Source of the DNA: a virus
Lineage: Duplodnaviria; Heunggongvirae; Uroviricota; Caudoviricetes
Direction: 5' to 3' (one strand)
IMG/VR virus record: IMGVR_UViG_3300045988_149737
DNA: 64,000 bases
The position numbers and the translations under genes were made by a program. The notes under the pieces are model-generated. The model worked only from the letters and a program-made list of their open reading frames with translations, was not told the origin of the DNA and made no database searches. Below are positions 1 through 64,000 of this stretch, piece after piece (positions within the stretch are counted from its first letter, which is position 1; each line of letters starts with the position of its first letter).

Positions 1-2
1 TG

Positions 3-695
3 CAGTCGATAAAACTGATCAATGGGCATACTTCCAATGGTGCGGCTCCACGTATTCTGTGGGGCAGCAACAATATTGACGGAGTACAATTCGCCGCGTT
101 GCTTGGTCTAATATCCGAGACACCATTGATGCAAAGTTTGAAATCACTACCACCTGGATGTATTGCGCCGATCCTGATTAATCCTTTTGTTGAGGGGGGA
201 TATCTTCCCAACGTCGGGCCTGGGTTTATTGCATCCCATGAAACTGAAGATCTTAACATTAATAGCGAAGGGTTCTTTGGGGGAATGGGTGCGCATCACT
301 GTATGGCTTTCACGAACCTTATTCGACTTGCCAATAAGCGGGTGGATAGTTTGGCATCGCCAGGTGATGCTTTTACTGGTTTCCTTATCCAAAGGAGGGA
401 TAAAAAGTACAGTGCGGACAAACTACAGTTTGTTGGTAAGTATGGGGAAATGGTGGAAATCGAACTTCAGCTCCCTCATGTTTTAGCAAACGATAGTGCA
501 GACAGTCGGAGGCTGTTGGGCATCATGCGTCATTTCATAGCAAGTGGCGTTAAACATGCCGTAGATAAACGTGTCACGCAGGAAAATGAGTATTCAGACT
601 TTGCAAACTATCCCCAACCAACGTTGCAAACGGCAATAGTAACCAATTCGTTGGAGGCGAGATTATTGGAAAACCCTATATGGGGAACATGGTAA
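3..695 (+). CDS. hypothetical protein, 3' portion (frame open to window start)
   Basis: Reading frame is open from position 3 to stop at 695 (ORF track shows first Met at 99); next gene starts 9 nt later with an RBS. No recognisable motif. Confidence 0.4.
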   Translation, partial: QSIKLINGHTSNGAAPRILWGSNNIDGVQFAALLGLISETPLMQSLKSLPPGCIAPILINPFVEGGYLPNVGPGFIASHETEDLNINSEGFFGGMGAHHCMAFTNLIRLANKRVDSLASPGDAFTGFLIQRRDKKYSADKLQFVGKYGEMVEIELQLPHVLANDSADSRRLLGIMRHFIASGVKHAVDKRVTQENEYSDFANYPQPTLQTAIVTNSLEARLLENPIWGTW

Positions 696-704
696 GGAGA
701 CTAT

Positions 705-1274
705 ATGAGTAAAAAAATCAGCGTAGTTGGTGTTGATCCCTCAATGAGCAACTTTGGGCTTGCTGTGGGCACTTTAGACCTTGAAACGGACGAACTTGAG
801 ATTCACGGCCTTACTCTTGTTGAGACTAAAGCGGGGAGTAACAAAAAGACCGTTCGTGTGAACAGTGACGATCTGCGCCGTGCCAGTGAAATATGGCGTG
901 TTGCGAAGCCAATCATTGATAAGGCAAATATGGTTTTTTGTGAGCTACCGGTTGGGAGCCAAAACTCTCGTTCGCAGACGTCTTACGGTATTTGCATCGG
1001 TGTACTTGCGTGCGTAGATAAGCCATTGATCCAGGTTACTCCAAACGAAATTAAACATTTTATCGGCAATAAACTTACAACATCGAAAGAAGAGATTATC
1101 CAGTGGGCTACGAAAAAACACCCTAAAGCACCGTGGCTGCGTCGTAAGCAATCTGGACAGGATGTTCTCGTGAACAAAAACGAACATTTGGCTGATGCGG
1201 TGGCTGCCATCCATACCGGTATGCAAACAGATCAGTTTCGCCAGGTGCGCGATGTTCTCAAGTCTCTCATTTGA
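705..1274 (+). CDS. RuvC-like Holliday junction resolvase
   Basis: N-terminal GVDPSMSNFGLAV resembles RuvC GIDPGSRVTGYGV; acidic Glu in FCELPV; C-terminal HLADAVAAIHTG resembles RuvC DAADALAIAITH. RBS aaggag upstream. Confidence 0.65.
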   Translation: MSKKISVVGVDPSMSNFGLAVGTLDLETDELEIHGLTLVETKAGSNKKTVRVNSDDLRRASEIWRVAKPIIDKANMVFCELPVGSQNSRSQTSYGICIGVLACVDKPLIQVTPNEIKHFIGNKLTTSKEEIIQWATKKHPKAPWLRRKQSGQDVLVNKNEHLADAVAAIHTGMQTDQFRQVRDVLKSLI

Positions 1275-1308
1275 TCTCATTGATAGGTAAGTGCTTATCT
1301 ATTAATAT

Positions 1309-1339
1309 GGGCCACTAAATATAGTGGCCCTCTTTATTT
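1309..1339 (+). terminator. rho-independent terminator-like hairpin
   Basis: gggccact-aaatat-agtggccc stem-loop followed by tctttattt. Confidence 0.5.
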
Positions 1340-1347
1340 GGTGATAC

Positions 1348-3663
1348 ATGATAAGCATCGTAAAACGTAACGGCCAAACAGAGCCGTTATCCGAAGATAA
1401 ATACAACCGCGTCGTAATGTATGGCGTAGAAGACATTCGTGGCGTAAGCGCATCCGCTGTAGCAATGGGAGCTGCGGCCAGCATTTTTGATGGGATTACC
1501 ACCAGCCAGTTGCATGAGGCTTTGGTTAAATCTGCCGCTGATTTGATCTCACCAGAAGCACCAAATTACTCACAGGTGGCTGCCCGCCTGAACATTTTTA
1601 AAATTCGCAAAGATGCCTTCGGTCGTTACGACTATCCGAACTTCTACCAACACATTGTCAAGAACGTTAACAAGGGCGTTTATGACAAGGATTTGCTGAC
1701 ACATTATTCATTTGAAGAGATCGAAGAACTCGGCAATTACATTAAGCCTAAACGTGACGATCTTTTTGGCTATGCAGCTACGGTGCAATTGCAAAGCAAA
1801 TACCTCGTTCAAAACCGCGTTACTGGTGAGATTCATGAGGGGCCGCAACATATCTATATGCTGGTAGGCATGTGTCTGTTCCAGAATTGGGAAGACGACT
1901 GCGCTGGCAAAACACGTATGGAGATGGTCAAAGGTTTCTATGACGTTACAAGTACGTTCAAACTGTCTCTGCCCACACCAATCATGGCCGGCGTCCGTAC
2001 TCCAACCCGTCAGTTCTCCAGTTGTGTGCTGATTGAGTCTGGCGATAGTCTGAAAGGGATTAGTGCAGCTTCAGCCGCAATTATCGACTACGTTTCACGT
2101 CGTGCTGGAATTGGTATTGGTTTTGGCCGTATCCGTGCGCTGGGCAGCGAGATCCGCAATGGTGAAGCCACACATACCGGAGTTACTCCATTCCTGAAGC
2201 ATTTCCAGACGGCTGTTAAATCTTGTTCGCAAGGTGGTGTTCGTGGTGGCGCAGCAACAGCGTTTTACCCGATCTGGCATCTTGAAGTTGAAAGTCTGCT
2301 GGTGGTGAAAAATAACCGTGGTATTGATGAAAACCGCGTTCGCCATCTTGATTACGGCGTCATGAGTAACCGTCTGATGTACCGTCGACTCGTCAGAAGC
2401 GAGAACATCACTCTGTTCAGCCCGCATGATGTGCCTGATATGTACGAAGCCTTCTTCACAGACCAGGATCTGTTTGAAAAGCTGTACCATGAATACGAAG
2501 CCGATGATTCAATTCGCAAGAAGTCAGTACCTGCCATTGAGCTGTTCTCATCTCTGATGCAGGAACGAGCGTCCACGGGCCGAATTTATATTGCGAACGT
2601 CGATCATATTAACGAGCATGGCGCTTTCATTCCTGCTCTTGCACCTGTTCGCCAGTCAAACCTGTGCATGGAGATCACTCTACCCACTCGTCCACTGGCA
2701 TTTACCGACGACCCGAACGGTGAGATCGCGCTTTGCACTTTATCCGCTTTTAACCTCGGAGCCATCCGTTCACTGGAGTCTCTTAAAGAGGTGGCGTTCT
2801 ATGCCGTTGCTGCACTGGATTCGTTACTGGATTATCAAGACTATCCGATGGAGGCAGCCGAAGTGCCAGCCAAAGCTCGCCGTAGCCTGGGAATCGGTGT
2901 AACCAACTTTGCTTATTACCTGGCAAAGAATGGCGTTCGTTATTCTGATACCGCTGGCAATAAACTGGTGCATGAAACGTTCGAAGCTATCCAGTATTAC
3001 CTTCTTGATGCCAGCTGCCGACTTGCTGAAGCAAAAGGTGAGTGTGACTGGTTTGAGCAGACCAAGTACGCAATTGGTCAGTTGCCGATCGACCATTATC
3101 GTTCTTCATTAGACGAAAGTGGCGAAACCAACTTTGAGTTAAAGATGCCGTGGGAAGAACTGCGTGAACGTATTGCAAAATACGGTCTTCGCAACTCCAC
3201 ACTGACGGCACAAATGCCATGCGAGACTTCCAGCCAGATCACTAATTCCACCAACGGCATCGAGCCGCCTCGTGGCCCGGTGTCGGTGAAATCTTCTAAG
3301 GACGGCATCGTTAAGATGGTCGTGCCTGAGTTTGAAAAACTGAAGGAACAGTATGAATACCTGTGGGATATGCCGGACAACCGCGGCTATCTGACAAAGG
3401 TGGCGATCATCCAGAAGTTCTTTGACCAGGCTATTTCAGCCAATACCAACTATGACCCTTCTCGCTTTGAAGGCGATAAAGTCCCAATGATGACGCTACT
3501 GTCAGATTTGCTTCTCGCCTACAAGATGGGAGTTAAAACGCTTTACTACCACAACACCAGAGATGGTGCAGGAAAGCGTGATGACGACGAAGCGCAGAAT
3601 CCACTTACGCAAGCTGTAGCCGTCGAGCCAGAAGATGAGTGCGACGGAGCCTGCAAAATCTGA
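1348..3663 (+). CDS. nrdA: ribonucleoside-diphosphate reductase alpha subunit (class Ia)
   Basis: 771 aa; N-terminal ATP-cone-like VKRNGQTEPLSEDKYNRV; RNR large-subunit-like sequence throughout; immediately followed by nrdB. Confidence 0.95.
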   Translation: MISIVKRNGQTEPLSEDKYNRVVMYGVEDIRGVSASAVAMGAAASIFDGITTSQLHEALVKSAADLISPEAPNYSQVAARLNIFKIRKDAFGRYDYPNFYQHIVKNVNKGVYDKDLLTHYSFEEIEELGNYIKPKRDDLFGYAATVQLQSKYLVQNRVTGEIHEGPQHIYMLVGMCLFQNWEDDCAGKTRMEMVKGFYDVTSTFKLSLPTPIMAGVRTPTRQFSSCVLIESGDSLKGISAASAAIIDYVSRRAGIGIGFGRIRALGSEIRNGEATHTGVTPFLKHFQTAVKSCSQGGVRGGAATAFYPIWHLEVESLLVVKNNRGIDENRVRHLDYGVMSNRLMYRRLVRSENITLFSPHDVPDMYEAFFTDQDLFEKLYHEYEADDSIRKKSVPAIELFSSLMQERASTGRIYIANVDHINEHGAFIPALAPVRQSNLCMEITLPTRPLAFTDDPNGEIALCTLSAFNLGAIRSLESLKEVAFYAVAALDSLLDYQDYPMEAAEVPAKARRSLGIGVTNFAYYLAKNGVRYSDTAGNKLVHETFEAIQYYLLDASCRLAEAKGECDWFEQTKYAIGQLPIDHYRSSLDESGETNFELKMPWEELRERIAKYGLRNSTLTAQMPCETSSQITNSTNGIEPPRGPVSVKSSKDGIVKMVVPEFEKLKEQYEYLWDMPDNRGYLTKVAIIQKFFDQAISANTNYDPSRFEGDKVPMMTLLSDLLLAYKMGVKTLYYHNTRDGAGKRDDDEAQNPLTQAVAVEPEDECDGACKI

Positions 3664-3668
3664 CATAT

Positions 3669-3700
3669 GGTGGGGTATATCCCCACCTTATCTTTGATTT
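3669..3700 (+). terminator. terminator-like hairpin after nrdA
   Basis: ggtgggg-tatat-ccccacc followed by T-rich ttatctttgattt. Confidence 0.5.
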
Positions 3701-3763
3701 GTAAGCCTTGTTTAAACACATAAGATAACAACTTGTTTAAACACATCAAAAAAGGAAAAACAC

Positions 3764-4906
3764 ATGTCATATTCAACGTTCCGTTTGGGTGCTAATGATG
3801 CAACCAAAGAGCCTATGTTCCTCGGACAATCTGTCAACGTGGCACGTTACGATCAGCAAAAATACCGTGATTTTGAAAAGTTGATTGAACGTCAATTGTC
3901 TTTCTTCTGGCGGCCGGAAGAAGTTGATATTTCGAGCGATCGTATCGACTTCAACACGAAGCTGCGAGACCACGAACGTCACATTTTTCTGAGCAATCTC
4001 CGTTATCAAACGTTACTCGATTCAGTTCAGGGACGTAGCCCAAATGCAACGCTGCTGCCGCTTATCTCTATTCCTGAACTGGAAACGTGGGTTGAAACAT
4101 GGTCTTTCTCTGAGACTATCCATAGCCGCAGCTACACCCACATTATTCGTGGCATGGTGGACGATCCGAGCATTGTTTTTGACGGTATTGTTACGGATGA
4201 AGAAATCATCAACCGAGCGATCAGTATCTCTGCTGAATATGACAGGCTTTATGGGATGACCTGCGAGCGCCAGTCGTTAGGTGAGAAAGAGTTTGAACGT
4301 CTGTACGTAAATGAATATGGCTGGGAGCCATACCCTTTGCATCGTCAGCTTTTCCGCACGTTGGTGTCCATTAATGCGCTTGAGGCGATCCGTTTCTATG
4401 TAAGTTTTGCATGTACGTTTGCCTTTGGCGAACGGAAGTTGCTTGAGGGTAACACCAAAATTATGCGCTTTATTGCCCGTGATGAAGCTCTGCATTGCGA
4501 AGGAACTGAACGCATGATCCGCTTCATGCGTACCGGTCGCGAAGGTTTATTGTGGAAAGAGATTGCTGCTGATGAAGAAAACGTCATTTACGACACCATG
4601 AAATCAGTCGCCGAACAAGAAATGAACTGGGCAGACTATCTCTTCAAAGACGGTTCGATGATTGGTTTAAACGCGGATATTCTGAAGACCTATGTAAAAT
4701 ACCGAACCAATCTGGCTATGAATCGTCTTGGCCTGAAGGCTTTATTTCCAGAAGTTACCACAGATCCGCTGGTCTGGATGAACAAGTGGTTGTTAACCGA
4801 CACACTGCAAATTGCACCACAAGAGGCAGAGCAAAGCACATATCTGGTAGGTCAGATCGATTCTACCGTGGATAAGGCTTCTCTAAGCCAGTTTGCAGAC
4901 CTGTAA
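3764..4906 (+). CDS. nrdB: ribonucleoside-diphosphate reductase beta subunit (class Ia)
   Basis: 380 aa; [13 protein letters not shown] matches the iron-ligand region of class Ia small subunits; RBS aaaaggaaaaa upstream. Confidence 0.95.
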
Positions 4907-4983
4907 ACCGATACAAAGCATTATGTGGCCTGGCAACGCTGGGTCACAATGGATCACAAGAATTAAGAAGGAACAAAACTAGC

Positions 4984-5853
4984 ATGAACTTTACCAAACT
5001 GACTGACCACCTGAAACTTGCCACCGATCGACTCATTGGATTTAAGCCAGAACCATATGAGTTGCATGAAGGCCATGGTGTAGCCACTGAAAGTATTTAC
5101 AAGATGGTCGATCAGTTTCATGAACTCTTCCAGCATCCGAGACGCGTTATGCCGACACCAGAGCTGCTTCGTCTCCGTGCAAGCCTGATTCATGAAGAAG
5201 CTGTAGTGGAAGGGATTCCAGCCGCAATGAATGGGGATATTGAGCAACTGCTGGATGCAATGGCCGACTTTTTATACGTTGGTGTTGGTACGATGGTCTC
5301 CATCAAAGGTGGTATTTCTACCGGCATGACCTATTACACGCAGGAACAGAGCATTGATCGCTTTATGCAGACAATTTTTGTGCCCGGTAACACTGTTTTC
5401 GATGATATGGCAATGCCATTTCAGGAAGCTCGTGAGGCGTCATGTATGCTCGAAGAGCTGGCAGATAAACTTGAGAAGAAGGCTGTTAAGGATTCTGAGC
5501 TGATTCAGGAACTGCGCCGTGTAATGAACAAAATCTATGTGGCGTGCATGATGACTTATCGACTGGCTGATTTCCTCGGTATCAATGTCGTCGAGCTGGT
5601 TGGCGAAATTCATCGGTCTAACATGACAAAATTATGGCCTGCTGATGTTGAGGAACGTCGCCAGGCTGTGGCCAACTGCAAATACGACTCTTCAGATCTG
5701 GGATTCCGCCATGCTGATGGCACCGATAAGATGATCGGTTTTCGAATTTCCGATGGAAAGATTCTGAAGTCTCCAACCTATAGTGATGTCGATTTATCCT
5801 CCTTTGTTGAGCAAGCTAAAGCCTCAGCAATGTACGGAATGATCAAAAAATAA
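4984..5853 (+). CDS. hypothetical protein, possible MazG-like NTP pyrophosphohydrolase N-terminal domain
   Basis: 289 aa; segment LIHEEAVVEGIPAAMNGDIEQLLDAMADFLYV resembles the EExxE...D helical motif of MazG/HisE-type enzymes; sits in the nucleotide-metabolism cluster. Function not established. Confidence 0.5.
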   Translation: MNFTKLTDHLKLATDRLIGFKPEPYELHEGHGVATESIYKMVDQFHELFQHPRRVMPTPELLRLRASLIHEEAVVEGIPAAMNGDIEQLLDAMADFLYVGVGTMVSIKGGISTGMTYYTQEQSIDRFMQTIFVPGNTVFDDMAMPFQEAREASCMLEELADKLEKKAVKDSELIQELRRVMNKIYVACMMTYRLADFLGINVVELVGEIHRSNMTKLWPADVEERRQAVANCKYDSSDLGFRHADGTDKMIGFRISDGKILKSPTYSDVDLSSFVEQAKASAMYGMIKK

Positions 5854-5920
5854 TTGTAGGTAGTTATCTATCTATGTATATTTAACATGCGTAATAAAAC
5901 TCTGGAATGACTATTCGTTT

Positions 5921-5947
5921 TGGTGGCCTATGGCCACCATTTTTTTA
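5921..5947 (+). terminator. rho-independent terminator
   Basis: tggtggcc-tat-ggccacca hairpin followed by ttttttt. Confidence 0.55.
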
Positions 5948-6023
5948 TCTGTCTGGTCTTGTTCTCTCAATGAATGTAAACTCACATGATGAATAAGTAA
6001 TTACTTATCTTTGTGAGGTTTTT

Positions 6024-7127
6024 GTGTCACTACTTTTGAATCGAGAGCATACGAACGGTCAGGTAACAAACGCATCGTATGCAAAAGTTATTGAGACGGT
6101 GCTTAAAAGCGGCGTGCAGGCTGATGATCGCACAGGCACTGGTACTTTAAGCACCTGCTACGTTCCCTCTTATTACATGCTTACTGGTGGGACTGTGCCG
6201 CTTATTTCTGGAAAGGCGGTAAATCTTAAGCCACTGCTTGTCGAACTTGAGTGGTATCTGAAAGGCACGGGCAACATCCAATTTCTCAAGGATAACGGCG
6301 TTAAGATTTGGGATGCATGGGCCGATGAGAATGGCGATTTGGGGCCGGTTTACGGTAAGCAGTGGCGTCGATGGGAAGATACCCGCATCGTGAGCCATAG
6401 TGAATATCTGAGCAAGATCGCTACTTTCCGTGAACGCGGGTACAAAGTCGAGGGATACCTGGGTATCAGTGAAGATCGCGTAGTGCTGTCCCGTGAAATC
6501 GATCAGCTACAGCGTATTGTCGATACACTGCGCACGAACCCTACCGATCGTCGCATCATGCTTAACGCATGGAACGTAGGCGAGCTTGAGGATATGAAAC
6601 TGCCACCTTGCCACTTTGTCTTCTCTTTGTGGAGTCGTGAGCTGGATTTTGAAACCCGTTTAACGATGGCAACTGACATTGGTCTTCAACACAGTCGCCT
6701 CGGTTACGAGTCTATCTACACCAAGATGCTATACGATCTGGAGGTGGACGGCAGTGTTACTGAAGCTGAACTGGATGAACTTGGAATCCCCAAACGCATC
6801 CTCAACTCCTGCCTCGTACAGCGTAGCGTAGACACTTTTGTTGGTATGCCATTCAATATTGCTGGCTATGGCATTCTCACTCATTTTCTCGCGAAGATTA
6901 CGGGTCACATGGCCGGTGCATTTGTGCATTTTGGCTTTGACGTGCATTTGTACAACAACCACATGGAAGGTGTGTGTGAGCTAATGAAACGACAGGCTCC
7001 AGAGCATTCAGATCCGGTCGTTATTTTCCCTCATGAATGGTCAGAGTTGGATGATTTCAAATGGGACGAGGTTTTAATTCTTGGCTATGACCCTCTATCG
7101 TGGATCAAGGTTCCAGTGGCGGTGTGA
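6024..7127 (+). CDS. thyA: thymidylate synthase family protein (ThyA-like, 367 aa with two insertions)
   Basis: DRTGTGTLS, IWDAWADENGDLGPVYGKQWR, catalytic LPPCH and MPFNIAGY (uracil-specifying Asn) are present; GTG start with RBS gagg; about 100 residues longer than canonical ThyA. Confidence 0.85.
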   Translation: MSLLLNREHTNGQVTNASYAKVIETVLKSGVQADDRTGTGTLSTCYVPSYYMLTGGTVPLISGKAVNLKPLLVELEWYLKGTGNIQFLKDNGVKIWDAWADENGDLGPVYGKQWRRWEDTRIVSHSEYLSKIATFRERGYKVEGYLGISEDRVVLSREIDQLQRIVDTLRTNPTDRRIMLNAWNVGELEDMKLPPCHFVFSLWSRELDFETRLTMATDIGLQHSRLGYESIYTKMLYDLEVDGSVTEAELDELGIPKRILNSCLVQRSVDTFVGMPFNIAGYGILTHFLAKITGHMAGAFVHFGFDVHLYNNHMEGVCELMKRQAPEHSDPVVIFPHEWSELDDFKWDEVLILGYDPLSWIKVPVAV

Positions 7128-7128
7128 T

Positions 7129-7542
7129 ATGGCAAGAGGTATGTATGTCTTATGCGAAATTGAAGGTGTGCTGGCAAATGCCAGCCATCGTAAATCAGTA
7201 TCTGACGCGGATGCAGGCCAGCTCATTGCCGGTGATGAACTCATTTTCCCCACTAGCCGTATGTTGCGTGGTTTTGCTCGCTCAGGGGCTGAAGTGGTGC
7301 TTATCAGTAGCCGCTCTGAAACTCTTGAAGCGCCCACTAAACGATGGCTGAAAGATTTTGGCGTTGATTACGACTGGCTTTATCTCGTACCGAATGGCAC
7401 CAGTTATGAGAAGCATATTAAGCGCACATTAGCGGAGCATAAAGGCGATCTGCTTATCGCTGCGCTGGTGCACGATCCTCGACTCCGTGCCGCTTTAGCC
7501 GACTCTCACCATCGACCGGTCATCTATGAGGTGAGCAAATGA
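7129..7542 (+). CDS. hypothetical protein
   Basis: ATG overlaps thyA stop (tgatATGg); ORF track shows a longer version from 7081 overlapping thyA. No confident motif. Confidence 0.45.
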   Translation: MARGMYVLCEIEGVLANASHRKSVSDADAGQLIAGDELIFPTSRMLRGFARSGAEVVLISSRSETLEAPTKRWLKDFGVDYDWLYLVPNGTSYEKHIKRTLAEHKGDLLIAALVHDPRLRAALADSHHRPVIYEVSK

Positions 7543-8015
7543 AGATGATCGCTGCTGTTGGCCGTAACTATGAGATCGGCATAGCGAATGAACTCCCCTG
7601 GCGTTGTTCTACCGATCTGAAGCTATTTAAGAGACTCACCAAAAACGCCACTGTCGTTATGGGGCGTAAAACGATGGAAAGTCTCAAACGCCCTCTTCCA
7701 GAGCGTCATAACCTCGTTTTGACGCGCTCTCATGGCTTTGTACCAAATGGATTCTACCCTGCTGGTGTGGATGATGTGTTGCGATTACCAGAGCCTGTGT
7801 GGGTGATTGGCGGGGAACAAATTTACTCGCTATTCATGCCGCATGTTGAAGAGATTTGGCTCTCCCACATCGGCGTTGATGTACCAAACGCCGATGCATT
7901 CTTCCCGGCAAGCATGATGCGTAACTTAGGCTTTGTGCCTGTTGAAACAGCTTATACCCAACGAGCCAGCGAGGAAGAGCCTGGCTTTTCGCAGATCGTA
8001 TACAGAAGGTCGTAA
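7539..8015 (+). CDS. folA: dihydrofolate reductase
   Basis: 158 aa; collinear with bacterial FolA (IAAVGRNYEIG..LPW, MGRKTMESL..PLPER.NLVLTRS, WVIGGEQIY); start overlaps upstream stop. Confidence 0.9.
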   Translation: MKMIAAVGRNYEIGIANELPWRCSTDLKLFKRLTKNATVVMGRKTMESLKRPLPERHNLVLTRSHGFVPNGFYPAGVDDVLRLPEPVWVIGGEQIYSLFMPHVEEIWLSHIGVDVPNADAFFPASMMRNLGFVPVETAYTQRASEEEPGFSQIVYRRS

Positions 8016-8659
8016 TGGATTACCGGATTGGGATCACTGGTGCTCAGGGCAGTGGGAAAACAACCCTGGCTAAATATATCGACAAACATTACGGAATCCC
8101 TTACGTGGATGCTGGTGTCGGAAGTTTGATGAGCCGCCTCGGTGTTCGAGTAGGTGATTCTATGCCTCTATATGAGCGGCTTCAGATTCAAATGGAAATA
8201 GCAAAGCATATAGAGCTACTTACGCGTGGTGTTGAAGGCTTTGTTATCGATCGCACACCTGCTGATGTTATGGCCTACACGTTGGATTTGGTCGGCCATA
8301 CCAATGAAGATCGGTGTATTGAGTTAGCCCTCGATATCGAAAAGTTTTGCCACAAAACTGCTATTTCAAACTTTAACGCCATTGCTGGCTTACGCCCGGG
8401 AGTCGCTCTCTCAGAGCGAGATTACTTGCGATCACAACGAGCATCATTAGACCGTCTGTATGTCGCTCGTATTGATGCGTTGATGTGCGGGGAACTGACA
8501 AAAATTCACCTGCATCCGCAAAGGGGAGATCTGCAAACCTTCGTCGTTTCCAACCGATATCGCACAGTTGAAGCAAGAGCCAGATCAGTAATGAGAATGC
8601 TCGATAACGCGGTAGAAAAGATAGAAAACCTCTTCTGTGGCCGAGTGACCGTTCATTAG
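8015..8659 (+). CDS. P-loop NTPase, putative (deoxy)nucleotide kinase
   Basis: Walker A GITGAQGSGKTT near N-terminus; size and context (after DHFR/TS/RNR) fit a dNMP-kinase-like enzyme. Exact activity unknown. Confidence 0.55.
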   Translation: MDYRIGITGAQGSGKTTLAKYIDKHYGIPYVDAGVGSLMSRLGVRVGDSMPLYERLQIQMEIAKHIELLTRGVEGFVIDRTPADVMAYTLDLVGHTNEDRCIELALDIEKFCHKTAISNFNAIAGLRPGVALSERDYLRSQRASLDRLYVARIDALMCGELTKIHLHPQRGDLQTFVVSNRYRTVEARARSVMRMLDNAVEKIENLFCGRVTVH

Positions 8660-8720
8660 AAATTGTTCGCCTCTTCGACATTGCGACAATAAAACTCTCA
8701 AAATGGGTTAAGGATAAAAA

Positions 8721-9140
8721 ATGTTTAGTGAAATGTTGCTTGAAGATGAACTGGATCGGAAAACAACAGAGGCTTTGATTCGTGTAGCGGACGAACATTC
8801 CCGGTCGCTTATGAGCGATCGAGAGGCTCGTCTGGCTATTCGTGCCATATTCGAAACTGTGCAGGGGCTTGTTGGCGCACAAGTAGGTGAAGCCATTAAC
8901 ATCGCCATGTCTCAGTTCAGTGAAGACAGTAAAAAGCCTCTGTTTCCTATGCATTTGATGCTGGCTGGTGGCACGGTGCTTTATATCTCTGTTTGTCTGG
9001 ATAGCAACCAAATCAACATTCTCAACACGGCGTCAGGTAAGTGGAAAGATCCGGTTGTCTGTGAAACCAGTGAAGAAACTTTGAAAAAAGCGGCTCAATT
9101 TGTACGTAGCGCACTACTTAAGGGCGCTAAGAAGTTGTAA
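8721..9140 (+). CDS. hypothetical protein
   Basis: 139-aa ORF with RBS aaggataaaaa; no motif recognised. Confidence 0.45.
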   Translation: MFSEMLLEDELDRKTTEALIRVADEHSRSLMSDREARLAIRAIFETVQGLVGAQVGEAINIAMSQFSEDSKKPLFPMHLMLAGGTVLYISVCLDSNQINILNTASGKWKDPVVCETSEETLKKAAQFVRSALLKGAKKL

Positions 9141-9149
9141 GGAGTTCTG

Positions 9150-9707
9150 ATGACAACGATTGTTGCAGGCATCGATATCGAGTCTACGGGACTGGATTTC
9201 CTTGCTGGTCATAAAATTATTGAAATCGCAATTACCCGCTATGAACTGGAGACACAGAGACATATTGATAGTCTGGAGATGCGTTTTAACCCTCGCAGAA
9301 ACATAGATCCGAAAGCTCAAGCCGTTCATGGCATTTCATTGGAACAGCTCGCAGCTGAACCTTTGTTGTCAAATCATGCCAGCGAAATTGGCGCTTATAT
9401 GGGGGCATGTAGTGCGTGGATTGCTCATAACGGCGAAGCGTTTGATATACCATTTATTCGACACGAGTTTTCAGGGTATGGAGTAAGACTGCCAGACGTT
9501 CCTGTTATAGATACTATGTTATCGGGATTGTGGGCCACAGAAGACGGTAAACGTCCACGCCTTGAAGAGTTGGCCTTCTCTCTTGGCTTTATATACGATC
9601 ATGCCAAAGCACATAGTGCCTTATATGACACAAAATTAATGATGCAATGCTTCTTTAAGGCACGTAATAAGTACGGATTTTTTAAATTACCCTCTGAAAT
9701 TGTGTAA
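9150..9707 (+). CDS. DEDDh 3'-5' exonuclease (DnaQ/epsilon-like)
   Basis: Exo I GIDIESTGLD, Exo II HNGEAFDIPF, Exo III HSALYDT; RBS aaggag. Confidence 0.8.
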   Translation: MTTIVAGIDIESTGLDFLAGHKIIEIAITRYELETQRHIDSLEMRFNPRRNIDPKAQAVHGISLEQLAAEPLLSNHASEIGAYMGACSAWIAHNGEAFDIPFIRHEFSGYGVRLPDVPVIDTMLSGLWATEDGKRPRLEELAFSLGFIYDHAKAHSALYDTKLMMQCFFKARNKYGFFKLPSEIV

Positions 9708-9712
9708 AACAA

Positions 9713-9749
9713 AAGCCTACTTTAAAAAGTTTAAAGTAGGCTTTCTTTT
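9713..9749 (+). terminator. terminator (14-bp perfect stem)
   Basis: aagcctactttaaa-aag-tttaaagtaggctt followed by tctttt. Confidence 0.55.
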
Positions 9750-9865
9750 AAAGAACAGTCGCCTTTCAATCATTTCCTGCCTGTATTTAATACTTTTCCG
9801 CCTGATAGGTTTAGTCAAAATGTAGCCATCGAAACGCAAATGTAACCAAACAGAAGGAGACTTAC

Positions 9866-10675
9866 ATGAGTTCGGTTGAAAATGTAATGACAAATGATGA
9901 TCTGGACGAGCTGACAGCCATGTTGCAATCACTTGATGAACCAGTAAAAAAAGCTGCACAGGTTGAAAATACTGATGATATTGACGATCTGCTGCTCGGC
10001 CTAGATGCTGGCGTAGCCATGAGTTCTGATGATGTTGCCGAAGAACTGTTCAATGAAGAAAAAGCAGGTGATTTCAGCTCTGCTTTAAATGAGTTGGAGT
10101 TAGCGCATGAGCCTATAAACGTAATTAACGCTGAAAGTGTTGAAGCTGCCGAAAACGAGCCAGAACAATTGGGATTTATTGAGGTTGAAGAGTGTGTTGA
10201 GGTTAATGATGAATTAAAAGTTCAACAGTCAAATGATAGCAATACAAATAAAAAAGCTCGTACTGCAAGAGGTCCTCGTTTTACTTTAAGTGATAAAGAT
10301 GATTCGTTTTTCAATAAAGCGGGCTTAGAAAAAGATATTTTCTTAGACGCTTACGATAACGCGCCTGTCAAAGCAAAGGATAAGATATTAAACCTTCTTA
10401 ATTGGTTTAGCGGAGGTCCAGATATTAGTGTTTACACGGTAATTTCCATGAGACACCTTCTCACAGAAAAGAAGGCTACAAGTAATAGTATTAAGATTGC
10501 TTTAATGAGCAATCCAGAAAAACCGTATCCGCTTAACACTGCGTCAACTCAGGCTGGGCAAATGATGGCTGTATTTCCAGCGACAAGAATTGCTGTTAGA
10601 GACGGTGGAAATCTAACATTGAACGAAGAATCACCGATCGTTAAGAAGTTTGTCGCGGAGTACACTATTGGATGA
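9866..10675 (+). CDS. hypothetical protein with highly acidic N-terminal half
   Basis: 269 aa; first ~120 residues dominated by D/E; RBS aaggag. Confidence 0.5.
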   Translation: MSSVENVMTNDDLDELTAMLQSLDEPVKKAAQVENTDDIDDLLLGLDAGVAMSSDDVAEELFNEEKAGDFSSALNELELAHEPINVINAESVEAAENEPEQLGFIEVEECVEVNDELKVQQSNDSNTNKKARTARGPRFTLSDKDDSFFNKAGLEKDIFLDAYDNAPVKAKDKILNLLNWFSGGPDISVYTVISMRHLLTEKKATSNSIKIALMSNPEKPYPLNTASTQAGQMMAVFPATRIAVRDGGNLTLNEESPIVKKFVAEYTIG

Positions 10676-10751
10676 CGTTCCCCTACTGAAAATAAAGCCC
10701 ATAGAGAGCTTTATATTGCTGGGTAAGCCAATCACATACCCAGCACCACAA

Positions 10752-10797
10752 AAACGCGCCAGAGAGCTTCTCGTTTGCATTTCTGGCGCGTTTTATT
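10752..10797 (+). terminator. terminator-like hairpin
   Basis: aaacgcgccaga ... tctggcgcgttt 12-bp stem with ~18-nt loop, then tatttg. Confidence 0.45.
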
Positions 10798-10827
10798 TGA
10801 TTGCCAGACATAAAATCAAATGCAAAA

Positions 10828-10847
10828 ATAGGTAATCACTTACCTAT
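10828..10847. promoter_or_regulatory. palindrome ATAGGTAA-tcac-TTACCTAT (family 2 site)
   Basis: Perfect 8-bp arms, 11 nt upstream of the methyltransferase start; same family recurs at least 10 times in the window. Confidence 0.45.
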
Positions 10848-10858
10848 CGAGAAAGAAG

Positions 10859-11452
10859 ATGATTGCAGCCGAAAAAATCAAACAGCGAAAGCGCGACAAC
10901 TCTCTTCGTGACCTCTGGAGAACACCTGACTGGCTGTTTTCTGCCATTCAACGTTATCTTGGGGTGACATTTGATGTTGACGTTGCCTGCAACAAGGACA
11001 ATGCAAAGCTGCCTAATTTCATAGGCGTTGAGCGTGATGCTTTGAAATCTGAATGGGGACAGCCAGGTACAATTGCCTTCCTCAATCCCCCCTACTCCAA
11101 AATCTCCCCCTGGATTGATGCGGCTATACGTGAGCAGGCTCGCGGAGTTACAACAGTGATGCTAATTCCTCAATCCCTAGATACAAAGTGGTATGAGCGT
11201 GCAACAGAGTGTGCGAATGAGACGATTATTCTGTCTGGTGGCCGCGTAGCGTTTGTCGAGCCTGACGTCAATCTGGGTCAGGTAGAAGTAAACATCAACC
11301 CAGGTGGCAGTATGCTCGTTGTTTTTCGAGGATTCTGTCAGGACGCTGGGCACTCTATAAGCAAGATCCCTTTGGACGTCATGAAAAGTCTGGGAGGGTA
11401 TGATCCTGCGAATGTGATCAGGAAAAAAAGACCATCAAAGAAGGCTGCTTAG
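10859..11452 (+). CDS. DNA N6-adenine methyltransferase (phage Dam-type)
   Basis: TPDWLF near N-terminus and FLNPPYSK catalytic motif. Confidence 0.85.
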   Translation: MIAAEKIKQRKRDNSLRDLWRTPDWLFSAIQRYLGVTFDVDVACNKDNAKLPNFIGVERDALKSEWGQPGTIAFLNPPYSKISPWIDAAIREQARGVTTVMLIPQSLDTKWYERATECANETIILSGGRVAFVEPDVNLGQVEVNINPGGSMLVVFRGFCQDAGHSISKIPLDVMKSLGGYDPANVIRKKRPSKKAA

Positions 11453-11473
11453 TTTGTTCTGGCGTCTGTAATT

Positions 11474-11532
11474 AGCCTGCTTCTGTATATATAAATAACT
11501 ACATATTAATTATTAATATACGGAAGCAGGCT
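11474..11532. repeat. long inverted-repeat hairpin element, copy A
   Basis: agcctgcttctgtatata ... tatacggaagcaggct arms around an AT-rich loop; a second near-identical copy at 41167-41225. Confidence 0.6.
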
Positions 11533-11637
11533 GTTTTGTATCAGAGACTCCAGACCTGAACATCACTACAGAATCCACTAGAACCCCTTCCCAGACGCTT
11601 TAAAATCGATTTTATGAATCACTTTAAGGAAACTAAC

Positions 11638-11868
11638 ATGTCATACCCGACTAATGTCGTTGCGCTCGTAGAGAGCGATTTTCTGGCCCAGGCCCGTGAA
11701 ATGATGAAAGATCGCGAGCAGGCTTTCAACTTGTACGAATGGGCAATTAAGTGCTTGCATCTTGGGGAGCATCGCGAACTTGTTGAACAGCTTTTAGGTG
11801 AGTTGATTAACGAGGTGTTTGCCTTGAATGTTCAACTACATGGTCGAGAAAATAATCAATCGAAATGA
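11638..11868 (+). CDS. hypothetical small protein
   Basis: 76 aa from ATG at 11638 (RBS taaggaaa); ORF track begins 8 codons earlier without an RBS. Confidence 0.4.
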   Translation: MSYPTNVVALVESDFLAQAREMMKDREQAFNLYEWAIKCLHLGEHRELVEQLLGELINEVFALNVQLHGRENNQSK

Positions 11869-12388
11869 TAGATAAGTACAAACTATTCATAAAGTGAATT
11901 GTAAGTGCTAAGATCTGATAGTTTCCAGTCGTAGACTGGAGACTCGACCTGATGGGTGGGGGATAGCGTCACTGGCGTCAGGTTTAAAAAAGCTCACTAC
12001 CAGCGTAGAACCGGCACCGTTTAGGGGTTGGGGAAGGGGGAACCAAAGTGGGCAGAGAGAAGGGTCACTTTATGATTGTCGAGTCTGGAGTGTTTAGAGA
12101 GGTTGAATCCAGTGCTCCCCTTCATAAAGTGTGGGAAGATCTCGGTTCTGGGGTGCTGTCATCCATAACTTCCCAAGTCTAAGCTGGCAGTAGACTTAGG
12201 CCATAACTTTTCAGGTTATGAAACGACCAGGTTGGTGAGGGATTTTTATACTCACCTCCCTGGGAGAGTATTACCTGAAAAGACAACCTCTCACTTCGTT
12301 CGAGGTGAACTTCACTCACTTCGTTCGTTCAGTTCAGGTTTATAAAAACCTGTTCTGGGAAGTAATTTGTTTATTTTAATAATTATTA

Positions 12389-12413
12389 ACACGCACGCGT
12401 GTGCGCACGCGCG
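12389..12413. repeat. 25-nt perfect alternating purine/pyrimidine tract
   Basis: acacgcacgcgtgtgcgcacgcgcg alternates R/Y without interruption; contains palindromes cacgcgtg and gtgcgcac. Confidence 0.7.
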
Positions 12414-12453
12414 AGGAAAAAAAATCGGCGCGGCGCTTGATTCAGGAGTTTAT

Positions 12454-13047
12454 ATGACGACGAAGACACCAGCCCGATCGCAAGCAAAAACTCGCAAAAA
12501 AGCCAAAAACAAAAATTCTCCCCGCACCAATTACACAACGCCTGTCGTAGAGTTCAATCCCCAGCTTAAAACCGTGAAAATCTTCAGTGATGGATCTTGC
12601 CTTAAAAATCCGGGTGGCCCGGGCGGTTACGGTATCGTTCTTCAGTATCGTGGAGAGGAACGCGAGTTCTCAGATGGTTTTCATAGCACCACCAATAACC
12701 GCATGGAGATGATGGGGGCACTTATCGGGCTGGAGCGTTTGAAATATCCATGCAACGTTATTTTACACTCTGATAGCCAGTATCTGAAAAACGGCATGAC
12801 ACTGTGGATGAAATGGTGGAAACGCAATGGATGGATGACTTCTGACAAAAAACCGGTAAAGAATGTTGATCTGTGGAAGCGTCTGGATGAGGCTGCAAGT
12901 CGACATAATGTTCGCTGGAAGTGGGTTAAAGGTCACGCCGGGCATCGTGAAAATGAAATATGTGATCGACTCGCGAAGATCGCAGCTTTTTCCGCAGCAG
13001 ATATGCCTCACAAGAAAGATATTGGTTTTGTTTACAACAAACGGTAG
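12454..13047 (+). CDS. rnhA: ribonuclease HI with basic N-terminal extension
   Basis: [51 protein letters not shown] collinear with E. coli RnhA; ATG at 12454 with RBS caggag (ORF track start 12367 lacks RBS). Confidence 0.9.
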
Positions 13048-13062
13048 GTAAGTGTTTACCTA
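13045..13062. promoter_or_regulatory. palindrome TAGGTAA-gtgt-TTACCTA (family 2 site)
   Basis: Overlaps the rnhA stop codon. Confidence 0.4.
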
Positions 13063-13192
13063 TCATTTTAAATCATGTATCTTATCGGCGTCAGGATGAC
13101 AATGTGTCGGTAAGACACAGTTCCAGGATGGAACGAGAAAGGCGGCTGGCGATTGCCAGCCGCAACTCTTTCTGACACTGGATGGAGTCCAC

Positions 13193-13687
13193 ATGGCACG
13201 TCAAACCTATTTCACTTCTGCAACTAAACGTCCTCGTTCACTACGTCAAATTTTGGCCGAATTATTTAGTGGTCGTGTTCTGTCACGTCTTGATGAACTG
13301 GAGACTACCGTTCGGTTGCTGAATGAACGTTTAGATAAGCAAGCGTCAGTTGTTGCGAACGTGGGGGCGATTGTTACCTCTGGTTCTTCACACCAAGCGA
13401 AAAATGCACGGCCTTTAGTGAAGGAGAAAAACAACAAGGACAGTTCGAATGGAAAATTTTCAAAGAAAGAGGCTGAAACCAATGGCCTACGTTCTCATTA
13501 TAGTTTCACTGGCGACGGTAGCCGTTCCAGCCGGCCAGAGCCTTTTGATGCCGGGTTCACCCATCACCACACCTCCGTCGACGACAATTACCACCACTCC
13601 AGTAGAGCGACCTGTCACTCTGGATGGGATGACGGTGGATGCGATACCTCAAGTTCATCCAGTTACTCAGGATCATGCTGTGACTAA
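13193..13687 (+). CDS. hypothetical protein (C-terminal half low-complexity; boundary uncertain)
   Basis: 164-aa ORF; S/H/C-rich tail overlaps an alternative frame (13482-13700) that encodes a hydrophobic helix. Confidence 0.3.
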   Translation: MARQTYFTSATKRPRSLRQILAELFSGRVLSRLDELETTVRLLNERLDKQASVVANVGAIVTSGSSHQAKNARPLVKEKNNKDSSNGKFSKKEAETNGLRSHYSFTGDGSRSSRPEPFDAGFTHHHTSVDDNYHHSSRATCHSGWDDGGCDTSSSSSYSGSCCD

Positions 13688-13696
13688 GGCGGTTGT

Positions 13697-13885
13697 ATGA
13701 ACTGGTTTTCAAATAACTTTGGAAAAATTTGGCTGGCAATTCTGGCCCTCATGGCCGCCGGTTGGGTATCGAACATTGTAAAACTCGTTTGCTCTGGTGA
13801 TCTCCAGTTTCAGGCTGGTATGACCTTGGCTCGTGTTGTTGGGATTTTTGTTTTTCCGGTCGGTTCGGTACTTGGTTATTTCTGA
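13697..13885 (+). CDS. small membrane protein (two predicted TM helices)
   Basis: 62 aa, hydrophobic stretches WLAILALMAAGWV and VVGIFVFPVGSVLGYF. Confidence 0.4.
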   Translation: MNWFSNNFGKIWLAILALMAAGWVSNIVKLVCSGDLQFQAGMTLARVVGIFVFPVGSVLGYF

Positions 13886-13940
13886 CGGTTGTTAGTGCAT
13901 ATGCATTGACCGTCTTTTCGTAAGCAATTCATGTAACTAG

Positions 13941-13955
13941 AAAACAACTTGTTTT
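13941..13955. promoter_or_regulatory. operator-like palindrome AAAACAA-c-TTGTTTT (family 1 site)
   Basis: Perfect inverted repeat 24 nt upstream of the TerB-like gene start; same motif precedes about 12 genes. Confidence 0.5.
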
Positions 13956-13978
13956 AACAAATAACAAAAGGAAAGCAC

Positions 13979-14404
13979 ATGTTAGGTTTATTCAAAAAGA
14001 AAACTCGTAAAGCTGTTATCGAGGTCAAAAAAATGGAGAACCGAGATGCGGTTGAAGCCACCGTGTGGGGCGCGTACATGATCTCCTATGCCGATGGCAC
14101 ATGCGACGCAAAGGAAATTTCCATTCTTGAGAAAACAATTGCAGCTCTGCCTGCGTTTTCTCCGTTTGCTGGTGAGATTGCCCAAATGAGCGCCAATATC
14201 CGTGCTCAATACGAAGCCTCACCGCGCCGCGCTAATGCCCAGGCTTTACGTGAGCTGGCTGATGTGGCCGGGACTAATGATGCAGTAGATGTACTGTGTC
14301 TGTGCCTTGATATTGCCGACCAAGACGGTATTGGCGAACAAGAAGAGCTGGCCCTGAAAAAGATCGCACAGGCGCTTCAGTTGTCACTGGATGCTTATCT
14401 CTAA
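13979..14404 (+). CDS. TerB-like domain protein
   Basis: 141 aa; paired Asp-rich helices (ADGTCDAKEISILEK and DIADQDGIGEQEELALKKIA) resemble the TerB fold. Confidence 0.55.
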   Translation: MLGLFKKKTRKAVIEVKKMENRDAVEATVWGAYMISYADGTCDAKEISILEKTIAALPAFSPFAGEIAQMSANIRAQYEASPRRANAQALRELADVAGTNDAVDVLCLCLDIADQDGIGEQEELALKKIAQALQLSLDAYL

Positions 14405-14562
14405 TGCTTGAGAGATTCCGGCTTGTGACCGTCATTGCTCTTCTGGTGATGGCGGTGTTGGTGGATTTTACGGGAAAGATGATGTCTGTCATTTCTGATG
14501 GCGTCCTCATTGGTCTGGCGATCTACTTCGCTTATCCGCTAGTCCGTAAAGCAACGTGTTAA
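14404..14562 (+). CDS. small hydrophobic protein (52 aa, two predicted TM segments)
   Basis: ATG overlaps TerB-like stop (taATG); translated by hand as MLERFRLVTVIALLVMAVLVDF...LIGLAIYFAYPLVRKATC; below the ORF-track length cut-off. Confidence 0.4.
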   Translation: MLERFRLVTVIALLVMAVLVDFTGKMMSVISDGVLIGLAIYFAYPLVRKATC

Positions 14563-14565
14563 TGA

Positions 14566-14592
14566 CAAGGGCCAAATGGCCCTTGTGTTTCG
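14566..14592 (+). terminator. rho-independent terminator
   Basis: caagggcc-aaat-ggcccttg followed by tgtttcgtt. Confidence 0.5.
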
Positions 14593-14701
14593 TTGACCGA
14601 AATAGAGAGTTTGCACCTTTACGTTTAGCTTGCTCCCCTTTTATGCCACATCACAATAAAGCCAATAAGAAAACAACTTGTTTAAGCATTAGGAAAAACA
14701 C

Positions 14702-15271
14702 ATGTGCAAGAAATGCAAAGCGATAGCTGATGAACAAAACGCCTTATTCGAAGAAATGGATGCTAATGAACTGGTCAAAATGTTAGCCATTCTTCGAGGA
14801 ATAGAAGACGTTTCCATATTTGAGAGAGTGGTTACAGCACTTAATTTTGAGTCCACCTTTGAAGAGCCAACTCAGGTTGTAGCTTTAGCACATCATTTCG
14901 GTGTTCATTATCTTGCTGAAAAAGAGCGCGCTGATAAGTTGCAGGCGACTTTGGATATGGTGAGCGAGACTCAACGAACTGATGACACTAACAAGAGTGA
15001 GGCGATTATTGCCAGCAAAGATCGTGAAATTGCTGGGCTTAAATCCTCTCTAACGATGTTGATGTCTGCGTTCAATCTTATGTCTTCTCAGGCGGGTTAT
15101 AAAATGCCATCACTAAACAGCGATGATCCGATGGCCGTTCGTCAGCTTTTGGGAGCAATGGCCGACCAACTCGACGACACAAAGAGTCGGCTTGAAGACA
15201 TGATGCGTGAGTTAAGCCATCGACATAACCTCGCAACACAGCCACACAAAGCCTTTCAAAGCTCTAATTGA
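14702..15271 (+). CDS. hypothetical protein
   Basis: 189 aa; preceded by family-1 operator and RBS aggaaaaa. Confidence 0.5.
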   Translation: MCKKCKAIADEQNALFEEMDANELVKMLAILRGIEDVSIFERVVTALNFESTFEEPTQVVALAHHFGVHYLAEKERADKLQATLDMVSETQRTDDTNKSEAIIASKDREIAGLKSSLTMLMSAFNLMSSQAGYKMPSLNSDDPMAVRQLLGAMADQLDDTKSRLEDMMRELSHRHNLATQPHKAFQSSN

Positions 15272-15326
15272 TCTGATATGGCCGCATGATCGGCCATATT
15301 GTGTTGATAAAAAACAAGGATGAAAA

Positions 15327-15608
15327 ATGGCATACGGTACAGGGATTTACAACAATAAAGGAATTAACGTTACTGGCTTCCTTACTCCTATTTTTTTTCT
15401 TGATCGATTTACTGCGTCATCAGGCTCTAAGACGTACTCCAATCCGCCACCGGGTAAATCGCTACATGCCGTGTGGTCATTGATGCCTCTTAACAACGAC
15501 AACTACATTAATTTACCTGTTCCAACAGTTACTATTAATGGAAATACGGTTAGTTGGTCAAATTTATATACGGGGCTTGGTTCTTACATATACACATACT
15601 GGGGATAA
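15327..15608 (+). CDS. hypothetical protein
   Basis: 93 aa; RBS aaggatgaaaa. Confidence 0.4.
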   Translation: MAYGTGIYNNKGINVTGFLTPIFFLDRFTASSGSKTYSNPPPGKSLHAVWSLMPLNNDNYINLPVPTVTINGNTVSWSNLYTGLGSYIYTYWG

Positions 15609-15610
15609 TT

Positions 15611-16225
15611 ATGTTCGGGATGTCAATTACTCAATCAGATGGAAGTTTGTGGATGAGTCCAGAATTTACTCCGCAAAATCTGATTAATAAAGGGACAATG
15701 TCTACATCTAAAGGTTCTGTTTTTCAAACATCAATCCCATCAAACAAATCATGCTTTTTCTTCATAAAAAGCAGTAATAAGGCGAACATGATGTTTATTC
15801 ATGAGCATAGTAACGGATACAATGCTCTCAGATTGCATCAGGTAAATGGTAGCCCCGGAACAATAACAGTTTATGCTTTTTCTGATATGGTGTTACCACA
15901 TTCTGGCTATGGCATTGCCATGTATAACAGCGCAGGCGCAATGGTGTATCACGGTGAGATGATGCCCCTTGATGCGAAACTTATCACTATTTCTGACCCT
16001 CAATTTACAATAGATATGGGGTATCCATGTGCGGTAATGCCTGCTATGGTTGGGGTATATAACTATAGACGAACCGATTACGACAGACCTGTCTATGTAA
16101 CAATGACAGGTGCAACTGGAAACCAAGTATATAACGGTCAATGGTATTCCGGTAATGTCACATGGGATATTAAGAAGATTTATACAAACAAAATTCTGGT
16201 GATAAATACCTCCAAGTATGATTAG
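15611..16225 (+). CDS. hypothetical protein
   Basis: 204 aa from ATG at 15611, 2 nt after the upstream stop; ORF track start at 15554 overlaps the upstream gene. Confidence 0.45.
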   Translation: MFGMSITQSDGSLWMSPEFTPQNLINKGTMSTSKGSVFQTSIPSNKSCFFFIKSSNKANMMFIHEHSNGYNALRLHQVNGSPGTITVYAFSDMVLPHSGYGIAMYNSAGAMVYHGEMMPLDAKLITISDPQFTIDMGYPCAVMPAMVGVYNYRRTDYDRPVYVTMTGATGNQVYNGQWYSGNVTWDIKKIYTNKILVINTSKYD

Positions 16226-16286
16226 CCAATGCCTTTATTTGAAGGATTGCCTGTTTATTTCTATTTAGTACCTTTTCATTTTTGAA

Positions 16287-16330
16287 ATAATTGCACCATT
16301 AAACAAATCACTTCTTAATGGTGCAATTAT
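16287..16330. promoter_or_regulatory. 16-bp-arm inverted repeat embedding the start codon of the downstream methyltransferase
   Basis: ataattgcaccattaa-(12 nt)-ttaatggtgcaattAT; right arm ends in the ATG at 16329. Confidence 0.5.
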
Positions 16331-18014
16331 GAATACAGCCCTTTCCATCATCGACGATGCCAACTCAAACACTGCTATCGACTATCGGCAGGAAATGAAC
16401 GTCATCCACGAAATTGTGGCCGAGTGCGAGAAAGAGATCGCCTTCATGTATCAGGTACACGACTTCGTTTATGGCGACGAACGCCACAACATGATTAATC
16501 GCCTGCTGAGACTAAACCATCGACCAGATGAAGATCGCTCGCGTTTAAATCGAGGTTGGTTGGATAAAGTCGATCTGGAATGGGTGAAACAGAATATTTG
16601 GGCCGAGTACTGGAGGAAGGTCACGGACATGACTAACGTTTTGCTGATCATGCCAGCTTCCCGTCGAGATGAGTGGCGCGAGCAGTTTATAGAGGGCAAA
16701 CAGGAAGTCATCAAAACTGACAGAACCGGCTACCAGATGAAGGTTAAAGAGTTCGTTGGTGTACCGGAGTTCAAAGCAGAAACGGTCATACCCACGATGC
16801 TTAATTTGCTGAATGACAGGCACAAATATCTCTCTGAGCGCGTGTATGGCTTGTTTAAGGCGCTGAGTCCTGCGCACAAGACAAATAAGACAAACGGTTT
16901 CAGCGAACGTCTGATAATCGCTGACTGCATTTCTGATTTCTGGCGGGACAGCGTTAGTGTGAACTATCGCAAAGAGGACTATATCGACGATCTGCGTGTC
17001 TTGCTTCATTTCTTCGCGCACAAAGAATTTATTACCATCAACCGCACTGCTGAGGTGCTATCAGCTGCGTATCGGGCAAACGACTGCCAGACCGGTGACT
17101 GGATGAACGTCGATGGAAATCTGATGCGCGTGAAGATGTTCAAGAACGGCAACGTTCACTTTGAAATACATCCTGACGTGGCCTGGAAGTTGAATGAGGT
17201 GCTGGCTTACAGTATGCCTGCTGCAATCCCCGCGCCATGTCGCACCGCGCCAAAAACACGGGCACCAAAGCAGTTCGGGTTAATCCAGAAGACGATCTCC
17301 GTGCCGGTTCGCACTGCGCTTCGTGACGGGCGATTGAGCAAAGACAAAGGCGTATGGTACTTCTCTGATTCAGCTCTCCAGAAGTCGCAGGTGGAAGAGC
17401 TTGAGCGCACACTGAGCTTCATTGGCGGCGTGCAGGAGAAAAAGCACTGGCAGTTCCCGTATGACATCGTCCATACGCTAAATACGATTGTGGCTACCGG
17501 TTTAATACCGGATACAAAATCACACCAGTTCTACCCTACCCCACGCTTGATTGCTGAGTACGTTGCCAGAGCCACTGAATTGAAGCCTGGTGAGAAGCTG
17601 CTGGAGCCTCAAGCCGGACGTGGGGATCTTCTGGCCTATATTAACGCCGATCTGGAAGATGTTACCTGCATAGAAATCGCACCTCTCTTCGCTGATATCC
17701 TGCGTGGAAAAGGGTATACGAACACGATTTGCTGCGACTTCATAAAGTGGTCTGAGGACAACGTAGGTTATCAGTTCGACAAAATCGTTATGAACCCGCC
17801 GTATTCGCTTGGTCGTCATAGAGAGCACACGCTGGCTGCGCTGGGGCATCTGAAAGTCGGCGGGCGTCTTGTAGCAGTATTGCCGGGCACTGCGCCAATA
17901 CTGGACTGGATGACGATGGATAATTACGTTTATGCCAGAGGGAAGTCGTTTACCAACGAGTTTGAAGACACAGGGATCACAGTCAGCGTATACGTTTTCA
18001 AACGCGTTAAATGA
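16329..18014 (+). CDS. two-domain protein: unknown N-terminal domain + C-terminal amino-methyltransferase (N6A/N4C type)
   Basis: 561 aa; C-terminal YPTPRLIAEYV, LEPQAGRGDLL (SAM-binding motif I) and VMNPPYS (motif IV); N-terminal ~380 aa without recognised motif. Confidence 0.8.
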   Translation: MNTALSIIDDANSNTAIDYRQEMNVIHEIVAECEKEIAFMYQVHDFVYGDERHNMINRLLRLNHRPDEDRSRLNRGWLDKVDLEWVKQNIWAEYWRKVTDMTNVLLIMPASRRDEWREQFIEGKQEVIKTDRTGYQMKVKEFVGVPEFKAETVIPTMLNLLNDRHKYLSERVYGLFKALSPAHKTNKTNGFSERLIIADCISDFWRDSVSVNYRKEDYIDDLRVLLHFFAHKEFITINRTAEVLSAAYRANDCQTGDWMNVDGNLMRVKMFKNGNVHFEIHPDVAWKLNEVLAYSMPAAIPAPCRTAPKTRAPKQFGLIQKTISVPVRTALRDGRLSKDKGVWYFSDSALQKSQVEELERTLSFIGGVQEKKHWQFPYDIVHTLNTIVATGLIPDTKSHQFYPTPRLIAEYVARATELKPGEKLLEPQAGRGDLLAYINADLEDVTCIEIAPLFADILRGKGYTNTICCDFIKWSEDNVGYQFDKIVMNPPYSLGRHREHTLAALGHLKVGGRLVAVLPGTAPILDWMTMDNYVYARGKSFTNEFEDTGITVSVYVFKRVK

Positions 18015-18015
18015 T

Positions 18016-18032
18016 AGGTAAATACTTACCTA
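18016..18032. promoter_or_regulatory. palindrome TAGGTAA-tac-TTACCTA (family 2 site)
   Basis: 2 nt after the methyltransferase stop. Confidence 0.4.
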
Positions 18033-18075
18033 ATTTGTGTAAGAATGTAGTTACTAAACGATAAGAGAAAAACAC

Positions 18076-18780
18076 ATGAACAACCTCCAGTTAGAGCATT
18101 TTAACGTCACAGGCCATTCTGATTTTCCTTTCAAGTTTACATTGAAAGGTTATGCAGAGGATGCGGTAGGCCAGATCATTATTGATAAAGGCATCGTTAA
18201 GTTTGAGGGGGATTTTGATGAATCCGCGAAAACATTCATAGACTTCGTTGCCAAACGTTGGAGCGAGCAATGGAAAAACCTGGAAAAGCGCGCCAATGAG
18301 TTTGATCGGTTCATGGATGCAATGGATACAGCAAAAGAGGCTCTTGATGCCGGGACTCCGTTAGATCTGGAGTCACTTTTCAACGGCGAAGTGGCCTCTG
18401 CGATGTTTGCCACCATGTTCGCGGGTGAGTTCGTCCGCAGCGGTGCCAAAAACTACCTTGAGCTGGATTACAACGTCCCTGCAATTGGCGATTTCGTCGT
18501 TACCATCCAACGCAAAGAAGGTAAGACGCCAGGTGAACGCGTCGCAGAGCTTGAGGCCGTTGTGGATCAGCGTAACGGAGAGTGTGACCGTTTGATCAAC
18601 GAGCTTCATGCACTTCGGGAAGAAAGAATATGCGCGGGTAGTAATACACGTAATGCAGCGGATATCTACTTCCAGTTAGTTGAGGAATGCCAGATTCCAC
18701 CAGGTGGCTCTCTTGTCGATTACGTAAGACATTTAATGGCGGAAGTTAGCTCCAGCCATAAAGATGGTGAGGTGCGCTGA
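18076..18780 (+). CDS. hypothetical protein
   Basis: 234 aa; RBS agagaaaaa. Confidence 0.5.
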   Translation: MNNLQLEHFNVTGHSDFPFKFTLKGYAEDAVGQIIIDKGIVKFEGDFDESAKTFIDFVAKRWSEQWKNLEKRANEFDRFMDAMDTAKEALDAGTPLDLESLFNGEVASAMFATMFAGEFVRSGAKNYLELDYNVPAIGDFVVTIQRKEGKTPGERVAELEAVVDQRNGECDRLINELHALREERICAGSNTRNAADIYFQLVEECQIPPGGSLVDYVRHLMAEVSSSHKDGEVR

Positions 18781-19160
18781 TGTTTGGCATTGACGCACAG
18801 CGTATAGCCGCTTTTGCAAAAAGCCCTCTTGATAATCCCTTGTCTCGTAGTGAGCAAATGGAGTTGGCAAGGCTTTTTCTTCACATTCAAAAACAGGCAG
18901 ACATTTTCAATAACATGCCTAATCAACCTATTCTGGATGGTCACATCCAGATGGTCATTAACAGTCATGAGAAAGGCTGGGCTGCAATCGTCCCCAGCAC
19001 AATTACATACAAGTTGGCGAAAGAGGTTCAAGAGTTTCGAAAAGCCAGTGTCGAATCTGAGTCTACCAAAGCCGCAATAAACACTCTTATTCGCATGGGA
19101 TTCACATGGAACGGTGGAGCCTACTGGCAAGCACCTCACCCCATTTTATCCGGCAATTAG
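18780..19160 (+). CDS. hypothetical protein
   Basis: 126 aa; start overlaps upstream stop. Confidence 0.45.
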   Translation: MFGIDAQRIAAFAKSPLDNPLSRSEQMELARLFLHIQKQADIFNNMPNQPILDGHIQMVINSHEKGWAAIVPSTITYKLAKEVQEFRKASVESESTKAAINTLIRMGFTWNGGAYWQAPHPILSGN

Positions 19161-19279
19161 ACGCTACAAATCCTTCTGCGTGAATAAATAAAGGCCATAA
19201 GTTGTGGCCTTAAATAAATTGTTTTCTGCCTTTTCTTATTTGTGAAAATAACCACAACTAGAAAACAACGGAGTTAAGA

Positions 19280-19921
19280 ATGTCTAGTATTTCCGAAGCA
19301 CATATGTTCGCCGCTGGCGCTCATGGTGGCGTTGGTCAGAAAAGAAAATATACCGGCGAAAACTACATCAACCACCCGGTTGCTGTCCGAGAGATTGTTG
19401 CATTGCATGACGGAACCGTGGAGATGCAAATCGCGGCGCTTCTGCATGATGTGGTCGAAGACACCCATGTAACCATAGAGATGGTTCGTGATCACTTCGG
19501 TGAGCGCGTAGCTGAAATGGTTCAGGCTCTGACCAACATTGCAAGGCCAGAAGACGGCAATCGAATACAGCGTTTCATCATCAATGTCCGGGAGCTGGAG
19601 CAAAATCTCGACATGCAGACGCGCATGATCAAGCTGGCTGACCTGCTCGACAATACCTCTTCTATCGTGAGTCGCGATCCTGAGTTTTCAGCTATCTACC
19701 TTGCAGAGAAAGAGCTGATGCTGGACGTACTTTTTAACGGGAAGGAGATTGGTGCCAACGCTGATGTTGTCGAGTACATGGAGAGGATAGGTATAGAACA
19801 CCCGTTGTTATTAAGCGCAAAGGCGAAAGTCACTGAAGGTATTGCGCTTCTGAAACCGGTACACATCAAACGTTATGAAAAACACAAATCGCTGATCTGG
19901 AGCGCGTGGGAGGCTGCATGA
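19280..19921 (+). CDS. Rel/SpoT-like HD-domain hydrolase (putative (p)ppGpp hydrolase)
   Basis: YINHPVAVREIVALHDG ... AALLHDVVEDT ... EMVRDHFGERVAEMVQALT is collinear with the hydrolase domain of Rel/SpoT enzymes; no synthetase domain. Confidence 0.8.
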   Translation: MSSISEAHMFAAGAHGGVGQKRKYTGENYINHPVAVREIVALHDGTVEMQIAALLHDVVEDTHVTIEMVRDHFGERVAEMVQALTNIARPEDGNRIQRFIINVRELEQNLDMQTRMIKLADLLDNTSSIVSRDPEFSAIYLAEKELMLDVLFNGKEIGANADVVEYMERIGIEHPLLLSAKAKVTEGIALLKPVHIKRYEKHKSLIWSAWEAA

Positions 19922-20460
19922 AGGTCGAAAAAATAGATGTTCTTTCCTTTGTGCTGACGGATCTGGAACGCCTCGATCCGGTTCGAGTGATGATTGAAAA
20001 CTACGAACCTGGTAAGGGAAGAATCACCATCACCTGCTACGGAAAAGCGTGGACTGCGGCTTGGTTTGCTATGGGCGGTGATGATGTGCAGACGTTCATT
20101 AAGCGAGTTAGCAACGATTATCTAATCGACAATTTCGACCCTCAACTGCTAAGCACGGTCGACGATGACAACGATGCAAATCTGCTTTTCGTAAAGTCAG
20201 AAATCATAAAGTTACGAAGAGAGAGAGAAATAGACGCCGTACTGGCTCGCGAAATGTGGGACGAGGCGGAAAACGCCGATGACGTAAAAGAAAGCTGCTG
20301 TTGTTTCGGCGTCGGTAACAAACTGCTGAATCTCTTTGGTGATGATCCGTGGTATGCCGACTGGCCAACGGTACCAAACCCGAAATACCAGTATCTGGAA
20401 CGCATTGTGAACGCGGTACGTGAAGGGCTGAAAGAGTTAGATAAGTTAGAGGCATCGTAA
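19918..20460 (+). CDS. hypothetical protein
   Basis: ATGA overlap with upstream stop. Confidence 0.45.
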   Translation: MKVEKIDVLSFVLTDLERLDPVRVMIENYEPGKGRITITCYGKAWTAAWFAMGGDDVQTFIKRVSNDYLIDNFDPQLLSTVDDDNDANLLFVKSEIIKLRREREIDAVLAREMWDEAENADDVKESCCCFGVGNKLLNLFGDDPWYADWPTVPNPKYQYLERIVNAVREGLKELDKLEAS

Positions 20461-20903
20461 TGAGAGAGAAAATCAAGAACCCGGTCGTCGTATTGTATAA
20501 ACGGGAAACCAGCGATTCTTATGCGGTATCCATCACTGATGGAAGCCAGAACATGCACGATGGTCTGCTAATGGCCTCCGTATCTCCTGATGATTCTGAC
20601 TACCCTTTCGCCACTTTCGCTATGGTTGGTTACTACATGGCTGCCGAAATTGAGAAGTTGCGTGTTGAGCTGGAGACCGTTAAACAGCGGGAAAAGGATC
20701 TGTTTATGGAAAATGTTCGACTTAAGTCAGGTATAGCAGGTCTGATACACCTCGGTATTCGATATGCGGATGTCGAAGTCATGAAAATAGCTGGAGATGC
20801 CCAGCTTTCTACTCCCTGTACTGACAGCATCATAAACAGTATTGCATCAGGCGTTTTCACCAAAGAGGGTCAGCATGATGAGAACAGTAGAAGTTCGCGC
20901 TGA
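20460..20903 (+). CDS. hypothetical protein
   Basis: 147 aa; start overlaps upstream stop. Confidence 0.45.
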   Translation: MREKIKNPVVVLYKRETSDSYAVSITDGSQNMHDGLLMASVSPDDSDYPFATFAMVGYYMAAEIEKLRVELETVKQREKDLFMENVRLKSGIAGLIHLGIRYADVEVMKIAGDAQLSTPCTDSIINSIASGVFTKEGQHDENSRSSR

Positions 20904-21063
20904 AGATGTAATCCCAGGTGATGTGGTCATAACATCTAAAGGCAAACGATGTGCGGTTAAATCTTTCTGGATGGAAGGTGACAAAGTGACTCTGTTCGGT
21001 ACAGATGGTTCCGAAACGGATTATGACTACGACGAATTGCTTGTTGTTGAGAGAGCTGCCTAA
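20875..21063 (+). CDS. hypothetical small protein
   Basis: 62 aa from ATG at 20875 with RBS agaggg; overlaps end of upstream gene. Confidence 0.35.
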   Translation: MMRTVEVRAEDVIPGDVVITSKGKRCAVKSFWMEGDKVTLFGTDGSETDYDYDELLVVERAA

Positions 21064-21716
21064 TGACCACCGTTAACAATAAGAAATGCTACCCAAGCGA
21101 GAAATATCTTAATGAGCTGATCACCAACATTGAGTTTGCTGCAAGGGCACCAGTTGAAGTCGTGAGAGCGATTGCAGCAGAGCTACAGAAGCACCGTAAG
21201 GCCTATGCCAATACAGCCGCATCTAAGGATGGTTGGATAAGCTGTAGTGAGCGAATGCCTGTAATTGGCGAGCTAAATTGGAGAACTAGTTTTCCTTTAC
21301 TGGTTACGTGTGAGATCGGCGTTATACCTGCTTATTACGGCTTTGTGAGCGTTAATGGTGATAGGCATTATGGCTTTATGGAGAGTCTTAAATACGGAGA
21401 CGATAACGGCAACCATCCTCAAACTAATGAATATGGTCTGATTAGCAATGTCACACACTGGATGCCACTACCAGAACGCCGCAGGAGTCGAACAGTGAAT
21501 AATGCAGAGTTATTTCAGAAAATATCGGCTCTCGCGACTGAATGCCACGCTATAGCATCTGAGCTTGATGTTGGCGATGAACGAACCGAGATGTTCGAAA
21601 TATACAGTGTGCTGCGCAATCTCTGTCGGCGTGGCTACGCCACTCAAGTAGGGCGAATGACTAACCCACTACTCTCATCCTGTGATGAGGATGATTCGGA
21701 TGAGGATGACGAATGA
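21063..21716 (+). CDS. hypothetical protein with acidic C-terminal tail
   Basis: 217 aa ending CDEDDSDEDDE. Confidence 0.5.
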   Translation: MTTVNNKKCYPSEKYLNELITNIEFAARAPVEVVRAIAAELQKHRKAYANTAASKDGWISCSERMPVIGELNWRTSFPLLVTCEIGVIPAYYGFVSVNGDRHYGFMESLKYGDDNGNHPQTNEYGLISNVTHWMPLPERRRSRTVNNAELFQKISALATECHAIASELDVGDERTEMFEIYSVLRNLCRRGYATQVGRMTNPLLSSCDEDDSDEDDE

Positions 21717-22378
21717 TGCATAAATCAGTAGCCGGTGAGTTTCAGAAGGAAGTCGATAATACTACCGTTCTATTGGACGATATTTTAAGCATTCTCGCGC
21801 TTCTTGAGGCTGGCGATTGGTCAGAACATTGCACTAAAACAGAGCTAGGCGGTCGGCTTGAAAGAGAGATTACACGACTTATTGGTGATGCGCAGGAAGC
21901 TACAGTCACTAGTTATGAGTTAATCGCTGAAGCCTGGCGTTTGATGGATGGACAAGATCCTAAAACCAGCGATTGGCATAGCAAGGCTTCGAAGTATTTA
22001 AATTCCGATAGGGTAGAAAAAGTTGATGATGTGAAACCGAAGCCAGTAGACCACGGTTTCCGCGATAACTGCGAATGCTCTAGTTGCCAGACCACGGCCC
22101 GTATTTGTTCTGAATTGACAGATAAGTCCAGCCTAATCTACGAAGTTAATGTAGGCGGTAATACATGGGTCGAATGCACAAGAGCTGCATACGTAAGAGC
22201 AAAAGACAAGGGTGAATTAACCAGAGTTGTTACCAATCACCCAAATAATGAGCTTAAAGATCACCAGATTCGAGAACTGGTGAACGAGTTGAGAGATATT
22301 GCGGTTCAGTACCACGGAACGCAGCAATTGCGGGAGAAGATTGCCAGAGCAGTGAACAACTCAGTCCGTAAAAAATAA
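21713..22378 (+). CDS. hypothetical protein
   Basis: 221 aa; contains CECSSCQ cysteine cluster. Confidence 0.5.
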   Translation: MMHKSVAGEFQKEVDNTTVLLDDILSILALLEAGDWSEHCTKTELGGRLEREITRLIGDAQEATVTSYELIAEAWRLMDGQDPKTSDWHSKASKYLNSDRVEKVDDVKPKPVDHGFRDNCECSSCQTTARICSELTDKSSLIYEVNVGGNTWVECTRAAYVRAKDKGELTRVVTNHPNNELKDHQIRELVNELRDIAVQYHGTQQLREKIARAVNNSVRKK

Positions 22379-22820
22379 GCAATAGTACGATAAAGAGGCC
22401 CCATGCTCTTGATGGGGCCTGTAGCAACTAGCGTTATGGACGCTGGTTTACGTACTCAATGATCGCTTTGATAATCGCGAACATCGGCGGCACGATTTTG
22501 AACAGTAAGTTAACCATAACAGGCCTCACTTAGTTTTATCGCGCCTAGCTGCAAATACCTTTGGGCTTGCCTTTGCAGTTGCAATATCTGTAGTCGCCAG
22601 ATACTTACGGCACGATTTCGAGTTAAGGTAAGGTTTTAGAGTCACCAAAAACCTGGACTTAAATCTTCTTTGAGAACAACGATGTTTAGTAAATGGTCAT
22701 TATTACCTGGTATGACCACTCAACGCTTCTTGATGAATCCAGTACATTCGGTTAATCTTAATTCAGTCGCCAGATACTTATGGCTCAGGAACAGAGACGC
22801 AAACTCTGTTTCCTTTTAAA

Positions 22821-22848
22821 AAGCCCAGCCTAGTCAACTGGGCTTTTT
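22821..22848 (+). terminator. rho-independent terminator
   Basis: aagcccag-cctagtcaa-ctgggctt followed by ttttt. Confidence 0.5.
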
Positions 22849-23145
22849 AACGTCTGTTTTTTAACCCAACACACCCTCAATACTGCAACATCAGTGTCTT
22901 GCAACCTAAGATAGTGTCTGTAGGTTCTTCATGCAAGTGCATAACTCAGTGGATAACTCATGAAGGAAAAAGTAGCTTCCGCGCAATTTAGACCAGACAA
23001 GGTCTTCGCAAAAGTCAACGGAAAGAGAAAAATTTGTTAAAAATAACGTTTGTTGGAATTGTATATATTTATGCCTTTCAATAGTTAGCATCTTATTAAC
23101 ATCTTTTTTAAGAGATAGAGTTCAAAAATATATAGCTTCAACATA

Positions 23146-23165
23146 TACTGTATGTATATACAGTG
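23146..23165. promoter_or_regulatory. LexA (SOS) box
   Basis: TACTGTATGTATATACAGTG fits CTGT-N8-ACAG, 17 nt upstream of the UmuD'-like gene. Confidence 0.7.
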
Positions 23166-23181
23166 TTAAGAGGCGAGTATT

Positions 23182-23571
23182 ATGGGCTTCCCTTCTCCTG
23201 CGGCGGATTATGCTGAGAGCCGTATTTCTCTTGATCAGCAGATAATTAGACATCCTTCAGCGACCTACTTCATGAGGGCAGCTGATAGTCATCATCGTGA
23301 GGGAATATTACAGGGTGCATTGCTGGTGGTCGATTCCTCACTTACCCCGGTTGATGGTTCTCTGCTTGTATGCGCTCTGGATGGGGAATATCGCGTAAAA
23401 AGATACCGGAAGTATCCACGTCAGCATCTGGAGGATTTAAGAACCGGTAAGAAGGAAGCATTGCCAAAGGATGACGATGGATGCACGGGCAGCAATGCCG
23501 TGTTTGGTGTGATCACTCACATTATCAACGACGCAAGAAGTGGCGAGTTTGATGATTGTCCCGTGATGTAG
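23182..23571 (+). CDS. UmuD'-like peptidase S24 protein (HumD-like, lacks N-terminal arm)
   Basis: 129 aa; begins MGFPSPAADY, i.e. at the position of the UmuD Cys-Gly self-cleavage site; Ser (AADSH) and Lys (VKR) at the catalytic dyad positions; SOS box upstream; no umuC-like gene follows. Confidence 0.75.
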   Translation: MGFPSPAADYAESRISLDQQIIRHPSATYFMRAADSHHREGILQGALLVVDSSLTPVDGSLLVCALDGEYRVKRYRKYPRQHLEDLRTGKKEALPKDDDGCTGSNAVFGVITHIINDARSGEFDDCPVM

Positions 23572-23583
23572 GAGAACTGATTA

Positions 23584-23608
23584 GGCGGTGCATTGCACCG
23601 CCTTTTTA
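23584..23608. terminator. bidirectional terminator between UmuD'-like gene and apbC
   Basis: ggcggtgca-t-tgcaccgcc hairpin, T-run on plus strand, A-run before it. Confidence 0.55.
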
Positions 23609-24709
23609 TCACACTGCGCGGAATGCGATTTCGCCAGGTATTACTTCACCTTGCCAATACATTTGGGCAGCAACGCGATCTGCGAGGTCACGATAAATAG
23701 CCGTAAATTCGCTATCTGGACGACTAATAACGGTTGGTGTTCCGTTATCCAGATCTTCACGAAGTGAGATATGAAGTGGCATTTGGCCTAACAACAGCGT
23801 GTTGTATTTCTCGGCCAGTTTCTGTGCGCCACCAGTGCCAAAAATTGGCTCGTGATGACCGCAGTTACTGCAAATATGCACACTCATGTTTTCGACGATA
23901 CCCAGTACCGGCACTTCGACTTTTTCGAACATCACAATGCCTTTCTTCGCATCGATCAGCGCGATGTCTTGCGGCGTAGTTACCACAACCGCACCAGTTA
24001 CAGGAATGTTCTGCGCCAGCGTCAACTGAATATCACCAGTGCCCGGCGGCATATCGAGAACGAGATAGTCCAGATCAGGCCACAGTGTTTCTTGCAACAT
24101 TTGCATCAACGCCTTGCTCGCCATAGGGCCACGCCACACCATCGCGTTGTCGTCAGTGACCAGATAACCAATTGAATTGGTTGCCAGGCCATGAGACATA
24201 ATAGGTGCCATGTGAGTACCGTCTGGTGAGGTTGGACGTTGGTTTTCCGCGCCCAGCATGGTTGGAATTGATGGCCCGTAGATATCGGCATCAAGAATGC
24301 CAACTTTCGCACCTTCAGCGGCTAACGCCAGCGCAAGGTTTACCGCCGTGGAAGATTTACCTACCCCACCCTTGCCTGAGCTGACGGCGATAATGTTCTT
24401 AACGCCATTAATGCCTGGTTGGTTTTTAACGCGCTTCAGCGTGGCAATGTTGTGAGACAGCTTCCAGTCGATAGCCTTTGCACCAGTGATACGGAGCAGA
24501 TCACCACTACATTGCTCTTTCAGGTCTTCAAAAGGCTTATTCCACACGAAAGGCATGATTAGTTCGACATGCAGTGTGTCATCCATCAACGCAACATGGT
24601 GTAACGCTTTAAGCGTAGTCAGGTTGTGTTTCAGGGTTGGGTGCTGAAAATTAGCCAGCGTACCGGCTACCATTGCTCTCAGGGCATCCGGCGATTTGGA
24701 CTCGCTCAT
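23609..24709 (-). CDS. apbC: iron-sulfur cluster carrier ATPase ApbC/Mrp
   Basis: 366 aa; P-loop SSGKGGVGKSS, CxxC (CSNCGH); collinear with my recollection of enterobacterial Mrp; divergent from metG as in E. coli; RBS aggag. Confidence 0.9.
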   Translation of the reverse strand: MSESKSPDALRAMVAGTLANFQHPTLKHNLTTLKALHHVALMDDTLHVELIMPFVWNKPFEDLKEQCSGDLLRITGAKAIDWKLSHNIATLKRVKNQPGINGVKNIIAVSSGKGGVGKSSTAVNLALALAAEGAKVGILDADIYGPSIPTMLGAENQRPTSPDGTHMAPIMSHGLATNSIGYLVTDDNAMVWRGPMASKALMQMLQETLWPDLDYLVLDMPPGTGDIQLTLAQNIPVTGAVVVTTPQDIALIDAKKGIVMFEKVEVPVLGIVENMSVHICSNCGHHEPIFGTGGAQKLAEKYNTLLLGQMPLHISLREDLDNGTPTVISRPDSEFTAIYRDLADRVAAQMYWQGEVIPGEIAFRAV

Positions 24710-24866
24710 CCCGTCTCCTTTATTTTAATTTGCGCAATTGTCGCCTTGTAGTGTACTCCAGCTACGACATTTAATCATTTATGAGAAATGCTGTTATCAC
24801 ATGGCAGACATAAGGCCATTTTGTTACTATCAAGCCCCTTTTCACTACAAAGAAGTAATGCCTACT

Positions 24867-26900
24867 ATGACCCAAGTCGCGAAGAAAATTCTGGTGACGT
24901 GCGCGCTGCCGTACGCTAACGGCTCAATCCACCTCGGCCATATGCTGGAGCACATCCAGGCTGATGTCTGGGTTCGTTACCAGCGAATGCGCGGCCACGA
25001 GGTTAATTTCATCTGTGCCGACGATGCCCACGGTACGCCGATCATGCTGAAAGCACAGCAGCTTGGTATCACACCGGAGCAGATGATTGGCGAAATGAGT
25101 CAGGAACACCAGACTGATTTCGCAGGCTTTAACATCAGCTATGACAACTATCACTCGACGCACAGCGAAGAGAACCGTCAGTTGTCTGAGCTTATCTATA
25201 CTCGCCTGAAAGAGAACGGTTTTATTAAAAACCGCACTATCTCTCAGTTGTACGACCCGGAAAAAGGCATGTTCCTGCCGGATCGTTTTGTAAAAGGCAC
25301 CTGCCCGAAATGTAAAGCGCCAGATCAATACGGCGATAACTGTGAAGTCTGCGGCGCAACATATAGCCCGACTGAATTGATCGAGCCGAAATCGGTGGTT
25401 TCTGGCGCTACCCCGGTAATGCGTGATTCCGAACACTTCTTCTTTGATCTGCCTTCTTTCAGCGAAATGCTGCAGGCATGGACCCGCAGCGGCGCGTTGC
25501 AGGAGCAGGTGGCGAACAAAATGCAGGAATGGTTTGAATCCGGCCTGCAACAGTGGGATATCTCCCGCGATGCGCCTTACTTCGGTTTTGAAATTCCGAA
25601 CGCGCCGGGCAAATATTTCTACGTCTGGCTGGACGCGCCGATTGGCTACATGGGTTCCTTCAAGAATCTGTGCGACAAGCGCGGCGATACCACCAGCTTC
25701 GATGAATACTGGAAGAAAGACTCCACCGCCGAGCTGTACCACTTCATCGGTAAAGATATTGTTTACTTCCACAGCCTGTTCTGGCCTGCCATGCTGGAAG
25801 GCAGCAACTTCCGCAAGCCGACCAACCTGTTTGTTCATGGCTATGTGACGGTGAACGGCGCGAAGATGTCCAAGTCTCGCGGCACGTTCATTAAAGCCAG
25901 CACCTGGCTGAATCATTTTGACGCTGATAGCTTGCGCTACTACTACACCGCGAAACTCTCTTCGCGCATCGATGATATCGACCTGAACCTGGAAGATTTC
26001 GTTCAGCGCGTGAATGCCGATATCGTCAACAAAGTGGTTAACCTGGCCTCCCGTAATGCAGGCTTTATCAACAAGCGTTTTGACGGCGTGCTGGCAAGCG
26101 AACTGGCTGACCCTGAACTGTACAAAACCTTTACCGATGCCGCTGAAGTGATTGGCGAAGCATGGGAAAGCCGCGAATTTGGTAAAGCTATCCGTGAAAT
26201 CATGGCATTGGCTGACCTGGCTAACCGCTATGTCGATGAACAGGCTCCGTGGGTGGTGGCGAAGCAGGAAGGTCGCGATGCCGATCTGCAAGCGATTTGC
26301 TCTATGGGCATTAACCTGTTCCGCGTGCTGATGACGTACCTGAAACCGGTACTGCCGAAACTGACTGAACGTGCGGAAGCGTTCCTGAATACGGAACTGA
26401 CCTGGGATGGTATCCAGCAACCGCTGCTGGCACATAAAGTGAATCCGTTCAAAGCACTGTATAACCGCATCGACATGAAGCAGGTTGAAGCACTGGTGGA
26501 AGCATCCAAAGAAGAAGTGAAAGCCACCGCCGCGCCAGTTACTGGCCCGCTGGCTGATGATCCGATTCAGGAAACCATCACCTTTGACGACTTCGCCAAA
26601 GTTGACCTGCGTGTGGCACTGATTGAAAACGCGGAGTTTGTTGAAGGCTCTGACAAACTGCTGCGTCTGACACTGGATCTCGGTGGTGAAAAGCGTAATG
26701 TCTTCTCCGGCATCCGTTCTGCTTATCCAGACCCACAGGCACTGATTGGTCGTCACACCATTATGGTGGCTAACCTGGCTCCGCGTAAAATGCGCTTCGG
26801 TATCTCCGAAGGCATGGTGATGGCTGCTGGCCCTGGCGGAAAAGACATCTTCCTGTTAAGCCCGGATGCCGGTGCTAAACCAGGCCACCAAGTTAAGTAA
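24867..26900 (+). CDS. metG: methionyl-tRNA synthetase
   Basis: 677 aa from ATG at 24867 ([30 protein letters not shown]); matches E. coli MetG as I recall it; ORF track start at 24738 is an upstream in-frame extension. Confidence 0.95.
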
Positions 26901-26919
26901 CTAAACAATCATTCTTCAC

Positions 26920-26948
26920 AATGCCCGGCAACACGCTGGGCATTTTCA
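26920..26948 (+). terminator. terminator after metG
   Basis: aatgccc-ggcaacacgct-gggcatt followed by ttcat. Confidence 0.45.
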
Positions 26949-27034
26949 TATAGACACAATCCCTCCTGATTTACACAATCCCTAAAACAATTTGTTTTCT
27001 ACCTTTTGTTGATTGAGATAATAAGCCACATAAG

Positions 27035-27048
27035 AAAACAAATTGTTT
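27035..27048. promoter_or_regulatory. operator-like palindrome AAACAA-at-TGTTT (family 1) in a promoter region
   Basis: Lies after TTTTCT(-35)-17 bp-ATAATA(-10); a second copy aaaacaatttgtttt at 26985-26999 overlaps the -35. Confidence 0.45.
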
Positions 27049-27053
27049 AGGAG

Positions 27054-27302
27054 ATGAAGATGTTTGGAACAGCAAAAGAAATCATCGAGAAACTGAAAAA
27101 CTATCCAGAAGACGAACCCTTACTCATGGTTATGTGGCACAAAGAAGATATTGCTGAAGTAAGGACAGATCTCACTGATGAACAATGCGTACAGGTGATG
27201 CAAAAAATCAGACAATGCCATAACGCTGATGTCGGCGTTAATTGGGAGGTTATATCCACTACGGCGAATGAGTTGTTTCCAAACGGGGAGAGGGGATGTT
27301 AA
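27054..27302 (+). CDS. hypothetical small protein
   Basis: 82 aa; RBS aggag; alternative start 27060. Confidence 0.45.
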   Translation: MKMFGTAKEIIEKLKNYPEDEPLLMVMWHKEDIAEVRTDLTDEQCVQVMQKIRQCHNADVGVNWEVISTTANELFPNGERGC

Positions 27303-27595
27303 ATATTACTCAATCCTACCAGGTGGCATTGATCAGTTCATCTCATACATCAGAGGAAGATGCTCGCCGATTCATGATCGCAAGCAATGAGCTGGATTGG
27401 GTTTCACAAATTGAGTACGGTTGCATAGTTCACGCCGGGTTACAGGACGATGACTGGAAAGATAACTTGCGTCGATATGGTATATCCGAGGGCGCGATTT
27501 CGAACATTCAGAAGGTACTTGATGTAGGCTTTGACTCTGTACATTTTGATTGTGGCGCACCGGTCGTTGAAGGGCTTGAGTGCTGGAACTGGTAA
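27296..27595 (+). CDS. hypothetical small protein
   Basis: 99 aa; overlaps upstream stop; RBS ggggagagggg. Confidence 0.45.
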   Translation: MLNITQSYQVALISSSHTSEEDARRFMIASNELDWVSQIEYGCIVHAGLQDDDWKDNLRRYGISEGAISNIQKVLDVGFDSVHFDCGAPVVEGLECWNW

Positions 27596-27699
27596 ATCTG
27601 AAAACATATTCAAACCGTTGATAATGGCGGTCACAATTTGATTCTTTTCTATAAGAATCCGTTGATCGCCACTACCCCCATTCCATACCCGCAATCACA

Positions 27700-28500
27700 T
27701 CCTTAAATTTCAATAAGTTATAGTTGTTTATACAATCAAGAAAACAACTGAATAACAGATCAACGAAACATCAACGCTTTCACCCGATTTGGTCTAAAAA
27801 ATTGACGTTTTCACACATCACTGCTTATACCCGTAATCCCACGCAGCAGATAGCGCCACAGCGTCCAAATTTCACCACAGACGACCCAACACACTACCAA
27901 CAAAAACACACGCTCAAAATCGCTCTCGTTGCGTTACACAACCATATAAACAACTTATTTTCAGGCATAACAAAACAACTAAATAACACATGTGCCATTA
28001 CCAAAAACAACCAACCTCTTTATGGCAGGCTACCGAAAAGACCCACCTCTTCTTCCCAGGCTACCGGACAACCAACCTAACTTTCACAGGCAATCCGAAA
28101 ACATTCATACGCGCGATACCCACGACACGCCATTCCCCAAACAGCGAAGAAACACCAGAATCACTGAAACCCCAACGAAGCCTGTAACCGCAAGGATTCT
28201 CTCAATCCCAAAAGACACGAAACAGAACAATCACGGGAAACGCCATTACCCAATACACGAATAACTACAAAAGCCTTTCACACACTCCAGACAAACAACT
28301 CAAACACAATAACGAAAGGAATCGCCCACCTGCCATTACTCCATACACGGAGAAGAACAATCACCAAAACGACGAGAACACCCCATAGAAGAACCACTGC
28401 AAAACGAACGAAACCACATACACCGACAGAGAGAACAACACACCCAATTCACCAACAGAAATAGTCGCCGTATAGAACATTCTGGAAGGAGTGAGCATTA
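27700..28500. other. ~800-bp non-coding tract with extreme strand compositional skew (A+C-rich, G- and T-poor on plus strand)
   Basis: By eye G is only around 10% on the plus strand; the only ORF (27724-28080) is low-complexity. Confidence 0.6.
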
Positions 28501-28584
28501 ACGCCTATAGAGAGGTTGAAACAGATAAAACACGAAGAAAACACAACATGTATAGCGAAGAAGCCAGGTATGTATAAGTGGGGA

Positions 28585-28615
28585 GGGAAGGAGGGGTGTC
28601 GCCTCCTTTTTCGTA
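28585..28615 (+). terminator. terminator-like hairpin inside the non-coding region
   Basis: aggagg-ggtgtcg-cctcct followed by ttttcg. Confidence 0.4.
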
Positions 28616-28674
28616 TTTATTCAACTCCTGATTTTATCCCCCGTAACACCCCTACGGTCAGCCTTCGGTCCATA

Positions 28675-28815
28675 CAGGGAAAAGGCTGCATCCCGCTACA
28701 GAAACGGCTGGGTTGCCTTCGGGGAACGGCTGGAGGTTTTCAGGGAAACGGTCGAGTTGCCTGTGTGGATTTCGGGAAAAGGCTCGATGCCGGTTCAGGA
28801 ACGGCGGCGTACCGG
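28675..28815. repeat. six tandem ~22-bp iteron-like repeats (core GGGAAA[A/C]GGC)
   Basis: cagggaaaaggctg / cagaaacggctgg / ggggaacggctgg / agggaaacggtcg / gggaaaaggctcg / aggaacggcggcg in head-to-tail order. Confidence 0.65.
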
Positions 28816-29188
28816 TATAGCGTGAGGGAGAGTTGCGGCTACCCACCTGTAATGTGCGGGAAGAAGAGAGGCGCTAACGTGCAGGCGAACTTACTTACCG
28901 CTGGATTCCCTCTGAATGCCCAACTACAGCGTAATTGTGCCAGACAGCCAACGGGTCACAATCGATTTCAGTAGGTTTTCGGGGAGAGGATTATTCTGCC
29001 CACCAGCCACTTTCGGCCACCAAATCAGAATAATGTAAAAAGTGTACTCGGTACTGAACCTGAAAACTCACTGCCAAAACAACATTCACCGGAATAAAAT
29101 CCTTTTTCGCCTTTGCGTTATTGCGATAATAACGCCAACAAGAAAACAACATATTTAGACGTTGTAGAAACGAAGTGAGGATGAAGAG

Positions 29189-29407
29189 ATGATTAAGATG
29201 CCTGTGACGGTTGAGGTGTGGGGCGTGGATTCCCTGGCTGAGTGTCTGGATGCAGTGGGGCCGGAGTTGTACCGCAAGTTGTGGTCGTTCGTCCCGGCAG
29301 AAGGGGAATCGCCCAAAGGGAAGGATATCTGGCACCTGCTGAGTGAAGATGAAAAGCGGGAGCTGGTGGGCGCGGTACACAGCGAGTTCCCGGACGACGA
29401 AGATTAA
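29189..29407 (+). CDS. hypothetical small acidic protein
   Basis: 72 aa; family-1 operator and RBS upstream; hairpin terminator downstream. Confidence 0.45.
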   Translation: MIKMPVTVEVWGVDSLAECLDAVGPELYRKLWSFVPAEGESPKGKDIWHLLSEDEKRELVGAVHSEFPDDED

Positions 29408-29546
29408 GAGTGAGGCCACCAGCACGGTGGCTTTTGTCGCTATTAACCTCCGGGGCAGCGCAGCACCGTAACGATATACTTTGTGGCCGTTTTCTTACTG
29501 GTATTGTTTACGCAATTCAGAAAACATGTTGTTTAAGGATTGCTTT

Positions 29547-29876
29547 ATGTTTGCAAATATCGACATCAACCAAATCAAGAAATTAACTCAAAAAGAGTTT
29601 GATCAGTTTTATGAGTTAGAAGGTTGGTCTTCCACTCTGATCAATTCGCGGTGGGTGCTTGAGCTGATGACTCGTGATGACGCACCTGCTTTGATGATTT
29701 GCGACATGGGTGAAGATGCTGACTTTATGGATATGAGCGAATTTTGTGTGGACACATACAACCGCAGCCAGAAGTACTACTTCACATGCGATAGCGAAAA
29801 TGACGTGATTTCTAAGGTCTATCTTCACCTCGTCCAGCATTGGGACGTTCAGGAGTTTCTTGAGGTATTCGCGTAA
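29547..29876 (+). CDS. hypothetical small protein
   Basis: 109 aa from ATG at 29547 (RBS aagga); promoter and operator upstream; hairpin aagccagc-att-gctggctt downstream. Confidence 0.45.
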   Translation: MFANIDINQIKKLTQKEFDQFYELEGWSSTLINSRWVLELMTRDDAPALMICDMGEDADFMDMSEFCVDTYNRSQKYYFTCDSENDVISKVYLHLVQHWDVQEFLEVFA

Positions 29877-30030
29877 TCCCAACCAAAGCCAGCATTGCTG
29901 GCTTAACTTAATCTGTAGCCGCAGGGAAGAACCTGCATATCGCTCATGCGCCTGATCAATATGCTTTGTAGCCGTTTTCTTACTGGTATTATTTACGCCA
30001 TTGAGAAAACAAGTTGTTTACGGAGTTGTG

Positions 30031-30342
30031 ATGAAAAGTTCATTGGTTCTTGGTCTGGACAAAGACCAGAAGAGAAAAGAGAAGCCTGCACTGGTTGCTC
30101 AACTAACTTTGCTGGACATCGTTGCCAATGGAACATCTATTCGTCTGTTCCGTGAAACAGCGGTGTCTTTCGATAAAAACACCTTTACTCGTTATGTAAT
30201 GAATGTTCGCCGCCAGCGTGGAAAAGGCTGGATGGCGTTTCAAAGAATGTGGCCGGAACATCAGCTCGAACTGGCCTTGATGGAAGTTAACCGCGTGGCC
30301 CAGCAAGAGATTCAGAGAGCATCAGTGATGGCAATAGCCTGA
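30031..30342 (+). CDS. hypothetical small protein
   Basis: 103 aa from ATG at 30031; ORF track start 30001 is a TTG inside the operator. Confidence 0.45.
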   Translation: MKSSLVLGLDKDQKRKEKPALVAQLTLLDIVANGTSIRLFRETAVSFDKNTFTRYVMNVRRQRGKGWMAFQRMWPEHQLELALMEVNRVAQQEIQRASVMAIA

Positions 30343-30377
30343 TAATGTGCAAGTGGTAATTAGTCGACAGTACGACA

Positions 30378-30408
30378 GCCCCGCCATCCTTACGGGGCTT
30401 TTTTGTTT
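30378..30408 (+). terminator. rho-independent terminator
   Basis: agccccg-ccatcctta-cggggct followed by tttttgtttt. Confidence 0.6.
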
Positions 30409-30468
30409 TGTAAGTACATACTTACGATCATAGAATATAAAAATAACCAATACACTACGGAGAGTGAA

Positions 30469-30864
30469 ATGACCGTTAAACGCGAAAAACTGACAGTTGA
30501 TGTTTACTATGCCTCTGAAACCGCCGAAGGTAAGAATGTGGCAAAAATCACCGTTGTTACGTACAACACCGAAACTGGTGCCGAAGTACAGGCCAGTACG
30601 ATCGTGCGTAAAGGTGATGCCTCCGGCGGCGAGTACGCGACTCAATACCAGTCCATTCTCGATGCAACTGACCCGCTGCTGCTGAAAATCGAGAACTACT
30701 TCCGCCAGGTTGATGAAGAGGTGTTTGAAACCATGATGAATATGGTTAATTCCGTATTCGCCTCCAGCCTGAACACCAGCACCACCTGGATTGGCCAGTA
30801 CGGTCTGCGTATTACCTCCGGCATTCCTGCTGATACCTTAATCCCTGAAAGCGTATTCGCTTAA
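30469..30864 (+). CDS. hypothetical protein
   Basis: 131 aa from ATG at 30469 (RBS acggagag); family-2 palindrome gtaagta-ca-tacttac at 30410-30425 upstream. Confidence 0.45.
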   Translation: MTVKREKLTVDVYYASETAEGKNVAKITVVTYNTETGAEVQASTIVRKGDASGGEYATQYQSILDATDPLLLKIENYFRQVDEEVFETMMNMVNSVFASSLNTSTTWIGQYGLRITSGIPADTLIPESVFA

Positions 30865-30981
30865 TCCTCTTTAAATGGCGCGTAAACCGCGCCATTTTCT
30901 TATGCCCGATAATAATTTGTTTTCTGCCTTATCTGATTTGTGAAAATGATTTCACTGAAGCAACTTAATAAGGAAACCATC

Positions 30982-31356
30982 ATGGGACTTGATATCTACA
31001 TCGAGACGCAGCCAAAAAACGATCTGAATAATGAGGCATCCAGAAAGCGGGTTGCTCACTTCCGTAAGTTCAATGCGCTCGTTGGGTGGATGGAGCGCAA
31101 CGTAGGTGAAGTCGAAAATTGTGAGCTTTTAGAATTAACGATGAATGACATTTGTTTTCTGAAGGCTCATTTGATGCACATAAACGAAAGCAATTGCGAA
31201 GAGTACTTGCCTACTCGGGAAGGTTTTTTCTTCGGCAGTCAGGAGTACGATGAAGGTTACTGGCATGATGTGGGGGAGTTGAAAGAGCTTGTGGAAGATC
31301 TGATTAAGAACCACGACTTTCACAATAACAGACTGACCTTCTGCGCCTGGTGGTAA
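30982..31356 (+). CDS. hypothetical protein
   Basis: 124 aa from ATG at 30982 (RBS aaggaaa). Confidence 0.45.
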   Translation: MGLDIYIETQPKNDLNNEASRKRVAHFRKFNALVGWMERNVGEVENCELLELTMNDICFLKAHLMHINESNCEEYLPTREGFFFGSQEYDEGYWHDVGELKELVEDLIKNHDFHNNRLTFCAWW

Positions 31357-31357
31357 A

Positions 31358-31501
31358 TATGGGCGATTTCAAGAAACGCCTGAAGGAAAGAGCCGAGATG
31401 GCCAGAAAGCAAAACGCCTCTTCTGTCATCAGATACGCAAGGCAGTTTAGTCGCAACAACAAATCAGTTGAGGAAAAGATCCTTAGCGTAATCGAGCGAT
31501 A
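31358..31501 (+). CDS. hypothetical small basic protein (47 aa)
   Basis: ATG 1 nt after upstream stop; below ORF-track cut-off; followed by a terminator. Confidence 0.3.
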
Positions 31502-31507
31502 ATTATT

Positions 31508-31531
31508 AAGACCACCAGCATTGGTGGTCTT
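31508..31531 (+). terminator. hairpin terminator (shared sequence family)
   Basis: aagaccacca-gca-ttggtggtctt; near-identical hairpins at 29414-29437 and 31979-32002. Confidence 0.5.
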
Positions 31532-31691
31532 AAATGACTTTTAATAACCGAAGGTTAATTTTAAACCTGGCTATCAACTTCCAGAACCTTTCTTGTGTAT
31601 TCAGCCTGAATTAACTTCTTTTCTGCCTTATCTACACTGCGATAATTACACCAACAAGAAAACAACATGTTTACGCAGTGAGGATATGCAC

Positions 31692-31973
31692 ATGACTGAT
31701 TTCACCATTACCCCAAAAGCACAAAATGTATTCCTTGAATCATGGCTGGACTTGCCGGAAACAGAACAGCAAGAAATGGATCATGTGGAATATGACGAGC
31801 AGGTAAGCACGCGATTCTTCCACTTTGAGGGCTGCGTTTACGATATTGCCGACTTCATGAGAGATGACCGCTTCCCTGGATGGCACGCAAGCTATCCACT
31901 TAACGCCTTCGCCATGCTGATGATCCGTGTGGGTGATTCAGGGGATACCATCGACATCGGTCTGCTCCACTAA
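31692..31973 (+). CDS. hypothetical small acidic protein
   Basis: 93 aa from ATG at 31692 (RBS tgaggat 7 nt upstream). Confidence 0.45.
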   Translation: MTDFTITPKAQNVFLESWLDLPETEQQEMDHVEYDEQVSTRFFHFEGCVYDIADFMRDDRFPGWHASYPLNAFAMLMIRVGDSGDTIDIGLLH

Positions 31974-31978
31974 AGACT

Positions 31979-32002
31979 AAGGCCACCAGCATTGGTGGCC
32001 TT
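31979..32002 (+). terminator. hairpin terminator (shared sequence family)
   Basis: aaggccacca-gca-ttggtggcctt. Confidence 0.5.
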
Positions 32003-32177
32003 AAATGACCATCTTGTTTCCCGCAGGCTAAAAACACCAACCTCTTACCTCCAGGCAACCGACAAACCCACCTGTTCCCGTCCGGCTACCGCAACTTTCC
32101 ACTTTGACGCCTTATTCGTACAACGATAATTAACACCAACAAGAAAACAATTTGTTATTTACGATAAGGAATTAATC

Positions 32178-32660
32178 ATGAATTTTATCGCTACTGTAAA
32201 CGCACCCGCACATGGCAATATCGCTGTAACGTTCTCTGACATTGAAAAACGAGTACTTGGTGCATGGCGCGACAATGAGACGGTAGAACTGTCAGAACAA
32301 GAAAAATGCATTATTGCACGCGACATCATTGGCAATCGTCGTTACTCGCGGGTATTTGAGAAAGCATATGTGGTAAATTCTGGATTCGGAACGTTCGTCT
32401 TCCCGGTACGCTCCGGGCGATTCTGCCAGTCCAAGCTGATTGAGTTCGCTACGCAGATTTCTGTCTGGATTAAAACTCAATCGTCGTTCAAATTTTCCGA
32501 CGATGAAGCAGTATCGCAGGGGATGCGGATCGCCAACAATGCGATTAAATGCAAAAATATTACGTATACCGCTGGCGTTGACACATGGAAACTGTTTTGC
32601 GCTAACTTTATGCTGAATGTATACGCAAGCAACCGCATCCACATCCTTGATGGCGTGTAA
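32178..32660 (+). CDS. hypothetical protein
   Basis: 160 aa; TTTGAC-17 bp-ATAATT promoter and operator aaaacaatttgtt upstream; RBS aagga. Confidence 0.5.
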   Translation: MNFIATVNAPAHGNIAVTFSDIEKRVLGAWRDNETVELSEQEKCIIARDIIGNRRYSRVFEKAYVVNSGFGTFVFPVRSGRFCQSKLIEFATQISVWIKTQSSFKFSDDEAVSQGMRIANNAIKCKNITYTAGVDTWKLFCANFMLNVYASNRIHILDGV

Positions 32661-32709
32661 CTGAGAAGAGGGCCAGAAACGGCCCTTTCTCTATAGCCAC
32701 CAGCTGCCG

Positions 32710-32800
32710 CAGGGAAATTTTCAGAAACGGCGAGGAACGCATTCATGAGCCGACGGGGAACGGCCAGGATTTTTTCGGGAAACGGCTGCATTCGCCTTTA
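32710..32800. repeat. second array of GGGAAACGGC-type repeats
   Basis: cagggaaatttt / cagaaacggcg / ggggaacggcc / gggaaacggctg; same core as 28675-28815. Confidence 0.55.
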
Positions 32801-33274
32801 TATAGAAAAAACATCGGGAAGCTGGTGGAATCCAACCAGCGGTTGTCGGACAGGTGAGCGGGGAAAATTATGATGACTTTCGTCGCCTGAGACATCCAGA
32901 TTTCTTTCGTAGCGTAATCACATATGTGATTAAGTGGTGTGATTATGTGAAAAATCACGCGCACATAATACGCGAGCGGATACGGAACAAAACAAAATGC
33001 CGATCCGCGCCGACAATTAAACGCGGATCATAAAGCAAGAATAAAAGCCAATGATTAACCATACACCATAGCGCAATATAACGCGTTTTAAGCGCGTTAA
33101 TGTGTTGAGTAATGGGTATGTACTGGTAAGGATATAAAAGCGCGTCTGTGGCGTTATTTTGGCGCTTATTTTATGTTGTTGGAGTGAGTCAAAGACAATA
33201 AAAAAGCGCCATCATTGGCGCGTTATGGTGGAAGTATTAGAAACGAAAAAAGCGCCCATAGTGGGCGCTAGATT

Positions 33275-33505
33275 TTATTTATGTAAACTGATTTCAAATC
33301 CCATTTCTACAAACGCTTTTAACATTAAAAATATATCAGCGTCATTCACGTCTGCTTTTTTTCGCTCCTGGTCGCTCAATAAGTCAATTTTGCGCGTCGT
33401 TTCATCGATAAACTCGACTGCGCGCCCAGCGTAACCAGCGATCCCAGCGATGCGATTAACAAAATATTCATTGCGCACGTTAACGCCAGAGATAAGAATA
33501 AACAT
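33275..33505 (-). CDS. hypothetical small protein
   Basis: 76 aa; flanked on both sides by minus-strand hairpin terminators (gcgccca-tag-tgggcgc at ~33250 and ~33525). Confidence 0.45.
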   Translation of the reverse strand: MFILISGVNVRNEYFVNRIAGIAGYAGRAVEFIDETTRKIDLLSDQERKKADVNDADIFLMLKAFVEMGFEISLHK

Positions 33506-33552
33506 GATTAAGCTCCTTAAAAGCGCCCATAGTGGGCGCCAGATTCCATTAA

Positions 33553-34203
33553 TTACGCTTTGAAAGCATCAGCCAGATAGTTATAGAAATCATTTTTAAT
33601 AAAGCGATATTGCTGCGTACCAGCTTTTGCGCTTCCCATTCCTTTGACTTTCTCAACAAGTCCAAGACGTTCGCAAAGATTGATAAGCTGGTTGGCTTGA
33701 GTGTATCCTGCGTCTAATTTTATTTCGTTGGCTTTTTTCGCTTCATTCATTAAATCGAAAACAGCGCCATTTGTGAACGTCTCGATCTCGTCGTTAATCA
33801 TATCGATTAATGCGAATACACGAGATCCGGACATATCAGCGACGGAATAAACACACTTTCCAGCTTTAATGGATTTAACCAGATAAACCAGTTTTTCCAG
33901 AGAGTAACTATTAGCCATTGCATCACGGAAAAATACTTCTGGCGCTTGTTTGCTTGCTTTGATCGCATAGTAGAAAACAGAGCACAATTTTTCGTCTTCT
34001 ACAGCGTTTACAACGTTGTTGATGAAGTAAGCAAGTTTAGTGGTCGCAGCTTGCATATTTGCTTTATCTGCTTTGGTGTGCGTACCATTTTTATAATGTT
34101 CGTTATATGTTTGAGTTGCCAGATCTGCTTTTTCGCGCAGTTCATCGGATACAATGGAAGCAGCTTCAACGATGGATTTTTTAGAAATGATAATGTTAGC
34201 CAT
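33553..34203 (-). CDS. hypothetical protein
   Basis: 216 aa; RBS aaggaaa 7 nt upstream on minus strand; lower GC than surrounding phage genes. Confidence 0.55.
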   Translation of the reverse strand: MANIIISKKSIVEAASIVSDELREKADLATQTYNEHYKNGTHTKADKANMQAATTKLAYFINNVVNAVEDEKLCSVFYYAIKASKQAPEVFFRDAMANSYSLEKLVYLVKSIKAGKCVYSVADMSGSRVFALIDMINDEIETFTNGAVFDLMNEAKKANEIKLDAGYTQANQLINLCERLGLVEKVKGMGSAKAGTQQYRFIKNDFYNYLADAFKA

Positions 34204-34486
34204 GATAATTTTTCCTTATGTAAATTTAAAATTTATTGTCGTTAGCGTCTTCGCTTTCGACGAGTTCAATTATCGATATGCGAAAAAAGATTGCAAGTGT
34301 TTTTTTAAAATTTTTTGCAGGGATGAAAGTCCTAGAAATAAAAGCGAGATCGTCGAAGGTGTTCCCTAAATAAATAATCGATTCCGGCTTTAGACCTTAT
34401 ATATATTTAGGTTATTTGATTTATAGATATAAAGAAGTGATGTGAAAAATAATAACCGGACTTAGCCGGTTATTAACCTTATAGAT

Positions 34487-34795
34487 TTATTGAACAGACT
34501 CTACAGCCTTACGATTGGTGTCAAATAGCGCATCAACGAACTGTGCCGATGACTCGCTAGATTCGCAATCCAACATTGCCCGTTCTTCATTTGCCACTTT
34601 CTTACACAGTTCCACACTCTCACCTATCGCTTTTCCTGCTTTTACGGCTGCCGAAAATTGATACATGCAAACTGATACATTCTGAGACGTTGAGCACACG
34701 TCATTCATCAGCGACTGAATGACAGGCTTATAGTCCATTGCATTTGCCGCAACTGAGCAAAGTAAAAATAATGGTGGTAACAATATCGATTTCAT
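34487..34795 (-). CDS. small secreted protein (predicted signal peptide)
   Basis: N-terminal MKSILLPPLFLLCSVAANA; start overlaps upstream stop; terminator hairpin taaccgg-acttag-ccggtta downstream. Confidence 0.5.
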   Translation of the reverse strand: MKSILLPPLFLLCSVAANAMDYKPVIQSLMNDVCSTSQNVSVCMYQFSAAVKAGKAIGESVELCKKVANEERAMLDCESSESSAQFVDALFDTNRKAVESVQ

Positions 34796-34798
34796 AAC

Positions 34799-35323
34799 TC
34801 AAAAAGGCAAAATTCGTTCAACCCAATCGAACAAAACAACTATTTTTCTACCGTTCTCGACACGTAGTGTAACCTGACAAGCATCTGCGCCTGCTGACAC
34901 CCCCTCAATTTCACGGCCATCCGCCATGTACACCCTTATAGATTTGTTTGCTTTGTAGGCTTGGTTGCAAATTGCAAAAAAATCGCGGCGTGATGGCCGA
35001 TTATCGACATAATCAGGGTGAACTGTTAGTCGACCTTTGAAATCGTGAGCGATACTGTCAACCACACCTGATTCAATTGTACTAATGCGTTCAAGTGGGA
35101 GCCTTATACGATTTTCTTTGTCAAAAGGGGCTGGGCAAAGGTCAACTTTGTTACGAGATGGCATGAGGCCATAAACGTACATGCAAAACGCCTGGCCATC
35201 TTCGAGAGTGACCCTTACAGGAATTTGTTCTCTGCGCCAGAACATCAGTAGTTTTTCAACGTTAGTGTAATCTCGCGGCCAGAGTTCAGCTTGGATACCG
35301 TAGGTAATATCTTTGGTTGTCAT
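34799..35323 (-). CDS. hypothetical protein
   Basis: 175 aa from ATG at 35323, 4 nt after the lipoprotein stop; ORF-track version to 35401 overlaps the lipoprotein gene. Confidence 0.5.
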   Translation of the reverse strand: MTTKDITYGIQAELWPRDYTNVEKLLMFWRREQIPVRVTLEDGQAFCMYVYGLMPSRNKVDLCPAPFDKENRIRLPLERISTIESGVVDSIAHDFKGRLTVHPDYVDNRPSRRDFFAICNQAYKANKSIRVYMADGREIEGVSAGADACQVTLRVENGRKIVVLFDWVERILPF

Positions 35324-35327
35324 GTCA

Positions 35328-35792
35328 TCACAGAGTTGTTGGCAGAATGTCGATGTCACCAGAATTGCTGGTGAACACCCTGAACGCTTTTGTGTCTCCA
35401 TTCTTCAGAGTCGTTTCTCGCTCTTGACGAGCGGGGTTTAGAGCACATAAACCTGCACCTTCAAGAGATGCACCCACAATTAATTCTCCGGCATTTAAAT
35501 GAAAAGTCGCTTTTTCGCCTGTAGCCAGTTTTGCGACAGTTTCGCCATTGATGAAAATGGAAGCATCACATCCAGCTCCTACAAAACCTGTGTCTCTCAT
35601 TACCACCAACGTAGCTGGCGCTGCGCTTTGATACTTGAACACTTTGGCCTGCGGTGCTGGTTTGGCGTCATGGATTGATATTGGACGTGATTGGCACGCG
35701 GTAAGCATCAACACTGGTAACGTTAGTAGAGGGAGAAGCGAGTGTTTCATGTTAGTTTTAGAACAGAAAGTGAACAGTATGGGAGACTTCAT
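35328..35792 (-). CDS. putative lipoprotein
   Basis: Lipoprotein signal MKHSLLPLLTLPVLMLTAC (lipobox LTAC) if started at internal Met (35750); RBS agggaga supports the upstream Met at 35792. Confidence 0.55.
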   Translation of the reverse strand: MKSPILFTFCSKTNMKHSLLPLLTLPVLMLTACQSRPISIHDAKPAPQAKVFKYQSAAPATLVVMRDTGFVGAGCDASIFINGETVAKLATGEKATFHLNAGELIVGASLEGAGLCALNPARQERETTLKNGDTKAFRVFTSNSGDIDILPTTL

Positions 35793-35818
35793 CTTTGTCT
35801 CCCTAATTGATAGCGTGA

Positions 35819-36097
35819 TTATTTTAATCTGCTTAATAGCGTTTCGAGATCTTCCTTTGTCATATTAGAGTTCTCATAGATACGCATGATTTTCTCACGA
35901 GTCTTAGCGGAAGCCCCGACAGAAGATATAACCTTGTCAAAGTCGGCCATTGTCAATTGTTCCAGAATGGTATTTATGACTTCAGCCTTAGACATTTTGA
36001 TATTTTTTTCTTTTAGTTTCACTTGAAACTTTCCAAGTTTGTCATTGGCCTTATCAGACAATGCTACCTGACAGTAAGTTGTTTTCTTTTCACTCAT
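35819..36097 (-). CDS. hypothetical small protein
   Basis: 92 aa, directly downstream of the helicase gene. Confidence 0.5.
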   Translation of the reverse strand: MSEKKTTYCQVALSDKANDKLGKFQVKLKEKNIKMSKAEVINTILEQLTMADFDKVISSVGASAKTREKIMRIYENSNMTKEDLETLLSRLK

Positions 36098-36099
36098 AA

Positions 36100-37659
36100 C
36101 TAATCTCGTTTCAGAACTCCAAAATCGAATGCTCCATCAATAGGCAATACACCTTCTGCAAAGCCAGGTGTGGTGTCGATGATGTGTTTTCGCTCATAAG
36201 AGTGAGACAACAGGTATTTGTTGCTAATGTCAATGAAATCAGTGATAAAACACACGTTTGCCTGATTTTTTTTTGCTCGTAAGCCACGACCGACACGCTG
36301 TCTCATTTCAACTTCTGCTTTCCCACCACCAGCAAGAATGACCGCACCAACGCTTGGCACATCAACACCGACATCCAGAATAGTCGAGCCTATTAAAACA
36401 TCTATTTCACCAGACGCTAAACTATTCAGCTTTGCTTGCCTTGTCGTCTGGTTAGATTCCCCATAGATGAAATCAACTTTAAGACCTGACTCCTTCATCA
36501 TCTCCATCAGGATTTGCCCGTGGCGTTTAAGACGAACCAGAGTCATGCAGTTGAGTGAATGTTGCTTATAAAGCAATGCCTCGCGCACTATGGCCTCGTT
36601 ACGTCCCAAATTATACACGATCCCCAACTGATAAGCCTTTTGGTAGGCGGTGCTCATACCAACTCTAAAATTGAGGTGTTTGTTGGCAAGTTCGGCCTTG
36701 ATTCTGGCCTCGTCTGGCTTGTAGGCAACTTTATGATAAAGGAAGTACGGCTTTGCCAGAATGCCTCGATCAATCAGGTACTTTTCTGTGACTTTAATTT
36801 CAATTCGCCCGGCCACCGCCATCAGGCGCATGTTGGCTTCCGTCGAATCCTTCATGAACGGCGTGGCTGTAAGCGCCAGACGATAGTCTGCGTTCACACA
36901 TAATCTGGCGATGTCATAGAAATTTGAGCCTGAAGACTCATGCGCCTCTTCCAGAATAAGAAGAGAGACACTTGAAAGGAAGCGTTTCACCAACTCCCGA
37001 CGTTTGAGGTGGTAGCTTTTCTTATCTGGTGTTGCATCGCGTGGTGGTTCTTCGAGGAAACTTGCAAGAGTTTGAACTGTAGCGACGTTGATATGTCGTG
37101 ATACCTGGAACTCACCCGAGCCAATGACTCCAACCTTTTGGTCTTTTAACCACGGTTCGCCATTTTCGGCGCGGTAGTCGATGGATCTCTGGAAGTTTTC
37201 GGCCATTTGAAACATCAGAACAGAGCGGGTTGTTAAAAATAATGTCATTCGACCGATACGTGCAGCTGCTTTGCAGGCAACGTTAGATTTCCCGCCACCA
37301 GTAGCGATCTGCGCAATCATCATTCCCTCTCGAACCAGTGTTTCCACAGTCTGATCCTGATACGCATAATCAGGATTGTATGGGAATGGGTTAACCGCTG
37401 GATTTGGTTTACCAAGCGCCGGGGCTTTGTCTTTGCGGATATGAACACATTTGATGCCCGCCTTGTTCAAGTTCGCCGCTACAGGCTTGGCAAAGCCAGC
37501 AGGGAACGAGTTTTTACTCCAGTTGAACATCGTGCTTGTGCCCTTCCAGTCGCCAGTCTCGACTTCGTAGCTCAACATTTGCTGCACCAGTTGCTTTACC
37601 TTGTCATCTGCGCCAGAAATAAGCGCATTTACTGCGTTAGATACAATCCGAACAGTCAT
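36100..37659 (-). CDS. superfamily 2 helicase (DEAD/DEAH-box-like)
   Basis: Walker A IATGGGKS, motif II LILEEAHE, motif III TATP, motif VI RVGRGLR; RBS aaggaaagagg. Confidence 0.8.
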   Translation of the reverse strand: MTVRIVSNAVNALISGADDKVKQLVQQMLSYEVETGDWKGTSTMFNWSKNSFPAGFAKPVAANLNKAGIKCVHIRKDKAPALGKPNPAVNPFPYNPDYAYQDQTVETLVREGMMIAQIATGGGKSNVACKAAARIGRMTLFLTTRSVLMFQMAENFQRSIDYRAENGEPWLKDQKVGVIGSGEFQVSRHINVATVQTLASFLEEPPRDATPDKKSYHLKRRELVKRFLSSVSLLILEEAHESSGSNFYDIARLCVNADYRLALTATPFMKDSTEANMRLMAVAGRIEIKVTEKYLIDRGILAKPYFLYHKVAYKPDEARIKAELANKHLNFRVGMSTAYQKAYQLGIVYNLGRNEAIVREALLYKQHSLNCMTLVRLKRHGQILMEMMKESGLKVDFIYGESNQTTRQAKLNSLASGEIDVLIGSTILDVGVDVPSVGAVILAGGGKAEVEMRQRVGRGLRAKKNQANVCFITDFIDISNKYLLSHSYERKHIIDTTPGFAEGVLPIDGAFDFGVLKRD

Positions 37660-37706
37660 AAACCTCTTTCCTTAGTGCCTTTTGTATGTTATTTGGCTAT
37701 TATAAT

Positions 37707-37722
37707 AAGTAAGTGATTACTT
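37707..37722. promoter_or_regulatory. palindrome AAGTAA-gtga-TTACTT (family 2) in divergent intergenic region
   Basis: Between minus-strand helicase and plus-strand ParB-like gene. Confidence 0.4.
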
Positions 37723-37741
37723 AGTGGATTGTAGCAATAAA

Positions 37742-38422
37742 ATGGATGTAAAAATCACGATTTTGCAGGTTGATGTTGCCAACCTTCGCCCGAATACCTG
37801 GAACACCAATTCGGTTGGTGCGCAGAATTTTGAAAAACTGAAAGGTTCTATCGAAAAATTGGGCTTTTTTAAGCCAATTTTGGCTCGTGAACTTGAAGAT
37901 GGATTTTTTGAAATCCTCGGCGGCGAACATCGCTGGCGTGCCGCTATTGAGCAAGGAATTTCAACGGTTCCGGTGCTTTCTGTGGGCAAAATTAGCGATG
38001 TCGTAGCTAAACAGATGTCACTGGTGGACAACGAGCGATACGGTGAAGACGACCAAATCGCATTGCAACGCTTCATTGAAGAAATTCAGTCAGAACTTGA
38101 CTATCAACTGTCTGAAATCGCCCCGTATGACGACGAAATCTCGATGGTTTTAGCAAAAGAGGCTGCAATCGACCTTGAAGCACTGGAGGCGTTGTCTCGT
38201 GGTAGTGATGAGCCTGTCGATACCGACAAACGAGAGAAAACCGAACGTGTGGGTGCGGAACATCAGACCATGCGCTTCAAAGTAACTTTCGATGCGTCAG
38301 ATCGTGTTGCAGAAACCATAAAAAACATCATCAAAGAGCAGGCTATTAACACCGGTAATGAAATGGAGAACGCTGGTGAGGCTCTGGTGTGGCTGGTCGA
38401 CTACTACAAGGAGCGTATGTAA
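37742..38422 (+). CDS. ParB/Srx-like N-terminal domain protein 1
   Basis: FEILGGEHRWRAAIEQGISTVPV matches the ParB N-domain arginine-rich motif; ATG at 37742 (ORF track GTG at 37724). Confidence 0.7.
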   Translation: MDVKITILQVDVANLRPNTWNTNSVGAQNFEKLKGSIEKLGFFKPILARELEDGFFEILGGEHRWRAAIEQGISTVPVLSVGKISDVVAKQMSLVDNERYGEDDQIALQRFIEEIQSELDYQLSEIAPYDDEISMVLAKEAAIDLEALEALSRGSDEPVDTDKREKTERVGAEHQTMRFKVTFDASDRVAETIKNIIKEQAINTGNEMENAGEALVWLVDYYKERM

Positions 38423-39090
38423 TGACCAAAAAGTTTGAAATCGTATATCGCGACCCGGCAGATCTTATTCCCTATGAGATGAATGCCAAAAAGCATGATG
38501 AACAGCAGATCAGAGATCTGGCCGCAGCCATTAAAAAGCGCGGATTTGACCAGCCAATTACGGTCGATAAGAACGACGTAATTATTACTGGCCACGGCCG
38601 CCGTGAGGCTGCAATTTTTGCTGGACTTGAGCGTGTACCGGTTATTGTTCGTGATGATCTGAGTGATGACGAGGTACGTGCAAAGCGCCTTGAAGATAAC
38701 CGACTTGCCAGCATTGATTACGATGCAATTAAGCTACAGAAAGAGCTTGAGTCGCTTGTTCTGGACGATATCGAGGTTTTCGGCTTTGAAGAGCGTGAGT
38801 TGAATGTTCTTGTTGGCAGTATGACAGAAGAAATGGACACCGACTCGCTAGTTATCGATCTTGGCGAAGAAACTAAACGACAGAAGGATGAACACACCGA
38901 GATCAGTCGCGAAGTTGCAGCGGAAGAAGTACGTGTTGTCGACGTATTGGGCTTTAAAACGCTTCCTGCTGGCTCTGCCATTGTTGTTGGTGATTTGCTT
39001 GCCCACATGGAAGAAATGACGGGAGAAAGCGGGGTAGACGCATTTGTGGCATATGCGGAGAAGATCTCTTCCGGGGAGATGGCTGCATGA
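38422..39090 (+). CDS. ParB/Srx-like N-terminal domain protein 2
   Basis: IITGHGRREAAIFAGLERVPVIV; taATG overlap with upstream gene, RBS aaggag. Confidence 0.7.
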   Translation: MTKKFEIVYRDPADLIPYEMNAKKHDEQQIRDLAAAIKKRGFDQPITVDKNDVIITGHGRREAAIFAGLERVPVIVRDDLSDDEVRAKRLEDNRLASIDYDAIKLQKELESLVLDDIEVFGFEERELNVLVGSMTEEMDTDSLVIDLGEETKRQKDEHTEISREVAAEEVRVVDVLGFKTLPAGSAIVVGDLLAHMEEMTGESGVDAFVAYAEKISSGEMAA

Positions 39091-39725
39091 GCAAATACAT
39101 CATCAACGTATCGTTTCAGACTCGCGTAAATAAAACCACGCGCACGCTGGAAATCGCCGAGTCGTTCGGGCTTGGTCTGGACGAAAAAGAGTGGGCGCTT
39201 TACGACAATCTGGAGCTGGAAGTAAAGCAGGGCGATGTGGTGTACATCACCGGCCAATCCGGTTCAGGTAAATCCGTTGTGTTGCGCGAGCTGCAACGCC
39301 AGATGAAGGATGAAGGGCTTTCTGTAGCTTCTATTGATGACTTTACCTTCGATAATGAGGTTAACGTCATTGATCAACTGGGCAAAACTACCAGTGATGC
39401 GCTTGGGTTGTTATCTATGGCCGGATTGAATGACGCCTATCTCTTTGTGCGTAAGCCATCCGAGATGTCTGACGGCCAGAAATACCGTCTCAAGATCGCC
39501 AAGCTGATCGAGTCCGGCGCGAAAGTCTGGGCTGCCGACGAATTTGGCGCTGTTCTCGACCGTGTAACCGCCCAGGTTGTGGCGTCGAACCTCCAGCGTG
39601 CCGCCCGTAAGGTTGGTGCGACGGTAATGGTGGCGACGACCCACGAAGACCTGAAGAACGCGCTGCGCCCGGATATGCAGATCACCAAGCACTACAAAGA
39701 ACGCGTGAAGGTGGAATATGCCTGA
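39087..39725 (+). CDS. soluble ABC-type ATPase
   Basis: Walker A GQSGSGKS, signature-like SDGQKYR, Walker B/D-loop VWAADEFGAVLD, H-loop TTHED; no permease gene adjacent. Confidence 0.7.
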   Translation: MSKYIINVSFQTRVNKTTRTLEIAESFGLGLDEKEWALYDNLELEVKQGDVVYITGQSGSGKSVVLRELQRQMKDEGLSVASIDDFTFDNEVNVIDQLGKTTSDALGLLSMAGLNDAYLFVRKPSEMSDGQKYRLKIAKLIESGAKVWAADEFGAVLDRVTAQVVASNLQRAARKVGATVMVATTHEDLKNALRPDMQITKHYKERVKVEYA

Positions 39726-39972
39726 TTTGAAGATCGTAGAGCTGAAGCCATCGAAAGAGGCTGACAACAACAACGTTGAAGTCATCCGCCTGCTGGAAGA
39801 AGCACTCCAGTACGCCAGAGAAGGCAAAAGCCAGAGCCTGGCACTGCTGATGATCAACAACGACGGCAGTGTGCTGGATTGCTGGCATAACGGTGGGCGT
39901 CCATACGTCATGGTTGGGGCGATGGAATCGCTTCGCCTGGACTTCATCAATGCCAATATCGAGCGTAGGTGA
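39718..39972 (+). CDS. hypothetical small protein
   Basis: 84 aa; start overlaps upstream stop. Confidence 0.4.
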   Translation: MPDLKIVELKPSKEADNNNVEVIRLLEEALQYAREGKSQSLALLMINNDGSVLDCWHNGGRPYVMVGAMESLRLDFINANIERR

Positions 39973-40868
39973 TCGACATGACAGGCATCATCATCAAACG
40001 CTACCGCCCGGAAGAGTTCCCGCGTCATCTGGACTTTCTGGAGCGTATGACCGTTACCAAAGGCACGGTTGAAGACTGGCACGCGCTGAAGTCGCTGCAC
40101 TACAAGACGGATGGTAAGCCGTTCGCGCCAACGTATTATCGCTGCGAACTGGACGACCGGCTGGTGGGCGTAGTGGTTATGGCTTACCCGAAACTGCTGC
40201 TGGCGCCTCGCCATCGCATGTTTCCTAAGCTGAAGCCAACCACCAATACCACCGTGGCCAACCAGTATTGGGGCCGGTACGTGAACAACAACTTTGCCGT
40301 GATCAGCCGTTCCGTTGTTGACACTCAGTACCGCGGTGTCGGCGTCTCCTATCGAATGATTAACCTGGTTAGCAGGATGCACGACCGGCCAATCATCGAG
40401 ATCCAGTCGTCGATGAGCAAATACAACCCGTTCGCCATGAAAGCAGGGTTCCAGTTCATCCGTCCGGAGCGTCCGAAGAGCTATGAGAGTGCGTTGCGCG
40501 TCTTCCAGCGTCATTTCCGTTCTGACCCTGGCGACAACGAAGCGATCGTCAAAGAGCTGTTCGCCATGAGTGAGTCTCGCCGTCGTCGTGCGCTGCGTGA
40601 TCTGGTCGCTGACTACCACAAGAACAGTTCCCTGGCCAAAGCCGGGCGTAATCGTGGCACGACGATTCAGGACATTGCCGACAGCCTGGTGGACGAGGCC
40701 AGCATTGTGAAGCTGCTCAAGGACATTCACAACCTGAGCTTTACGTCTCCGTTGTATGGTGTGTACCGAAACCCTGACTTTGGTCGTCGACTGCCTGACA
40801 CGCTGCCACTGCTGGCATTCGACAAACAACCTTTGGATAAACCGTTAGAAATTGCTTTACCGGCATAA
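39969..40868 (+). CDS. hypothetical protein, possible GNAT-like fold
   Basis: VVDTQYRGVGVSYRMINLV resembles the GNAT acetyl-CoA-binding motif; weak. GTG start, alternative ATG at 39978. Confidence 0.4.
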   Translation: MIDMTGIIIKRYRPEEFPRHLDFLERMTVTKGTVEDWHALKSLHYKTDGKPFAPTYYRCELDDRLVGVVVMAYPKLLLAPRHRMFPKLKPTTNTTVANQYWGRYVNNNFAVISRSVVDTQYRGVGVSYRMINLVSRMHDRPIIEIQSSMSKYNPFAMKAGFQFIRPERPKSYESALRVFQRHFRSDPGDNEAIVKELFAMSESRRRRALRDLVADYHKNSSLAKAGRNRGTTIQDIADSLVDEASIVKLLKDIHNLSFTSPLYGVYRNPDFGRRLPDTLPLLAFDKQPLDKPLEIALPA

Positions 40869-40877
40869 GGATTTGCC

Positions 40878-41144
40878 ATGACGTTAACCGATAAACAAAA
40901 GGACATCATCAAAACGCTCAATCTAGGTTATGAGCGAGGTCATCTACTTGATCTGGACGAATTGCTTGAAGTTTTGCCGTACAAGACAACAAAGCAAAGT
41001 ATCCAGTTCTCAATTCGCGCTCTGATAAAAAAGGGGCTGGTGGAGAAAGGGCATACGCGCCAACGCATTGACAATCGCTATCACCGCCGAACTCTTGGGT
41101 TAACCACTTTAGGTCGAGCCAAAGCGAAGTTACTGGTGATGTAA
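40878..41144 (+). CDS. hypothetical small protein, possible winged-helix DNA-binding
   Basis: 88 aa; RBS aagga. Confidence 0.4.
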   Translation: MTLTDKQKDIIKTLNLGYERGHLLDLDELLEVLPYKTTKQSIQFSIRALIKKGLVEKGHTRQRIDNRYHRRTLGLTTLGRAKAKLLVM

Positions 41145-41166
41145 TCGGTCTGGGAGCTTATTTAAA

Positions 41167-41225
41167 GACCTGCTTCTGTATATATAAATAATAAGTAACT
41201 TATTAAATATATACGGAAGCAGGCT
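41167..41225. repeat. long inverted-repeat hairpin element, copy B
   Basis: cctgcttctgtatata ... tatatacggaagcagg; near-identical arms to copy A at 11474-11532. Confidence 0.6.
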
Positions 41226-41340
41226 TAATAAGACATGCCCAGACCTAATTAAACACCCCAGAAAACAAGTTGGTTAGCAGATGCAGTAAACAAGTTGTTT
41301 TAGAGCGCATGGACGCGCTCTGTGTGTTTTAGAGGGATCT

Positions 41341-41973
41341 ATGACGGTCGAAAAAGACGAGGTAAAAACTCGCCTGACACCAGCGGAGTGGGCCGAAGCT
41401 GAAGCCAAATGGACGTCAGGCGAATATACACTCTCAAAGCTGGAGGAAGAGTACGGCATTCGTCGTGAAACACTCTCCAGACATTTCAAAAAGCGAGGAT
41501 TAGAGAAAGGCGCGGACTCTGTTGGGAAGATGGTTCGTGAGTCTCTTAAATCTGACGCAGAGCTTCGCGCTAAAGCCCGTGCGGAAAAGATAGAAGAACG
41601 TCGTACACGTTATGACGGCTGGGCGTATGCGTTGGGGCAGATGGTGATGGTCGAAGTCACTACGGCCAAACGTGAGGGTAAGCCTTTAGGGGCGATTGAG
41701 GATTCTCTCAAGAGCTTACAGAGAGCAAGTAATACCCTTGCAAAATGCTTTGAAGTTTCGTCCAAAGCATTGGGCATGGATCATGCGGAAAATGACGAGG
41801 AAGAAATTCCGAACCTGGTATTTGGTGAGCTTACGCCTTCCCAGGTGGCGAAATTACGTCAGGAAGACGACGAGCCTGAAATCATCGATGACGAATTGCT
41901 TGAGACGTTGGAAGAAGAAGCTCTAAGCGAATTTGATGCGACAGATGATGGAAGTGAAGGGGAGGACGAATAA
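41341..41973 (+). CDS. putative terminase small subunit
   Basis: 210 aa immediately upstream of terL; N-terminal helix-turn-helix-like segment; acidic C-terminus; two family-1 operators and a hairpin upstream. Confidence 0.55.
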   Translation: MTVEKDEVKTRLTPAEWAEAEAKWTSGEYTLSKLEEEYGIRRETLSRHFKKRGLEKGADSVGKMVRESLKSDAELRAKARAEKIEERRTRYDGWAYALGQMVMVEVTTAKREGKPLGAIEDSLKSLQRASNTLAKCFEVSSKALGMDHAENDEEEIPNLVFGELTPSQVAKLRQEDDEPEIIDDELLETLEEEALSEFDATDDGSEGEDE

Positions 41974-43229
41974 TGGCAATCCCGTCCTCGCTCAGTCTTG
42001 TGCAACTGCATTCTGGACAGATGAAAGTCTTCCAGTCTCCGCATCGATTTAAAGTTGTTTGTGCTGGTCGACGCTGGGGAAAATCCCGGTTGTCGATCTC
42101 CACTATTATTCGTGCGGCGGCAAAGAAAAAAAAGCAAAGGGTCTGGTATGTCGCTCCTACTTACCAGATGGCTCGCCAGATTTTGTGGGACGATCTACAG
42201 GAAGTTCTGCCTCGTAAGTGGGTTAGGAAAAAGAACGACACCACGATGACAATCGTGTTGAAGAACGGTTCGGAGATCGCTCTCAAAGGTGCTGATAAGC
42301 CTGACACTCTGCGCGGCGTAGCGTTGCATTTTGTAGTGCTTGATGAATTTCAGGATATGAAGGCTGACACCTGGTACAAGGTGTTACGACCTACTCTTTC
42401 ATCGACACGCGGCGGTGCACTGATCATTGGTACGCCAAAAGGCTTCTCGGAATTTCACAAACTGTGGACTATAGGCCAGAACGTAGAGCTGCAAAGAAAG
42501 GGACAGTGGAAGAGCTGGCAGTTTGTAACTGCCGATTCTCCGTTTGTGCCTACGGCGGAAATTGAAGCTGCTAAGAACGATATGGATCCTAAATCGTTCG
42601 CTCAGGAGTACCTGGCGAGCTTTGAGAACATGTCCGGGCGCGTTTACTACCCGTTCGATCGTAACGTGCATGTAAAACCGCTTCAGTTCAACCCTCGGTT
42701 GCCTATATGGGTAGGGCAGGACTTCAACATTGACCCGATGTCTTCCGTAATTTTGCAACCTCAGCCAAATGGTGAGCTATGGGCAATTGATGAATTGGTG
42801 CTCTTTTCCTCTAACACGGCAGAAGTTTGTGATGAGCTTGAGAGACGCTTCTGGCGCTGGAAATCACAGATAACGGTATTTCCAGATCCGGCAGGTGCTT
42901 ATCGCCAACATGCTCGCGGGGAGTCTGACGTCGACATATTCAAAGAGAAGGGATTCTTACGTGTCGATTATTCGAAAAAGCACCCGCCAATTGCGGATCG
43001 TGTTAATGCTGTTAACCGAATGCTGATGACTGCATCTGGAGATATCCGGCTGTATATCGATCCGAAGTGCAAGCATTTGATTGATTCACTGGAAAAAGTC
43101 ATCTACAAGCCTGGAACACGAGATATGGATAAGACAGGTGGCATTGAGCATAGTGCAGACGCATTGGGCTATCCAGTACATCGTAGGTATCCAGTCAAAA
43201 ACCGTGTTATTCTTGGTGGTTCTCGATAG
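41973..43229 (+). CDS. terminase large subunit
   Basis: 418 aa; Walker A-like VVCAGRRWGKS, Walker B VVLDEF; followed by the portal gene. Confidence 0.85.
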   Translation: MAIPSSLSLVQLHSGQMKVFQSPHRFKVVCAGRRWGKSRLSISTIIRAAAKKKKQRVWYVAPTYQMARQILWDDLQEVLPRKWVRKKNDTTMTIVLKNGSEIALKGADKPDTLRGVALHFVVLDEFQDMKADTWYKVLRPTLSSTRGGALIIGTPKGFSEFHKLWTIGQNVELQRKGQWKSWQFVTADSPFVPTAEIEAAKNDMDPKSFAQEYLASFENMSGRVYYPFDRNVHVKPLQFNPRLPIWVGQDFNIDPMSSVILQPQPNGELWAIDELVLFSSNTAEVCDELERRFWRWKSQITVFPDPAGAYRQHARGESDVDIFKEKGFLRVDYSKKHPPIADRVNAVNRMLMTASGDIRLYIDPKCKHLIDSLEKVIYKPGTRDMDKTGGIEHSADALGYPVHRRYPVKNRVILGGSR

Positions 43230-43255
43230 GTAAGTAATTATCTAAGGTTATTCAA

Positions 43256-44830
43256 ATGGAATTGAACGACAAACAAATTAAGGATCTGGTGGCGCGACGC
43301 CACCCGGAATACGAAAAGAAAAAAGAACATTGGGACTTCCTCGCCAGCACTTACGCTGGCGGGCGTGGTTGGTTTACAGACAATATCTTTCGTTACTTTA
43401 AAGAGGGAGATCAGGAGTTTAAGGAGCGAGTTGAGCGTGCTTATCGCTTCAACCACACTCGTGAGGTGGTAAACCTCATCAACAAATATCTCTTTAAAGA
43501 AGACATTCATAGAAATATCGAAGAGGCACCAGAGCAGATCCGCAATTTCTGGAAACGTGCGACTCGCCAGAATGCCTCTATTGACTCATTTATGGCCGCT
43601 ATTGATTTGCAGTCGTCTATTTACGGTCGCATATGGGTTGTTGTCGATAGCACGATGAGTGGTGATGTTGAGTCAGTAGCTGACGAGAAAAAGAAAGATG
43701 CTCGCGCCTACGCCTACTGGATTTCACCTCAGCAAATGCTGGATGTGGCATGGGACGACGACGGGAATATGTTGTGGGCGTTAATTGTGGAAGTCGCTCG
43801 TGATGACGAAGATCCTTTTACTTCTACAGGTCAGGAATACCAACGTTATCGTCTGTGGACACAAAACGAGTGGTATCTGTTCCGTGAGGAAGTGAAGAAG
43901 GGCGCTGGTGGAGCAGGTCGCCGTCAGGCAAAAGTTATTTTAGAGGACAGCGGCGCGCATAATCTCGGCGTAGTTCCTGTGTTTCCTGTTGATTGTATTG
44001 GAGAAAGTGAATCACCGTATTTCAGCCCATCGTTGATCGATGATATCGCTTATCTTGATCGTGCGGTTGCAAACTATCTGTCAAACCTTGATGCCATTAT
44101 TCAGGATCAGACATTTAGCCAGTTGGCTATACCGGTACAGTCGCTTTTACCTGGTGATGAAAACCACACTAAAGTGCTTGAAATGGGCACAAAGCGAGTC
44201 TTCACCTACGATTCTGAAGGTGGAAACCAGCCGTTTTATCTGTCACCAGACCCGAAACAAGCTCAGATGATCATCACTACGATTAAGACGGTGATTAACG
44301 AAATCTACCATTCAGTTGGTGTAGCTGGTGAGCGAACGAAGCAGGACAACGCACAGGGAATCGATAATTCATCTGGTGCCGCAAAAATGTATGACTTCCA
44401 GCGTGTAAATAGCTTGCTTGTCACAAAAGCAGAGCGTCTGGAAAGGGCTGAACGCCAAATCATGCTACTGGTTGCGAAATGGATGGGGGTAGATCTGAAC
44501 GAAGACCACTCTTTAATTGCGTATCCAGAAAGTTTCGATATTCGTGGCCTTACTGATGAATTTTCTGTTGCCGAGAAACTGTCATTACTTCAGGCACCGG
44601 ACTCTGTACGTCGTCACCAGATGGAAATGCTTATTGAGAAGATTTTCCCGAACATTACTGAGGCGATGAAAAAGGAATTTGATAAAGATCTCTTGAATTT
44701 TCCGCCAAAAAATGATCTAAATACCCTTGAAAATAAGTCAGTACTTACTTATGATCGTGGTGCAGCCCAAGAAAGCGGGCAAGATCAACCCCGAGGGAAT
44801 GGGGACTCATCTACTCAAGAGAACGAGTGA
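43256..44830 (+). CDS. portal protein
   Basis: 524 aa between terL and scaffold/capsid genes; assignment by position and size. Confidence 0.7.
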   Translation: MELNDKQIKDLVARRHPEYEKKKEHWDFLASTYAGGRGWFTDNIFRYFKEGDQEFKERVERAYRFNHTREVVNLINKYLFKEDIHRNIEEAPEQIRNFWKRATRQNASIDSFMAAIDLQSSIYGRIWVVVDSTMSGDVESVADEKKKDARAYAYWISPQQMLDVAWDDDGNMLWALIVEVARDDEDPFTSTGQEYQRYRLWTQNEWYLFREEVKKGAGGAGRRQAKVILEDSGAHNLGVVPVFPVDCIGESESPYFSPSLIDDIAYLDRAVANYLSNLDAIIQDQTFSQLAIPVQSLLPGDENHTKVLEMGTKRVFTYDSEGGNQPFYLSPDPKQAQMIITTIKTVINEIYHSVGVAGERTKQDNAQGIDNSSGAAKMYDFQRVNSLLVTKAERLERAERQIMLLVAKWMGVDLNEDHSLIAYPESFDIRGLTDEFSVAEKLSLLQAPDSVRRHQMEMLIEKIFPNITEAMKKEFDKDLLNFPPKNDLNTLENKSVLTYDRGAAQESGQDQPRGNGDSSTQENE

Positions 44831-44851
44831 TAAGTAACAAAGGGAATTTTT

Positions 44852-45739
44852 ATGAAACTGTGGCAAATGCTTTTGGCCCGTCGTGGTCTGATGGATGTTG
44901 CTGAAGCGCATGAGCGTGGGGGCGCTGGCGGTGTAGCTGCTGATAATGAGCAGAGTACACAAGATCCTGACAAGCAGGGTGAACAAAAAGAGCAGCCGAA
45001 GGGTGATGACGAATACGCTGGCATGACTCATGAAGAGTTACTGGTCGAACTTCGCAAAACCAAGAAAGCTGGTGCTGAACTGCTGAAAGAGAACATGAAG
45101 CGCAAAGAGAAAGAGCGCACATTGGCCGATCAGCTTGCTCAGTACGGTGATATCGACCCGGCGCGTGCTCGCCAGCTTTTAGAAGCTGAACAGGCCGCAG
45201 AAAACGCACGTCGTGAGGCGGAGCAAGCTGAACTGGAGCGTCGTGGTGAGTTCGATGCTGTTAAAAAACAGATGATCGAAGCACACCAGGCAGAGCTGGC
45301 ACAGCGTGACGAACGTTATGCAGCACTGGAAAGTGAAAACGCATCACTGAAATCTCAATTAGTCGAGATGACCGTGGGCGCTTCCTTCAGTAACTCTCTC
45401 TTCCTACGTGACAAAGTTCTAATGACTCCGGCAAAAGCCCGCGTGATCTACGGTTCTCATTTTGAAGTGGGTGAAGACGGTAGCGTAGTGGGTTATGACA
45501 AACCGGCAGGTCATAAAGAACGAGCTGTTCTGGTTGACGGTGAAGGTAAGCCGTTGCCGTTTGAATCCGCGATTGAACGCATTGTGCGGGCAGATCCGGA
45601 AGCTGACGCATTGATGCGTAGCGAAGCCAAGCAGGGTGTAGGCTCACATTCCAAATCGACCTACACAATATCCCAACCGAAGAACAAGTCGACTATGGAT
45701 AAGTTGGCCTCCGGTCTGGGGAAAATTGGACTTAAGTAA
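44852..45739 (+). CDS. putative scaffolding protein
   Basis: 295 aa, charged helical stretch (QLLEAEQAAENARREAEQAELERR); between portal and capsid genes. Confidence 0.5.
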   Translation: MKLWQMLLARRGLMDVAEAHERGGAGGVAADNEQSTQDPDKQGEQKEQPKGDDEYAGMTHEELLVELRKTKKAGAELLKENMKRKEKERTLADQLAQYGDIDPARARQLLEAEQAAENARREAEQAELERRGEFDAVKKQMIEAHQAELAQRDERYAALESENASLKSQLVEMTVGASFSNSLFLRDKVLMTPAKARVIYGSHFEVGEDGSVVGYDKPAGHKERAVLVDGEGKPLPFESAIERIVRADPEADALMRSEAKQGVGSHSKSTYTISQPKNKSTMDKLASGLGKIGLK

Positions 45740-45764
45740 CATCTAAATCAAAGGGAATTGATAG

Positions 45765-46640
45765 ATGCCATTACTGCGTGAAGAAGCTGAAAAGCTGTCT
45801 AACAACGAACTTGAACAGGGTGTGATCGAAACTATCATCGATCGCGATGACCTGTTTGCCATCCTGCCTTTTATGAAAATTAATTCAAAGGCATATCTGT
45901 ACAACCGTGAAAAAACGCTGAGTGAAGCTACCTTCATCGACGTTAACGACACCATCACTGAAGGTGCAGCAACCTTCGAAGAATGCGTTGCGAAACTGCG
46001 TATTCTGGCTGGTGACGTAGACGTTGATAAATTCCTGGCAACCACTATGGCCGACACCAATAACCAGTTGGCTATTCAGGTTCGTCAGAAAGTTAAAGGT
46101 CTGGCTCGTGCGTTCCGTCGCAACCTGATTTTGGGTGACTCCAGCTCCAACACCAAAGCGTTCGACGGCATTCCACGCCTGATGCACACAGATCAGAAGA
46201 TCGACATCGCAGGTGCATCTATGACTTTCTCTATGTTCGACGAACTGGTCGATGCGGTGAAAGATCTTGGTGCTGACTGCATCATGATGCGTTCAGAGCA
46301 CCTGCGTGCTTACCGTGCGCTGCTGCGTACAGTAAACGTAGGCCCGTCTGAAATCATGATGGAGAACTTCGGTCGTCCGATGCTGTGTCATAACGGCGTT
46401 CCGTTCATCATCAACGACTTCATCCCGACCGATTCTGGCAAAGCAAGCATCTACTGCCTGCATCTGTCAGAAGAGAACGGCGTTACTGGTCTGTATGGCG
46501 GCGACAACGCAGGTATCGTTGTTGAAAACATTGGTACTGTACAGAACAAAGACGCAGTACGTACCCGTGTGAAGTGGTACTGCTCTCTGGCGAATAAGCA
46601 CGATAAGGCTATCGCTGCACTGACCAATGTAAAAATTTAA
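45765..46640 (+). CDS. major capsid protein (HK97-fold type, by position)
   Basis: 291 aa after scaffold; RBS aaagggaa; strong terminator follows. Confidence 0.7.
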   Translation: MPLLREEAEKLSNNELEQGVIETIIDRDDLFAILPFMKINSKAYLYNREKTLSEATFIDVNDTITEGAATFEECVAKLRILAGDVDVDKFLATTMADTNNQLAIQVRQKVKGLARAFRRNLILGDSSSNTKAFDGIPRLMHTDQKIDIAGASMTFSMFDELVDAVKDLGADCIMMRSEHLRAYRALLRTVNVGPSEIMMENFGRPMLCHNGVPFIINDFIPTDSGKASIYCLHLSEENGVTGLYGGDNAGIVVENIGTVQNKDAVRTRVKWYCSLANKHDKAIAALTNVKI

Positions 46641-46674
46641 TCAGTGAAGTAGATAAGTAATTATCTATGTTAAA

Positions 46675-46700
46675 GGGTGGGCTATACGCCCACCCTTTTT
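46675..46700 (+). terminator. rho-independent terminator after capsid gene
   Basis: gggtgggc-tatac-gcccaccc followed by ttttt. Confidence 0.65.
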
Positions 46701-46713
46701 GTAGGAGCGAGAA

Positions 46714-47634
46714 ATGCCAGAACAAAAGATGAAGATTACGGAAGAGGCATTTTCGGATTTTACGGGGCATATGTGCCGTGCCGGATTTACCAATTCTATC
46801 TCCGATGAACCTTTAACCGAGCGACAACAAAGTCAGCTATCTGCTTGTTTGCAGGCGGTTCCCTTCTCCCAATCCGTAGACATAACCCCGGCTTCACCGT
46901 CAGTTTTGGTTGGGAAAACTGTTCAACTTAGTGCAGGTATTACTATGGGTAAGAGTGCCAGTTCATTCACCTGGAAGTCAGCCAATGATCAAATTGCAAC
47001 CGTCAACGGCACTGGATTAGTAACTGGCGTAGCACCAGGCAAAGTGAAAATTACCGCAACTGATCAGGAAACCCAGCTTTCCGCGTCAGTGGAAGTCACC
47101 GTAAATCCGGTAGCCGTTCAATCCGTAACGGTAACGCCAGACTCAACCTCTGTTGAGAAAGGGAAATCAGTCAGTCTGAAAGCGAATGTTCAGCCGTCAA
47201 ATGCGACGAATAAGGCAGTTACTTGGTCTTCCAAAAATGAAGACAAGGCAACGGTAGACCAGAGCGGGAACGTTACTGGTGTAGAAGTTGGCACTGCGAC
47301 GATTGAGATCGTTTCCCAAGATGGCAGCAAAAAGGCAACTGCAACGGTGGAAGTAACTGCGCCTGTTGTGGCTGTTACTGGTGTCGAAATCGACCCAAAT
47401 AGCACAACCGTTGAGGCAAACAAAACTGTTCAGCTGACCGCAAATGTCGAGCCGGCAGGAGCCACAAATAAAACCGTTACTTGGGAATCCAAAAATACCG
47501 AGTTTGCAACGGTTGACAGCGAAACCGGTGTTGTAACTGGTGTTGCGGCTGGTACTGCCACAATCGAGGTTACTACCCAAGATGGTAGCCACAAAGCGAC
47601 AGCAACTGTAGAAGTTACTGCCGCACAGGAATAA
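46714..47634 (+). CDS. Ig-like (Big_2-type) repeat protein, putative capsid decoration
   Basis: Three repeats of the pattern TV...V.A.V.P..ATNK.VTW.S.N...ATVD..G.VTGV..GTATI. Confidence 0.7.
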   Translation: MPEQKMKITEEAFSDFTGHMCRAGFTNSISDEPLTERQQSQLSACLQAVPFSQSVDITPASPSVLVGKTVQLSAGITMGKSASSFTWKSANDQIATVNGTGLVTGVAPGKVKITATDQETQLSASVEVTVNPVAVQSVTVTPDSTSVEKGKSVSLKANVQPSNATNKAVTWSSKNEDKATVDQSGNVTGVEVGTATIEIVSQDGSKKATATVEVTAPVVAVTGVEIDPNSTTVEANKTVQLTANVEPAGATNKTVTWESKNTEFATVDSETGVVTGVAAGTATIEVTTQDGSHKATATVEVTAAQE

Positions 47635-47678
47635 CCGATATTGGGCGGCTTTCGCCGCCTAAGTGGAGAGAAAGCGTT

Positions 47679-48113
47679 ATGAAACCAGCAAAAATTGTTT
47701 TATTAGAACCGCAATTTTCCGGTTATTCGGGAATGCTGTGTGGCGTTCATTTCGAGAACGGGGTATCCGTAGCGGAGTTGCCTTTTATCGATCAGCAGAG
47801 GATTTGTGCTTCAATGCGAGCGTCAACAGTAGAGGGCAAAAATGTTTCTCCGTCTGCTGCATACAGTGATCGTGGTGAATTGACCGCAGACATGATTACC
47901 GAGCCAACAGCGCCTGACATTGTGCCAATGAAACGTGGGACACCAGATGAACCGGCCAAACAGATTCAGACTTTCACACGAGAAGAGTTGGAGTCAATTG
48001 CAGACAATGAAGGCATTGCCGGTCTACGTGTGATTGGTAATCAGGTTGGTGTCAAAGCGAAAGGAATTGTCGAGATGATTGAAGGCATCCTGAAAGCACA
48101 AGGCGGTGAGTAA
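47679..48113 (+). CDS. hypothetical head/connector protein
   Basis: 144 aa in the head-tail joining region. Confidence 0.45.
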   Translation: MKPAKIVLLEPQFSGYSGMLCGVHFENGVSVAELPFIDQQRICASMRASTVEGKNVSPSAAYSDRGELTADMITEPTAPDIVPMKRGTPDEPAKQIQTFTREELESIADNEGIAGLRVIGNQVGVKAKGIVEMIEGILKAQGGE

Positions 48114-48946
48114 TGGCGCAGATCGACTCGTATCGTAGCGGTGAAGCTGTTTCCCTTTCATTTGCCTTCAACGTGCTGGATATCGAATCTGCTACCTACA
48201 CAGTAAAGGACAGCACCGGGGCTATTCTCGTTGATGGCGAGCCGCTAGAAATTACCAGCGGTCAAATGTCGATTCCGGTTGTCGTGTCGGCTGAATATAA
48301 CCAGCTCTCTGAGAAAGAACGCGATCTGCGGTACGTCATTGTGAAGGCTGTTGCATCGGGTCTGACGCATGAAGAGCGGCAAATGTATGTTCTGCTGAAT
48401 AGTTTTGAACTGTCGATACCAGAACAGTCGTTTGCAACTGTCGCTGATGCTCAAATGCAGGCGATCGATATGCTGAATGGGGACACTTTGCTGTCGGATG
48501 GTGAAGGCTTAATGCGCAAGCGTCTCATTGAGGCTACCAGACGTATTAAAACTTTACCGTTCTCAATCCGCAAAATTCTACGTATCGACTTTGACCGATA
48601 CGATCGCCCTCAAAATATGCTGAATGTGTATGACATTCCGTGGGGAGCAGACGGAGCGTACCGGCATGATTTAGTCGATTGGGAAAAGATGACGCAGGAG
48701 AAGTTTGAAGAGTTACCTGACTACTTCAAAGAAGCGTTGATGCTTGCCGTTGTCAACGAAGCGTGTGAGATCGCAAATGGCAATGATGTAGCCTCAGCAC
48801 GAGAGGATGGCATTTTGTCAGAGTCCATCGGTGAAACAACCAACATGTACCGTACCGGTAAAGCTGCAAACGTGCATGTGGCTCGTAGTACCTGGCGCTT
48901 GCTGGTCAGTTACATTAACAACCGTATGATTGTTCGCCGTGCGTAA
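48113..48946 (+). CDS. hypothetical head/connector protein
   Basis: 277 aa; taATG overlap. Confidence 0.45.
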   Translation: MAQIDSYRSGEAVSLSFAFNVLDIESATYTVKDSTGAILVDGEPLEITSGQMSIPVVVSAEYNQLSEKERDLRYVIVKAVASGLTHEERQMYVLLNSFELSIPEQSFATVADAQMQAIDMLNGDTLLSDGEGLMRKRLIEATRRIKTLPFSIRKILRIDFDRYDRPQNMLNVYDIPWGADGAYRHDLVDWEKMTQEKFEELPDYFKEALMLAVVNEACEIANGNDVASAREDGILSESIGETTNMYRTGKAANVHVARSTWRLLVSYINNRMIVRRA

Positions 48947-49025
48947 CGCCAGTCGCATTATTTACTTTTGGTCTAAAGGGTTTTTGGCCAGTAATGAGAG
49001 CGACCGACAACAACAGGGAGAGAGC

Positions 49026-49370
49026 ATGAATATTTCATGGCAAACAGAAATTGCGATCTACCGCTTTGGCGCAAAGAACGTTTACGGTGAGGCGCAATTA
49101 CAATTCGTCAGGAAGACGAATGTCGGCGTGGTTAAGTTCGAACAGAGTAATGAGAAATCGTCAGTTCGTGCTGATAGCTCTGGTAGTCGTGGTAAGGCGA
49201 GTCTGGAGCTGTTTGATGCTGTGTTAGTTGTCCCTTTAGAAGCGGCTGTACAACTTGATGATGTGCTGATCCTTGAAGGTCAAAAATTAAAGGTGTCCAG
49301 TGTTCATCGCCGCTGGGGGCTACGAGGAAGACCTGGGCATCTTGAAGTGGGGGCGAATATATGGGTCTGA
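49026..49370 (+). CDS. hypothetical head-tail connector protein
   Basis: ATG at 49026 with RBS gggagaga; ORF track start 48930 overlaps the upstream gene. Confidence 0.45.
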   Translation: MNISWQTEIAIYRFGAKNVYGEAQLQFVRKTNVGVVKFEQSNEKSSVRADSSGSRGKASLELFDAVLVVPLEAAVQLDDVLILEGQKLKVSSVHRRWGLRGRPGHLEVGANIWV

Positions 49371-49834
49371 AATACGATGCGCATCAGTTCAAACGTGCGG
49401 GGAATAGACTCAACAACAGCCAGAAAGCATTTAAGCGATATCTTATTCGGGACATGGAAAAGCTGGCGCGTTTGGTTGAGCGTCTCAGCCGTGCAATGGC
49501 TCCGCTGGAAACCGGATCTCTGGAGACAGCTATCTTTGCCAGGGTGATTAAAGAAGGTTATTCAGGGCTGCGCATTGAGCTTTCTGTGTCTGGAGCAAAA
49601 CCACGTCAGGGGCATCCGGGCGTAGAAGTAGGTGACTATGCTAAGTACATGGAGCTGGGTAAATACCGACTCGGTTATCTTTCTCGAATGAAGAACGTGA
49701 CAAACCCACCAATTGCCGGTGTTAAACCCCGTGTTGGGCCACACTTTCTGGAAAGAGCGGTGGAAATTAGCGAGAAGCAGTTCTCAGAAGCGATTCTTGA
49801 GGCTGCCAGAAAAGCCGGTTTTACGAGAGGTTAA
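49361..49834 (+). CDS. hypothetical head-tail joining protein
   Basis: 157 aa; overlapping start. Confidence 0.45.
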   Translation: MGLKYDAHQFKRAGNRLNNSQKAFKRYLIRDMEKLARLVERLSRAMAPLETGSLETAIFARVIKEGYSGLRIELSVSGAKPRQGHPGVEVGDYAKYMELGKYRLGYLSRMKNVTNPPIAGVKPRVGPHFLERAVEISEKQFSEAILEAARKAGFTRG

Positions 49835-49835
49835 T

Positions 49836-50219
49836 GTGTTTATTGAAGCGTTTGCAAGTTTGATGCAGAAGGCAAAGATTGGCACGGTCGGGACTGATAT
49901 TTTCTGTCACTACTTGCCTGCCAATGTGAAATCTGGCGTCCTGCTTATTAACCCAAATACCGGTATCAGCATCGATCATGAGCTACAGGGCTTTTACCAC
50001 GAATCATTCACAATAATTGTGCGTGGTTCGTCAATTACTACGACGGTTGAGAAAGCCAATAAAATCATTGAGATGTTTCCAGTAGAGGAAACGGAATCTG
50101 GTGGTGTTTATTTTCGACTGGTACGACCGATGGCGATGCCAATCATTTATCCCAAAAATGATGGAGCATTAATAGAAGCAGGCATTCCAGTTGAATTTGC
50201 TGGCTATTTATTGAATTAA
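49836..50219 (+). CDS. hypothetical tail completion protein
   Basis: GTG at 49836 with RBS gagagg; ORF track start 49713 overlaps the upstream gene. Confidence 0.4.
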   Translation: MFIEAFASLMQKAKIGTVGTDIFCHYLPANVKSGVLLINPNTGISIDHELQGFYHESFTIIVRGSSITTTVEKANKIIEMFPVEETESGGVYFRLVRPMAMPIIYPKNDGALIEAGIPVEFAGYLLN

Positions 50220-50293
50220 GTTAATCGGTAAGTATATACTTACTGTTAGCGCAATGAATGCGTAGAATTAACGGAAAAAGGAGTTTTCCATCA

Positions 50294-51040
50294 ATGTCTA
50301 ATACCCATGTAAAAAACATCAAACTTGGTGCCTGTAAGGTGTCGTTTGGTGGTGTGGATTTGGGTTACACCAAAGGTGGTGTTCAGGTTGAAGTAGCCAC
50401 TGAAACGCTGAAAGTCACCGTCGATCAGTTGGGGCAGACCGTAATTTCCGAATTAGTTCAGGGGCGCAACATTACCATCACCGCGCCTCTGGCTGAGTCT
50501 GTACTCCAAAACATGGTTGACCTGATGCCTGGTTCTACTCTGAGCGAAGATGACAACTCTGTCACGATCACATCTGCACAGGGCGTTAACCTGATTGATG
50601 TGGCGAAGGAGCTGGTTCTGACTCCGCAGGACACCACCGACTATGTGTTGACCATCCCGAAAGCGGCAACCGCGGGCAACTTCACTATGACCTACCAGTC
50701 TGATGATGTTCGTGTGTTCTCTGTTCAGTTCAGCGCATACCCGGATGATGAAGGCGTTCTGGGCAAAATGAGCGGCCCTAAACCGGTAAAAACCGTGTCG
50801 ATCAAACCGGAATCTCCAAATGTAAAAGCAGGGGAGACTGTGCAACTGACAGCCGAAATCACTCCAGCTGATGCCGCAGACAAAACCGGTGTTTGGGAAT
50901 CCGAAGACCAGGAAAAGGCCACGGTAGATCAAACGGGTCTGGTACGTGGTGTGGCGCAGGGTTCTACAAATATCTCCTTCACCAGCAATAGCGGTGGTAA
51001 GAAGGCAACGAAGTCAGTAACGATTAACCCCGCAGATTAA
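50294..51040 (+). CDS. major tail protein with C-terminal Ig-like domain
   Basis: ATG at 50294 with RBS aaggag; C-terminal ~90 aa repeat the Big_2 pattern; position before chaperone and tape measure. Confidence 0.75.
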   Translation: MSNTHVKNIKLGACKVSFGGVDLGYTKGGVQVEVATETLKVTVDQLGQTVISELVQGRNITITAPLAESVLQNMVDLMPGSTLSEDDNSVTITSAQGVNLIDVAKELVLTPQDTTDYVLTIPKAATAGNFTMTYQSDDVRVFSVQFSAYPDDEGVLGKMSGPKPVKTVSIKPESPNVKAGETVQLTAEITPADAADKTGVWESEDQEKATVDQTGLVRGVAQGSTNISFTSNSGGKKATKSVTINPAD

Positions 51041-51095
51041 TCAGTAATTAAGCAGAGGCTCAGGATGGGCCTCTCTTTTAAAAGGATTTTAACCA

Positions 51096-51413
51096 ATGAC
51101 CAAATTACTCGATCTAGATTCCATTCTGCCTCCGAAGAAAAGCATCAAATTTGGCGGTCAGGAATATCCCATCGTTGAAATGACGGTAGGTCTGTTCGTT
51201 TCCATCAAGCAGATGGAAGGCAAAGATCTCATGAACATGTCTCCTGTTGAGCAAGTGACAGCTTATGCAGATCTGGTTCGTAAGGTTATCCCTTCAGTGC
51301 CTGATGAAGTTCTTGAAAAACTGACTGTTCCGCAACTCCAGCAGATCTTCACCTTCGCTATGGAAGTGATTGATGAAGAAAACGAAAAAGCGGCTGGCGA
51401 AGGGGCAAAGTAA
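51096..51413 (+). CDS. tail assembly chaperone (lambda gpG-like)
   Basis: 105 aa, acidic C-terminus, directly upstream of the tape measure gene. Confidence 0.6.
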   Translation: MTKLLDLDSILPPKKSIKFGGQEYPIVEMTVGLFVSIKQMEGKDLMNMSPVEQVTAYADLVRKVIPSVPDEVLEKLTVPQLQQIFTFAMEVIDEENEKAAGEGAK

Positions 51414-51763
51414 TTTCCCGCGATGAATCCGGGACAAGGACCGTCTCAATAGATCTCGGATTCTATTTCAGTCGTGTAGTTGCTCACTACGCCGTGTCGC
51501 CATTAGAGCTACTGAACGTTCCTCTCACGATGTTCTGGATGCTCAGTCGCAATATAGACCGTCTGCGTGCGGAAGAGGATGTCCGCAACTTACAAGTCGC
51601 TCGTGCGTCCCAGGCGGATGGCGAGGCTGTGAAGGCGTTCATGGAGGGTTTGCAACTCAGGATTGGAAGACCAGTCGTAACAGATAAAGTCTACGATCCA
51701 AGCCAGGATAAGGCAGACCCTGACGCCAAAGAGCAACTGATGCAAATATTTGGCAGAGGATGA
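51377..51763 (+). CDS. -1 frame extension of the chaperone (gpT-like; predicted frameshift product)
   Basis: The -1 frame is open from 51377 across the chaperone stop to 51763; candidate slip sites gaaaaag (51384-51390) and caaag-taa at the stop. Confidence 0.4.
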   Translation, partial: RKRKSGWRRGKVISRDESGTRTVSIDLGFYFSRVVAHYAVSPLELLNVPLTMFWMLSRNIDRLRAEEDVRNLQVARASQADGEAVKAFMEGLQLRIGRPVVTDKVYDPSQDKADPDAKEQLMQIFGRG

Positions 51764-54700
51764 CAAGGGAATGTCACAAAACGTAGAGTTTATCCTGTCG
51801 CTGGAAGACAAACAGTTTACAGCGTCAATCGATCGTGCGGGGAAACTGCTTACTCGATTTGGTGAGCAGGTAACAAAGCCTGCTCAAAAAATCCAAACCT
51901 TTGAACGCTCTTTGGGTTCGGTCGCCCGTATCATTGGCGTTCTGGAAAGCAAGCTCGATTCTACGGCAGATAAACTACAGGATGTAGCTGCCGGTTTTGA
52001 GCTTGCTTCAGATGCTACGCGTAAAATGCGTGGCAACATCACCAGCCTCAATTCTGGTCTTAAATCCCTGATTGAGCGCGTCGATACGACAACTTCTTCA
52101 GTAGATAAACTCACCGCGTCATTACGTAAAGTGCAATCAGAGCTAAATGATTTCTCTGATTGGGCGACCTATGCAAGCAAAAGCGCAAGCCGCTTTGGTA
52201 CGGAGGTCAAAGAAGCCTCTGCGTCCGTGAGTGGCATGAATACGCGCCTTAATACCACGACGAAGCGACTCAGTAATTGGGGTGTCACAACGAGTCAGGC
52301 TGCCGAGGGACTGAAAAAGGTTCGTGAGCAGATGGACGAAGTTATCGGACGTCAGCAACTGATTAGCAAGCCGGTACGCGTTCGTACATCTGGAAGTGGC
52401 GATGGTGGTAGCGGGCGGCGTAGCGGCGCTTCTGGCCATAGCGGTAAAAGTAACGAAGGAGGTATGTTCTCTGGCCTTCGTGGCAACATTTTCCTGCTTG
52501 GCGAGATCGGAGATGCAGCCAGAACGGTTACTGACATCATGTTTGGGTGGCAGAAGCCTATTGTTGAAGCTGCGGCCGAAATGGAACGTATGCGGGTGAT
52601 GCTTCGAGGGTTGAATAAGGAGAAGTCCAACCCGGGCCAGGCTGCCGCTGATGATATGAAGTACATCGTAGACATGGCGCAAAATGCGCCGTTCGCGATG
52701 CAGGCGTTAACAGATTCCTTCGTGAAGTTTCGTTCTGCTGGCTTAGATCCAACCGATGGTTCTCTGAAGGCGCTGGTGGACTCCGTTGCTCGTTTTGGTG
52801 GTGATAGTGAGCTGTTGAAACGTGCGGCTGTGGCCGTTCAGCAGATGTCCGGTAAGGGCGTTGTGTCAATGGAAGAGCTACGTCAGCAATTAGGTGAAGC
52901 CGTTCCTAACGCGATGCAGGCAATGGCAGACGCCGCAGGCATCACTATGGGGGAACTGACTAAAGCCGTTGCCAGCGGTACGGTTGAGGCAAAACAGGCG
53001 TTGTCTCTGATGTTTGTTGGTCTGCGTGCGGAGAATGAGAACGCAGCGAAAGACATGATGCAAACCTACACAGGTGCGCTGGCGCAACTTCAGACGTCAT
53101 TCACGTTATTTGCTGATCGGGTTGGTCAGGCCGGATATCTGGATTCTCTATCGAAGGGGATGAAAGAACTGGCTTCAATCATGAATAGCGCCGAAGGGAT
53201 TTCGTTTGCCAATTCTTTAGGCTCGGGGTTAACGACGGCAATCGATGGGTTGCGTCAGCTTGCTCAATGGTTAGCAAAGAACCAAGAGCTGGTAATTAAT
53301 CTCGGTAAGGTCGTGGCCGCGATGGTTGCGTTCAAACTGATGCGAGCAGGGATCATGGGGGTAGTTGGCGCAGGCAGCCAGATGGTTAGCACCTTTGCCA
53401 CGATGGCGACCGCCATACAGACTCCATTTAACCTCGGCGCTACAGCAGTAACCCGATTCAATCGTGCGGCACGTATGGGGCTGGCTCCGATCCCCTCTCT
53501 TATTTTCGCCATCCGTGGGGCGATTACGGGGCTTAAAGGCGCTTTTGCTGGATTAACGGCGTTCATTGCAGCAAACCCTATAGGGGCAGCATTTACAGTT
53601 GCCACTGTAGCTGTTGCTGGCCTAATCACGTACATGACCATGCTCCGCAGCGAAACTTCAAAGGTCGTTGACGAGATTAGGAAAATACCAGAGGCGATGA
53701 CGGCGGCCAAACGTGCACAAATGGCCGACCGCGCAGAAAAGCTCGAAAAGCAGATTCTTGCTGATCAACGAGCATTAAAAACTGGTGAGGGTGTTAATTA
53801 CGTATCTAACTCTGCCGGTGTTATTACTCACAAAGAGTCGAAGGCTGACATCGAAGCACGCCTGAAAAAAAATCAGGAGGAGTATCAAAAGATAACCGGC
53901 ACGATAGCTCTTGGTGACGGCGCTGTAGCAAAGCGTTTGGCTAAAGAGGCTGCCGAATCTCAGATTGAGAAAATTCGAGCGGAAAACCAGGTTTTCGCGG
54001 CAACATTCGTGAAAGCCCGGCAGGAGGCTCTGGATAAGATCCAGAAAATCAATGATGACGGTTCACTTTCAGATGACGAAAAGAACAAGCTATTGGCACC
54101 GTTACGTGAAACGGTAAACAAAAGCTATCTGGAGCCTGCGCAAAAACTGGTTGATTCACTTTCTTCTCGTAAGAATGCGACAGAGAAGCAAATTGCGACT
54201 CTTAATGATCAGCTTGAAAAAGCCAAAAAGGATGGAAATACCGAGCAGATCCAGAAACTGCAAGGCAGTATTCGTGGTTATCAGGAGCATTTGGAAGCCG
54301 TTGCTCAGGAGCTGACTCAGGCAGAGTTCGAGAGAGATAACGCGGCCAAAACTGGTAAGGGCGTAATGTCAAACCAGGGGACTGTTCTTGGGTTAGGTAC
54401 AACTGATAAAGCTGCTCAGAAGGCGTTGGCGCAATATATGCGAAACCAGATGGATTCTGCGACTTATCAGCGTACTTTGCCTGACGGCACTCCGATGATG
54501 GACTTCGAAGGTAAGCCGATTATTGGGCCTAAACAACTCAAGACGCAGCTTAATTTGCAGAAAGCATCCAGTGCCAGCTCTCTGGAGAAAATGAGCGATG
54601 AAGAGCGTGCCGCAGCCATTGCCGCACTTACTAAAGCTCGTGAACAGGATGCAGCAGCTGCCGAGAAAGCAGCCCAACGATCAGCTAACGCCTCGCAGCG

Positions 54701-56342
54701 TGCGGCCAAGAAGGAACAGGCAGCGCAACAGAAACTGGCAGCCGGATACCAGAAGGCTCTGGACAAAGCTGATCAGCTTATGGGGCAAATGGGTGAAAGC
54801 TCTAAGGCTACGGTATCGTTTGATCAGTCTCTTCGCGATACAACGAAATCGCTGACAGATTTGGCTAATGCGGTACCTAACGAGTTCATCACTCAAGAGA
54901 TGATCGACAAGGCGAAAAAACGTCTTGAAGACCTCAAAAATGCGACACCTGAATATCGCGAGATGTTTAATCGCCGCAATGTTGAGCAGATGATCTCCAC
55001 TTGGGCACCGGAGGCGGATTCCATTGTTAGTGCTGGCTATACGCCGTCTCGCGAAGAGAAAGTTGCTGATTTCGAAGACACCTACAACCGCAATCTCAAA
55101 GCGTTGATAGAACTTCGTGATAAGGCGTCTGATCCTAAAGTTGTGGCGCTTTATACAAAGAAAATCAATCAACTGATTGCTGCTGGCAATACCGCGCTTA
55201 TTAAAGAGACGGGGACTGCGACGCAGAAGTTGGCACTGGAATACGAAAATCTGGCAGAGCAGATCGAAAGCACCTGGACTGATTTGTTTAGTGGCTTAAC
55301 TGATGTCCTGACTGATTTCGTTATTAACGGGAAGATGAGCTTCTCCAGCCTATCTCAGTCCATTTTGAAAGATATCACCAATATGGTCGTGAAGTCGCAG
55401 ATCACGCTGCCTCTAATGAACATGTTGGGGATGGGAACCACCGCAGCTGGTAGTTCACAGAGTGGTAATTTGCTCACCGGGGTTGCTTCCGCAGTTGCCA
55501 ATCAAGGTGTGCGCATAAGCAACACTGTTAATGGCGACAAGTCGGTAGGAGAAGCCACGAAGGAGACGTCCAGTTCGGTAACTGGATTGGGGCAAACGAC
55601 ACAGCAGACCACCAGCGCAATTGGCACAGCAACAAATGCGATTGGTAGCTGGGTATCAGGGCTATTTAATAGCACCGAAGCCAAAGATGCTGAGACAAAA
55701 GCAGTGAAGGACTCCATCTTCTCGATGCAGAACCTCAGCTCTGTTACCGGCGCTCTGTCTGCCGCGTTTGCAATGCTTGGAGCTAATGCTTCCGGCTCTG
55801 GTAATAAGTGGTTGAATTTCGGCGCGACAGTTGCATCTGGTTTGGTTTCAGTATGGGCTGGTGGTGGATTCGATGGATTGATGTCCGGTTCTTCTGGCTC
55901 AACTTCCGGGTTCAACAATCTGACCAGTTCTGCTGCCGATGGCACGAATGGTATTCCTGCAATTCCGAAGTTTGCAAATGGTGGCATATTCGGAAAAGAC
56001 GGCGTGATCCCGCTCCGGGCATACCAGAAAGGCGGTATCGCCAACTCACCTCAATTGGCGTTGTTTGGGGAAGGCGATATGAATGAGGCGTATGTTCCAT
56101 TGCCTGATGGTCGAACAATCCCTGTAACGCTCAGTACCGATGGTATGAGTGGAGGAGGAAATGTTCTTTCTCCTGTATCAATTGAGATCAACGTCCATAG
56201 TGACGGTAGCACAACTGAATCCGGCGATACAGAAAGCATATGGAACAATGCCGCTCAACGGATGAAAGCAATCGCGCTTGAGACTATCGCTCAAGAGAAA
56301 CGCCCTGGCGGATCACTCAACCCAAACACTCAACGTAACTAA
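51750..56342 (+). CDS. tail tape measure protein
   Basis: 1530 aa, helix-rich and Ala/Gly-rich; between chaperone and gpM/L/K/I/J-like genes. Confidence 0.9.
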   Translation: MAEDDKGMSQNVEFILSLEDKQFTASIDRAGKLLTRFGEQVTKPAQKIQTFERSLGSVARIIGVLESKLDSTADKLQDVAAGFELASDATRKMRGNITSLNSGLKSLIERVDTTTSSVDKLTASLRKVQSELNDFSDWATYASKSASRFGTEVKEASASVSGMNTRLNTTTKRLSNWGVTTSQAAEGLKKVREQMDEVIGRQQLISKPVRVRTSGSGDGGSGRRSGASGHSGKSNEGGMFSGLRGNIFLLGEIGDAARTVTDIMFGWQKPIVEAAAEMERMRVMLRGLNKEKSNPGQAAADDMKYIVDMAQNAPFAMQALTDSFVKFRSAGLDPTDGSLKALVDSVARFGGDSELLKRAAVAVQQMSGKGVVSMEELRQQLGEAVPNAMQAMADAAGITMGELTKAVASGTVEAKQALSLMFVGLRAENENAAKDMMQTYTGALAQLQTSFTLFADRVGQAGYLDSLSKGMKELASIMNSAEGISFANSLGSGLTTAIDGLRQLAQWLAKNQELVINLGKVVAAMVAFKLMRAGIMGVVGAGSQMVSTFATMATAIQTPFNLGATAVTRFNRAARMGLAPIPSLIFAIRGAITGLKGAFAGLTAFIAANPIGAAFTVATVAVAGLITYMTMLRSETSKVVDEIRKIPEAMTAAKRAQMADRAEKLEKQILADQRALKTGEGVNYVSNSAGVITHKESKADIEARLKKNQEEYQKITGTIALGDGAVAKRLAKEAAESQIEKIRAENQVFAATFVKARQEALDKIQKINDDGSLSDDEKNKLLAPLRETVNKSYLEPAQKLVDSLSSRKNATEKQIATLNDQLEKAKKDGNTEQIQKLQGSIRGYQEHLEAVAQELTQAEFERDNAAKTGKGVMSNQGTVLGLGTTDKAAQKALAQYMRNQMDSATYQRTLPDGTPMMDFEGKPIIGPKQLKTQLNLQKASSASSLEKMSDEERAAAIAALTKAREQDAAAAEKAAQRSANASQRAAKKEQAAQQKLAAGYQKALDKADQLMGQMGESSKATVSFDQSLRDTTKSLTDLANAVPNEFITQEMIDKAKKRLEDLKNATPEYREMFNRRNVEQMISTWAPEADSIVSAGYTPSREEKVADFEDTYNRNLKALIELRDKASDPKVVALYTKKINQLIAAGNTALIKETGTATQKLALEYENLAEQIESTWTDLFSGLTDVLTDFVINGKMSFSSLSQSILKDITNMVVKSQITLPLMNMLGMGTTAAGSSQSGNLLTGVASAVANQGVRISNTVNGDKSVGEATKETSSSVTGLGQTTQQTTSAIGTATNAIGSWVSGLFNSTEAKDAETKAVKDSIFSMQNLSSVTGALSAAFAMLGANASGSGNKWLNFGATVASGLVSVWAGGGFDGLMSGSSGSTSGFNNLTSSAADGTNGIPAIPKFANGGIFGKDGVIPLRAYQKGGIANSPQLALFGEGDMNEAYVPLPDGRTIPVTLSTDGMSGGGNVLSPVSIEINVHSDGSTTESGDTESIWNNAAQRMKAIALETIAQEKRPGGSLNPNTQRN

Positions 56343-56384
56343 CTATCGACTGCCCCGACCGGGGCAGTCTCACAAGGATGTGAG

Positions 56385-56720
56385 ATGGAAAGACAAACGT
56401 TTAATTGGTATCCAGATTACGAATCTGAAAAAAGCGTAAAACCGAATGTAACGGTACTTAATTTTGGTGATGACTACGAGCAGCGACAGGCTCAAGGTCT
56501 TAATCGTATTAAAGAAGAATGGTCGTTAACCTTTACCAGATCATACAACGAAATTAATGCAATCGATGACTTCCTGACTGAGCGATCAGGCGTTGAATCG
56601 TTCTATTGGGTTAATCCAAGAGGCAAGCAGATTGTAGTTGTATGTGACAGTCATACGGTCAAGAGATATCAGGGGTACTGTGTCTTAACTGCTACATTCA
56701 GACAAGTATTTGAGGCTTAA
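56385..56720 (+). CDS. minor tail protein (lambda gpM-like)
   Basis: 111 aa; FGDDYEQRQAQGLN and SFYW resemble lambda M FGDGYSQRAPAGLN and SFLW. Confidence 0.6.
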   Translation: MERQTFNWYPDYESEKSVKPNVTVLNFGDDYEQRQAQGLNRIKEEWSLTFTRSYNEINAIDDFLTERSGVESFYWVNPRGKQIVVVCDSHTVKRYQGYCVLTATFRQVFEA

Positions 56721-56811
56721 GCATCTGGATAAGTAAGTACTAATTTACTATCATTGTGGCGCTGACAGGATGTTAGCGCCTACTTATTTCAAGGATGAAA
56801 CAATGGGAATT

Positions 56812-57501
56812 AAAGCTGATATTCAGAGCTTATCTCCCTCTGCACTCATTGAGTTGTTCGTACTGGATATGTCGAACACAACTTCAGGGGGGAAGCTATT
56901 CTTCCACGCCGGAACAAACGAACTGATGCAACCGGTCGTCTGGCAAGGAGTGACATATGAGCCGTGGCCAATAAAAGCATCAGGCTTTGACAAAACGGGC
57001 CAGGGAACGTTGCCACGTCCAAAAATTCAGGTATCGAACTTTGCCGGAACCGTCTCTGCGGAAGTTCAGGCGAACGACGATCTTGTTGGCTGCCGCATTA
57101 TTCGCAAGATGACGCTGGCTCGCTTCCTCGATGCCGTTAATTTTAAAGACGGCAACCCAACAGCAGATCCAAACCAACATTTCCCGGATGAAATGTGGTT
57201 TATCGAACAGAAAACTCTCGAAACTCATCAGGTTGTCGAGTTTGAATTGTCCAGTGTGTTCGATTTGATGGGGGTGCAACTGCCGTATCGTCAGATCATT
57301 AAAAACACCTGCCCGTGGAAATACCGAGGGCCAGAATGCGGCTATACCGGCCCATATTTCGACAAAAATAACCAGCAGACGTCTATGTCTGGTGCTGATT
57401 ACTGCACAAAACGTTATGACGCCTGTAATGCGCGTCGGAATTATTTTGCCAACGGTGTGATCCATTTTGGCGGATTTATTGGAGCTACGCGGTATGGGTA
57501 A
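56812..57501 (+). CDS. minor tail protein (lambda gpL-like)
   Basis: ATG at 56812 with RBS aagga; conserved C-terminal CPWKYRGPECGY cysteine motif. Confidence 0.8.
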   Translation, partial: KADIQSLSPSALIELFVLDMSNTTSGGKLFFHAGTNELMQPVVWQGVTYEPWPIKASGFDKTGQGTLPRPKIQVSNFAGTVSAEVQANDDLVGCRIIRKMTLARFLDAVNFKDGNPTADPNQHFPDEMWFIEQKTLETHQVVEFELSSVFDLMGVQLPYRQIIKNTCPWKYRGPECGYTGPYFDKNNQQTSMSGADYCTKRYDACNARRNYFANGVIHFGGFIGATRYG

Positions 57502-58291
57502 TAAAGCAATTCCTGAGCTTGGCTCTGACGTTATGCAGCAAATCTATCTCTGCGCCATAAATCGCTACCCTAATGAAGCGTGTGGCTTTCTGGTTAGAAC
57601 TAATGGCGACAAATATCGCTTTATGGAAGCGCGGAATGTATCGGAGAACCCGCAGAACACTTTTGTAATGCACGTTGACGACATTATAGCGGCAGAGGAT
57701 GCAGGTGACGTAATTGCAATCTGGCATTCACATACTGATGAATCAGCAGAAGCATCTGATGCCGATCGTGCTGGCTGTGAAGCGACGGAAGTTCCGTGGA
57801 TGATTCTGGCTATTCGCAAGAATGTTGAGGGAGATGCCCCTTTCCATTTTAGCGAGATGAATGTGATCACACCTGATGGTTTCGAAATGCCATACCTGGG
57901 CAGACCGTATGTATTTGGCGTATTCGATTGCTGGATGTTGTGTCGGGACTATCTGAAGCGTGAGTTTAACGTCGAGCTTAACCCGAACGCACACCTGCAT
58001 ATCCCATCATGGTACACCGGCGATAACGACATTCTCGACAAGAACTACCGAAACGAAGGATTGGTACGGCTTGCGCCCGGAACAGAGCCTCAACGTGGGG
58101 ACGTCTTCTTTATCCAATACGGAAAAATGCCTGACCACTGTGCGGTTTATATCGGCGATGGAATGATTCTTCATCACCAGATCGACCGCCTTAGTTGTCG
58201 TGCTTATTACGGCGGGATGTATCAGAAACATACGACGCATCACTTGCGTCACAGAGACTTGCTCAAGGGAGATGAGACGTGTCTGAGTTAG
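57467..58291 (+). CDS. tail assembly protein (lambda gpK-like; MPN/JAMM + NlpC/P60-like)
   Basis: JAMM-like IWHSHTDESAEASDAD; Cys (FDCWMLCRDY) and His (HCAVYIGDGMILHH) of an NlpC/P60-like domain; alternative start 57494. Confidence 0.8.
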   Translation: MADLLELRGMGNKAIPELGSDVMQQIYLCAINRYPNEACGFLVRTNGDKYRFMEARNVSENPQNTFVMHVDDIIAAEDAGDVIAIWHSHTDESAEASDADRAGCEATEVPWMILAIRKNVEGDAPFHFSEMNVITPDGFEMPYLGRPYVFGVFDCWMLCRDYLKREFNVELNPNAHLHIPSWYTGDNDILDKNYRNEGLVRLAPGTEPQRGDVFFIQYGKMPDHCAVYIGDGMILHHQIDRLSCRAYYGGMYQKHTTHHLRHRDLLKGDETCLS

Positions 58292-58872
58292 TTCATGTGC
58301 AGCTTGGCGGCCCTATGGCCAAACATTTTGGCCGCCACTGGCATCTAAAGGTGCGCAATACAAAACAGGCTCTGGATTTAATTGAGGCCAACAAGCCAGG
58401 GTTTAAAGCATGGATGAAGCGCAACATCAAAACCTATGACAGATACCACATCCAGATCACCAATAAACAGGGCCACAAGTGGTCTGTGGACGAGAGTGAA
58501 TATCAGATGATGGGGCAGTCTGACAACATTGCCAAAATCCGCATTACCCCTGTTCCGCGAGGAAGCGGTGGATCTGCTTTTGGGTGGTTTCAGACGGTAG
58601 TAGGGGCCGCTTTGTTGGTTGTATCGGCGGTAATGATGCCTGCTTTAGCACCTCTAGGTTTGTCACTAATGATGGGCGGCATATCACAAATAATATCGCC
58701 GCAAGCCACTAACGAAAGTGTGAGACAGGCAGATAACTCGAACTCTTATTATTTCGACGGCCCTCAAAATACAGAAAACCAGGGCAACCCAGTACAACTT
58801 ATCTATGGCGAGGAAATTCTGGTTGGCTCACAGGTTGTGAGTTCTTCAATCACGATTGACCAGCTAATGTAA
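58279..58872 (+). CDS. tail assembly protein (lambda gpI-like)
   Basis: 197 aa; hydrophobic C-terminal half; position between K-like and J-like genes; GTG start. Confidence 0.65.
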   Translation: MSELVHVQLGGPMAKHFGRHWHLKVRNTKQALDLIEANKPGFKAWMKRNIKTYDRYHIQITNKQGHKWSVDESEYQMMGQSDNIAKIRITPVPRGSGGSAFGWFQTVVGAALLVVSAVMMPALAPLGLSLMMGGISQIISPQATNESVRQADNSNSYYFDGPQNTENQGNPVQLIYGEEILVGSQVVSSSITIDQLM

Positions 58873-58883
58873 ACAAGGATTTT

Positions 58884-61800
58884 TTGAACATGGAACAGTT
58901 CAAGAAGAAAAAGCTACCGCTGTTTATTGCCGGTGCGGGTGGTAAAAAAAGCAGCAAAAGCTCCAGCCGTACACCGGTTGAAGCCGACGATACCGTAAAT
59001 TCTCGTGCAATGGCCGCTATCCTCGATCTTCTTGGGGAAGGGGTAATTGGCGGTTTAGTAAATGGCGCAAGATCTATTTTTATCGACGATCTGCCGATTG
59101 TAAATGAAGACGGTTCCTCCAACTTCAGCGGAATCACATGGGATTTTCGCGACGGTTCACAAGACCAGACTCCAATGTCTGGCTTTGATTTCGTTGAAAC
59201 GCCTAAATCCGTCAATATCCAGTTAAAAAAAACACATTATGTAACGGTTTCAATCGATAACGATGAAGCTGATCGGGTTCGTGTCATCATGAAGTTTCCT
59301 TCTTTGCGAAGCATAGATAAAAAAACTGGTGACACGAACGGTACAACCGTTGAGTACAAGTTCCAGATAGCAAATGGCGACTCAACATTTGTAGATGTGG
59401 TCGCAGAAGGTGAAAAAAGCGTTGGCATTAAGCTAACAGCAAAGAAGACAGGTGTTTATTACCGTAGCTATGAGCTGAAGCTGCCTAAGCCTGGACGCGC
59501 ATACAAGGTTCGTGTAGTCCGTATTACCGATGATAACAGCAGCCAGTATCTCTATAACGATACATGGGTGGATTCAATAGGTGAGATTGTCGATACACCG
59601 ATGAACTACCCAAACTCTGTGCTGGTGGGGTTGAAGGTTAATTCTGAGCAGTTCGGCAGCACTATGCCTTCTCGCTCTTATCTGGTGCGTGGCCTAAAAA
59701 TTCGTGTGCCATCAAACTATAACGAATCCAGTAACACTTACGTTGGAGTATGGGACGGTACGTTTAAGCTGCTGTCTTCATCCAATCCAGCCTGGATTCT
59801 TTTCGACCTGTTAACGAATGAACGATATGGGCTTGGCCAATTTGTATCAGAGTCCATGATTGATCTCGGCCAGCTGTACCAGATCGGTCGATATTGTGAC
59901 GAAGAGGTTGATGATGGCTTTGGTGGCAAAGAGAAACGTTTTGCAATCAATACGCAGATTACCAGTCGACAGGACGCATACCGACTAATTCAGGATATTG
60001 CTGGAGCATTCCGCGGCATGGTGTTTTGGGCTGGTGGCATGGTTAACATCATGCAGGATAGCCCGTCAGATCCGGTAATGATGTTTACCAACTCTAACGT
60101 CAAAGATGGATTGTTTACCTATAAAGGTTCTGCGCGTAAAGATCGCCCATCCGTTGCGCTCGTAACCTACAACAACAAGGAGGACGGTTATAAGCAAAAC
60201 ATCGAGTACGTTGAAGATCAGGACGCAATGCGCCGTTATGGTGAGCGTAAGACAGAAGTCGTAGCATTTGGCTGTACAAGCCGAGGCCAGGCCCACCGAG
60301 TTGGTTTATGGCTTTTGTATACAGCCAGAATGGAGTCGGATGTAATTACATTTACTGCCGGCTTAGATGCGTCATTCCTGATGCCTGGTGAAACCGTTCT
60401 GATTCAGAACAAATATCGCGCAGGCAAACGTAACTCAGGTCGAATTGTGGCGTTTACCAAAAACAGCGTCACACTCGATGCGCCTGTGTCGTTAGCCAAA
60501 GGCGGCTGCTTTATTCGAATACTGAATCAGGAAGGCAAAATCGTTGAACGCGATGTTCTTGAAACTGGCGAAAATATAACAAAAGTTACGTTTTCAAAAG
60601 CCCTGTCTTCGGCTGAAACGCCTGTTTTGAACGGCGTCTGGACTATTACAGAACCAGACCTCGAACCTATGCGCGTTCGCATTGTTAACATAGCACAGGG
60701 GGAAACGCCGGGTAGCTTTGACATCACCGCTGTTGAGAACAATCCGTCTAAATATGAGGCGATCGATAATGGTGCAACGCTTATCCCGCAGAATACGACG
60801 GTATTGGACCCGACTTATTCCAAGCCGTCTAATTTGCAAATCACTGAAGGGACTTATCTCTCAAGCCCTGGCAACCTGTCAGTAAAACTGACTGCAACAT
60901 GGGAAGGGAAATCTCCAGAGTATTGGATCAGTTGGCGACGTTCTGATGAAAACAATGTATCGAACTGGCAATCGGCGCGTGTAACCGAAGAGCAATACGA
61001 AATCGTTAATGTTGCGGAGAATGGACGCTACGACTTCCAGCTGTATGCGGTTTCATTCAACGGTAAAAAAACAGAGATTATCAGTACCGTTTATCAGGTG
61101 CTGGGCACAATGACACCGCCAGATGCCCCAACGTCATTAACGGCCGTTGGAGACTATCGTAATGTGATACTGAATTGGGTTAATCCAGATTCGGTAGACC
61201 TTGATCACATTAATGTTTACGCATCCCAGGCCAACAATCTGGATACAGCGAAACTGATCGCAGAGTCTGCAAGCACCACCTTTACACATGCTGGTCTTGG
61301 GGATAGCGAAACGTGGTATTACTGGGTTCGTGCGTCAAACAAGCGCGGTATGTTGAGTCCTCCGAACTCAAACTTGGGTACAGAGGCGACGACTCGCGAT
61401 GTGCTGTCGTTCCTGACAGGCAAAATTACGTCTTCTGAACTTGGCCAGACTTTACTTGAGGAAATCGACTCAAAAGTATCTCAGGAGGCGGTGGATTCCA
61501 TCTATCAACAGATGGAAGAAAGTCTGAAAATCCTCGATGACAAATTTACAGATGCCGATCAGCGGCTTGAAGAAGCTCAAAACAATCTTAAAACGGAAGT
61601 TTCCGGTACTGTCAGCAAGGTGGAACACGCACTTAAGGAGGTTGCAAACTCTAACGCTGCCTTAATTCAGTTGCAGGAAACTGTATCAGAGCAGGGTAAA
61701 GCTGTAGCTGGAGCTGTTGAGGCGGCAAATGCAGCACTTGACAATTCATCGGCTTTAATTGCGGAGGAGCGTGAAGCACGAGTTGAGGGTGACTTGGCAA

Positions 61801-63050
61801 ACGCGAAAGAAATCGAGGCGATGAAGTCAACTGTAGATAGCAGTTTAGCCACCATTGAAGAAATGAAAAAAACCGTGGCTGAAGTTGAACGTTCTAGTGC
61901 CGAAGTTACGACAAATATTGAGGCATTGGCTAAAACAAACATCGATCTTGCTTTGCGTCAGGATGAAGATCAGCACAAGCAGATGGTGAGTAATGCGAAG
62001 ATCACCACAACTCAGAAGGCTTTTGCAGACGATATATCTGCAATGGCTACGAAAATGGAGGAAATTCGCGCTGAAATAAATGAGGATATCAGAGCTTCAA
62101 TCACTGAAGAAACAACGGCTCGTGTAGATGCTGATAATGCTATTGCAAGCAGAATCACCAAACTTGAATCAAAGATTAACGATGATATTTCTGCCGCAAT
62201 TGTGAGTGAACAAGAGGCACGAGCTAGTGCCGATGAAGCACTTTCAAAAGAAATACTATCGTTACAAGCCAAAATTGAAGGCGATATTAGTGCAGCTATA
62301 TCTGAAGAAAAAATTGCCCGAGCAACTGCTGATGAATCTTTAGCACAACAGATAACCACATTGAAGAGCCAGACGGGTAAAGATATTAAGGCGGCTGTAG
62401 CAGAAGAGACGAAAGCCAGAACTGACGCTGATTCGGCTTTGGCTTCTAGCATCACTAATCTACAGGCGCAAACGAGCAAAGATATTAATGCCGCGATTAC
62501 GTCTGAGGCGACTGTGCGCACAAACGCCGACAATGCTCTAAGTGGACGAATTGACACCTTAAAAGCATCAGTTGATGGAAATACAGCGACAATTCAAGAG
62601 CAGGCAACTGCTATTGCTGATACTAACAAAAAGGTTTCAACCGCGTGGACGTTGAAGATGGAAACGTCAACAAGTGGTGGGCAAAAATATGTCGCAGGTA
62701 TTGCGCTTGGAATTGACACCACGGGGCTTTCCCAGTTTTTGGTGCAAGCAGATCGATTTGGTCTAGTCAACTCAGTTAACGGAAAGATCACCACACCATT
62801 TGTTATCGAAAACAGCGTTGCATACATGAATGGTGCGTATATTAAGGATGGTACTATCACAAATGCAAAGGTAGGTGACTTGCAATCAACAAACTTCGTA
62901 AGCGGACGAGCCGGATGGCGATTTGGTAAAAATGGAACGCTTGAGATCAACGGCAATAGTGGCGGCAATGGGAGATTGGTTATAAATGGTCAGAGGATTG
63001 ACGTTTATGATGACAATAATGTCCTTCGAGTGAGGATTGGTCGGCTTTGA
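58884..63050 (+). CDS. central tail fibre / host specificity protein (lambda gpJ-like)
   Basis: 1388 aa; order M-L-K-I-J conserved; C-terminal third carries periodic ~26-aa helical repeats. Confidence 0.85.
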   Translation: MNMEQFKKKKLPLFIAGAGGKKSSKSSSRTPVEADDTVNSRAMAAILDLLGEGVIGGLVNGARSIFIDDLPIVNEDGSSNFSGITWDFRDGSQDQTPMSGFDFVETPKSVNIQLKKTHYVTVSIDNDEADRVRVIMKFPSLRSIDKKTGDTNGTTVEYKFQIANGDSTFVDVVAEGEKSVGIKLTAKKTGVYYRSYELKLPKPGRAYKVRVVRITDDNSSQYLYNDTWVDSIGEIVDTPMNYPNSVLVGLKVNSEQFGSTMPSRSYLVRGLKIRVPSNYNESSNTYVGVWDGTFKLLSSSNPAWILFDLLTNERYGLGQFVSESMIDLGQLYQIGRYCDEEVDDGFGGKEKRFAINTQITSRQDAYRLIQDIAGAFRGMVFWAGGMVNIMQDSPSDPVMMFTNSNVKDGLFTYKGSARKDRPSVALVTYNNKEDGYKQNIEYVEDQDAMRRYGERKTEVVAFGCTSRGQAHRVGLWLLYTARMESDVITFTAGLDASFLMPGETVLIQNKYRAGKRNSGRIVAFTKNSVTLDAPVSLAKGGCFIRILNQEGKIVERDVLETGENITKVTFSKALSSAETPVLNGVWTITEPDLEPMRVRIVNIAQGETPGSFDITAVENNPSKYEAIDNGATLIPQNTTVLDPTYSKPSNLQITEGTYLSSPGNLSVKLTATWEGKSPEYWISWRRSDENNVSNWQSARVTEEQYEIVNVAENGRYDFQLYAVSFNGKKTEIISTVYQVLGTMTPPDAPTSLTAVGDYRNVILNWVNPDSVDLDHINVYASQANNLDTAKLIAESASTTFTHAGLGDSETWYYWVRASNKRGMLSPPNSNLGTEATTRDVLSFLTGKITSSELGQTLLEEIDSKVSQEAVDSIYQQMEESLKILDDKFTDADQRLEEAQNNLKTEVSGTVSKVEHALKEVANSNAALIQLQETVSEQGKAVAGAVEAANAALDNSSALIAEEREARVEGDLANAKEIEAMKSTVDSSLATIEEMKKTVAEVERSSAEVTTNIEALAKTNIDLALRQDEDQHKQMVSNAKITTTQKAFADDISAMATKMEEIRAEINEDIRASITEETTARVDADNAIASRITKLESKINDDISAAIVSEQEARASADEALSKEILSLQAKIEGDISAAISEEKIARATADESLAQQITTLKSQTGKDIKAAVAEETKARTDADSALASSITNLQAQTSKDINAAITSEATVRTNADNALSGRIDTLKASVDGNTATIQEQATAIADTNKKVSTAWTLKMETSTSGGQKYVAGIALGIDTTGLSQFLVQADRFGLVNSVNGKITTPFVIENSVAYMNGAYIKDGTITNAKVGDLQSTNFVSGRAGWRFGKNGTLEINGNSGGNGRLVINGQRIDVYDDNNVLRVRIGRL

Positions 63051-63143
63051 TTGTGGAAAAAAATAATCATTTCTGTAAAAATAGGTAGGTACTAACTTAA
63101 TGGTGGGCATGGAACGCCCACCATATCTAGGAGCAAAGGATAA

Positions 63144-64000
63144 ATGTGGTACAGGGAAGGTACAATAAATCTCACTAAAGGAAATAAAGCTGTAGTGGGA
63201 ACAGGCACAGCCTGGGGAGTGACGGCGAACGGCGTCCTTCCAGGTATGATATTGATTGGCCCCGATAATAAGTTATATGAAATAAAATCAATCGAGAGTG
63301 ACACTTCGTTAACTCTTGTTGAAGCCTACGGTGGCAGCACCCAAACAAATGTTCCGTGCAGAATAATTACGACCTATGAAGGTGATTTGACCCAATTTAG
63401 TGCTCGTTTTACTGCGCTTATGTCTCGCATGTCAGCCGATTCAAAAATGATGCGTAGTTGGCTGACTGCTGTGGATGAAATAACAATTGAGCGTGAAGAT
63501 GGCACGGAATTAACCGTAAAATCCCTTACGCAGATCGTTAATGAGCACAATGAGAACCTAGAATGGTATAAAGAAAATACTCCCATAATTAACACCGCTG
63601 CACAAAAAGCTAAAGAGGCGGCAGCGAGCGCAACAGCGGCCAAAAAATCAGAAACTAACTCAAAAGCGAGTGAGACAGCTTCAAAGACCAGCGAAACTAA
63701 TGCGAAAAATAGCGAGGTAGCTGCAAAATCGAGTCAGAGTGCTGCCGCCAACTCCGCTACCGCAGCAAAAAACAGTCAGGATGCAGCAGCCGAAAGCGAG
63801 AGTGCTGCAGCTGGTTCTGCGACTTCAGCAGCTGGATCAGCAACTGCTGCGGCTAACAGCCAGAAAGCCGCGAAGACGAGCGAAACTAACGCAAAGTCCA
63901 GCCAGACGGCAGCGAAGACCAGCGAAACGAATGCTAAAGCCAGCGAAACTGCGGCGAAAAGCAGTCAGGATGCAGCGGCTCAAAGCGAGAGTGCCGCAGC
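63144..64000 (+). CDS. side tail fibre protein, 5' portion (runs off window end)
   Basis: ATG at 63144 with RBS aaagga; translated by hand: MWYREGTINLTKGNKAVVGTGTAWG..., then tandem Ser/Ala/Thr-rich SETNAK/SQDAAA repeats; no stop before position 64000. Confidence 0.7.
   Translation, partial: MWYREGTINLTKGNKAVVGTGTAWGVTANGVLPGMILIGPDNKLYEIKSIESDTSLTLVEAYGGSTQTNVPCRIITTYEGDLTQFSARFTALMSRMSADSKMMRSWLTAVDEITIEREDGTELTVKSLTQIVNEHNENLEWYKENTPIINTAAQKAKEAAASATAAKKSETNSKASETASKTSETNAKNSEVAAKSSQSAAANSATAAKNSQDAAAESESAAAGSATSAAGSATAAANSQKAAKTSETNAKSSQTAAKTSETNAKASETAAKSSQDAAAQSESAA

Follow-up and report, generated by a model that had tools for sequence, protein, structure and literature searches.

Several described systems offer a comparison for a long gene-free stretch of phage-plasmid DNA. 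Rho-dependent terminators, such as lambda tR1, contain rut sites, for which a 'C>G bubble' serves as a criterion. Phage P4 carries two iteron-bearing sites, ori and crr, about 4.5 kb apart. Protein-sponge RNAs such as CsrB/CsrC and CrcZ display many short repeated motifs on accessible RNA, and the prophage anti-sRNA AgvB is a phage-encoded decoy of a GU-rich sRNA. In ToxI-like antitoxins, tandem repeats of about 30-36 nt lie upstream of a gene for a ToxN-family endoribonuclease. The iss region of phage T5 (NC_005859, 9140-10149) is a gene-free stretch of 1-1.8 kb in which several repeat families occur together with a 200-bp tract of strong skew (GC skew +0.54).

The locus described here lies in 64,000 nucleotides of viral DNA (the window; IMG/VR record IMGVR_UViG_3300045988_149737) that belong to an SSU5/pHCM2-type phage-plasmid of E. 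coli. A 1.6-kb stretch of it, at 27596-29188, is a module without genes that is strongly conserved and occurs in every SSU5/pHCM2-type phage-plasmid. Of 5426 complete E. coli genomes, 243 contain the module. More than 800 PLSDB plasmids carry it in a syntenic position, and IMG/VR, searched by pattern, yielded the same family only, at 65-98% identity. It is one of the largest non-coding regions and holds several repeat families. Its position is constant: on one side lies a variable cargo hotspot, whose genes differ between plasmids (metG, RM systems, DUF4942, GIY-YIG), and on the other a conserved cluster of small, operator-controlled genes. A sequence-only reading had listed the main elements of the stretch, and each was found again at or near its proposed position. 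The features are as follows, with the evidence for each in brackets.

27592-28518, plus strand: A+C-rich, G-poor, structure-free tract, a C>G 'bubble' (composition, skew, folding, expression)
27612-27672, plus strand: conserved 5' boundary element (alignment, consensus fold)
27737-27748 (CAAGAAAACAAC), 27945-27962 (AAACAACTTATTTTC) and 27968-27979, plus strand: three operator-like boxes (module alignment, conservation)
27759-27765 and 27770-27776, plus strand: two ATCAACG repeats (conserved)
27802-27831, plus strand: weak candidate promoter, TTGACG, 18 nt, TATACC, with an A-tract before it (sequence kept in all lineages)
27994-28358, plus strand: dispersed repeats GCCATTAC..ATACACGGAGAAGAAC, starting at 27994, 28129, 28242 and 28332 (repeat family, alignment)
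28004-28100, plus strand: three tandem 30-31-nt repeats ACCCACCTCTT..CAGGCTACCGAAAAG (repeat-family search)
28575-28612, plus strand: purine-rich run GGGGAGGGAAGGAGGGG, the 5' arm of a hairpin, with a U-run after it, intrinsic-terminator-like (fold, alignment)
28675-28819, no strand: six iteron-like direct repeats, core C(A/G)GGGAAA(A/C)GGCTG (motif search, spacing, alignment)
28935-29010, no strand: conserved block with a minus-strand Chi site at its end (29000-29007; CCACCAGC on the top strand) (alignment, Chi search)
29118-29157, plus strand: promoter-operator module of the first small gene, which starts at 29189 (module alignment; invariant word TTATTGCGATAATAAC)
32003-32095, plus strand: 30-nt CA repeats, second copy, lying before the promoter of a 160-aa gene (also in homologues)
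32700-32795, no strand: second, shorter GGGAAACGG-type array, after the terminator of the 160-aa gene (lineage-restricted)

The stretch had been read as lacking any credible ORF, and comparison with its homologues agrees. Stop-to-stop reading frames differ from one homologue to the next, no conserved coding frame runs through them, and substitutions lack a 3-nt periodicity at both deep and shallow divergence; as a positive control, the flanking genes gave identities by codon position of 0.62/0.73/0.40. No PGAP annotation lies under the match in 24 of 25 records among the matches listed (of the 243 in E. coli). Judged from these alignments, the region is non-coding. Its identity to distant lineages is 61-67%, compared to 35-40% at the third codon positions of the flanking genes, and about 45% of alignment columns are invariant among 6 lineages. 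Such conservation above the third codon positions of neighbouring genes points clearly to purifying selection, and since the region is more conserved than its neighbours' neutral sites, it is not decaying.

The first 0.9 kb combines an extreme C>G composition with a lack of structure, which bears out and extends the strand-skewed, A+C-rich tract reported before. C/G exceeds 1 in every 78-nt window from 27592 to 28518 (927 nt; median C/G 2.5), and the core with C/G>=1.5 (27718-28493) is about 5 times longer than any other such run in the window. Between 27841 and 28470 the composition is A 0.40, C 0.33, G 0.13 and T 0.14, making this the most G-poor 600-nt stretch of the window, and the skew is kept in all lineages. 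For the predicted plus-strand RNA the MFE is -12.1 kcal/mol per 100 nt versus -29.5 +/- 3.0 in other windows, a fold 5.8 SD weaker. Alignment folding gave no consensus structure across the CA tract (SCI <0.3), and sliding alignment folds of both strands found only two terminal hairpins. A structured RNA was rejected on these folds and because the iteron-like array is less structured as RNA than its shuffles (z=+1.72). The tract thus shares the composition of a rut site (about 80 nt or more, C-rich, G-poor, unstructured, untranslated).

Within the tract, the 18-nt word CAGGCTACCGAAAAGACC of the 30-31-nt repeats is near-invariant, as is the last GCCATTAC..ATACACGGAGAAGAAC copy (28332) in all lineages. 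The proposed homology between the CA-rich segment and one near 32.0 kb is borne out, with 73% identity between 28003-28087 and 32030-32108 (E=5e-8). Sharing is limited to the flanking repeats, and a decayed 160-aa gene paralogue was therefore rejected. ToxI-like type III antitoxin repeats were likewise rejected: the downstream proteins contain no ToxN-type Pfam domain and no ToxI Rfam match was found.

The tract is bounded by hairpins. At the 5' boundary, inter-lineage homology starts sharply, just past the variable cargo genes, with an invariant inverted repeat, TGGCGGTCA (27625-27633) and TGATCGCCA (27663-27671), that encloses a small hairpin, TTTCTATAAGA. Its consensus fold is well supported (E=-11.2, SCI 0.46, z=-5.8); because the stem never varies, it yields no covariation evidence. 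At the 3' end a hairpin terminator had been proposed. The hairpin (28585-28612) and the adjoining U-run are indeed present, but the site is not exceptional alone, as the number of terminator-like sites, 3, does not exceed the 3.9 expected and its fold has a z-score of -1.25. Covariance folding, suggested earlier as a check, found the 3' pairing kept in at least 92% of cells, mostly by G-U/G-C/A-U exchanges that are valid only on the plus strand, with one doubly compensated pair; conservation of this hairpin is therefore strand-specific. Intrinsic-terminator features are present in the window and a terminator was also called in Klebsiella L011. The U-tract is confined to the E. coli lineage, and Salmonella-type lineages keep the hairpin without it.

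The operator-like boxes in the tract are of the same kind as those that flank extended -10 promoters in at least 10 early genes, and AAGAAAACAA occurs 7 times versus 0.34 expected. The module of the first small gene, for instance, has an extended -10 element TGcGATAAT (29121-29130) and a box CAAGAAAACAAC (29139-29150). The candidate promoter at 27802-27831 lacks the -7 T and was missed by the promoter scan in the window and in lineages L006 and L011, making it a weak lead only; no conserved sigma-70 promoter was found in other lineages.

Published RNA-seq of the LF82/Cyrano lysogen covers the tract in five lysogenic conditions of one strain, LF82 (PMC9928086 S1 Table). The upstream gene CYRAN_102 reaches a log2(FPKM+5) of up to 9.2, about 590 FPKM (PMC9928086 S1 Table). 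CYRAN_103, which corresponds to 27724-28080, stays at the floor in LB (2.32, that is, 0 FPKM) and at or below 14 FPKM elsewhere, including in macrophages, where neighbouring early genes reach about 200 FPKM (PMC9928086 S1 Table). The tract is therefore silent in lysogens beside an expressed upstream gene. A transcript had been suggested as a further check, and these data contain essentially no reads over the tract. Rfam 15, searched at E<=1 from 26.5 to 33.5 kb, gave nothing in the region and one noise hit outside it, and ARAGORN found no tRNA or tmRNA. The proposed long ncRNA gene is hence unsupported in its constitutive form, there being no Rfam match, conserved structure, conserved promoter or lysogen reads (0-14 FPKM). 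A literature search on SSU5 termini, origin and transcripts returned only the LF82/Cyrano RNA-seq.

The explanation that we favour, though tentatively, is a cis-acting boundary module, in which a transcription barrier of about 0.9 kb is followed by a protein-binding repeat platform. RNA polymerase leaving the cargo genes would make an untranslated, unstructured, C-rich and G-poor RNA over the first 0.9 kb or so; Rho, presumably the terminating factor, would load on this rut-like RNA and end transcription. The terminal hairpins (27625-27671 and 28585-28612) would hold the 3' ends and stop any polymerase that escapes. The early cluster would thereby remain under its own operators irrespective of the cargo inserted upstream, and such insulation would be the selected function. 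In the last third of the module, the helically phased repeats would be bound at the DNA level by a phage protein, probably with a function in the lytic cycle.

The barrier draws its support from the long run with C/G>=1.5, the weak fold, the lack of conserved structure and translation signal, the plus-strand-specific conservation of the 3' hairpin, and the loss of reads from CYRAN_102 (up to about 590 FPKM) to CYRAN_103 (0-2 FPKM), the last being indirect evidence for Rho. Some observations count against it. In Klebsiella lineages the module is retained although the adjacent cargo genes point away from it, and the restriction of the 3' U-tract to the E. coli lineage would also weigh against a barrier. 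The drop in reads could instead reflect the 5' hairpin or fast decay of unstructured RNA rather than Rho. Furthermore, insulation alone under-explains the conservation, because a rut site needs only about 80 nt of suitable composition; the tract exceeds this with its 0.9 kb, near-invariant 9-18-nt words and three repeat families.

The repeat platform, and with it the first alternative, depends on the array at 28675-28819. The six tandem repeats reported earlier are real, though degenerate (core CRGGGAAAMGG): TRF gives no call, and the strict motif matches 8 times in 64 kb, four of them within 100 bp. Spacings of 24/21/21/32/23 bp amount to about 2 or 3 helical turns, and nearly all other lineages have 21-23 or about 31 bp. 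The cores are more conserved than the spacers (identity 0.81 vs 0.56), and whole 22-nt units have been gained or lost between homologues. The array thus shows the general marks of iteron-like arrays: helical phase, cores conserved over spacers and variable copy number. Phasing and core conservation are firmly established at the level of sequence, and since helical phasing points to DNA rather than RNA, the repeats probably bind a protein at the DNA level. They may also act as a protein-titration locus, as the sequence-only reading had suggested. No candidate binding protein stands out among the neighbours, as the products of the small downstream genes match only PHROGs of unknown function, and no initiator gene is adjacent. 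The second GGGAAACGG-type array, present in L038, L045 and the E. coli lineage, was not found in six other loci outside the E. coli lineage, five of which have enough downstream sequence; the GGGAAACGG motif formed no further clusters, for example near parA.

A lytic-cycle replication origin, or another site that makes DNA ends, is the alternative that fares best, and it strikes us as unlikely. A phage initiator would act on the phased repeats, derepressed transcription through the operator-controlled tract would activate the site, and rightward sigma-form tails would be protected by an adjacent Chi cluster. Phased, core-conserved repeats and several repeat families in a large non-coding region fit such a role, as do silence in lysogeny and the operator-like boxes. 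Since the element brings its own helicase, primase and Pol III alpha, it must have a lytic origin at some place. In Yersinia pestis pMT1, an IS1541-associated deletion took the whole region, yet the IncFIB replicon is kept and the plasmid is stable; this natural variant (rather than an experiment) suits a function needed by the phage only. The Chi site at 29000-29007 is conserved in homologues, and the 108-kb composite genome has 12 minus-strand Chi sites, of which 5 fall within 3.8 kb directly right of the region (P=3.5e-5), oriented to act on RecBCD arriving from it. The three Chi sites embedded in hairpins seem to be copies of a single terminator module, and the clustering may partly reflect descent, which lessens its weight for an origin. 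Other points against an origin include the lack of any DnaA box in the region, even with one mismatch, and of an AT-rich unwinding element beside the repeats, the only AT-rich patch being about 950 bp off and partly specific to the E. coli lineage. The missing initiator gene also counts against it, as does a GC skew plot governed mainly by gene orientation, without an origin signal, and RepA's origin could serve lytic replication too.

A non-coding RNA of the lytic phase is a less probable alternative, and one that we doubt. Here a transcript of about 0.75 kb (about 27.84-28.61 kb) would be made only after infection or induction and act as an unstructured, multi-site decoy of a host factor, with Rho, Hfq and S1 as candidates. 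A tract so poor in structure yet conserved in sequence, with repeated motifs like those of sponge RNAs, would agree with this, as would the plus-strand-specific conservation of the 3' hairpin and the operator-like boxes and conserved TTGACG-N18-TATACC upstream; silence in lysogeny would suit repression. Against such an RNA, there is no consensus promoter at the equivalent place in the window or two other lineages, no Rfam family, and little expression in macrophages even as early genes are active; the helical phasing of the repeats again suggests DNA. A GcvB sponge, for which AgvB would be the precedent, was rejected: with a verified gcvB sequence, the tract pairs with the GU-rich seed no better than shuffles do (best duplex -25.5 kcal/mol vs -28.7 +/- 2.6 in dinucleotide shuffles), and R1 site counts are equal in tract and shuffles, making the apparent pairing an effect of composition. 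Antisense targets elsewhere in the 108-kb element were rejected as well, only chance-level 11-13-mers being found. Very doubtful is a more specific 'super-rut', a highly expressed, structure-free, C-rich lytic RNA of about 0.75 kb that would soak up Rho or another ssRNA-binding protein, give antitermination in trans over the 30-kb early operons and have the phased repeats as its on-switch.

Equally hard to credit is that the region marks the virion DNA terminus, entering first as in the injection stop at the T5 terminal repeat, with the small-gene cluster expressed first. The large terminase is distantly related to T5-like terminases (about 25% identity over 91%), the T5 iss region is similarly gene-free beside small pre-early genes, and an inward-facing Chi cluster fits a DNA end. 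The resemblance is architectural only, without sequence similarity, and the small proteins show no homology to T5 pre-early proteins. Moreover, closer relatives of the terminase are not T5-like, no deposited phage record starts or ends in the region, and pac or cos would more usually be sited in the 0.47-kb gap that precedes the terminase genes.

It is most improbable that the region is what remains of decayed gene cassettes, or encodes a protein in the 'xGC CAT TAC' frame, and lacks a non-coding role of its own. The tract does contain degenerate versions of the promoter-operator module, and the frame is open for 150-293 codons in certain lineages of Salmonella, Enterobacter and Klebsiella, which exceeds its length in shuffles (P=0.003-0.04; 150-227 codons in the shuffle test). 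The same frame is broken in the close relatives L007, L009, L012 and L057 and at several points within the E. coli lineage, and variable sites per codon position (33/22/26) show no third-position excess.

The iteron-type origin of the sequence-only reading stands as far as phasing, conserved cores and unit indels go but not as the plasmid's RepA origin, with which the region is not identical: an iteron origin or incompatibility/copy-control locus of the plasmid replicon, bound by RepA as at P1 oriR/incA, is close to refuted, for although direct repeats of about 22-bp period have the form of plasmid iterons, the distance to repA is about 33 kb, and repA is itself flanked by RepA's 21-bp iterons (CTCTATAGTGGWT), to which the array motif (CRGGGAAAMGGCTG) is unrelated, DnaA boxes are lacking, and pMT1 holds its IncFIB replicon without the region.

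SSU5/pHCM2-type phage-plasmids are common in clinical Enterobacteriaceae and carry resistance and defence cargo. The module is among their best-conserved stretches, is unannotated and undescribed in the literature searched, and forms the fixed edge of the cargo hotspot. If it is an insulator, it would explain how these elements tolerate rapid cargo turnover and would provide a portable, very long insulator of the Rho type. A lytic origin, DNA end or decoy RNA would instead supply a basic piece that is missing from the known biology of a major phage-plasmid family.

Compared with known systems, the module is similar in part to each. Like P4 with its ori and crr, the E. coli lineage has two arrays of one repeat about 4 kb apart, but the second array is missing in several lineages and no alpha-like primase-helicase lies between them. 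As in sponge RNAs, the tract has many repeated short motifs on accessible RNA; unlike those abundant transcripts, it showed no expression in lysogens and has no Rfam match, and its pairing with GcvB is explained by composition. With the T5 iss region it shares a gene-free stretch of at least 1 kb, small early genes with their own promoters, repeat families and a strand-skewed tract, whereas DnaA-box-like repeats occur in T5 only and there is no sequence or protein homology. The array differs from plasmid iterons (P1 oriR/incA and those of the element's own RepA) in its motif, which is unlike RepA's, in the lack of an adjacent rep gene, DnaA box and AT-rich unwinding element, and in being dispensable for plasmid maintenance; it has in common with them a 21-22-bp period, conserved cores, and variable spacers and copy number. 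Relative to rut sites, to which it is likened by composition, the tract is about 10 times longer, strongly conserved in sequence and equipped with internal repeat families. Its RNA would nonetheless be of the same kind, rich in C and poor in G, with neither translation nor structure; the tract follows expressed genes, and the transcript signal is lost at its start.

The 1.6-kb stretch at 27596-29188 is a real, functional and widespread element that is undescribed in the literature searched. Searched with its 1593 bases, PLSDB yields 367 plasmids by megablast and 838 by blastn. Every one is a non-mobilisable 'IncFIB' element of ~105-115 kb, and the hosts are Escherichia, Klebsiella, Enterobacter, Salmonella, Citrobacter and Cronobacter; the phages Cyrano, PhiR41_1, CMS-2020a and SSU5 match too. 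By homology, these plasmid and phage matches identify the window as an SSU5/pHCM2-type phage-plasmid; its alignment to pXH988_2 starts at position 43701. Among 5426 complete E. coli genomes, 243 carry the region, plasmid-borne every time; of the 25 records listed from these 243, 24 have no PGAP annotation beneath the match. Only its first ~460 bp are found in a set of large IncFIB plasmids from Klebsiella, 136-237 kb in size (database matches H69-H76 and L013, the 237-kb K. pneumoniae pWCGKP294-1). There they adjoin the DUF262/type I restriction-modification cargo also seen in the phage-plasmid L011, which suggests cointegrates or captured fragments.

The A+C-rich, strand-skewed tract described from sequence alone is indeed present over the first ~0.9 kb. 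Its segment 27841-28470 (A 0.40, C 0.33, G 0.13, T 0.14) is the most G-poor stretch of the 64 kb, C/G stays above 1 in all 78-nt windows between 27592 and 28518, and the run with C/G>=1.5 spans 776 nt, ~5x the length of the next longest run on the two strands. As RNA, the + strand of the tract has a folding energy of -12.1 kcal/mol per 100 nt and the minus strand one of -24.6, compared with -29.5 +/- 3.0 for 42 other windows. Alignment folding detected no shared structure in it (SCI<0.3), and only two hairpins are common to homologues:

27625-27671: 5' hairpin, an invariant 9-bp inverted repeat, carrying no covariation information
28585-28612, + strand: 3' hairpin, ten pairs kept in >=92% of cells via G-U, G-C and A-U exchanges, one pair doubly compensated

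Because G-U pairs function on the + strand only, selection at 28585-28612 is on a + strand transcript or single-stranded DNA. The terminator proposed there, a hairpin with a U-run, was recovered by a terminator scan; such sites are equally common in shuffles (3 found vs 3.9 expected), the local fold is unremarkable and the U-tract is confined to the E. coli lineage.

Cyrano, the plasmid of E. coli LF82, is 97.6% identical across the region, and expression values for it are given as log2(FPKM+5) (PMC9928086, S1 Table), including two spurious annotated ORFs:

27724-28080: CYRAN_103
28570-28974: CYRAN_104

In LB, CYRAN_103 lies at the floor value of 2.32 (0 FPKM) in both replicates, and in medium or macrophages it reaches <=4.27 (14 FPKM), whereas CYRAN_102, immediately upstream of the region, reaches 9.2 (~590 FPKM); CYRAN_104 stays at 2.6-4.7 throughout and the first small gene downstream attains up to 7.8 (PMC9928086). 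The drop from CYRAN_102 to CYRAN_103 indicates that cargo-side transcription ends at the region's 5' edge, and there is no abundant RNA over the tract in LF82 lysogens, partial SOS induction included. Upstream cargo comprises metG and a DUF5983 protein in the window, and restriction-modification, DUF262, DUF4942, GIY-YIG, ydfZ or DUF1380 genes in other lineages; inter-lineage homology begins abruptly at ~27612 and runs on into a small-gene cluster at 29189-32660. The cargo hotspot, 23609-27595, holds a full methionyl-tRNA synthetase gene (metG, 24738-26900), a minus-strand ApbC/Mrp-like ATPase and the DUF5983 protein.

Composition, absent structure, absent translation, position and read loss are all observed for the tract, and the leading, though tentative, reading of the region is a cis-acting boundary module. 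Untranslated, unstructured RNA with C in excess of G is the defining substrate of Rho. A polymerase leaving the cargo would enter 0.9 kb of such RNA; Rho, which we infer to be the terminating factor, would end the transcript, the 3' end would be trimmed back to the 5' hairpin, and the 3' hairpin would halt polymerases that escape. The phased repeats beyond would be binding sites for a putative phage protein. With cargo transcription blocked, the early genes would answer to their own operators only. The chief weakness of this reading is that a length of 0.9 kb and near-invariant words are both more than a barrier requires, so the region must have some role beyond insulation.

Homologue alignments comprised ten, then seventeen non-redundant sequences from four to five lineages at 60-97% pairwise identity. 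Distant lineages are 61-67% identical over the region and ~45% of tract columns are invariant across six lineages, while third codon positions of neighbouring genes are only 35-40% identical; as judged from these alignments, purifying selection acts on the DNA sequence itself. Because of mosaic recombination (homologous locus L005), different segments have different histories. The CA-rich segment said to have a second copy does have one (28003-28087 vs 32030-32108, 73% identity, E=5e-8). The pyrimidine core of the CA repeat, CCCACCTCTTCTTCCC (28047-28061), resembles the 3' end of 16S rRNA and is complementary to the purine run forming the hairpin 5' arm (28585-28598) and to GGGAAGAAGAG at 28858-28868; this potential long-range pairing of 8-14 bp recurs in other lineages.

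Six tandem repeats are present as first noted, starting at 28675, 28699, 28720, 28741, 28773 and 28796 with core CRGGGAAAMGGCTG; their degeneracy keeps TRF from calling them, and strict matches number 8 in 64 kb, four of them inside 100 bp. Spacings of 24/21/21/32/23 bp in the window, and of 21-23 or ~31 bp in nearly all lineages, amount to two or three turns of the helix. Cores are 0.81 identical vs 0.56 for spacers, homologues gain or lose whole 22-nt units (~three to six per lineage), and the repeat region folds worse as RNA than shuffles (z=+1.72). From this pattern the repeats appear to act as DNA sites, and their iteron-like nature is supported. Three CA repeats of 30-31 nt, containing an 18-nt near-invariant word, are also three helical turns apart. 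Only some lineages possess a second array of GGGAAACGG, near 32.7 kb. In the window, a second gene-free stretch, ~0.9 kb where + and - strand gene blocks converge (32660-33550), contains several palindromes, a GGGAAACGG array that is short and, at ~33205, 33245 and 33522, the hairpin AAAAGCGCC(C)AT..TGGGCGC; its lone Rfam match is noise (E=0.23).

A lytic origin or other end-forming site is an unlikely alternative that fits the iteron-like array and the pattern of Chi sites (GCTGGTGG). There are 21 in the window vs 1.6 expected and 28 in a 108-kb composite, where 5 of 12 minus-strand sites fall within 3.8 kb right of the region (P=3.5e-5). Those at 29000-32830 are:

minus strand: 29000, 29416, 31512, 31983, 32697
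plus strand: 29362, 32821

One minus-strand site is inside the region (29000-29007), and three Chi sites form part of terminator hairpins that are paralogous (ggCCACCAGCattggtgg). Given the established polarity of Chi, minus-strand sites here act on RecBCD travelling rightwards out of the region, so the DNA-end model is retained. The Chi pattern right of the region is conserved in other lineages. In pHCM2, Enterobacter, Cronobacter and SSU5 (L008, L009, L010, L015), a 200-250-bp insertion at the equivalent of ~29046-29117, directly before the first small-gene promoter and carrying an 80-aa minus-strand ORF (WP_016051703 family), takes the place of the Chi-holding conserved block. A lytic origin would also suit a region silent in lysogeny and dispensable in Yersinia pestis pMT1. 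Against it, the region has no DnaA box (one mismatch allowed), nearby unwinding element or adjacent initiator; its sole AT-rich patch, 27703-27760, lies ~950 bp away from the repeats and is in part specific to a lineage.

A lytic-phase decoy RNA is doubtful. The sequence is conserved, unstructured and repeat-bearing, as a decoy would be, but no promoter backs it, nor does expression in the lysogen data, and pairing to the GU-rich seed of GcvB (gcvB sequence verified) is no better than shuffles. Upstream, the window shows no consensus promoter beyond a weak, non-conserved 9-of-12 match at 27598-27625, and the Salmonella and Klebsiella versions show none; the conserved TTGACG-N18-TATACC at 27802-27831 is a candidate promoter, only a lead. 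Rfam and ARAGORN searches returned no match in the region. With 0-14 FPKM over the tract in lysogens, no Rfam match and no consensus promoter, the long ncRNA gene first suggested finds no support in its constitutive form.

Decayed cassettes or a coding gene are close to excluded. As had been noted, there is no credible ORF: stop-to-stop frames vary genome to genome with no coding-type substitution pattern. Substitutions at deep divergence are even across the three phases, and variable sites per codon position are 33/22/26 in the Salmonella/Enterobacter clade; three flanking genes in the same genomes, as a control, give identities by codon position of 0.62/0.73/0.40. In some lineages one frame, xGC CAT TAC (C/R-H-Y...), has no stop for 150-293 codons; the lengths put to the shuffle test, 150-227 codons, exceed those of shuffles (P 0.003-0.04):

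equivalent of 27806-28480: open in L005, L006, L008, L010, L011, L038 and L055, homologous loci of other plasmids and phages

Stops interrupt this frame in close relatives and, several times over, within the E. coli lineage, and coding is rejected; the frame too has no coding-type substitution pattern, and its length may be a by-product of conserved repeats poor in T and G.

Least credible, and likewise close to excluded, is a RepA-type locus. Of the iteron-type origin in the sequence-only reading, the iteron-like character of the repeats holds, in their phasing and conserved cores, and the plasmid origin fails: repA lies ~33 kb away, bordered by 21-bp iterons of its own (CTCTATAGTGGWT, unrelated to the region's repeats) and by DnaA-box-like and GATC-rich sequence. 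In pMT1 an IS1541-associated deletion runs from the first genes of the window as far as the 93-aa gene and took all in between, region included; the 93-aa and 160-aa genes and IncFIB replicon are retained, so plasmid maintenance does not need the region. Distant iterons, absent DnaA boxes and this deletion leave the plasmid-origin reading unsupported. At the Y. pestis pMT locus (L061, NZ_CP009784.1, 7078-8795), an IS1541 copy stands where ~30 kb (nrdAB to small-gene cluster) is missing, the downstream block being kept.

A T5-like genome end is improbable: the terminase is 25% identical and the architecture resembles the T5 injection-stop region, but the early proteins have no homology to T5's. 

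Every small-cluster protein matches PHROGs of unknown function, and a separate module precedes each of the small genes. It consists of an extended -10 (TGnGATAAT) between inverted boxes TTGTTTTCT and AGAAAACAAnTTGTTT and is found at >=10 promoters (AAGAAAACAA occurs 7 times vs 0.34 expected):

promoter-operator modules: 13937, 14666, 19258, 27031, 27737, 29139, 29517, 30002, 31655, 32140, 36089(-), 41258

Three operator-like boxes (27737, 27945-27962, 27968) lie within the region. By its sequence the set looks like the regulon of one putative repressor and, with repeated boxes TTGTTTTCT ... AGAAAACAAnTTGTTT in front of many genes, resembles the C1 operators of P1.

What the first reader, a model, noticed from the sequence alone, without database searches (positions are those of the whole stretch)
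32660..33275. Second iteron-like array plus TGTGATTA palindromes and stacked minus-strand terminators
The GGGAAACGGC-type repeats recur at 32710-32800, followed by an inverted repeat aatcacatatgtgatt, further TGTGATTA copies, and at least three hairpins of the gcgccca...tgggcgc type preceded by A-runs (minus-strand terminators). Together with the array at 28675-28815 these repeats bracket the ORFan cassette region, as paired iteron sets bracket control regions in iteron plasmids.
Basis: seen in the sequence. Interest (0 to 1): 0.6.

Follow-up and report, generated by a model that had tools for sequence, protein, structure and literature searches.

The report
Conserved repeat arrays bracketing phage-plasmid cassettes
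Two conserved arrays of a short repeated motif (GGGAAACGG, one copy every 22 bases) mark both edges of a swappable gene-cassette region in a widespread family of phage-plasmids; they are real and under selection, but they are not the plasmid's replication iterons and are more likely docking sites for a regulator, possibly the element's own flagellin-repressor-like RNA-binding protein.

Summary
The window is an SSU5/pHCM2/pMT1-type phage-plasmid, about 98% identical to Escherichia phage Cyrano. GGGAAACGG-type units cluster at 32712-32790 and at 28672-28808, and nowhere else in the 108-kb genome. They are all on the + strand and spaced in multiples of 11 nt, mostly 22. Cores are invariant and spacers vary across hundreds of plasmids, including pHCM2 and Y. 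pestis pMT1. Each array follows a + strand terminator. Together they bracket a cassette region of 1.5-4.5 kb.

The iteron-plasmid reading fails. RepA lies outside the window, flanked by different iterons (CTATAGTGGAT) with DnaA boxes. The window has no DnaA box and no RepA-type iteron.

The stacked terminators are the expected end zone of two convergent transcription units. The TGTGATTA palindrome is specific to the E. coli lineage.

New lead: 1.5 kb away lies an FljA-family gene (PF03614, E=2.5e-84). Its model shows two helix-plus-five-strand units and no helix-turn-helix. FljA blocks fliC mRNA translation. The E. coli fliC leader's best match in the window is a 12-mer inside array 2, but the reverse profile search found nothing. 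My best guess (about 0.4) is that the arrays are docking sites for this regulator on + strand RNA. A DNA-level role remains possible.

The parts
32664..32692 (+). Intrinsic terminator of the upstream + strand gene (32178-32660, phrog_1641). Its loop carries a copy of the motif (AGAAACGG; UGGAAAC or CGGAAAC in relatives).
   Evidence: RNAalifold on 43 sequences: 10 pairs, with compensatory changes at 6/34 and 14/27. The loop is conserved while the stem varies. The hairpin persists when the upstream gene is replaced by an unrelated one (L120).
32712..32790 (+). Array 2. Full units at 32717-32734, 32750-32767 and 32772-32789. Half-units GGGAAATTT at 32712, GGAACGC at 32735 and AGGATTTTTT at 32765. 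The last unit, TTTTCGGGAAACGG, is invariant in 14 lineage representatives.
   Evidence: Spacings are 33 and 22 nt. The motif cores are identical in E. coli, Klebsiella, Enterobacter, Salmonella and Yersinia plasmids.
32815..32870 (+). Degenerate trailing units (CGGGAAGC at 32815, GCGGGGAAAA at 32860) and the right arm AGCTGGTGG (32820-32828), which pairs with CCACCAGCT (32697-32705) to enclose the array in the window lineage.
   Evidence: The closing helix is absent in pHCM2 and L057, so it is not universal.
32914..32949 (.). Perfect 18-bp palindrome TAATCACATATGTGATTA, then a 13-bp tandem duplication (TGTGATTAAGTGG x1.9). Only TGTGATTATGTGAA is shared by all relatives; it is a possible extended -10 (TGtGATTAT) on the + strand.
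32958..33030 (-). Two - strand hairpins each followed by a T-run (32974-32958 and 33030-33001). They are poorly conserved outside the E. coli lineage.
33142..33175 (.). GC-rich hairpin(s) with T-runs on both strands (GCGCGTCTGTGGCGTTATTTTGGCGC TTATTTT).
33201..33269 (-). Tandem terminators ending the - strand operon (37659 to 33275). T1 is 33269-33251 (AGCGCCCACTATGGGCGCT + TTTTTT, bidirectional). T2 is 33221-33206 (GCGCCAATGATGGCGC + TTTTTT). Both are nearly invariant in 11 relatives. T1 recurs at 33522-33539.
   Evidence: (D16, I18).
28585..28611 (+). Strong + strand intrinsic terminator immediately upstream of array 1.
   Evidence: conserved in alignment A2.
28672..28808 (+). Array 1, the paralogue. 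Six units with spacing 22, 22, 22, 31, 22 nt. It lies under a spurious ORF (28570-28974, CYRAN_104).
   Evidence: No PHROG or Pfam hit for the ORF. PhiR41_1 lacks exactly one 22-nt unit, which would break the frame. RefSeq annotates no gene here in 9 plasmids.
34799..35322 (-). FljA-family regulator (174 aa), the candidate ligand of the arrays.
   Evidence: Pfam PF03614 E=2.5e-84 over the full profile, plus a sub-threshold Hfq hit. AF2 model: H20-31 + 5 strands and H112-124 + 5 strands. Conserved in relatives at 54-100% identity.
32003..32095 (+). Second repeat family (about 30-nt units x3, CAGGCTAMC...ACCNACCTCTT) upstream of the phrog_1641 promoter. A paralogous set lies at 28004-28100, so the two repeat families occur in the same order twice.
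   Evidence: (D2, D4).

Best explanation
The finding covers the 614-nt non-coding zone between two convergent transcription units of an SSU5/pHCM2-type phage-plasmid. It has two parts.

(1) A conserved module: an intrinsic terminator with a GGAAAC loop, followed by an array of direct repeats (core GGGAAACGG, 22-nt register). A paralogous module lies 4 kb upstream. The two modules mark the borders of a region where promoter-gene-terminator cassettes are exchanged between relatives.

(2) A terminator stack that ends the opposing - strand operon.

The arrays are not origins or iterons of the RepA replicon. I propose they are multi-site docking arrays for a sequence-specific protein. The most likely ligand is the element's own FljA-family regulator (34799-35322), acting on + strand RNA. 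The arrays would be either cis elements at transcript ends or leaders, or decoy sites that buffer the free regulator.

Shown: the arrays are real, unique in the genome, phased and selectively conserved. They are independent of RepA. An FljA-family gene lies next to them, and its model has a two-fold helix-plus-five-strand layout.

Inferred: that this protein binds the arrays, that binding occurs on RNA, and what binding does.
For: Arrays are unique and non-random.

Cores are conserved and spacers variable. TTTTCGGGAAACGG is invariant across 14 lineage representatives even where the neighbouring protein has dropped to 30% identity.

Spacings of 11, 21-23, 31-34 or 44 nt account for 326 of the 331 true gaps in 103 distinct arrays.

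The terminator-plus-array unit persists when the upstream gene is replaced.

The arrays are always on the + strand, the sense strand of the whole cassette region.

The motif also sits in the loop of a covariation-supported RNA hairpin.

RepA iterons are different and located elsewhere.

The regulator is a full-length PF03614 match, E=2.5e-84. Its AF2 layout is two helix-plus-five-strand units with no helix-turn-helix.

FljA-type repressors prevent fliC mRNA translation (PMC2652032, citing Bonifield & Hughes 2003 and Yamamoto & Kutsukake 2006).

The E. coli fliC leader's single best match in the window, and the fliC-leader HMM's best hit in 237 kb of phage-plasmid DNA, is TGAGCCGACGGG at 32746-32757, inside array 2. 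The arrays make up about 0.2% of the sequence.

The 5'-proximal hairpin of the Salmonella fliC leader (ACGGTGAGAAACCGTGGG) scores 7.5 bits on the array matrix. The background frequency of scores of 8 bits or more is 2.4e-4 per position.

Klebsiella plasmids keep both the regulator and the arrays. K. pneumoniae lacks flagella (my own knowledge), which implies a target inside the element.
Against: The reverse, unbiased test failed. An HMM of array 2 searched against 819 kb around 105 fliC genes gave no hit at any fliC leader.

The 12-mer match itself has E = 0.2-3.6, and it is confined to the E. coli lineage of plasmids.

The arrays sit just downstream of terminators and have no convincing promoter of their own, so it is unclear how much they are transcribed. 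In LF82 lysogens the ORF over array 1 is only about 1.5x local background.

No conserved RNA structure beyond the terminator was found. Fold z-scores are -2.8 and -1.8 in the window but about 0 in pHCM2 and L057.

Strict 22-bp phasing is what a double-stranded DNA-binding array would show.

Y. pestis pMT1 keeps array 2 although its regulator is frameshifted.

The Sm-like reading of the regulator rests on secondary-structure order only. Mean pLDDT is 71, no fold search was left, and the Hfq hits are below threshold.

Co-occurrence of regulator and arrays is not independent evidence, because every homologue found lies in the same syntenic family.
Confidence: 0.4

Rival explanations
1. The arrays are double-stranded DNA binding arrays in the iteron, centromere or boundary sense, for an unidentified protein. 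Candidates are one of the two ParB-N-domain proteins at 37742-39090, the conserved phrog_1513 protein at 33553-34203, or a host factor. They could serve a second (lytic) origin, partition or pairing of the two sites, or insulation of the cassette region.
For: Direct repeats in one orientation at 22-bp (two-turn) spacing, kept constant while spacer sequence changes. This matches the geometry of iterons and of ParR-type centromere repeats (my own knowledge). There are two arrays 1.5-4.5 kb apart in every relative. The arrays lie after terminators, where little RNA is expected. ParB-like genes and T4-like replication and recombination genes (UvsW, UvsY, gp32-like) are encoded by the element.
Against: No Rep-like gene is adjacent. 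The window has no DnaA box and there is no AT-rich stretch at the arrays. RepA's own iterons differ. The partition loci of family members differ between relatives and lie elsewhere (Cyrano ParA at 29307-29975). ParB sites are normally palindromic (my own knowledge). The region is a point of convergent, not divergent, transcription.
Confidence: 0.27
2. The arrays are GGA-rich decoy RNA for a conserved host RNA-binding protein such as CsrA, that is, a CsrB-like sponge carried by the phage-plasmid.
For: By my count on the sequence, there are about 9 GGA triplets in roughly 180 nt in each array, close to the density in CsrB (my own knowledge). Several sit in CAGGGA or AAGGGA contexts. The motif is invariant across hosts whose CsrA is nearly identical, which would fit a host ligand.
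Against: No Rfam family matches, even at E <= 10. The conserved core extends well beyond GGA (AAACGG is invariant), which CsrA does not require. There is no discrete promoter-to-terminator sRNA unit. GGA motifs are not consistently placed in predicted hairpin loops.
Confidence: 0.1
3. The arrays have no function of their own. They are relics of an old segmental duplication, or homology patches that merely allow recombination to swap cassettes.
For: Two repeat families occur in the same order at both sites, consistent with an ancient duplication. The content between the arrays is highly variable. Repeated promoter and terminator modules in the cassettes look like recombination substrates.
Against: A neutral relic would not keep 9-14-nt cores invariant while the spacers between them diverge. 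It would not keep unit spacing constant across E. coli, Klebsiella, Enterobacter, Salmonella and Yersinia plasmids, nor across a lineage whose flanking proteins are 30-60% identical.
Confidence: 0.08

Closest known systems
Iterons of theta-replicating plasmids and prophages (P1 incC/incA, RepFIB, F, R6K, lambda ori)
   Same: Arrays of 3-6 direct repeats in one orientation. Unit spacing is about 22 bp. Cores are conserved and spacers variable. There are two separated sets on one replicon.
   Different: No cognate Rep gene lies between or beside the arrays. The element's RepA has different iterons at another locus. There are no DnaA boxes and no AT-rich unwinding element. The arrays bracket accessory cassettes, not a rep gene. 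The motif also sits in an RNA terminator loop.
FljA operator in the 5' leader of fliC mRNA (Salmonella phase variation; E. coli flk/flj-type repressors)
   Same: A PF03614 protein is encoded 1.5 kb away. The motif is purine-rich (GRGAAAC) like the 5'-proximal hairpins of enterobacterial fliC leaders (GGGU-GGAA-ACCC; ACGGU-GAGAA-ACCGU). There is a 12-nt identity with the E. coli leader. The motif has the same sense orientation as local transcription.
   Different: The fliC leader has a single site in a 5'UTR next to a ribosome-binding site. Here there are multi-copy arrays downstream of terminators with no gene behind array 2. Profile-level similarity is not significant. Binding was not tested.
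Protein-sponge RNAs (CsrB/CsrC/RsmY/RsmZ for CsrA; CrcZ for Hfq/Crc)
   Same: Many copies of a short purine-rich motif are packed into 100-200 nt of non-coding sequence. The density of GGA is similar.
   Different: There is no Rfam match and no defined sRNA transcription unit. The core is longer (GGGAAACGG). The spacing is a regular 22 nt. The candidate ligand is a plasmid-encoded tandem-domain protein, not CsrA.
Promoter-early stem-loop (PeSL) regulatory cassettes of T4-type phages; phage morons
   Same: The region between the arrays is a string of small genes. Each has its own repeated sigma-70 promoter or leader and its own repeated stem-loop terminator. Gene content differs between relatives.
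   Different: This describes the cassettes, not the border arrays. No equivalent border arrays are described for PeSL regions, to my knowledge.

Membership tests
Plasmid replication iterons (Rep_3 / IncFIB / P1-type origin) | Tandem direct repeats of about 17-22 bp with helical phasing | tested here: met
   Spacings of 22/21/23 nt dominate. 11, 31-34 and 44 nt make up the rest in 103 distinct arrays. Units are listed.
Plasmid replication iterons (Rep_3 / IncFIB / P1-type origin) | Cognate initiator gene adjacent to or between the repeat sets | tested here: not met
   The only RepA is at Cyrano 60633-61688, outside the window. Genes between the arrays are small PHROG families of unknown function.
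Plasmid replication iterons (Rep_3 / IncFIB / P1-type origin) | Repeat sequence matches the iterons bound by the replicon's Rep | tested here: not met
   The repeats flanking RepA are CTATAGTGGAT/ACAGTGGAT type. The window holds only 3 one-mismatch copies of this motif, as expected by chance, and none lies near the arrays.
Plasmid replication iterons (Rep_3 / IncFIB / P1-type origin) | DnaA box(es) and an AT-rich unwinding element next to the repeats | tested here: not met
   TTATNCACA occurs 0 times in the window. GC content is 0.52-0.58 over the arrays and 0.39-0.44 beside them.
Plasmid replication iterons (Rep_3 / IncFIB / P1-type origin) | Origin or incompatibility activity | not testable with these tools
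   This needs cloning of the arrays and replication or incompatibility assays.
FljA (PF03614) operator | A PF03614 protein is present in the same element | tested here: met
   Window 34799-35401(-) matches PF03614 at E=2.5e-84 over profile positions 1-170 of 170. It is present in relatives.
FljA (PF03614) operator | Sequence resembles the fliC mRNA leader that FljA acts on | tested here: inconclusive
   For: a 12-nt identity is the top hit of the leader in the window and in 237 kb of phage-plasmid DNA, and it lies inside array 2. The Salmonella leader scores 7.5 bits on the array matrix. Against: the array HMM finds no fliC leader in 819 kb.
FljA (PF03614) operator | Site lies in a 5'UTR close to a start codon | tested here: not met
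   Array 2 is followed by no gene. Array 1 ends about 380 nt before the next start codon, and that gene has its own promoter.
FljA (PF03614) operator | Direct binding by the protein | not testable with these tools
   This needs a gel shift or CLIP with the plasmid regulator.
CsrB/Rsm-type sponge sRNA | Match to a curated covariance model | tested here: not met
   No Rfam hit at gathering score over the window. No CsrB or Rsm hit at E <= 10 over 27500-33600.
CsrB/Rsm-type sponge sRNA | Discrete transcription unit with GGA motifs presented in hairpin loops | tested here: inconclusive
   No strong promoter was found. Only 3-4-bp stems are predicted, with one compensatory pair. Fold z-scores range from -2.8 to +0.8 depending on lineage.
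Intrinsic (Rho-independent) terminators | GC-rich stem-loop followed by a U-run, conserved with compensatory changes | tested here: met
   32664-32692: covariation. 33251-33269 and 33206-33221: scan hits and near-invariance in 11 relatives.

The most novel reading that the evidence does not exclude
The two arrays are transcribed decoy RNAs that titrate a plasmid-encoded, tandem Sm-like FljA-family translational repressor. That repressor's other target would be the host flagellin leader. This would be a phage-plasmid-borne protein/sponge circuit, analogous to CsrA/CsrB but built from unrelated parts, carried by pHCM2 of S. Typhi, pMT1 of Y. pestis and hundreds of E. coli, Klebsiella and Enterobacter plasmids.
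Probability: 0.15. Interest if true: 0.8.

Novelty: new variant of a known kind. Interest (0 to 1): 0.5.

Why it matters
SSU5/pHCM2-type phage-plasmids are common in clinical Enterobacterales. Array 2 was found in 779 PLSDB plasmids, including S. Typhi pHCM2 and Y. pestis pMT1. Their biology outside replication and structural genes is largely unannotated.

This work shows that two roughly 130-nt non-coding arrays are among the most strongly conserved sequences of the accessory region. They are mis-annotated as an ORF in at least one record. They delimit the hotspot where small accessory genes are exchanged.

It also links them, tentatively, to an overlooked FljA-family regulator that appears to be a tandem Sm-like protein. 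If that link holds, it gives a testable handle on how these elements control host motility genes or their own cassette genes. It would also add a new RNA-protein regulatory pair.

If the arrays instead act on DNA, they are candidates for a second origin, a pairing site or a boundary element.

Tried and rejected
- Rfam at gathering score and at E <= 10: nothing relevant.
- RNAalifold on 43 array-2 sequences: only the terminator is supported. Single-sequence folds are inconsistent between lineages.
- Tandem Repeats Finder does not see the arrays.
- The idea that array 1 is coding (CYRAN_104). No family hits, and a 22-nt unit deletion in PhiR41_1 breaks the frame. Rejected.
- The idea that the 28100-28600 segment is a decayed copy of phrog_1641. 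tblastn found nothing. Rejected.
- RepA iterons or DnaA boxes near the arrays: absent.
- Array HMM against fliC loci: negative.
- A search for FljA homologues outside the SSU5 family, to test co-occurrence independently. All hits were syntenic family members or a degraded chromosomal copy.
- The afdb50 fold library was unavailable.
- The primary FljA papers (PMC1347349, PMC1544088) are not held.
- The regulator against Hfq by hhalign: not significant. The PDB profile search gave no relative.
- GC skew gives no origin signal; it follows gene orientation.
Full report
IDENTITY OF THE WINDOW

The 2-kb stretch around the finding is 98.3% identical to Escherichia phage Cyrano (pLF82). It is 95% identical to phage PhiR41_1 and more distantly related to Klebsiella phage-plasmids and Salmonella phage SSU5. 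Cyrano is an SSU5-like phage-plasmid kept at about 5.5 copies per cell (PMC9928086).

Annotation of Cyrano places RepA at 60633-61688. This is about 4.6 kb before the point that corresponds to window position 1, so the replicon's initiator is outside the window.

THE OBSERVATION

The region 32661-33274 is non-coding. It lies between a + strand gene (32178-32660, phrog_1641) and a - strand gene (33275-33505, phrog_1585).

- The motif GRAAMGGC occurs 16 times in 64 kb. Nine copies fall in two + strand clusters, at 28679-28805 and 32676-32786.
- A position-weight matrix built from 40 distinct units scores at least 12 bits only in the two arrays, plus one site at 30214. This holds in the window and in the whole 108-kb Cyrano genome.

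ANATOMY

Array 1 has six units spaced 22, 22, 22, 31 and 22 nt. Array 2 has full units at 32717, 32750 and 32772, with half-units in between.

Across 103 distinct array sequences from related loci, unit spacings are 22 (184 cases), 21 (45), 23 (17), 11 (17), 31-34 (60) and 44 (3). Each array starts 20-65 nt after a + strand intrinsic terminator (28585-28611; 32664-32692).

The second terminator is supported by compensatory changes. Its loop (AGAAAC, UGGAAAC or CGGAAAC) is itself a copy of the motif.

A second repeat family (about 30-nt units, three copies) occurs about 0.7 kb upstream of each array, at 28004-28100 and 32003-32095. The two sites therefore share a two-part architecture, although the sequence between the parts is unrelated.

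CONSERVATION

The 614-nt spacer matches 779 PLSDB plasmids, from E. coli, Klebsiella, Enterobacter, Salmonella (including pHCM2), Yersinia pestis (pMT1), Citrobacter and Cronobacter. No gene is annotated under the match in almost all listed records. Array 1 matches 713 plasmids.

In alignments of 10-43 sequences the motif cores are invariant or nearly so, while the spacers between them differ. TTTTCGGGAAACGG is identical in all 14 lineage representatives. This includes a divergent lineage (L057) whose phrog_1641 homologue is only 30% identical.

In L120 the gene upstream of array 2 is an unrelated 279-aa protein, yet the terminator and array are retained.

Both arrays are present, in the same orientation, in essentially every related locus with enough flank. 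They are 1.5 to 4.5 kb apart. The genes between them vary from two to about nine. pMT1 has lost the cassette region and array 1 but keeps array 2.

The arrays are therefore under purifying selection as repeated short sites with fixed spacing. They delimit a variable region of small genes. Each of those genes carries its own repeated sigma-70 promoter and leader and its own GGCCACCAGC...GGTGGCC terminator.

WHY THEY ARE NOT THE PLASMID'S ITERONS

The RepA gene of Cyrano is flanked on both sides by repeats of the type CTATAGTGGAT/ACAGTGGAT. On the upstream side these are accompanied by GATC-rich repeats and TGTGGATAA boxes, which is a classical IncFIB/P1-like origin.

That motif is not enriched in the window, and the window has no DnaA box. 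The arrays are GC-rich (0.52-0.58) with no AT-rich flank. No initiator-like gene lies between or beside them. GC skew simply follows gene orientation.

The rest of the finding is explained by context. Position 32660-33275 is where the long + strand block meets the - strand operon 37659-33275. The conserved tandem terminators T1 and T2 (33269-33206) end that operon.

The 18-bp palindrome and the extra TGTGATTA copy exist only in the E. coli/Cyrano lineage. Part of this comes from a 13-bp tandem duplication. All relatives share only TGTGATTATGTGAA.

SEARCH FOR A LIGAND

The adjacent protein phrog_1641 gave a confident model (pLDDT 90.6) with no structural or sequence relatives. It is also dispensable for array retention.

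Scanning the neighbours showed that the gene annotated as a transcriptional regulator at 34799-35401 (true start about 35322) is a full-length member of PF03614, "repressor of phase-1 flagellin" (FljA), at E=2.5e-84. It also has a sub-threshold Hfq match.

Its AF2 model (pLDDT 71) consists of two successive units, each one helix followed by five strands (H20-31 + E36-85; H112-124 + E128-173). This is the order of elements in Sm/Hfq domains. There is no helix-turn-helix. This is a reading of topology only, because no fold search remained.

FljA-type repressors prevent translation of fliC mRNA (PMC2652032, citing Bonifield & Hughes 2003 and Yamamoto & Kutsukake 2006). That FljA binds the leader RNA directly is my recollection of the 2006 paper, which is not held here.

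I fetched fliC leaders from E. coli K-12 and from 105 genome loci.

- Most Enterobacteriaceae share GACGGCGAUUGAGCCGA(C/A)GGGUGGAAACCC. This can form two short hairpins, the second being GGGU-GGAA-ACCC.
- Salmonella and Citrobacter have ACGGUGAGAAACCGU followed by GGGCAACAGCCC.

These purine-rich GRGAAAC loops resemble the array core and the loop of the 32664-32692 terminator.

QUANTITATIVE TESTS OF THE fliC LINK

- The E. coli leader's single best local match in the window (both strands) is the 12-mer TGAGCCGACGGG at 32746-32757, inside array 2.
- An HMM of 20 distinct leaders has the same site as its top hit in 237 kb of phage-plasmid DNA.
- The scores themselves are not significant (E 0.2 and 3.6). 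The arrays occupy about 0.2% of the sequence, so a chance top hit would rarely fall there.
- The Salmonella leader hairpin scores 7.5 bits on the array matrix. The background frequency of scores of 8 bits or more is 2.4e-4 per position.
- Against this, an HMM of array 2 searched against 819 kb of fliC loci recovered no leader. The 12-mer is restricted to E. coli-lineage plasmids. Other lineages share only CCGAAGGG plus GAAAC with Enterobacter-type leaders.

Other observations bearing on the link:

- Klebsiella plasmids keep both regulator and arrays. K. pneumoniae has no flagella (my own knowledge), so the regulator must have a target other than fliC.
- In pMT1 the regulator is frameshifted but array 2 is intact.
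- All regulator homologues found belong to the same syntenic family, so co-occurrence is not independent evidence.

RNA OR DNA?

For RNA:
- The candidate ligand belongs to a family described as preventing translation of fliC mRNA.
- The motif is always on the sense strand.
- One copy sits in the loop of a covariation-supported RNA hairpin.
- One pair in the array shows a compensatory change.

For DNA:
- The spacing is a rigid 22 bp.
- The arrays are placed after terminators.
- There is no own promoter.
- No consistent RNA fold appears across lineages.

Published lysogen transcript levels exist only per annotated ORF. They show weak signal over array 1 (14, against a local background of about 9.5) and moderate signal for phrog_1641 (25).

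VERDICT

The iteron-plasmid interpretation is supported only in form, not in function.

The most likely reading is that the arrays are conserved multi-site docking arrays for a regulator. The element's FljA-family protein acting on + strand RNA is the best specific candidate (about 0.4).

A DNA-level array for another protein is the main rival (about 0.27). A CsrA-type sponge (0.1) and a functionless relic (0.08) follow.

I found no paper describing these arrays among those the searches returned.

Noticed in passing
window 27700-28450 (+ strand): About 750 nt of extreme A+C richness (GC skew -0.4 to -0.48, AT skew up to +0.57). No PHROG or Pfam ORF is present. A cassette-type promoter and leader lie upstream (TTCAAT-17-TACAAT around 27709-27736; my reading of the sequence), and the strong terminator at 28585-28611 ends the stretch. 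Relatives have 1.4-1.9 kb without annotated genes here. The Cyrano ORF drawn over it (CYRAN_102) is 6x above background in lysogens. It may be a long non-coding, G-poor RNA. In Cyrano this stretch is about 760 nt longer than in the window.
   Followed up: partly
window 28004-28100 and 32003-32095: A second conserved repeat family, three units of about 30 nt (CAGGCTAMC(G)AAAAMACCMACCTCTT). It lies about 0.7 kb upstream of each GGGAAACGG array. The second set sits directly upstream of the phrog_1641 promoter (TTGACG at 32104). CAGGCTAAAAACACC.ACCTCTT and CCAGGC.ACCGA are invariant in 9 relatives.
   Followed up: partly
window 29089-32180: Each small cassette gene has its own repeated module. The module is a sigma-70-like promoter (GATAAT or TATTAT -10 preceded by TG), then a leader with the near-palindrome AAGAAAACAAnnTGTTT(A), an RBS, the gene, and a GGCCACCAGC-loop-GGTGGCC terminator. 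It resembles the PeSL and moron cassettes of T4-type phages. The shared leader palindrome suggests one common regulator.
   Followed up: partly
window 34799-35322 (-): The gene annotated as a transcriptional regulator is an FljA-family protein (PF03614). Its AF2 model is two helix-plus-five-strand units (Sm-like order). Its start is coupled to the preceding lipoprotein-like ORF (35328-35792; ...CTGTGATGACATGACA...). It is a frameshifted pseudogene in Y. pestis pMT1 and is interrupted by ISKpn26 in pLR-62-2_1.
   Followed up: yes
window 9831-9854 (+), just upstream of the gene starting at 9866: A 24-nt stretch, GAAACGCAAATGTAACCAAACAGA, matches the Enterobacter-type fliC leader (GAAACCCAAATCTAACCAAACAGA) at 22 of 24 positions (E=8.5e-4 in the window search). 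It lies in the 5' leader of a 269-aa gene of unknown function. It may be a second flagellin-leader-like element.
   Followed up: no
L005 36150-36640 and 37720-38340 (Cyrano 60150-62340, outside the window): The true RepA origin region. Several sets of CTATAGTGGAT/ACAGTGGAT iterons lie on both sides of repA. There are two near-duplicate blocks, each of about five iterons followed by GATC-rich repeats and a TGTGGATAA box.
   Followed up: partly
window 23609-26900: The phage-plasmid carries a full methionyl-tRNA synthetase gene (24801-26900). Next to it, on the opposite strand, is a 366-aa Mrp/NBP35-type P-loop ATPase (PF10609, E=1e-101) that is annotated as MinD or ParA-like. The latter is 9x above background in LF82 lysogens.
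   Followed up: no
window 33248-33282 and 33519-33553: The same terminator cassette (AAAAGCGCCCATAGTGGGCGCYAGATT) follows two consecutive - strand genes. PhiR41_1 has an extra 67-aa gene inserted between these genes. This suggests that gene-plus-terminator units are also swapped on this side.
   Followed up: partly
window 28570-28974 (Cyrano CYRAN_104) and Cyrano CYRAN_102/103: ORFs annotated in the Cyrano record over array 1 and over the A+C-rich region are very probably not genes. They have no family hits, they are not annotated in RefSeq relatives, and the frame is broken by a 22-nt unit deletion in PhiR41_1.
   Followed up: yes

Follow-up and report, generated by a model that had tools for sequence, protein, structure and literature searches.

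We identified an orphan homolog of FljA, the repressor of phase-1 flagellin, within a block of seven tightly packed minus-strand genes (33275-37659) of an Escherichia coli phage-plasmid of the SSU5/pHCM2/pMT1 type, analysed here over a stretch of 64,000 nucleotides (the window; Table 1). Comparison with relatives indicates that the block is very probably a backbone module of these elements in which a swappable cassette is embedded. Taken as a whole, we lean towards reading it as a two-operon backbone module that carries a lysogenic-conversion cassette and an RNA-binding repressor which probably silences host flagellin. No paper addressing these genes was found in the literature searched. The initial annotation had described seven genes on the strand opposite to their surroundings, among them an SF2 helicase, a lipoprotein and a signal-peptide protein, with terminators of their own. 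These calls held up: all ORFs were reproduced at the same coordinates, the helicase core domains were confirmed, an LTAC lipobox and a signal peptide are visible in the sequence, and a hairpin with a T-run lies after both the gene for the 102-aa secreted protein (34475-34450) and p76 (33269-33251). The seven genes form the sole multi-gene minus-strand cluster, both in a greedy ORF map and in the RefSeq annotation of a plasmid 98.8% identical to the window, which served as annotation reference; apbC was the only further annotated minus-strand gene within positions 1-49884 of the window.

Table 1. Coordinates of genes and control elements in and around the minus-strand block
Feature	Coordinates	Strand	Basis
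SF2 helicase, 519 aa, operon 1 first gene	36100..37659	-	Pfam, PHROG, PDB
p92, small basic/acidic helical protein	35819..36097	-	phrog_1466 (5.3e-46)
Hypervariable cassette	34490..35843	-	p92 3' end to conserved terminator; relatives compared
Lipoprotein, 154 aa, slot 1	35328..35792	-	phrog_890 'lipoprotein' (1.2e-51)
Orphan FljA-family protein, 174 aa	34799..35323	-	PF03614
Secreted protein sec102, 102 aa, slot 2	34487..34795	-	phrog_9536 (1.5e-54)
p216, backbone protein, operon 2 first gene	33553..34203	-	phrog_1513 (8e-139)
p76, small protein, operon 2 second gene	33275..33505	-	phrog_1585 (4.5e-38)
Divergent control region, helicase operon / ParB-ParB-ABC ATPase-terminase module (plus)	37660..37741	.	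Sequence read
Operon 1 intrinsic terminator	34450..34475	-	TAATAACCGGCTAAGTCCGGTTATTA then T-run
Intergenic control region, conserved	34204..34449	-	Promoter-like site and invariant blocks
Bidirectional intrinsic terminator	33251..33269	.	AGCGCCCACTATGGGCGCT, T-runs on both strands

As read from the sequence, the block consists of two operons: operon 1, which starts at 37659 and closes with the terminator at 34450, and operon 2, comprising p216 and p76 behind a candidate sigma-70 promoter. Promoters were assigned as consensus matches only. The minus strand of the divergent control region, whose ParB boundary was set as in the RefSeq reference plasmid, contained a TATAAT box and, preceding the helicase ATG, the Shine-Dalgarno sequence AAGGAAAGAGG; there was no canonical -35, so the helicase promoter is a putative one. 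The stem of the operon 1 terminator was invariant, with variants confined to loop and tail, in six relatives compared and in 9 of 10 in a second set. The 250-bp intergenic control region that follows had a mean column identity of 81% with long invariant blocks among E. coli, Salmonella, Yersinia and Klebsiella elements, and contained the promoter-like site of operon 2 (TTGCAA-16 nt-GATAAT, 34296-34269); covariation gave no support for an RNA structure in it (covariation term +1.5). The bidirectional terminator closes operon 2 as well as the convergent plus-strand genes. In total, 15 terminator-like sites were detected in the region, compared with 5.4 +/- 2.5 expected.

The helicase, p92, the FljA-like gene and p216 were found in about 815-1036 plasmid records and were syntenic in all enterobacterial relatives examined (SSU5, pMT1, Klebsiella, K. 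oxytoca, Kluyvera and Buttiauxella). The arrangement in which a ParB-ParB-ABC ATPase-...-terminase series diverges from the helicase was observed in E. coli, Salmonella, Yersinia, Klebsiella, Acinetobacter and Aeromonas elements. The p92 gene, which starts 2 nt past the helicase stop, is fast-evolving (38-100% identity among relatives) and is present in all of the enterobacterial relatives. Its product had no match in Pfam, NCBIfam or PDB, and neither had p216, which was found in 815 plasmid records and shows 49-99% identity with dN/dS of 0.06-0.17 in all enterobacterial relatives having the region. The second gene of operon 2, p76, occurs in E. coli-type elements and pMT1 (49%), SSU5 and Klebsiella elements carrying an unrelated 67-aa gene instead; no PDB match was detected for it.

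The first gene of operon 1, a core backbone gene present in 1036 plasmid records, encodes a predicted UvsW/XPB-like SF2 enzyme. An SF2 core with a ResIII/DEAD N-lobe (Pfam ResIII, 1.1e-14; DEAD, 2.1e-14) and Helicase_C (4.3e-13) was present, as in T4 UvsW, archaeal XPB and Rad25. The protein matched phrog_16 'DNA helicase' (2.3e-93) and, among solved structures, XPBII (1.7e-12), Rad25 (1.3e-8) and T4 UvsW (2.3e-8); no NCBIfam equivalog threshold was reached. The likeness to T4 UvsW is limited to the C-terminal RecA-like domain (residues 338-485), and the N-terminal ~95 residues had no match. The counterpart in phage Cyrano was labelled 'UvsW helicase' by its depositors, and Cyrano also carries genes annotated as UvsY, gp32-like SSB and RecA/UvsX-like. 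Two other roles were considered for the helicase and rejected. A DnaB-like helicase and a primase are annotated elsewhere on the element, which argues against a replicative helicase. Its PADLOC matches (PbeA, 6.7e-23; mREase_IV; DruE; DpdF) reflect the generic SF2 core only, and the partner genes of these systems are not adjacent, which argues against a defence protein; the NCBIfam defence model dnd_restrict_1 scored 59 bits against a cut-off of 600. Across the block, the helicase alone matched PADLOC-DB and no specific defence system was found, two sub-significant matches of p92 (E about 0.006-0.008) being discounted.

Downstream of p92, conservation is interrupted. The window and Cyrano were 95.8% identical up to 34489 and 97.1% identical from 35844; between these positions only the FljA-like gene aligned (77.7%), and the cassette was one of only seven window segments without a match of at least 90% in Cyrano. 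A Klebsiella pair (L005/L006) repeated the pattern. Synonymous divergence (dS) reached 1.35 in the FljA-like gene, compared with 0.11 in the helicase, 0.07 in p216 and 0.02 in ParB. Judging from these alignments, the cassette is exchanged by recombination between otherwise near-identical phage-plasmids.

Two genes of the cassette encode predicted envelope proteins. The lipoprotein has a signal peptide with a lipobox (…PVLMLTAC/QS, Gln at +2), whose Cys was invariant in 15 homologs, and an all-beta mature part. A Shine-Dalgarno sequence (GGGAGA) precedes the 154-aa start, and an alternative start at 35750 would give 140 aa. The protein scored 17.8 bits against DUF2846 (PF11008), below the cut-off of 34.3, and its AF2 model was unusable (pLDDT 52). 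It was found in 421 plasmid records, was missing from Cyrano and most Klebsiella elements, and its homologs lie mostly on contigs that, at 100-120 kb, match these phage-plasmids in size. The second protein, sec102, has a signal peptide (…SVAANA/MD, cut after ANA) and four Cys residues in its mature part; it was present in 259 plasmid records and had no match in Pfam or PDB. Its gene starts 3 nt past the FljA-like stop and is wedged in front of the conserved terminator; the invariant motif ATCTATAAGGGTAATAACCGG, which directly follows the FljA-like stop in relatives, here follows the sec102 gene. The FljA-like gene in turn starts 4 nt past the lipoprotein stop, and since the cassette genes are only 3-4 nt apart, they are probably translationally coupled. 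In relatives, the two slots hold other lipoproteins, secreted or membrane proteins. The lipoprotein and sec102 thus represent facultative envelope cargo that fits moron-type conversion or exclusion genes, although a role in exclusion itself is doubtful. Known phage morons and lipoprotein exclusion genes include lambda bor/lom, T5 llp and phi80/N15 cor. Like phage morons, the cargo consists of small, low-GC envelope genes which vary in presence and sit immediately ahead of a terminator, with conserved genes on either side. However, neither protein has sequence or fold similarity to the products of bor/lom, llp or cor, and, in contrast to morons built as independent promoter-gene-terminator units, the cargo is apparently co-transcribed and translationally coupled with a regulator.

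This presumed regulator is the most informative gene of the block and had been missed in the initial annotation. A longer ORF (34799-35401) would encode 200 aa, and the true start gives 174 aa, similar in size to Salmonella FljA (179 aa). The protein matched PF03614 ('Repressor of phase-1 flagellin') over profile positions 1-170 of 170 (E 2.5e-84, 281.7 bits, cut-off 24), and aligned along its full length with Salmonella FljA (P0127, for which the sources give the name 'phase 1 flagellin gene repressor FljA [Salmonella enterica]') with 36% identity over 171 aa (E 1e-37), sharing the motifs WPRDY, PSRRD(F/Y)F and FDWV-RI. Both genes reside on mobile or phage-derived DNA. The predicted structure has two tandem Hfq/Sm-like domains; unlike Hfq, a homohexamer of single domains, two Sm domains would be fused in one chain, and identity to Hfq is only 13-21%. 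Members of the family control fliC mRNA at the post-transcriptional level, and E. coli lost its motility when fljA was supplied on a plasmid; fliC repression is the sole experimentally known activity of the family. It is therefore likely that the phage-plasmid protein is an RNA-binding post-transcriptional repressor.

Its genetic context differs from that of Salmonella fljBA, as it has neither an adjacent flagellin gene nor an invertase switch and sits in a phage-plasmid helicase operon, flanked by genes for a lipoprotein and a secreted protein. The annotation of the 98.8%-identical 108-kb plasmid shows neither flagellin nor invertase genes at 1-50000 and 54000-103883, and no fliC-leader-like sequence was detected in the window (score 27, null 26.2 +/- 2.2). 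Such orphan status, without a flagellin partner, is unlike every characterised fljA and speaks against host fliC as target. We further checked the occurrence of this gene and found it in 831 records, intact (at least 80% coverage) in 822 of them and under purifying selection (dN/dS about 0.1). Carriers included 341 K. pneumoniae and 62 Y. pestis records, i.e. organisms that make no flagella; in contrast to Salmonella FljA, the gene thus belongs to the core of these elements even where the host lacks flagella, and its allelic diversity is far greater. Alleles were 33-100% identical within one host species, while one allele recurred across genera. Sequence diversity of PF03614 resides almost wholly on 100-120 kb contigs, genuine FljA forming a single cluster at 50% identity.

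These observations suggest how the module might work. The UvsW/XPB-like helicase would open operon 1 as part of a T4-style recombination/replication gene set, with p92 translationally coupled to it, and transcription would then enter the cassette, whose fixed component is the FljA-like protein and whose flanking slots are optional envelope genes. The FljA-like protein may bind an mRNA leader and block translation, as Salmonella FljA does with fliC mRNA. Host fliC as its main target is a tentative proposal, somewhat short of an even chance; it is the likeliest target where the host is motile, as E. coli is, and a host carrying the element would then make less flagellin and be less motile, a form of lysogenic conversion. 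The envelope proteins expressed together with it would change the cell surface, and superinfection exclusion could result. A precedent is found in prophage TldR flagellin-remodelling systems (Walker et al., Nat Microbiol 2026, PMC13418256), where lysogenic conversion relies on a repressor that the temperate element devotes to host flagellin expression. TldR derives from TnpB, is guided by RNA, represses transcription and is accompanied by a replacement flagellin, whereas the tandem-Sm FljA-family candidate would act post-transcriptionally and has no replacement flagellin.

The initial annotation had viewed all seven genes, helicase included, as a moron-type island gained by horizontal transfer and serving defence or superinfection exclusion. 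The opposite strand, lower GC, own terminators, envelope proteins and the similarity of the helicase to PbeA, type IV restriction enzymes and DruE/DpdF cores are consistent with such an island. However, four to five genes out of seven belong to the backbone and keep their synteny in all the enterobacterial relatives examined, the helicase extends to elements as distant as those of Acinetobacter and Aeromonas, and its PADLOC matches are generic, with partner genes not adjacent and no NCBIfam defence equivalog. Composition also argues against recent import. The whole block (43.0% GC, window 46.7%) ranks no lower than the 5th percentile; once the helicase is left out, it is the lowest 2.8-kb stretch of the window (40.8% GC, rank 0.001), and GC3 of the six genes downstream of the helicase was 0.36-0.42, compared with 0.48 +/- 0.06 in 57 other genes (Mann-Whitney p = 1.5e-5), whereas the GC and GC3 (0.485) of the helicase are typical of the window. 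An equal GC drop was present in SSU5, pMT1, Klebsiella, K. oxytoca and Cyrano; being common to all relatives examined, the low GC is ancestral to the module. An acquired island is thus very improbable, being already largely refuted by the comparative sequence data. What survives of the initial annotation is the AT-richness of the six genes past the helicase, and the moron-type character of the lipoprotein and sec102, facultative genes in a swapped cassette; the helicase is compositionally typical and, like p92, the FljA-like gene and p216, part of the backbone, and the supposed ORFans all fall in PHROG families, one being the FljA-family protein. A conserved replicative helicase with syntenic neighbours had been named as evidence against an island: conservation and synteny were found in all relatives examined, but the helicase is not replicative. 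It is similarly improbable that only the lipoprotein and sec102 matter, by receptor-masking exclusion of related phage-plasmids, with the FljA-like gene an inert or decaying passenger. T5 Llp and Cor are phage lipoproteins that block receptors, and the cargo resembles them in its variable presence and in the replacement of its slots by other lipoproteins, secreted or membrane proteins. However, Pfam, PADLOC and structure comparisons gave no homology or fold evidence tying either protein to known exclusion proteins, and the FljA-like gene, being intact and under purifying selection, is not decaying.

A more serious, though still rather unlikely, alternative to host-flagellin silencing is that the FljA-like protein regulates the phage-plasmid itself by binding its own mRNA (lytic, replication or copy-number genes), possibly as an allele-specific 'RNA-level immunity', flagellin being irrelevant or secondary. 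That Klebsiella and Y. pestis elements keep the gene under purifying selection leaves room for a phage-internal target, and the gene is apparently co-transcribed with the core helicase, lacks a partner flagellin gene and has its family diversity nearly all on phage-plasmid-sized contigs. Divergent alleles swapped between near-identical elements are the pattern of immunity or specificity determinants; divergent alleles in one host and the same allele across genera would be unexpected if the target were a conserved host fliC leader. In addition, S. Typhi CT18 with pHCM2, which has a homolog, is presumably motile and expresses H:d, which counts against a host-fliC target. On the other hand, no candidate target was found, nor a fliC-leader-like sequence in the window; the conserved region adjoining the cassette shows no co-variation with the allele, nor is an RNA structure supported in it; none of the only six other segments that differ between the window and Cyrano is an obvious cognate site; a classical HTH repressor beside the integrase, and also an S24 peptidase, are present elsewhere on the element; and repression of fliC is the family's only experimentally known activity.

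More speculatively, FljA-type tandem-Sm proteins may primarily be phage-plasmid regulators, the hyperdiverse orphan copy being fixed in all SSU5-type elements of enterobacteria, that silence host flagellin on lysogeny or give allele-specific control or immunity at the RNA level, Salmonella fljA, beside the phage-type invertase hin, being a domesticated copy. If true, allele-specific control or immunity of the element would explain the retention of these genes in non-flagellated Klebsiella and Y. pestis.

All seven minus-strand ORFs of the block (helicase, p92, lipoprotein, FljA-like, sec102, p216 and p76) were present at the coordinates given, and they lie on the opposite strand to their surroundings, as the initial annotation had described: the only other minus-strand coding sequence within the window's first 50 kb was apbC. 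The block had also been considered AT-rich. This applied to the six genes downstream of the helicase, which had 40.8% GC, the lowest value of any 2.8-kb stretch in the window, and GC3 of 0.36–0.42 compared with 0.48 ± 0.06 in 57 other genes (p = 1.5e-5), but not to the helicase gene, which was compositionally ordinary (GC3 0.485). The block as a whole had 43.0% GC, versus 46.7% for the window. The proposed terminators were detected as hairpins with T-runs directly after the genes for the 102-aa secreted protein (sec102) and p76, and the block contained two transcription units, the second with a TTGCAA-16-GATAAT promoter match. The adjoining 614-bp non-coding stretch between convergent genes was dense in terminator-like hairpins on both strands. 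It was ~68% conserved in SSU5, had no Rfam match, and possibly contains small RNAs.

Coordinates of features in the window and in two compared loci
Position	Feature	Remark
19255-20653	Ea22/Eae-like gene cluster	differs from Cyrano
23182-23571	S24 (LexA/UmuD-like) peptidase gene	adjoins apbC/metG
23609-26900	apbC and metG	host-like cargo
32661-33274	non-coding stretch	614 bp
33269-33251	terminator-like hairpin	after p76, bidirectional
33221-33206	terminator-like hairpin	
33166-33150	terminator-like hairpin	
33030-33001	terminator-like hairpin	
32974-32958	terminator-like hairpin	
33275-37659	seven-gene block	minus strand
34204-34449	control region	upstream of p216
34296-34269	promoter match	second transcription unit
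34475-34450	terminator	after sec102
34490-35843	hypervariable cassette	BLASTN break points versus Cyrano, 34489/34490 and 35843/35844
34799-35323	FljA-like gene	174 aa, start by homologue alignment
37742-41144	ParB-like/ATPase module	
39718-39972	84-aa ORF	variable slot 39720-39977
41206/41207	ends of linear packaged Cyrano genome	Cyrano 108379 and 1
61496-64000	tail host-specificity protein (C-terminal part) and fibre gene start	70–76% identity to Cyrano
7889-8326 (L005)	slot-1 lipoprotein gene	K. pneumoniae plasmid NZ_CP073786.1
385158-397682 (L011)	diverged module copy	E. coli CP125919.1, 5.2-Mb chromosome

The 5-kb stretch around the block was 98.8% identical to E. coli plasmid NZ_CP061531.1 (IncFIB, 108 kb) and matched 725 plasmid records from Klebsiella, Escherichia, Enterobacter, Yersinia, Salmonella and others; its phage matches were Escherichia phages CMS-2020a and Cyrano and Salmonella phage SSU5. 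On sequence grounds, these plasmid and phage matches place the window within a phage-plasmid of the SSU5/pHCM2/pMT1 type. Gene layout was read from the annotation of the near-identical plasmid. Upstream of the block are genes of nucleotide metabolism and replication (nrdAB, thymidylate synthase, DHFR, methyltransferase, metG, apbC), and downstream is a ParB-ParB-ABC ATPase-terminase-portal-capsid-tail module, with RepA, a DnaB-like helicase, primase, DnaE and ligase encoded elsewhere on the element. Since the ends of the packaged Cyrano genome map to adjacent nucleotides of the window, the block is 3.5–8 kb away from the right end of the genome, shortly before the pac/cos region and the gene for the small terminase.

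Several other parts of the element were also observed. The module immediately preceding the terminase genes, small and large, codes for ParB-like, ParB/Srx-like and ABC-type ATPase proteins, a small ORF, then a 299-aa protein, which the Cyrano annotation gives as an ATPase with a fused acetyltransferase domain, and finally an 88-aa protein; it is kept from E. coli to Acinetobacter/Aeromonas elements and possibly has a packaging-linked role. Between its ABC ATPase gene and the next gene, the window, SSU5 and pMT1 have an 84-aa ORF that Cyrano lacks and in whose place some Klebsiella/K. oxytoca elements have a ~184-aa gene, which makes this site a second small variable slot. The host-like housekeeping cargo comprises an iron-sulfur carrier gene, apbC, and a full-length methionyl-tRNA synthetase gene, metG.

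We compared the region in Cyrano, SSU5, Y. pestis pMT1, two K. pneumoniae plasmids, K. oxytoca, Acinetobacter and Aeromonas plasmids and six further loci, using a presence/identity matrix. The helicase and its divergent ParB neighbour occurred in nearly all relatives, with 40–42% identity even in Acinetobacter/Aeromonas; the helicase was absent from a degraded chromosomal copy (L011). Genes for p92 and the FljA-like protein were found in every enterobacterial element examined, and p216 in all relatives whose sequence extends that far. The lipoprotein was present in some elements only, and sec102 was full-length in the window type only, with a 52-aa relic in one Klebsiella plasmid. Record counts in the plasmid collection were 1036 for the helicase, 831 for the FljA-like gene, 815 for p216, 421 for the lipoprotein and 259 for sec102. 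The module is a conserved backbone, and the interpretation of the whole block as an island was largely wrong. In every relative examined, the downstream genes had 38–44% GC versus 49–55% in the flank; because it is common to all of them, the low GC appears to be an old property of the module and not a sign of recent import. Two contigs with this enterobacterial module (L016 and L017, helicase 82–93% identical) came from MAGs labelled 'Bacillota bacterium' and 'Candidatus Fimivivens', labels that most likely reflect a binning error.

None of the seven proteins was an ORFan, as some had been called; all belong to PHROG families. The helicase contained ResIII/DEAD and Helicase_C domains, and its nearest solved relatives were archaeal XPB/Rad25 and T4 UvsW, the latter matching in the C-terminal lobe alone; no curated NCBIfam equivalog was reached. 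The depositors of Cyrano labelled it UvsW and also annotated UvsY, gp32-like SSB and RecA. By its similarities it is an XPB/UvsW-like SF2 helicase, with UvsW orthology unproven. Because Cyrano has these UvsY, gp32-like and RecA genes, and because a separate DnaB-type helicase and a primase are encoded elsewhere on the element, it is probably an accessory recombination/replication helicase; the DnaB-type helicase and primase ruled out a replicative helicase. The 154-aa lipoprotein had an LTAC lipobox (AF2 model with pLDDT 52), and the 102-aa protein had a cleavable signal peptide and four Cys residues in its mature part. No function could be assigned to p92, p216 and p76 by Pfam, NCBIfam and PDB sequence searches, and PDB sequence searches with these three, the lipoprotein, sec102 and the FljA-like protein gave 0 significant matches. 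An impression that p92 is a ribbon-helix-helix protein had no support from any tool and is not claimed. A defence-system assignment was also rejected: PADLOC and NCBIfam yielded only generic SF2-core matches for the helicase and no meaningful match for the other six proteins, and no part of the block corresponded to a known defence system.

Synonymous divergence was strongly mosaic. Between the window and Cyrano, dS was 0.11 for the helicase, 0.07 for p216 and 0.02 for ParB, versus 1.08 for p92 and 1.35 for the FljA-like gene; between the two Klebsiella plasmids it was 0.014 for the helicase and saturated for the FljA-like gene. Between the BLASTN break points, the FljA-like gene alone aligned to Cyrano (77.7%), and in the Klebsiella pair the break points were the p92 stop codon and the conserved terminator. 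Recombination swaps this cassette, one of only seven segments in the whole window with no match of at least 90% in Cyrano. Essentially no variation was seen in the terminator hairpin or in the motif before it, ATCTATAAGG. The motif follows the FljA-like stop codon in relatives and sec102 in the window; sec102 was thus inserted exactly between the FljA-like gene and the terminator. Gene junctions of 2–4 nt imply that translation is probably coupled. The two slots contained, in relatives, other lipoproteins, signal-peptide proteins, one membrane protein and cytoplasmic proteins with no Pfam match; the moron idea therefore suits the cargo of the 1.35-kb cassette, but not the other five genes.

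In one K. pneumoniae plasmid (L005), slot 1 had a 145-aa lipoprotein gene on the opposite strand. The sequence pattern of its mature part was like that of the window lipoprotein (…KYxxP…xxIVxRDxG…C…xxVDGExVAxxxxxEK…), and it looks like a distant inverted homologue undetected by tblastn. The largest other differences from Cyrano involved the tail host-specificity and fibre genes and the Ea22/Eae-like cluster.

Upstream of p216, the intergenic region was more conserved than neighbouring coding sequence when elements from E. coli, Salmonella, Yersinia and Klebsiella were compared (81% mean column identity). It contained long invariant blocks, e.g., ATTTATTTAGG-AACACCTTCGA and TCGATAATT, and an ATAAGG-containing motif occurred repeatedly: ahead of the terminator, in mid-region and at the Shine-Dalgarno site of p216. 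A conserved RNA structure was rejected, as the RNAalifold covariation term was positive (unfavourable) and the invariant terminator alone was convincing; because covariation gave no support to RNA structure, DNA-level operators are likely.

The FljA-like gene was initially seen as a 200-aa ORF with a strong full-length match to PF03614, 'repressor of phase-1 flagellin' (E 2.5e-84, 281.7 bits versus a cut-off of 24). Only 26 relatives emerged when 1.84 billion cluster representatives were searched exhaustively with HMMER. One of them (P0127), named by sources 'phase 1 flagellin gene repressor FljA [Salmonella enterica]', had 36% identity over 171 residues (E 1e-37). The gene is a genuine member of this family, and it evolves under purifying selection (dN/dS about 0.1 in every pair, including Klebsiella/Y. 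pestis elements). A Sm/Hfq-like fold is predicted for its product; a BFVD fold search matched single-domain Sm-like phage proteins only and found no full-length analogue. A species-genome scan for flagellin-linked relatives returned six phage-plasmid-type loci only, owing to DNA patterns that were too specific. The sole 'chromosomal' homologue (P0074, in L011) lies not in a flagellin island but in a degraded, syntenic copy of the module (ParB 73%, p92 48%, FljA-like 52%, p216 68% and p76 66% identity). With the helicase missing and only short genes called, L011 appears to be an integrated, decaying phage-plasmid. The FljA-like protein passed the sequence tests for the FljA family but failed the contextual one, linkage to a flagellin gene, and is best described as an orphan FljA-family member. 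Hundreds of records already contain these genes with annotation; one source, for instance, gave the name 'flagellar synthesis: repressor of fliC' to the copy on a pHCM2-sized S. Typhi contig of 106.7 kb.

The FljA-like protein would bind an mRNA leader and repress translation. Host fliC is the obvious candidate target in E. coli, and its repression would produce a less flagellated lysogen. Two precedents support such fliC repression: a plasmid carrying fljA made motile E. coli non-motile, and temperate phages repress host fliC via TldR, remodelling flagella (PMC13418256). A serious rival is that the protein acts on an RNA of the phage itself, because a single species has highly divergent alleles side by side and similar ones turn up in different genera, a pattern like that of a specificity determinant. 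In line with this, only 97 records had at least 95% identity for the FljA-like gene, versus 191 for the helicase. The gene also persists in hundreds of elements from Klebsiella and Y. pestis, bacteria that make no flagella, and no partner flagellin gene is annotated across positions 1-50000 and 54000-103883 of the near-identical plasmid. All four observations argue against a purely fliC-directed role.

A search for such an internal target found none. The E. coli K-12 fliC leader had no better-than-chance match in the window (27 versus 26.2 ± 2.2), and the p216 translation-initiation region was not distinctive in this comparison. The conserved control region had no covariation-supported RNA structure, an Rfam scan of the whole window gave 0 families at threshold, and no locus was obviously co-swapped with the cassette: whole-window comparison with Cyrano revealed six other variable segments, none an evident cognate site. 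A broader proposal seems to us rather unlikely: that FljA-type tandem-Sm proteins are first of all RNA regulators of phage-plasmids, and that Salmonella fljA is a domesticated descendant of such a regulator. A search of the accessible literature library found no paper discussing the function of these genes, the cassette or a Sm fold of FljA, and nothing relevant on FljA with SSU5, pMT1, pHCM2 or phage-plasmids, or on motility phenotypes.

Phage-plasmids of the SSU5/pHCM2/pMT1 type are common in clinical E. coli, Klebsiella, Salmonella and Y. pestis and are usually termed cryptic. The backbone status of the block removes the false lead of an imported defence island, and the small recombination-swapped cassette is a site where these elements vary their effects on the host cell surface. 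If the FljA homologue silences flagellin, carriage would alter motility, H-antigen expression, TLR5 recognition and sensitivity to flagellotropic phages, consequences that are easy to test, and the cassette with the orphan FljA gene offers a clean lead that is cheap to test. Should its targets instead be RNAs of the element itself, the FljA homologue would represent a new type of Sm-fold phage regulator, with implications for how Salmonella phase variation arose.
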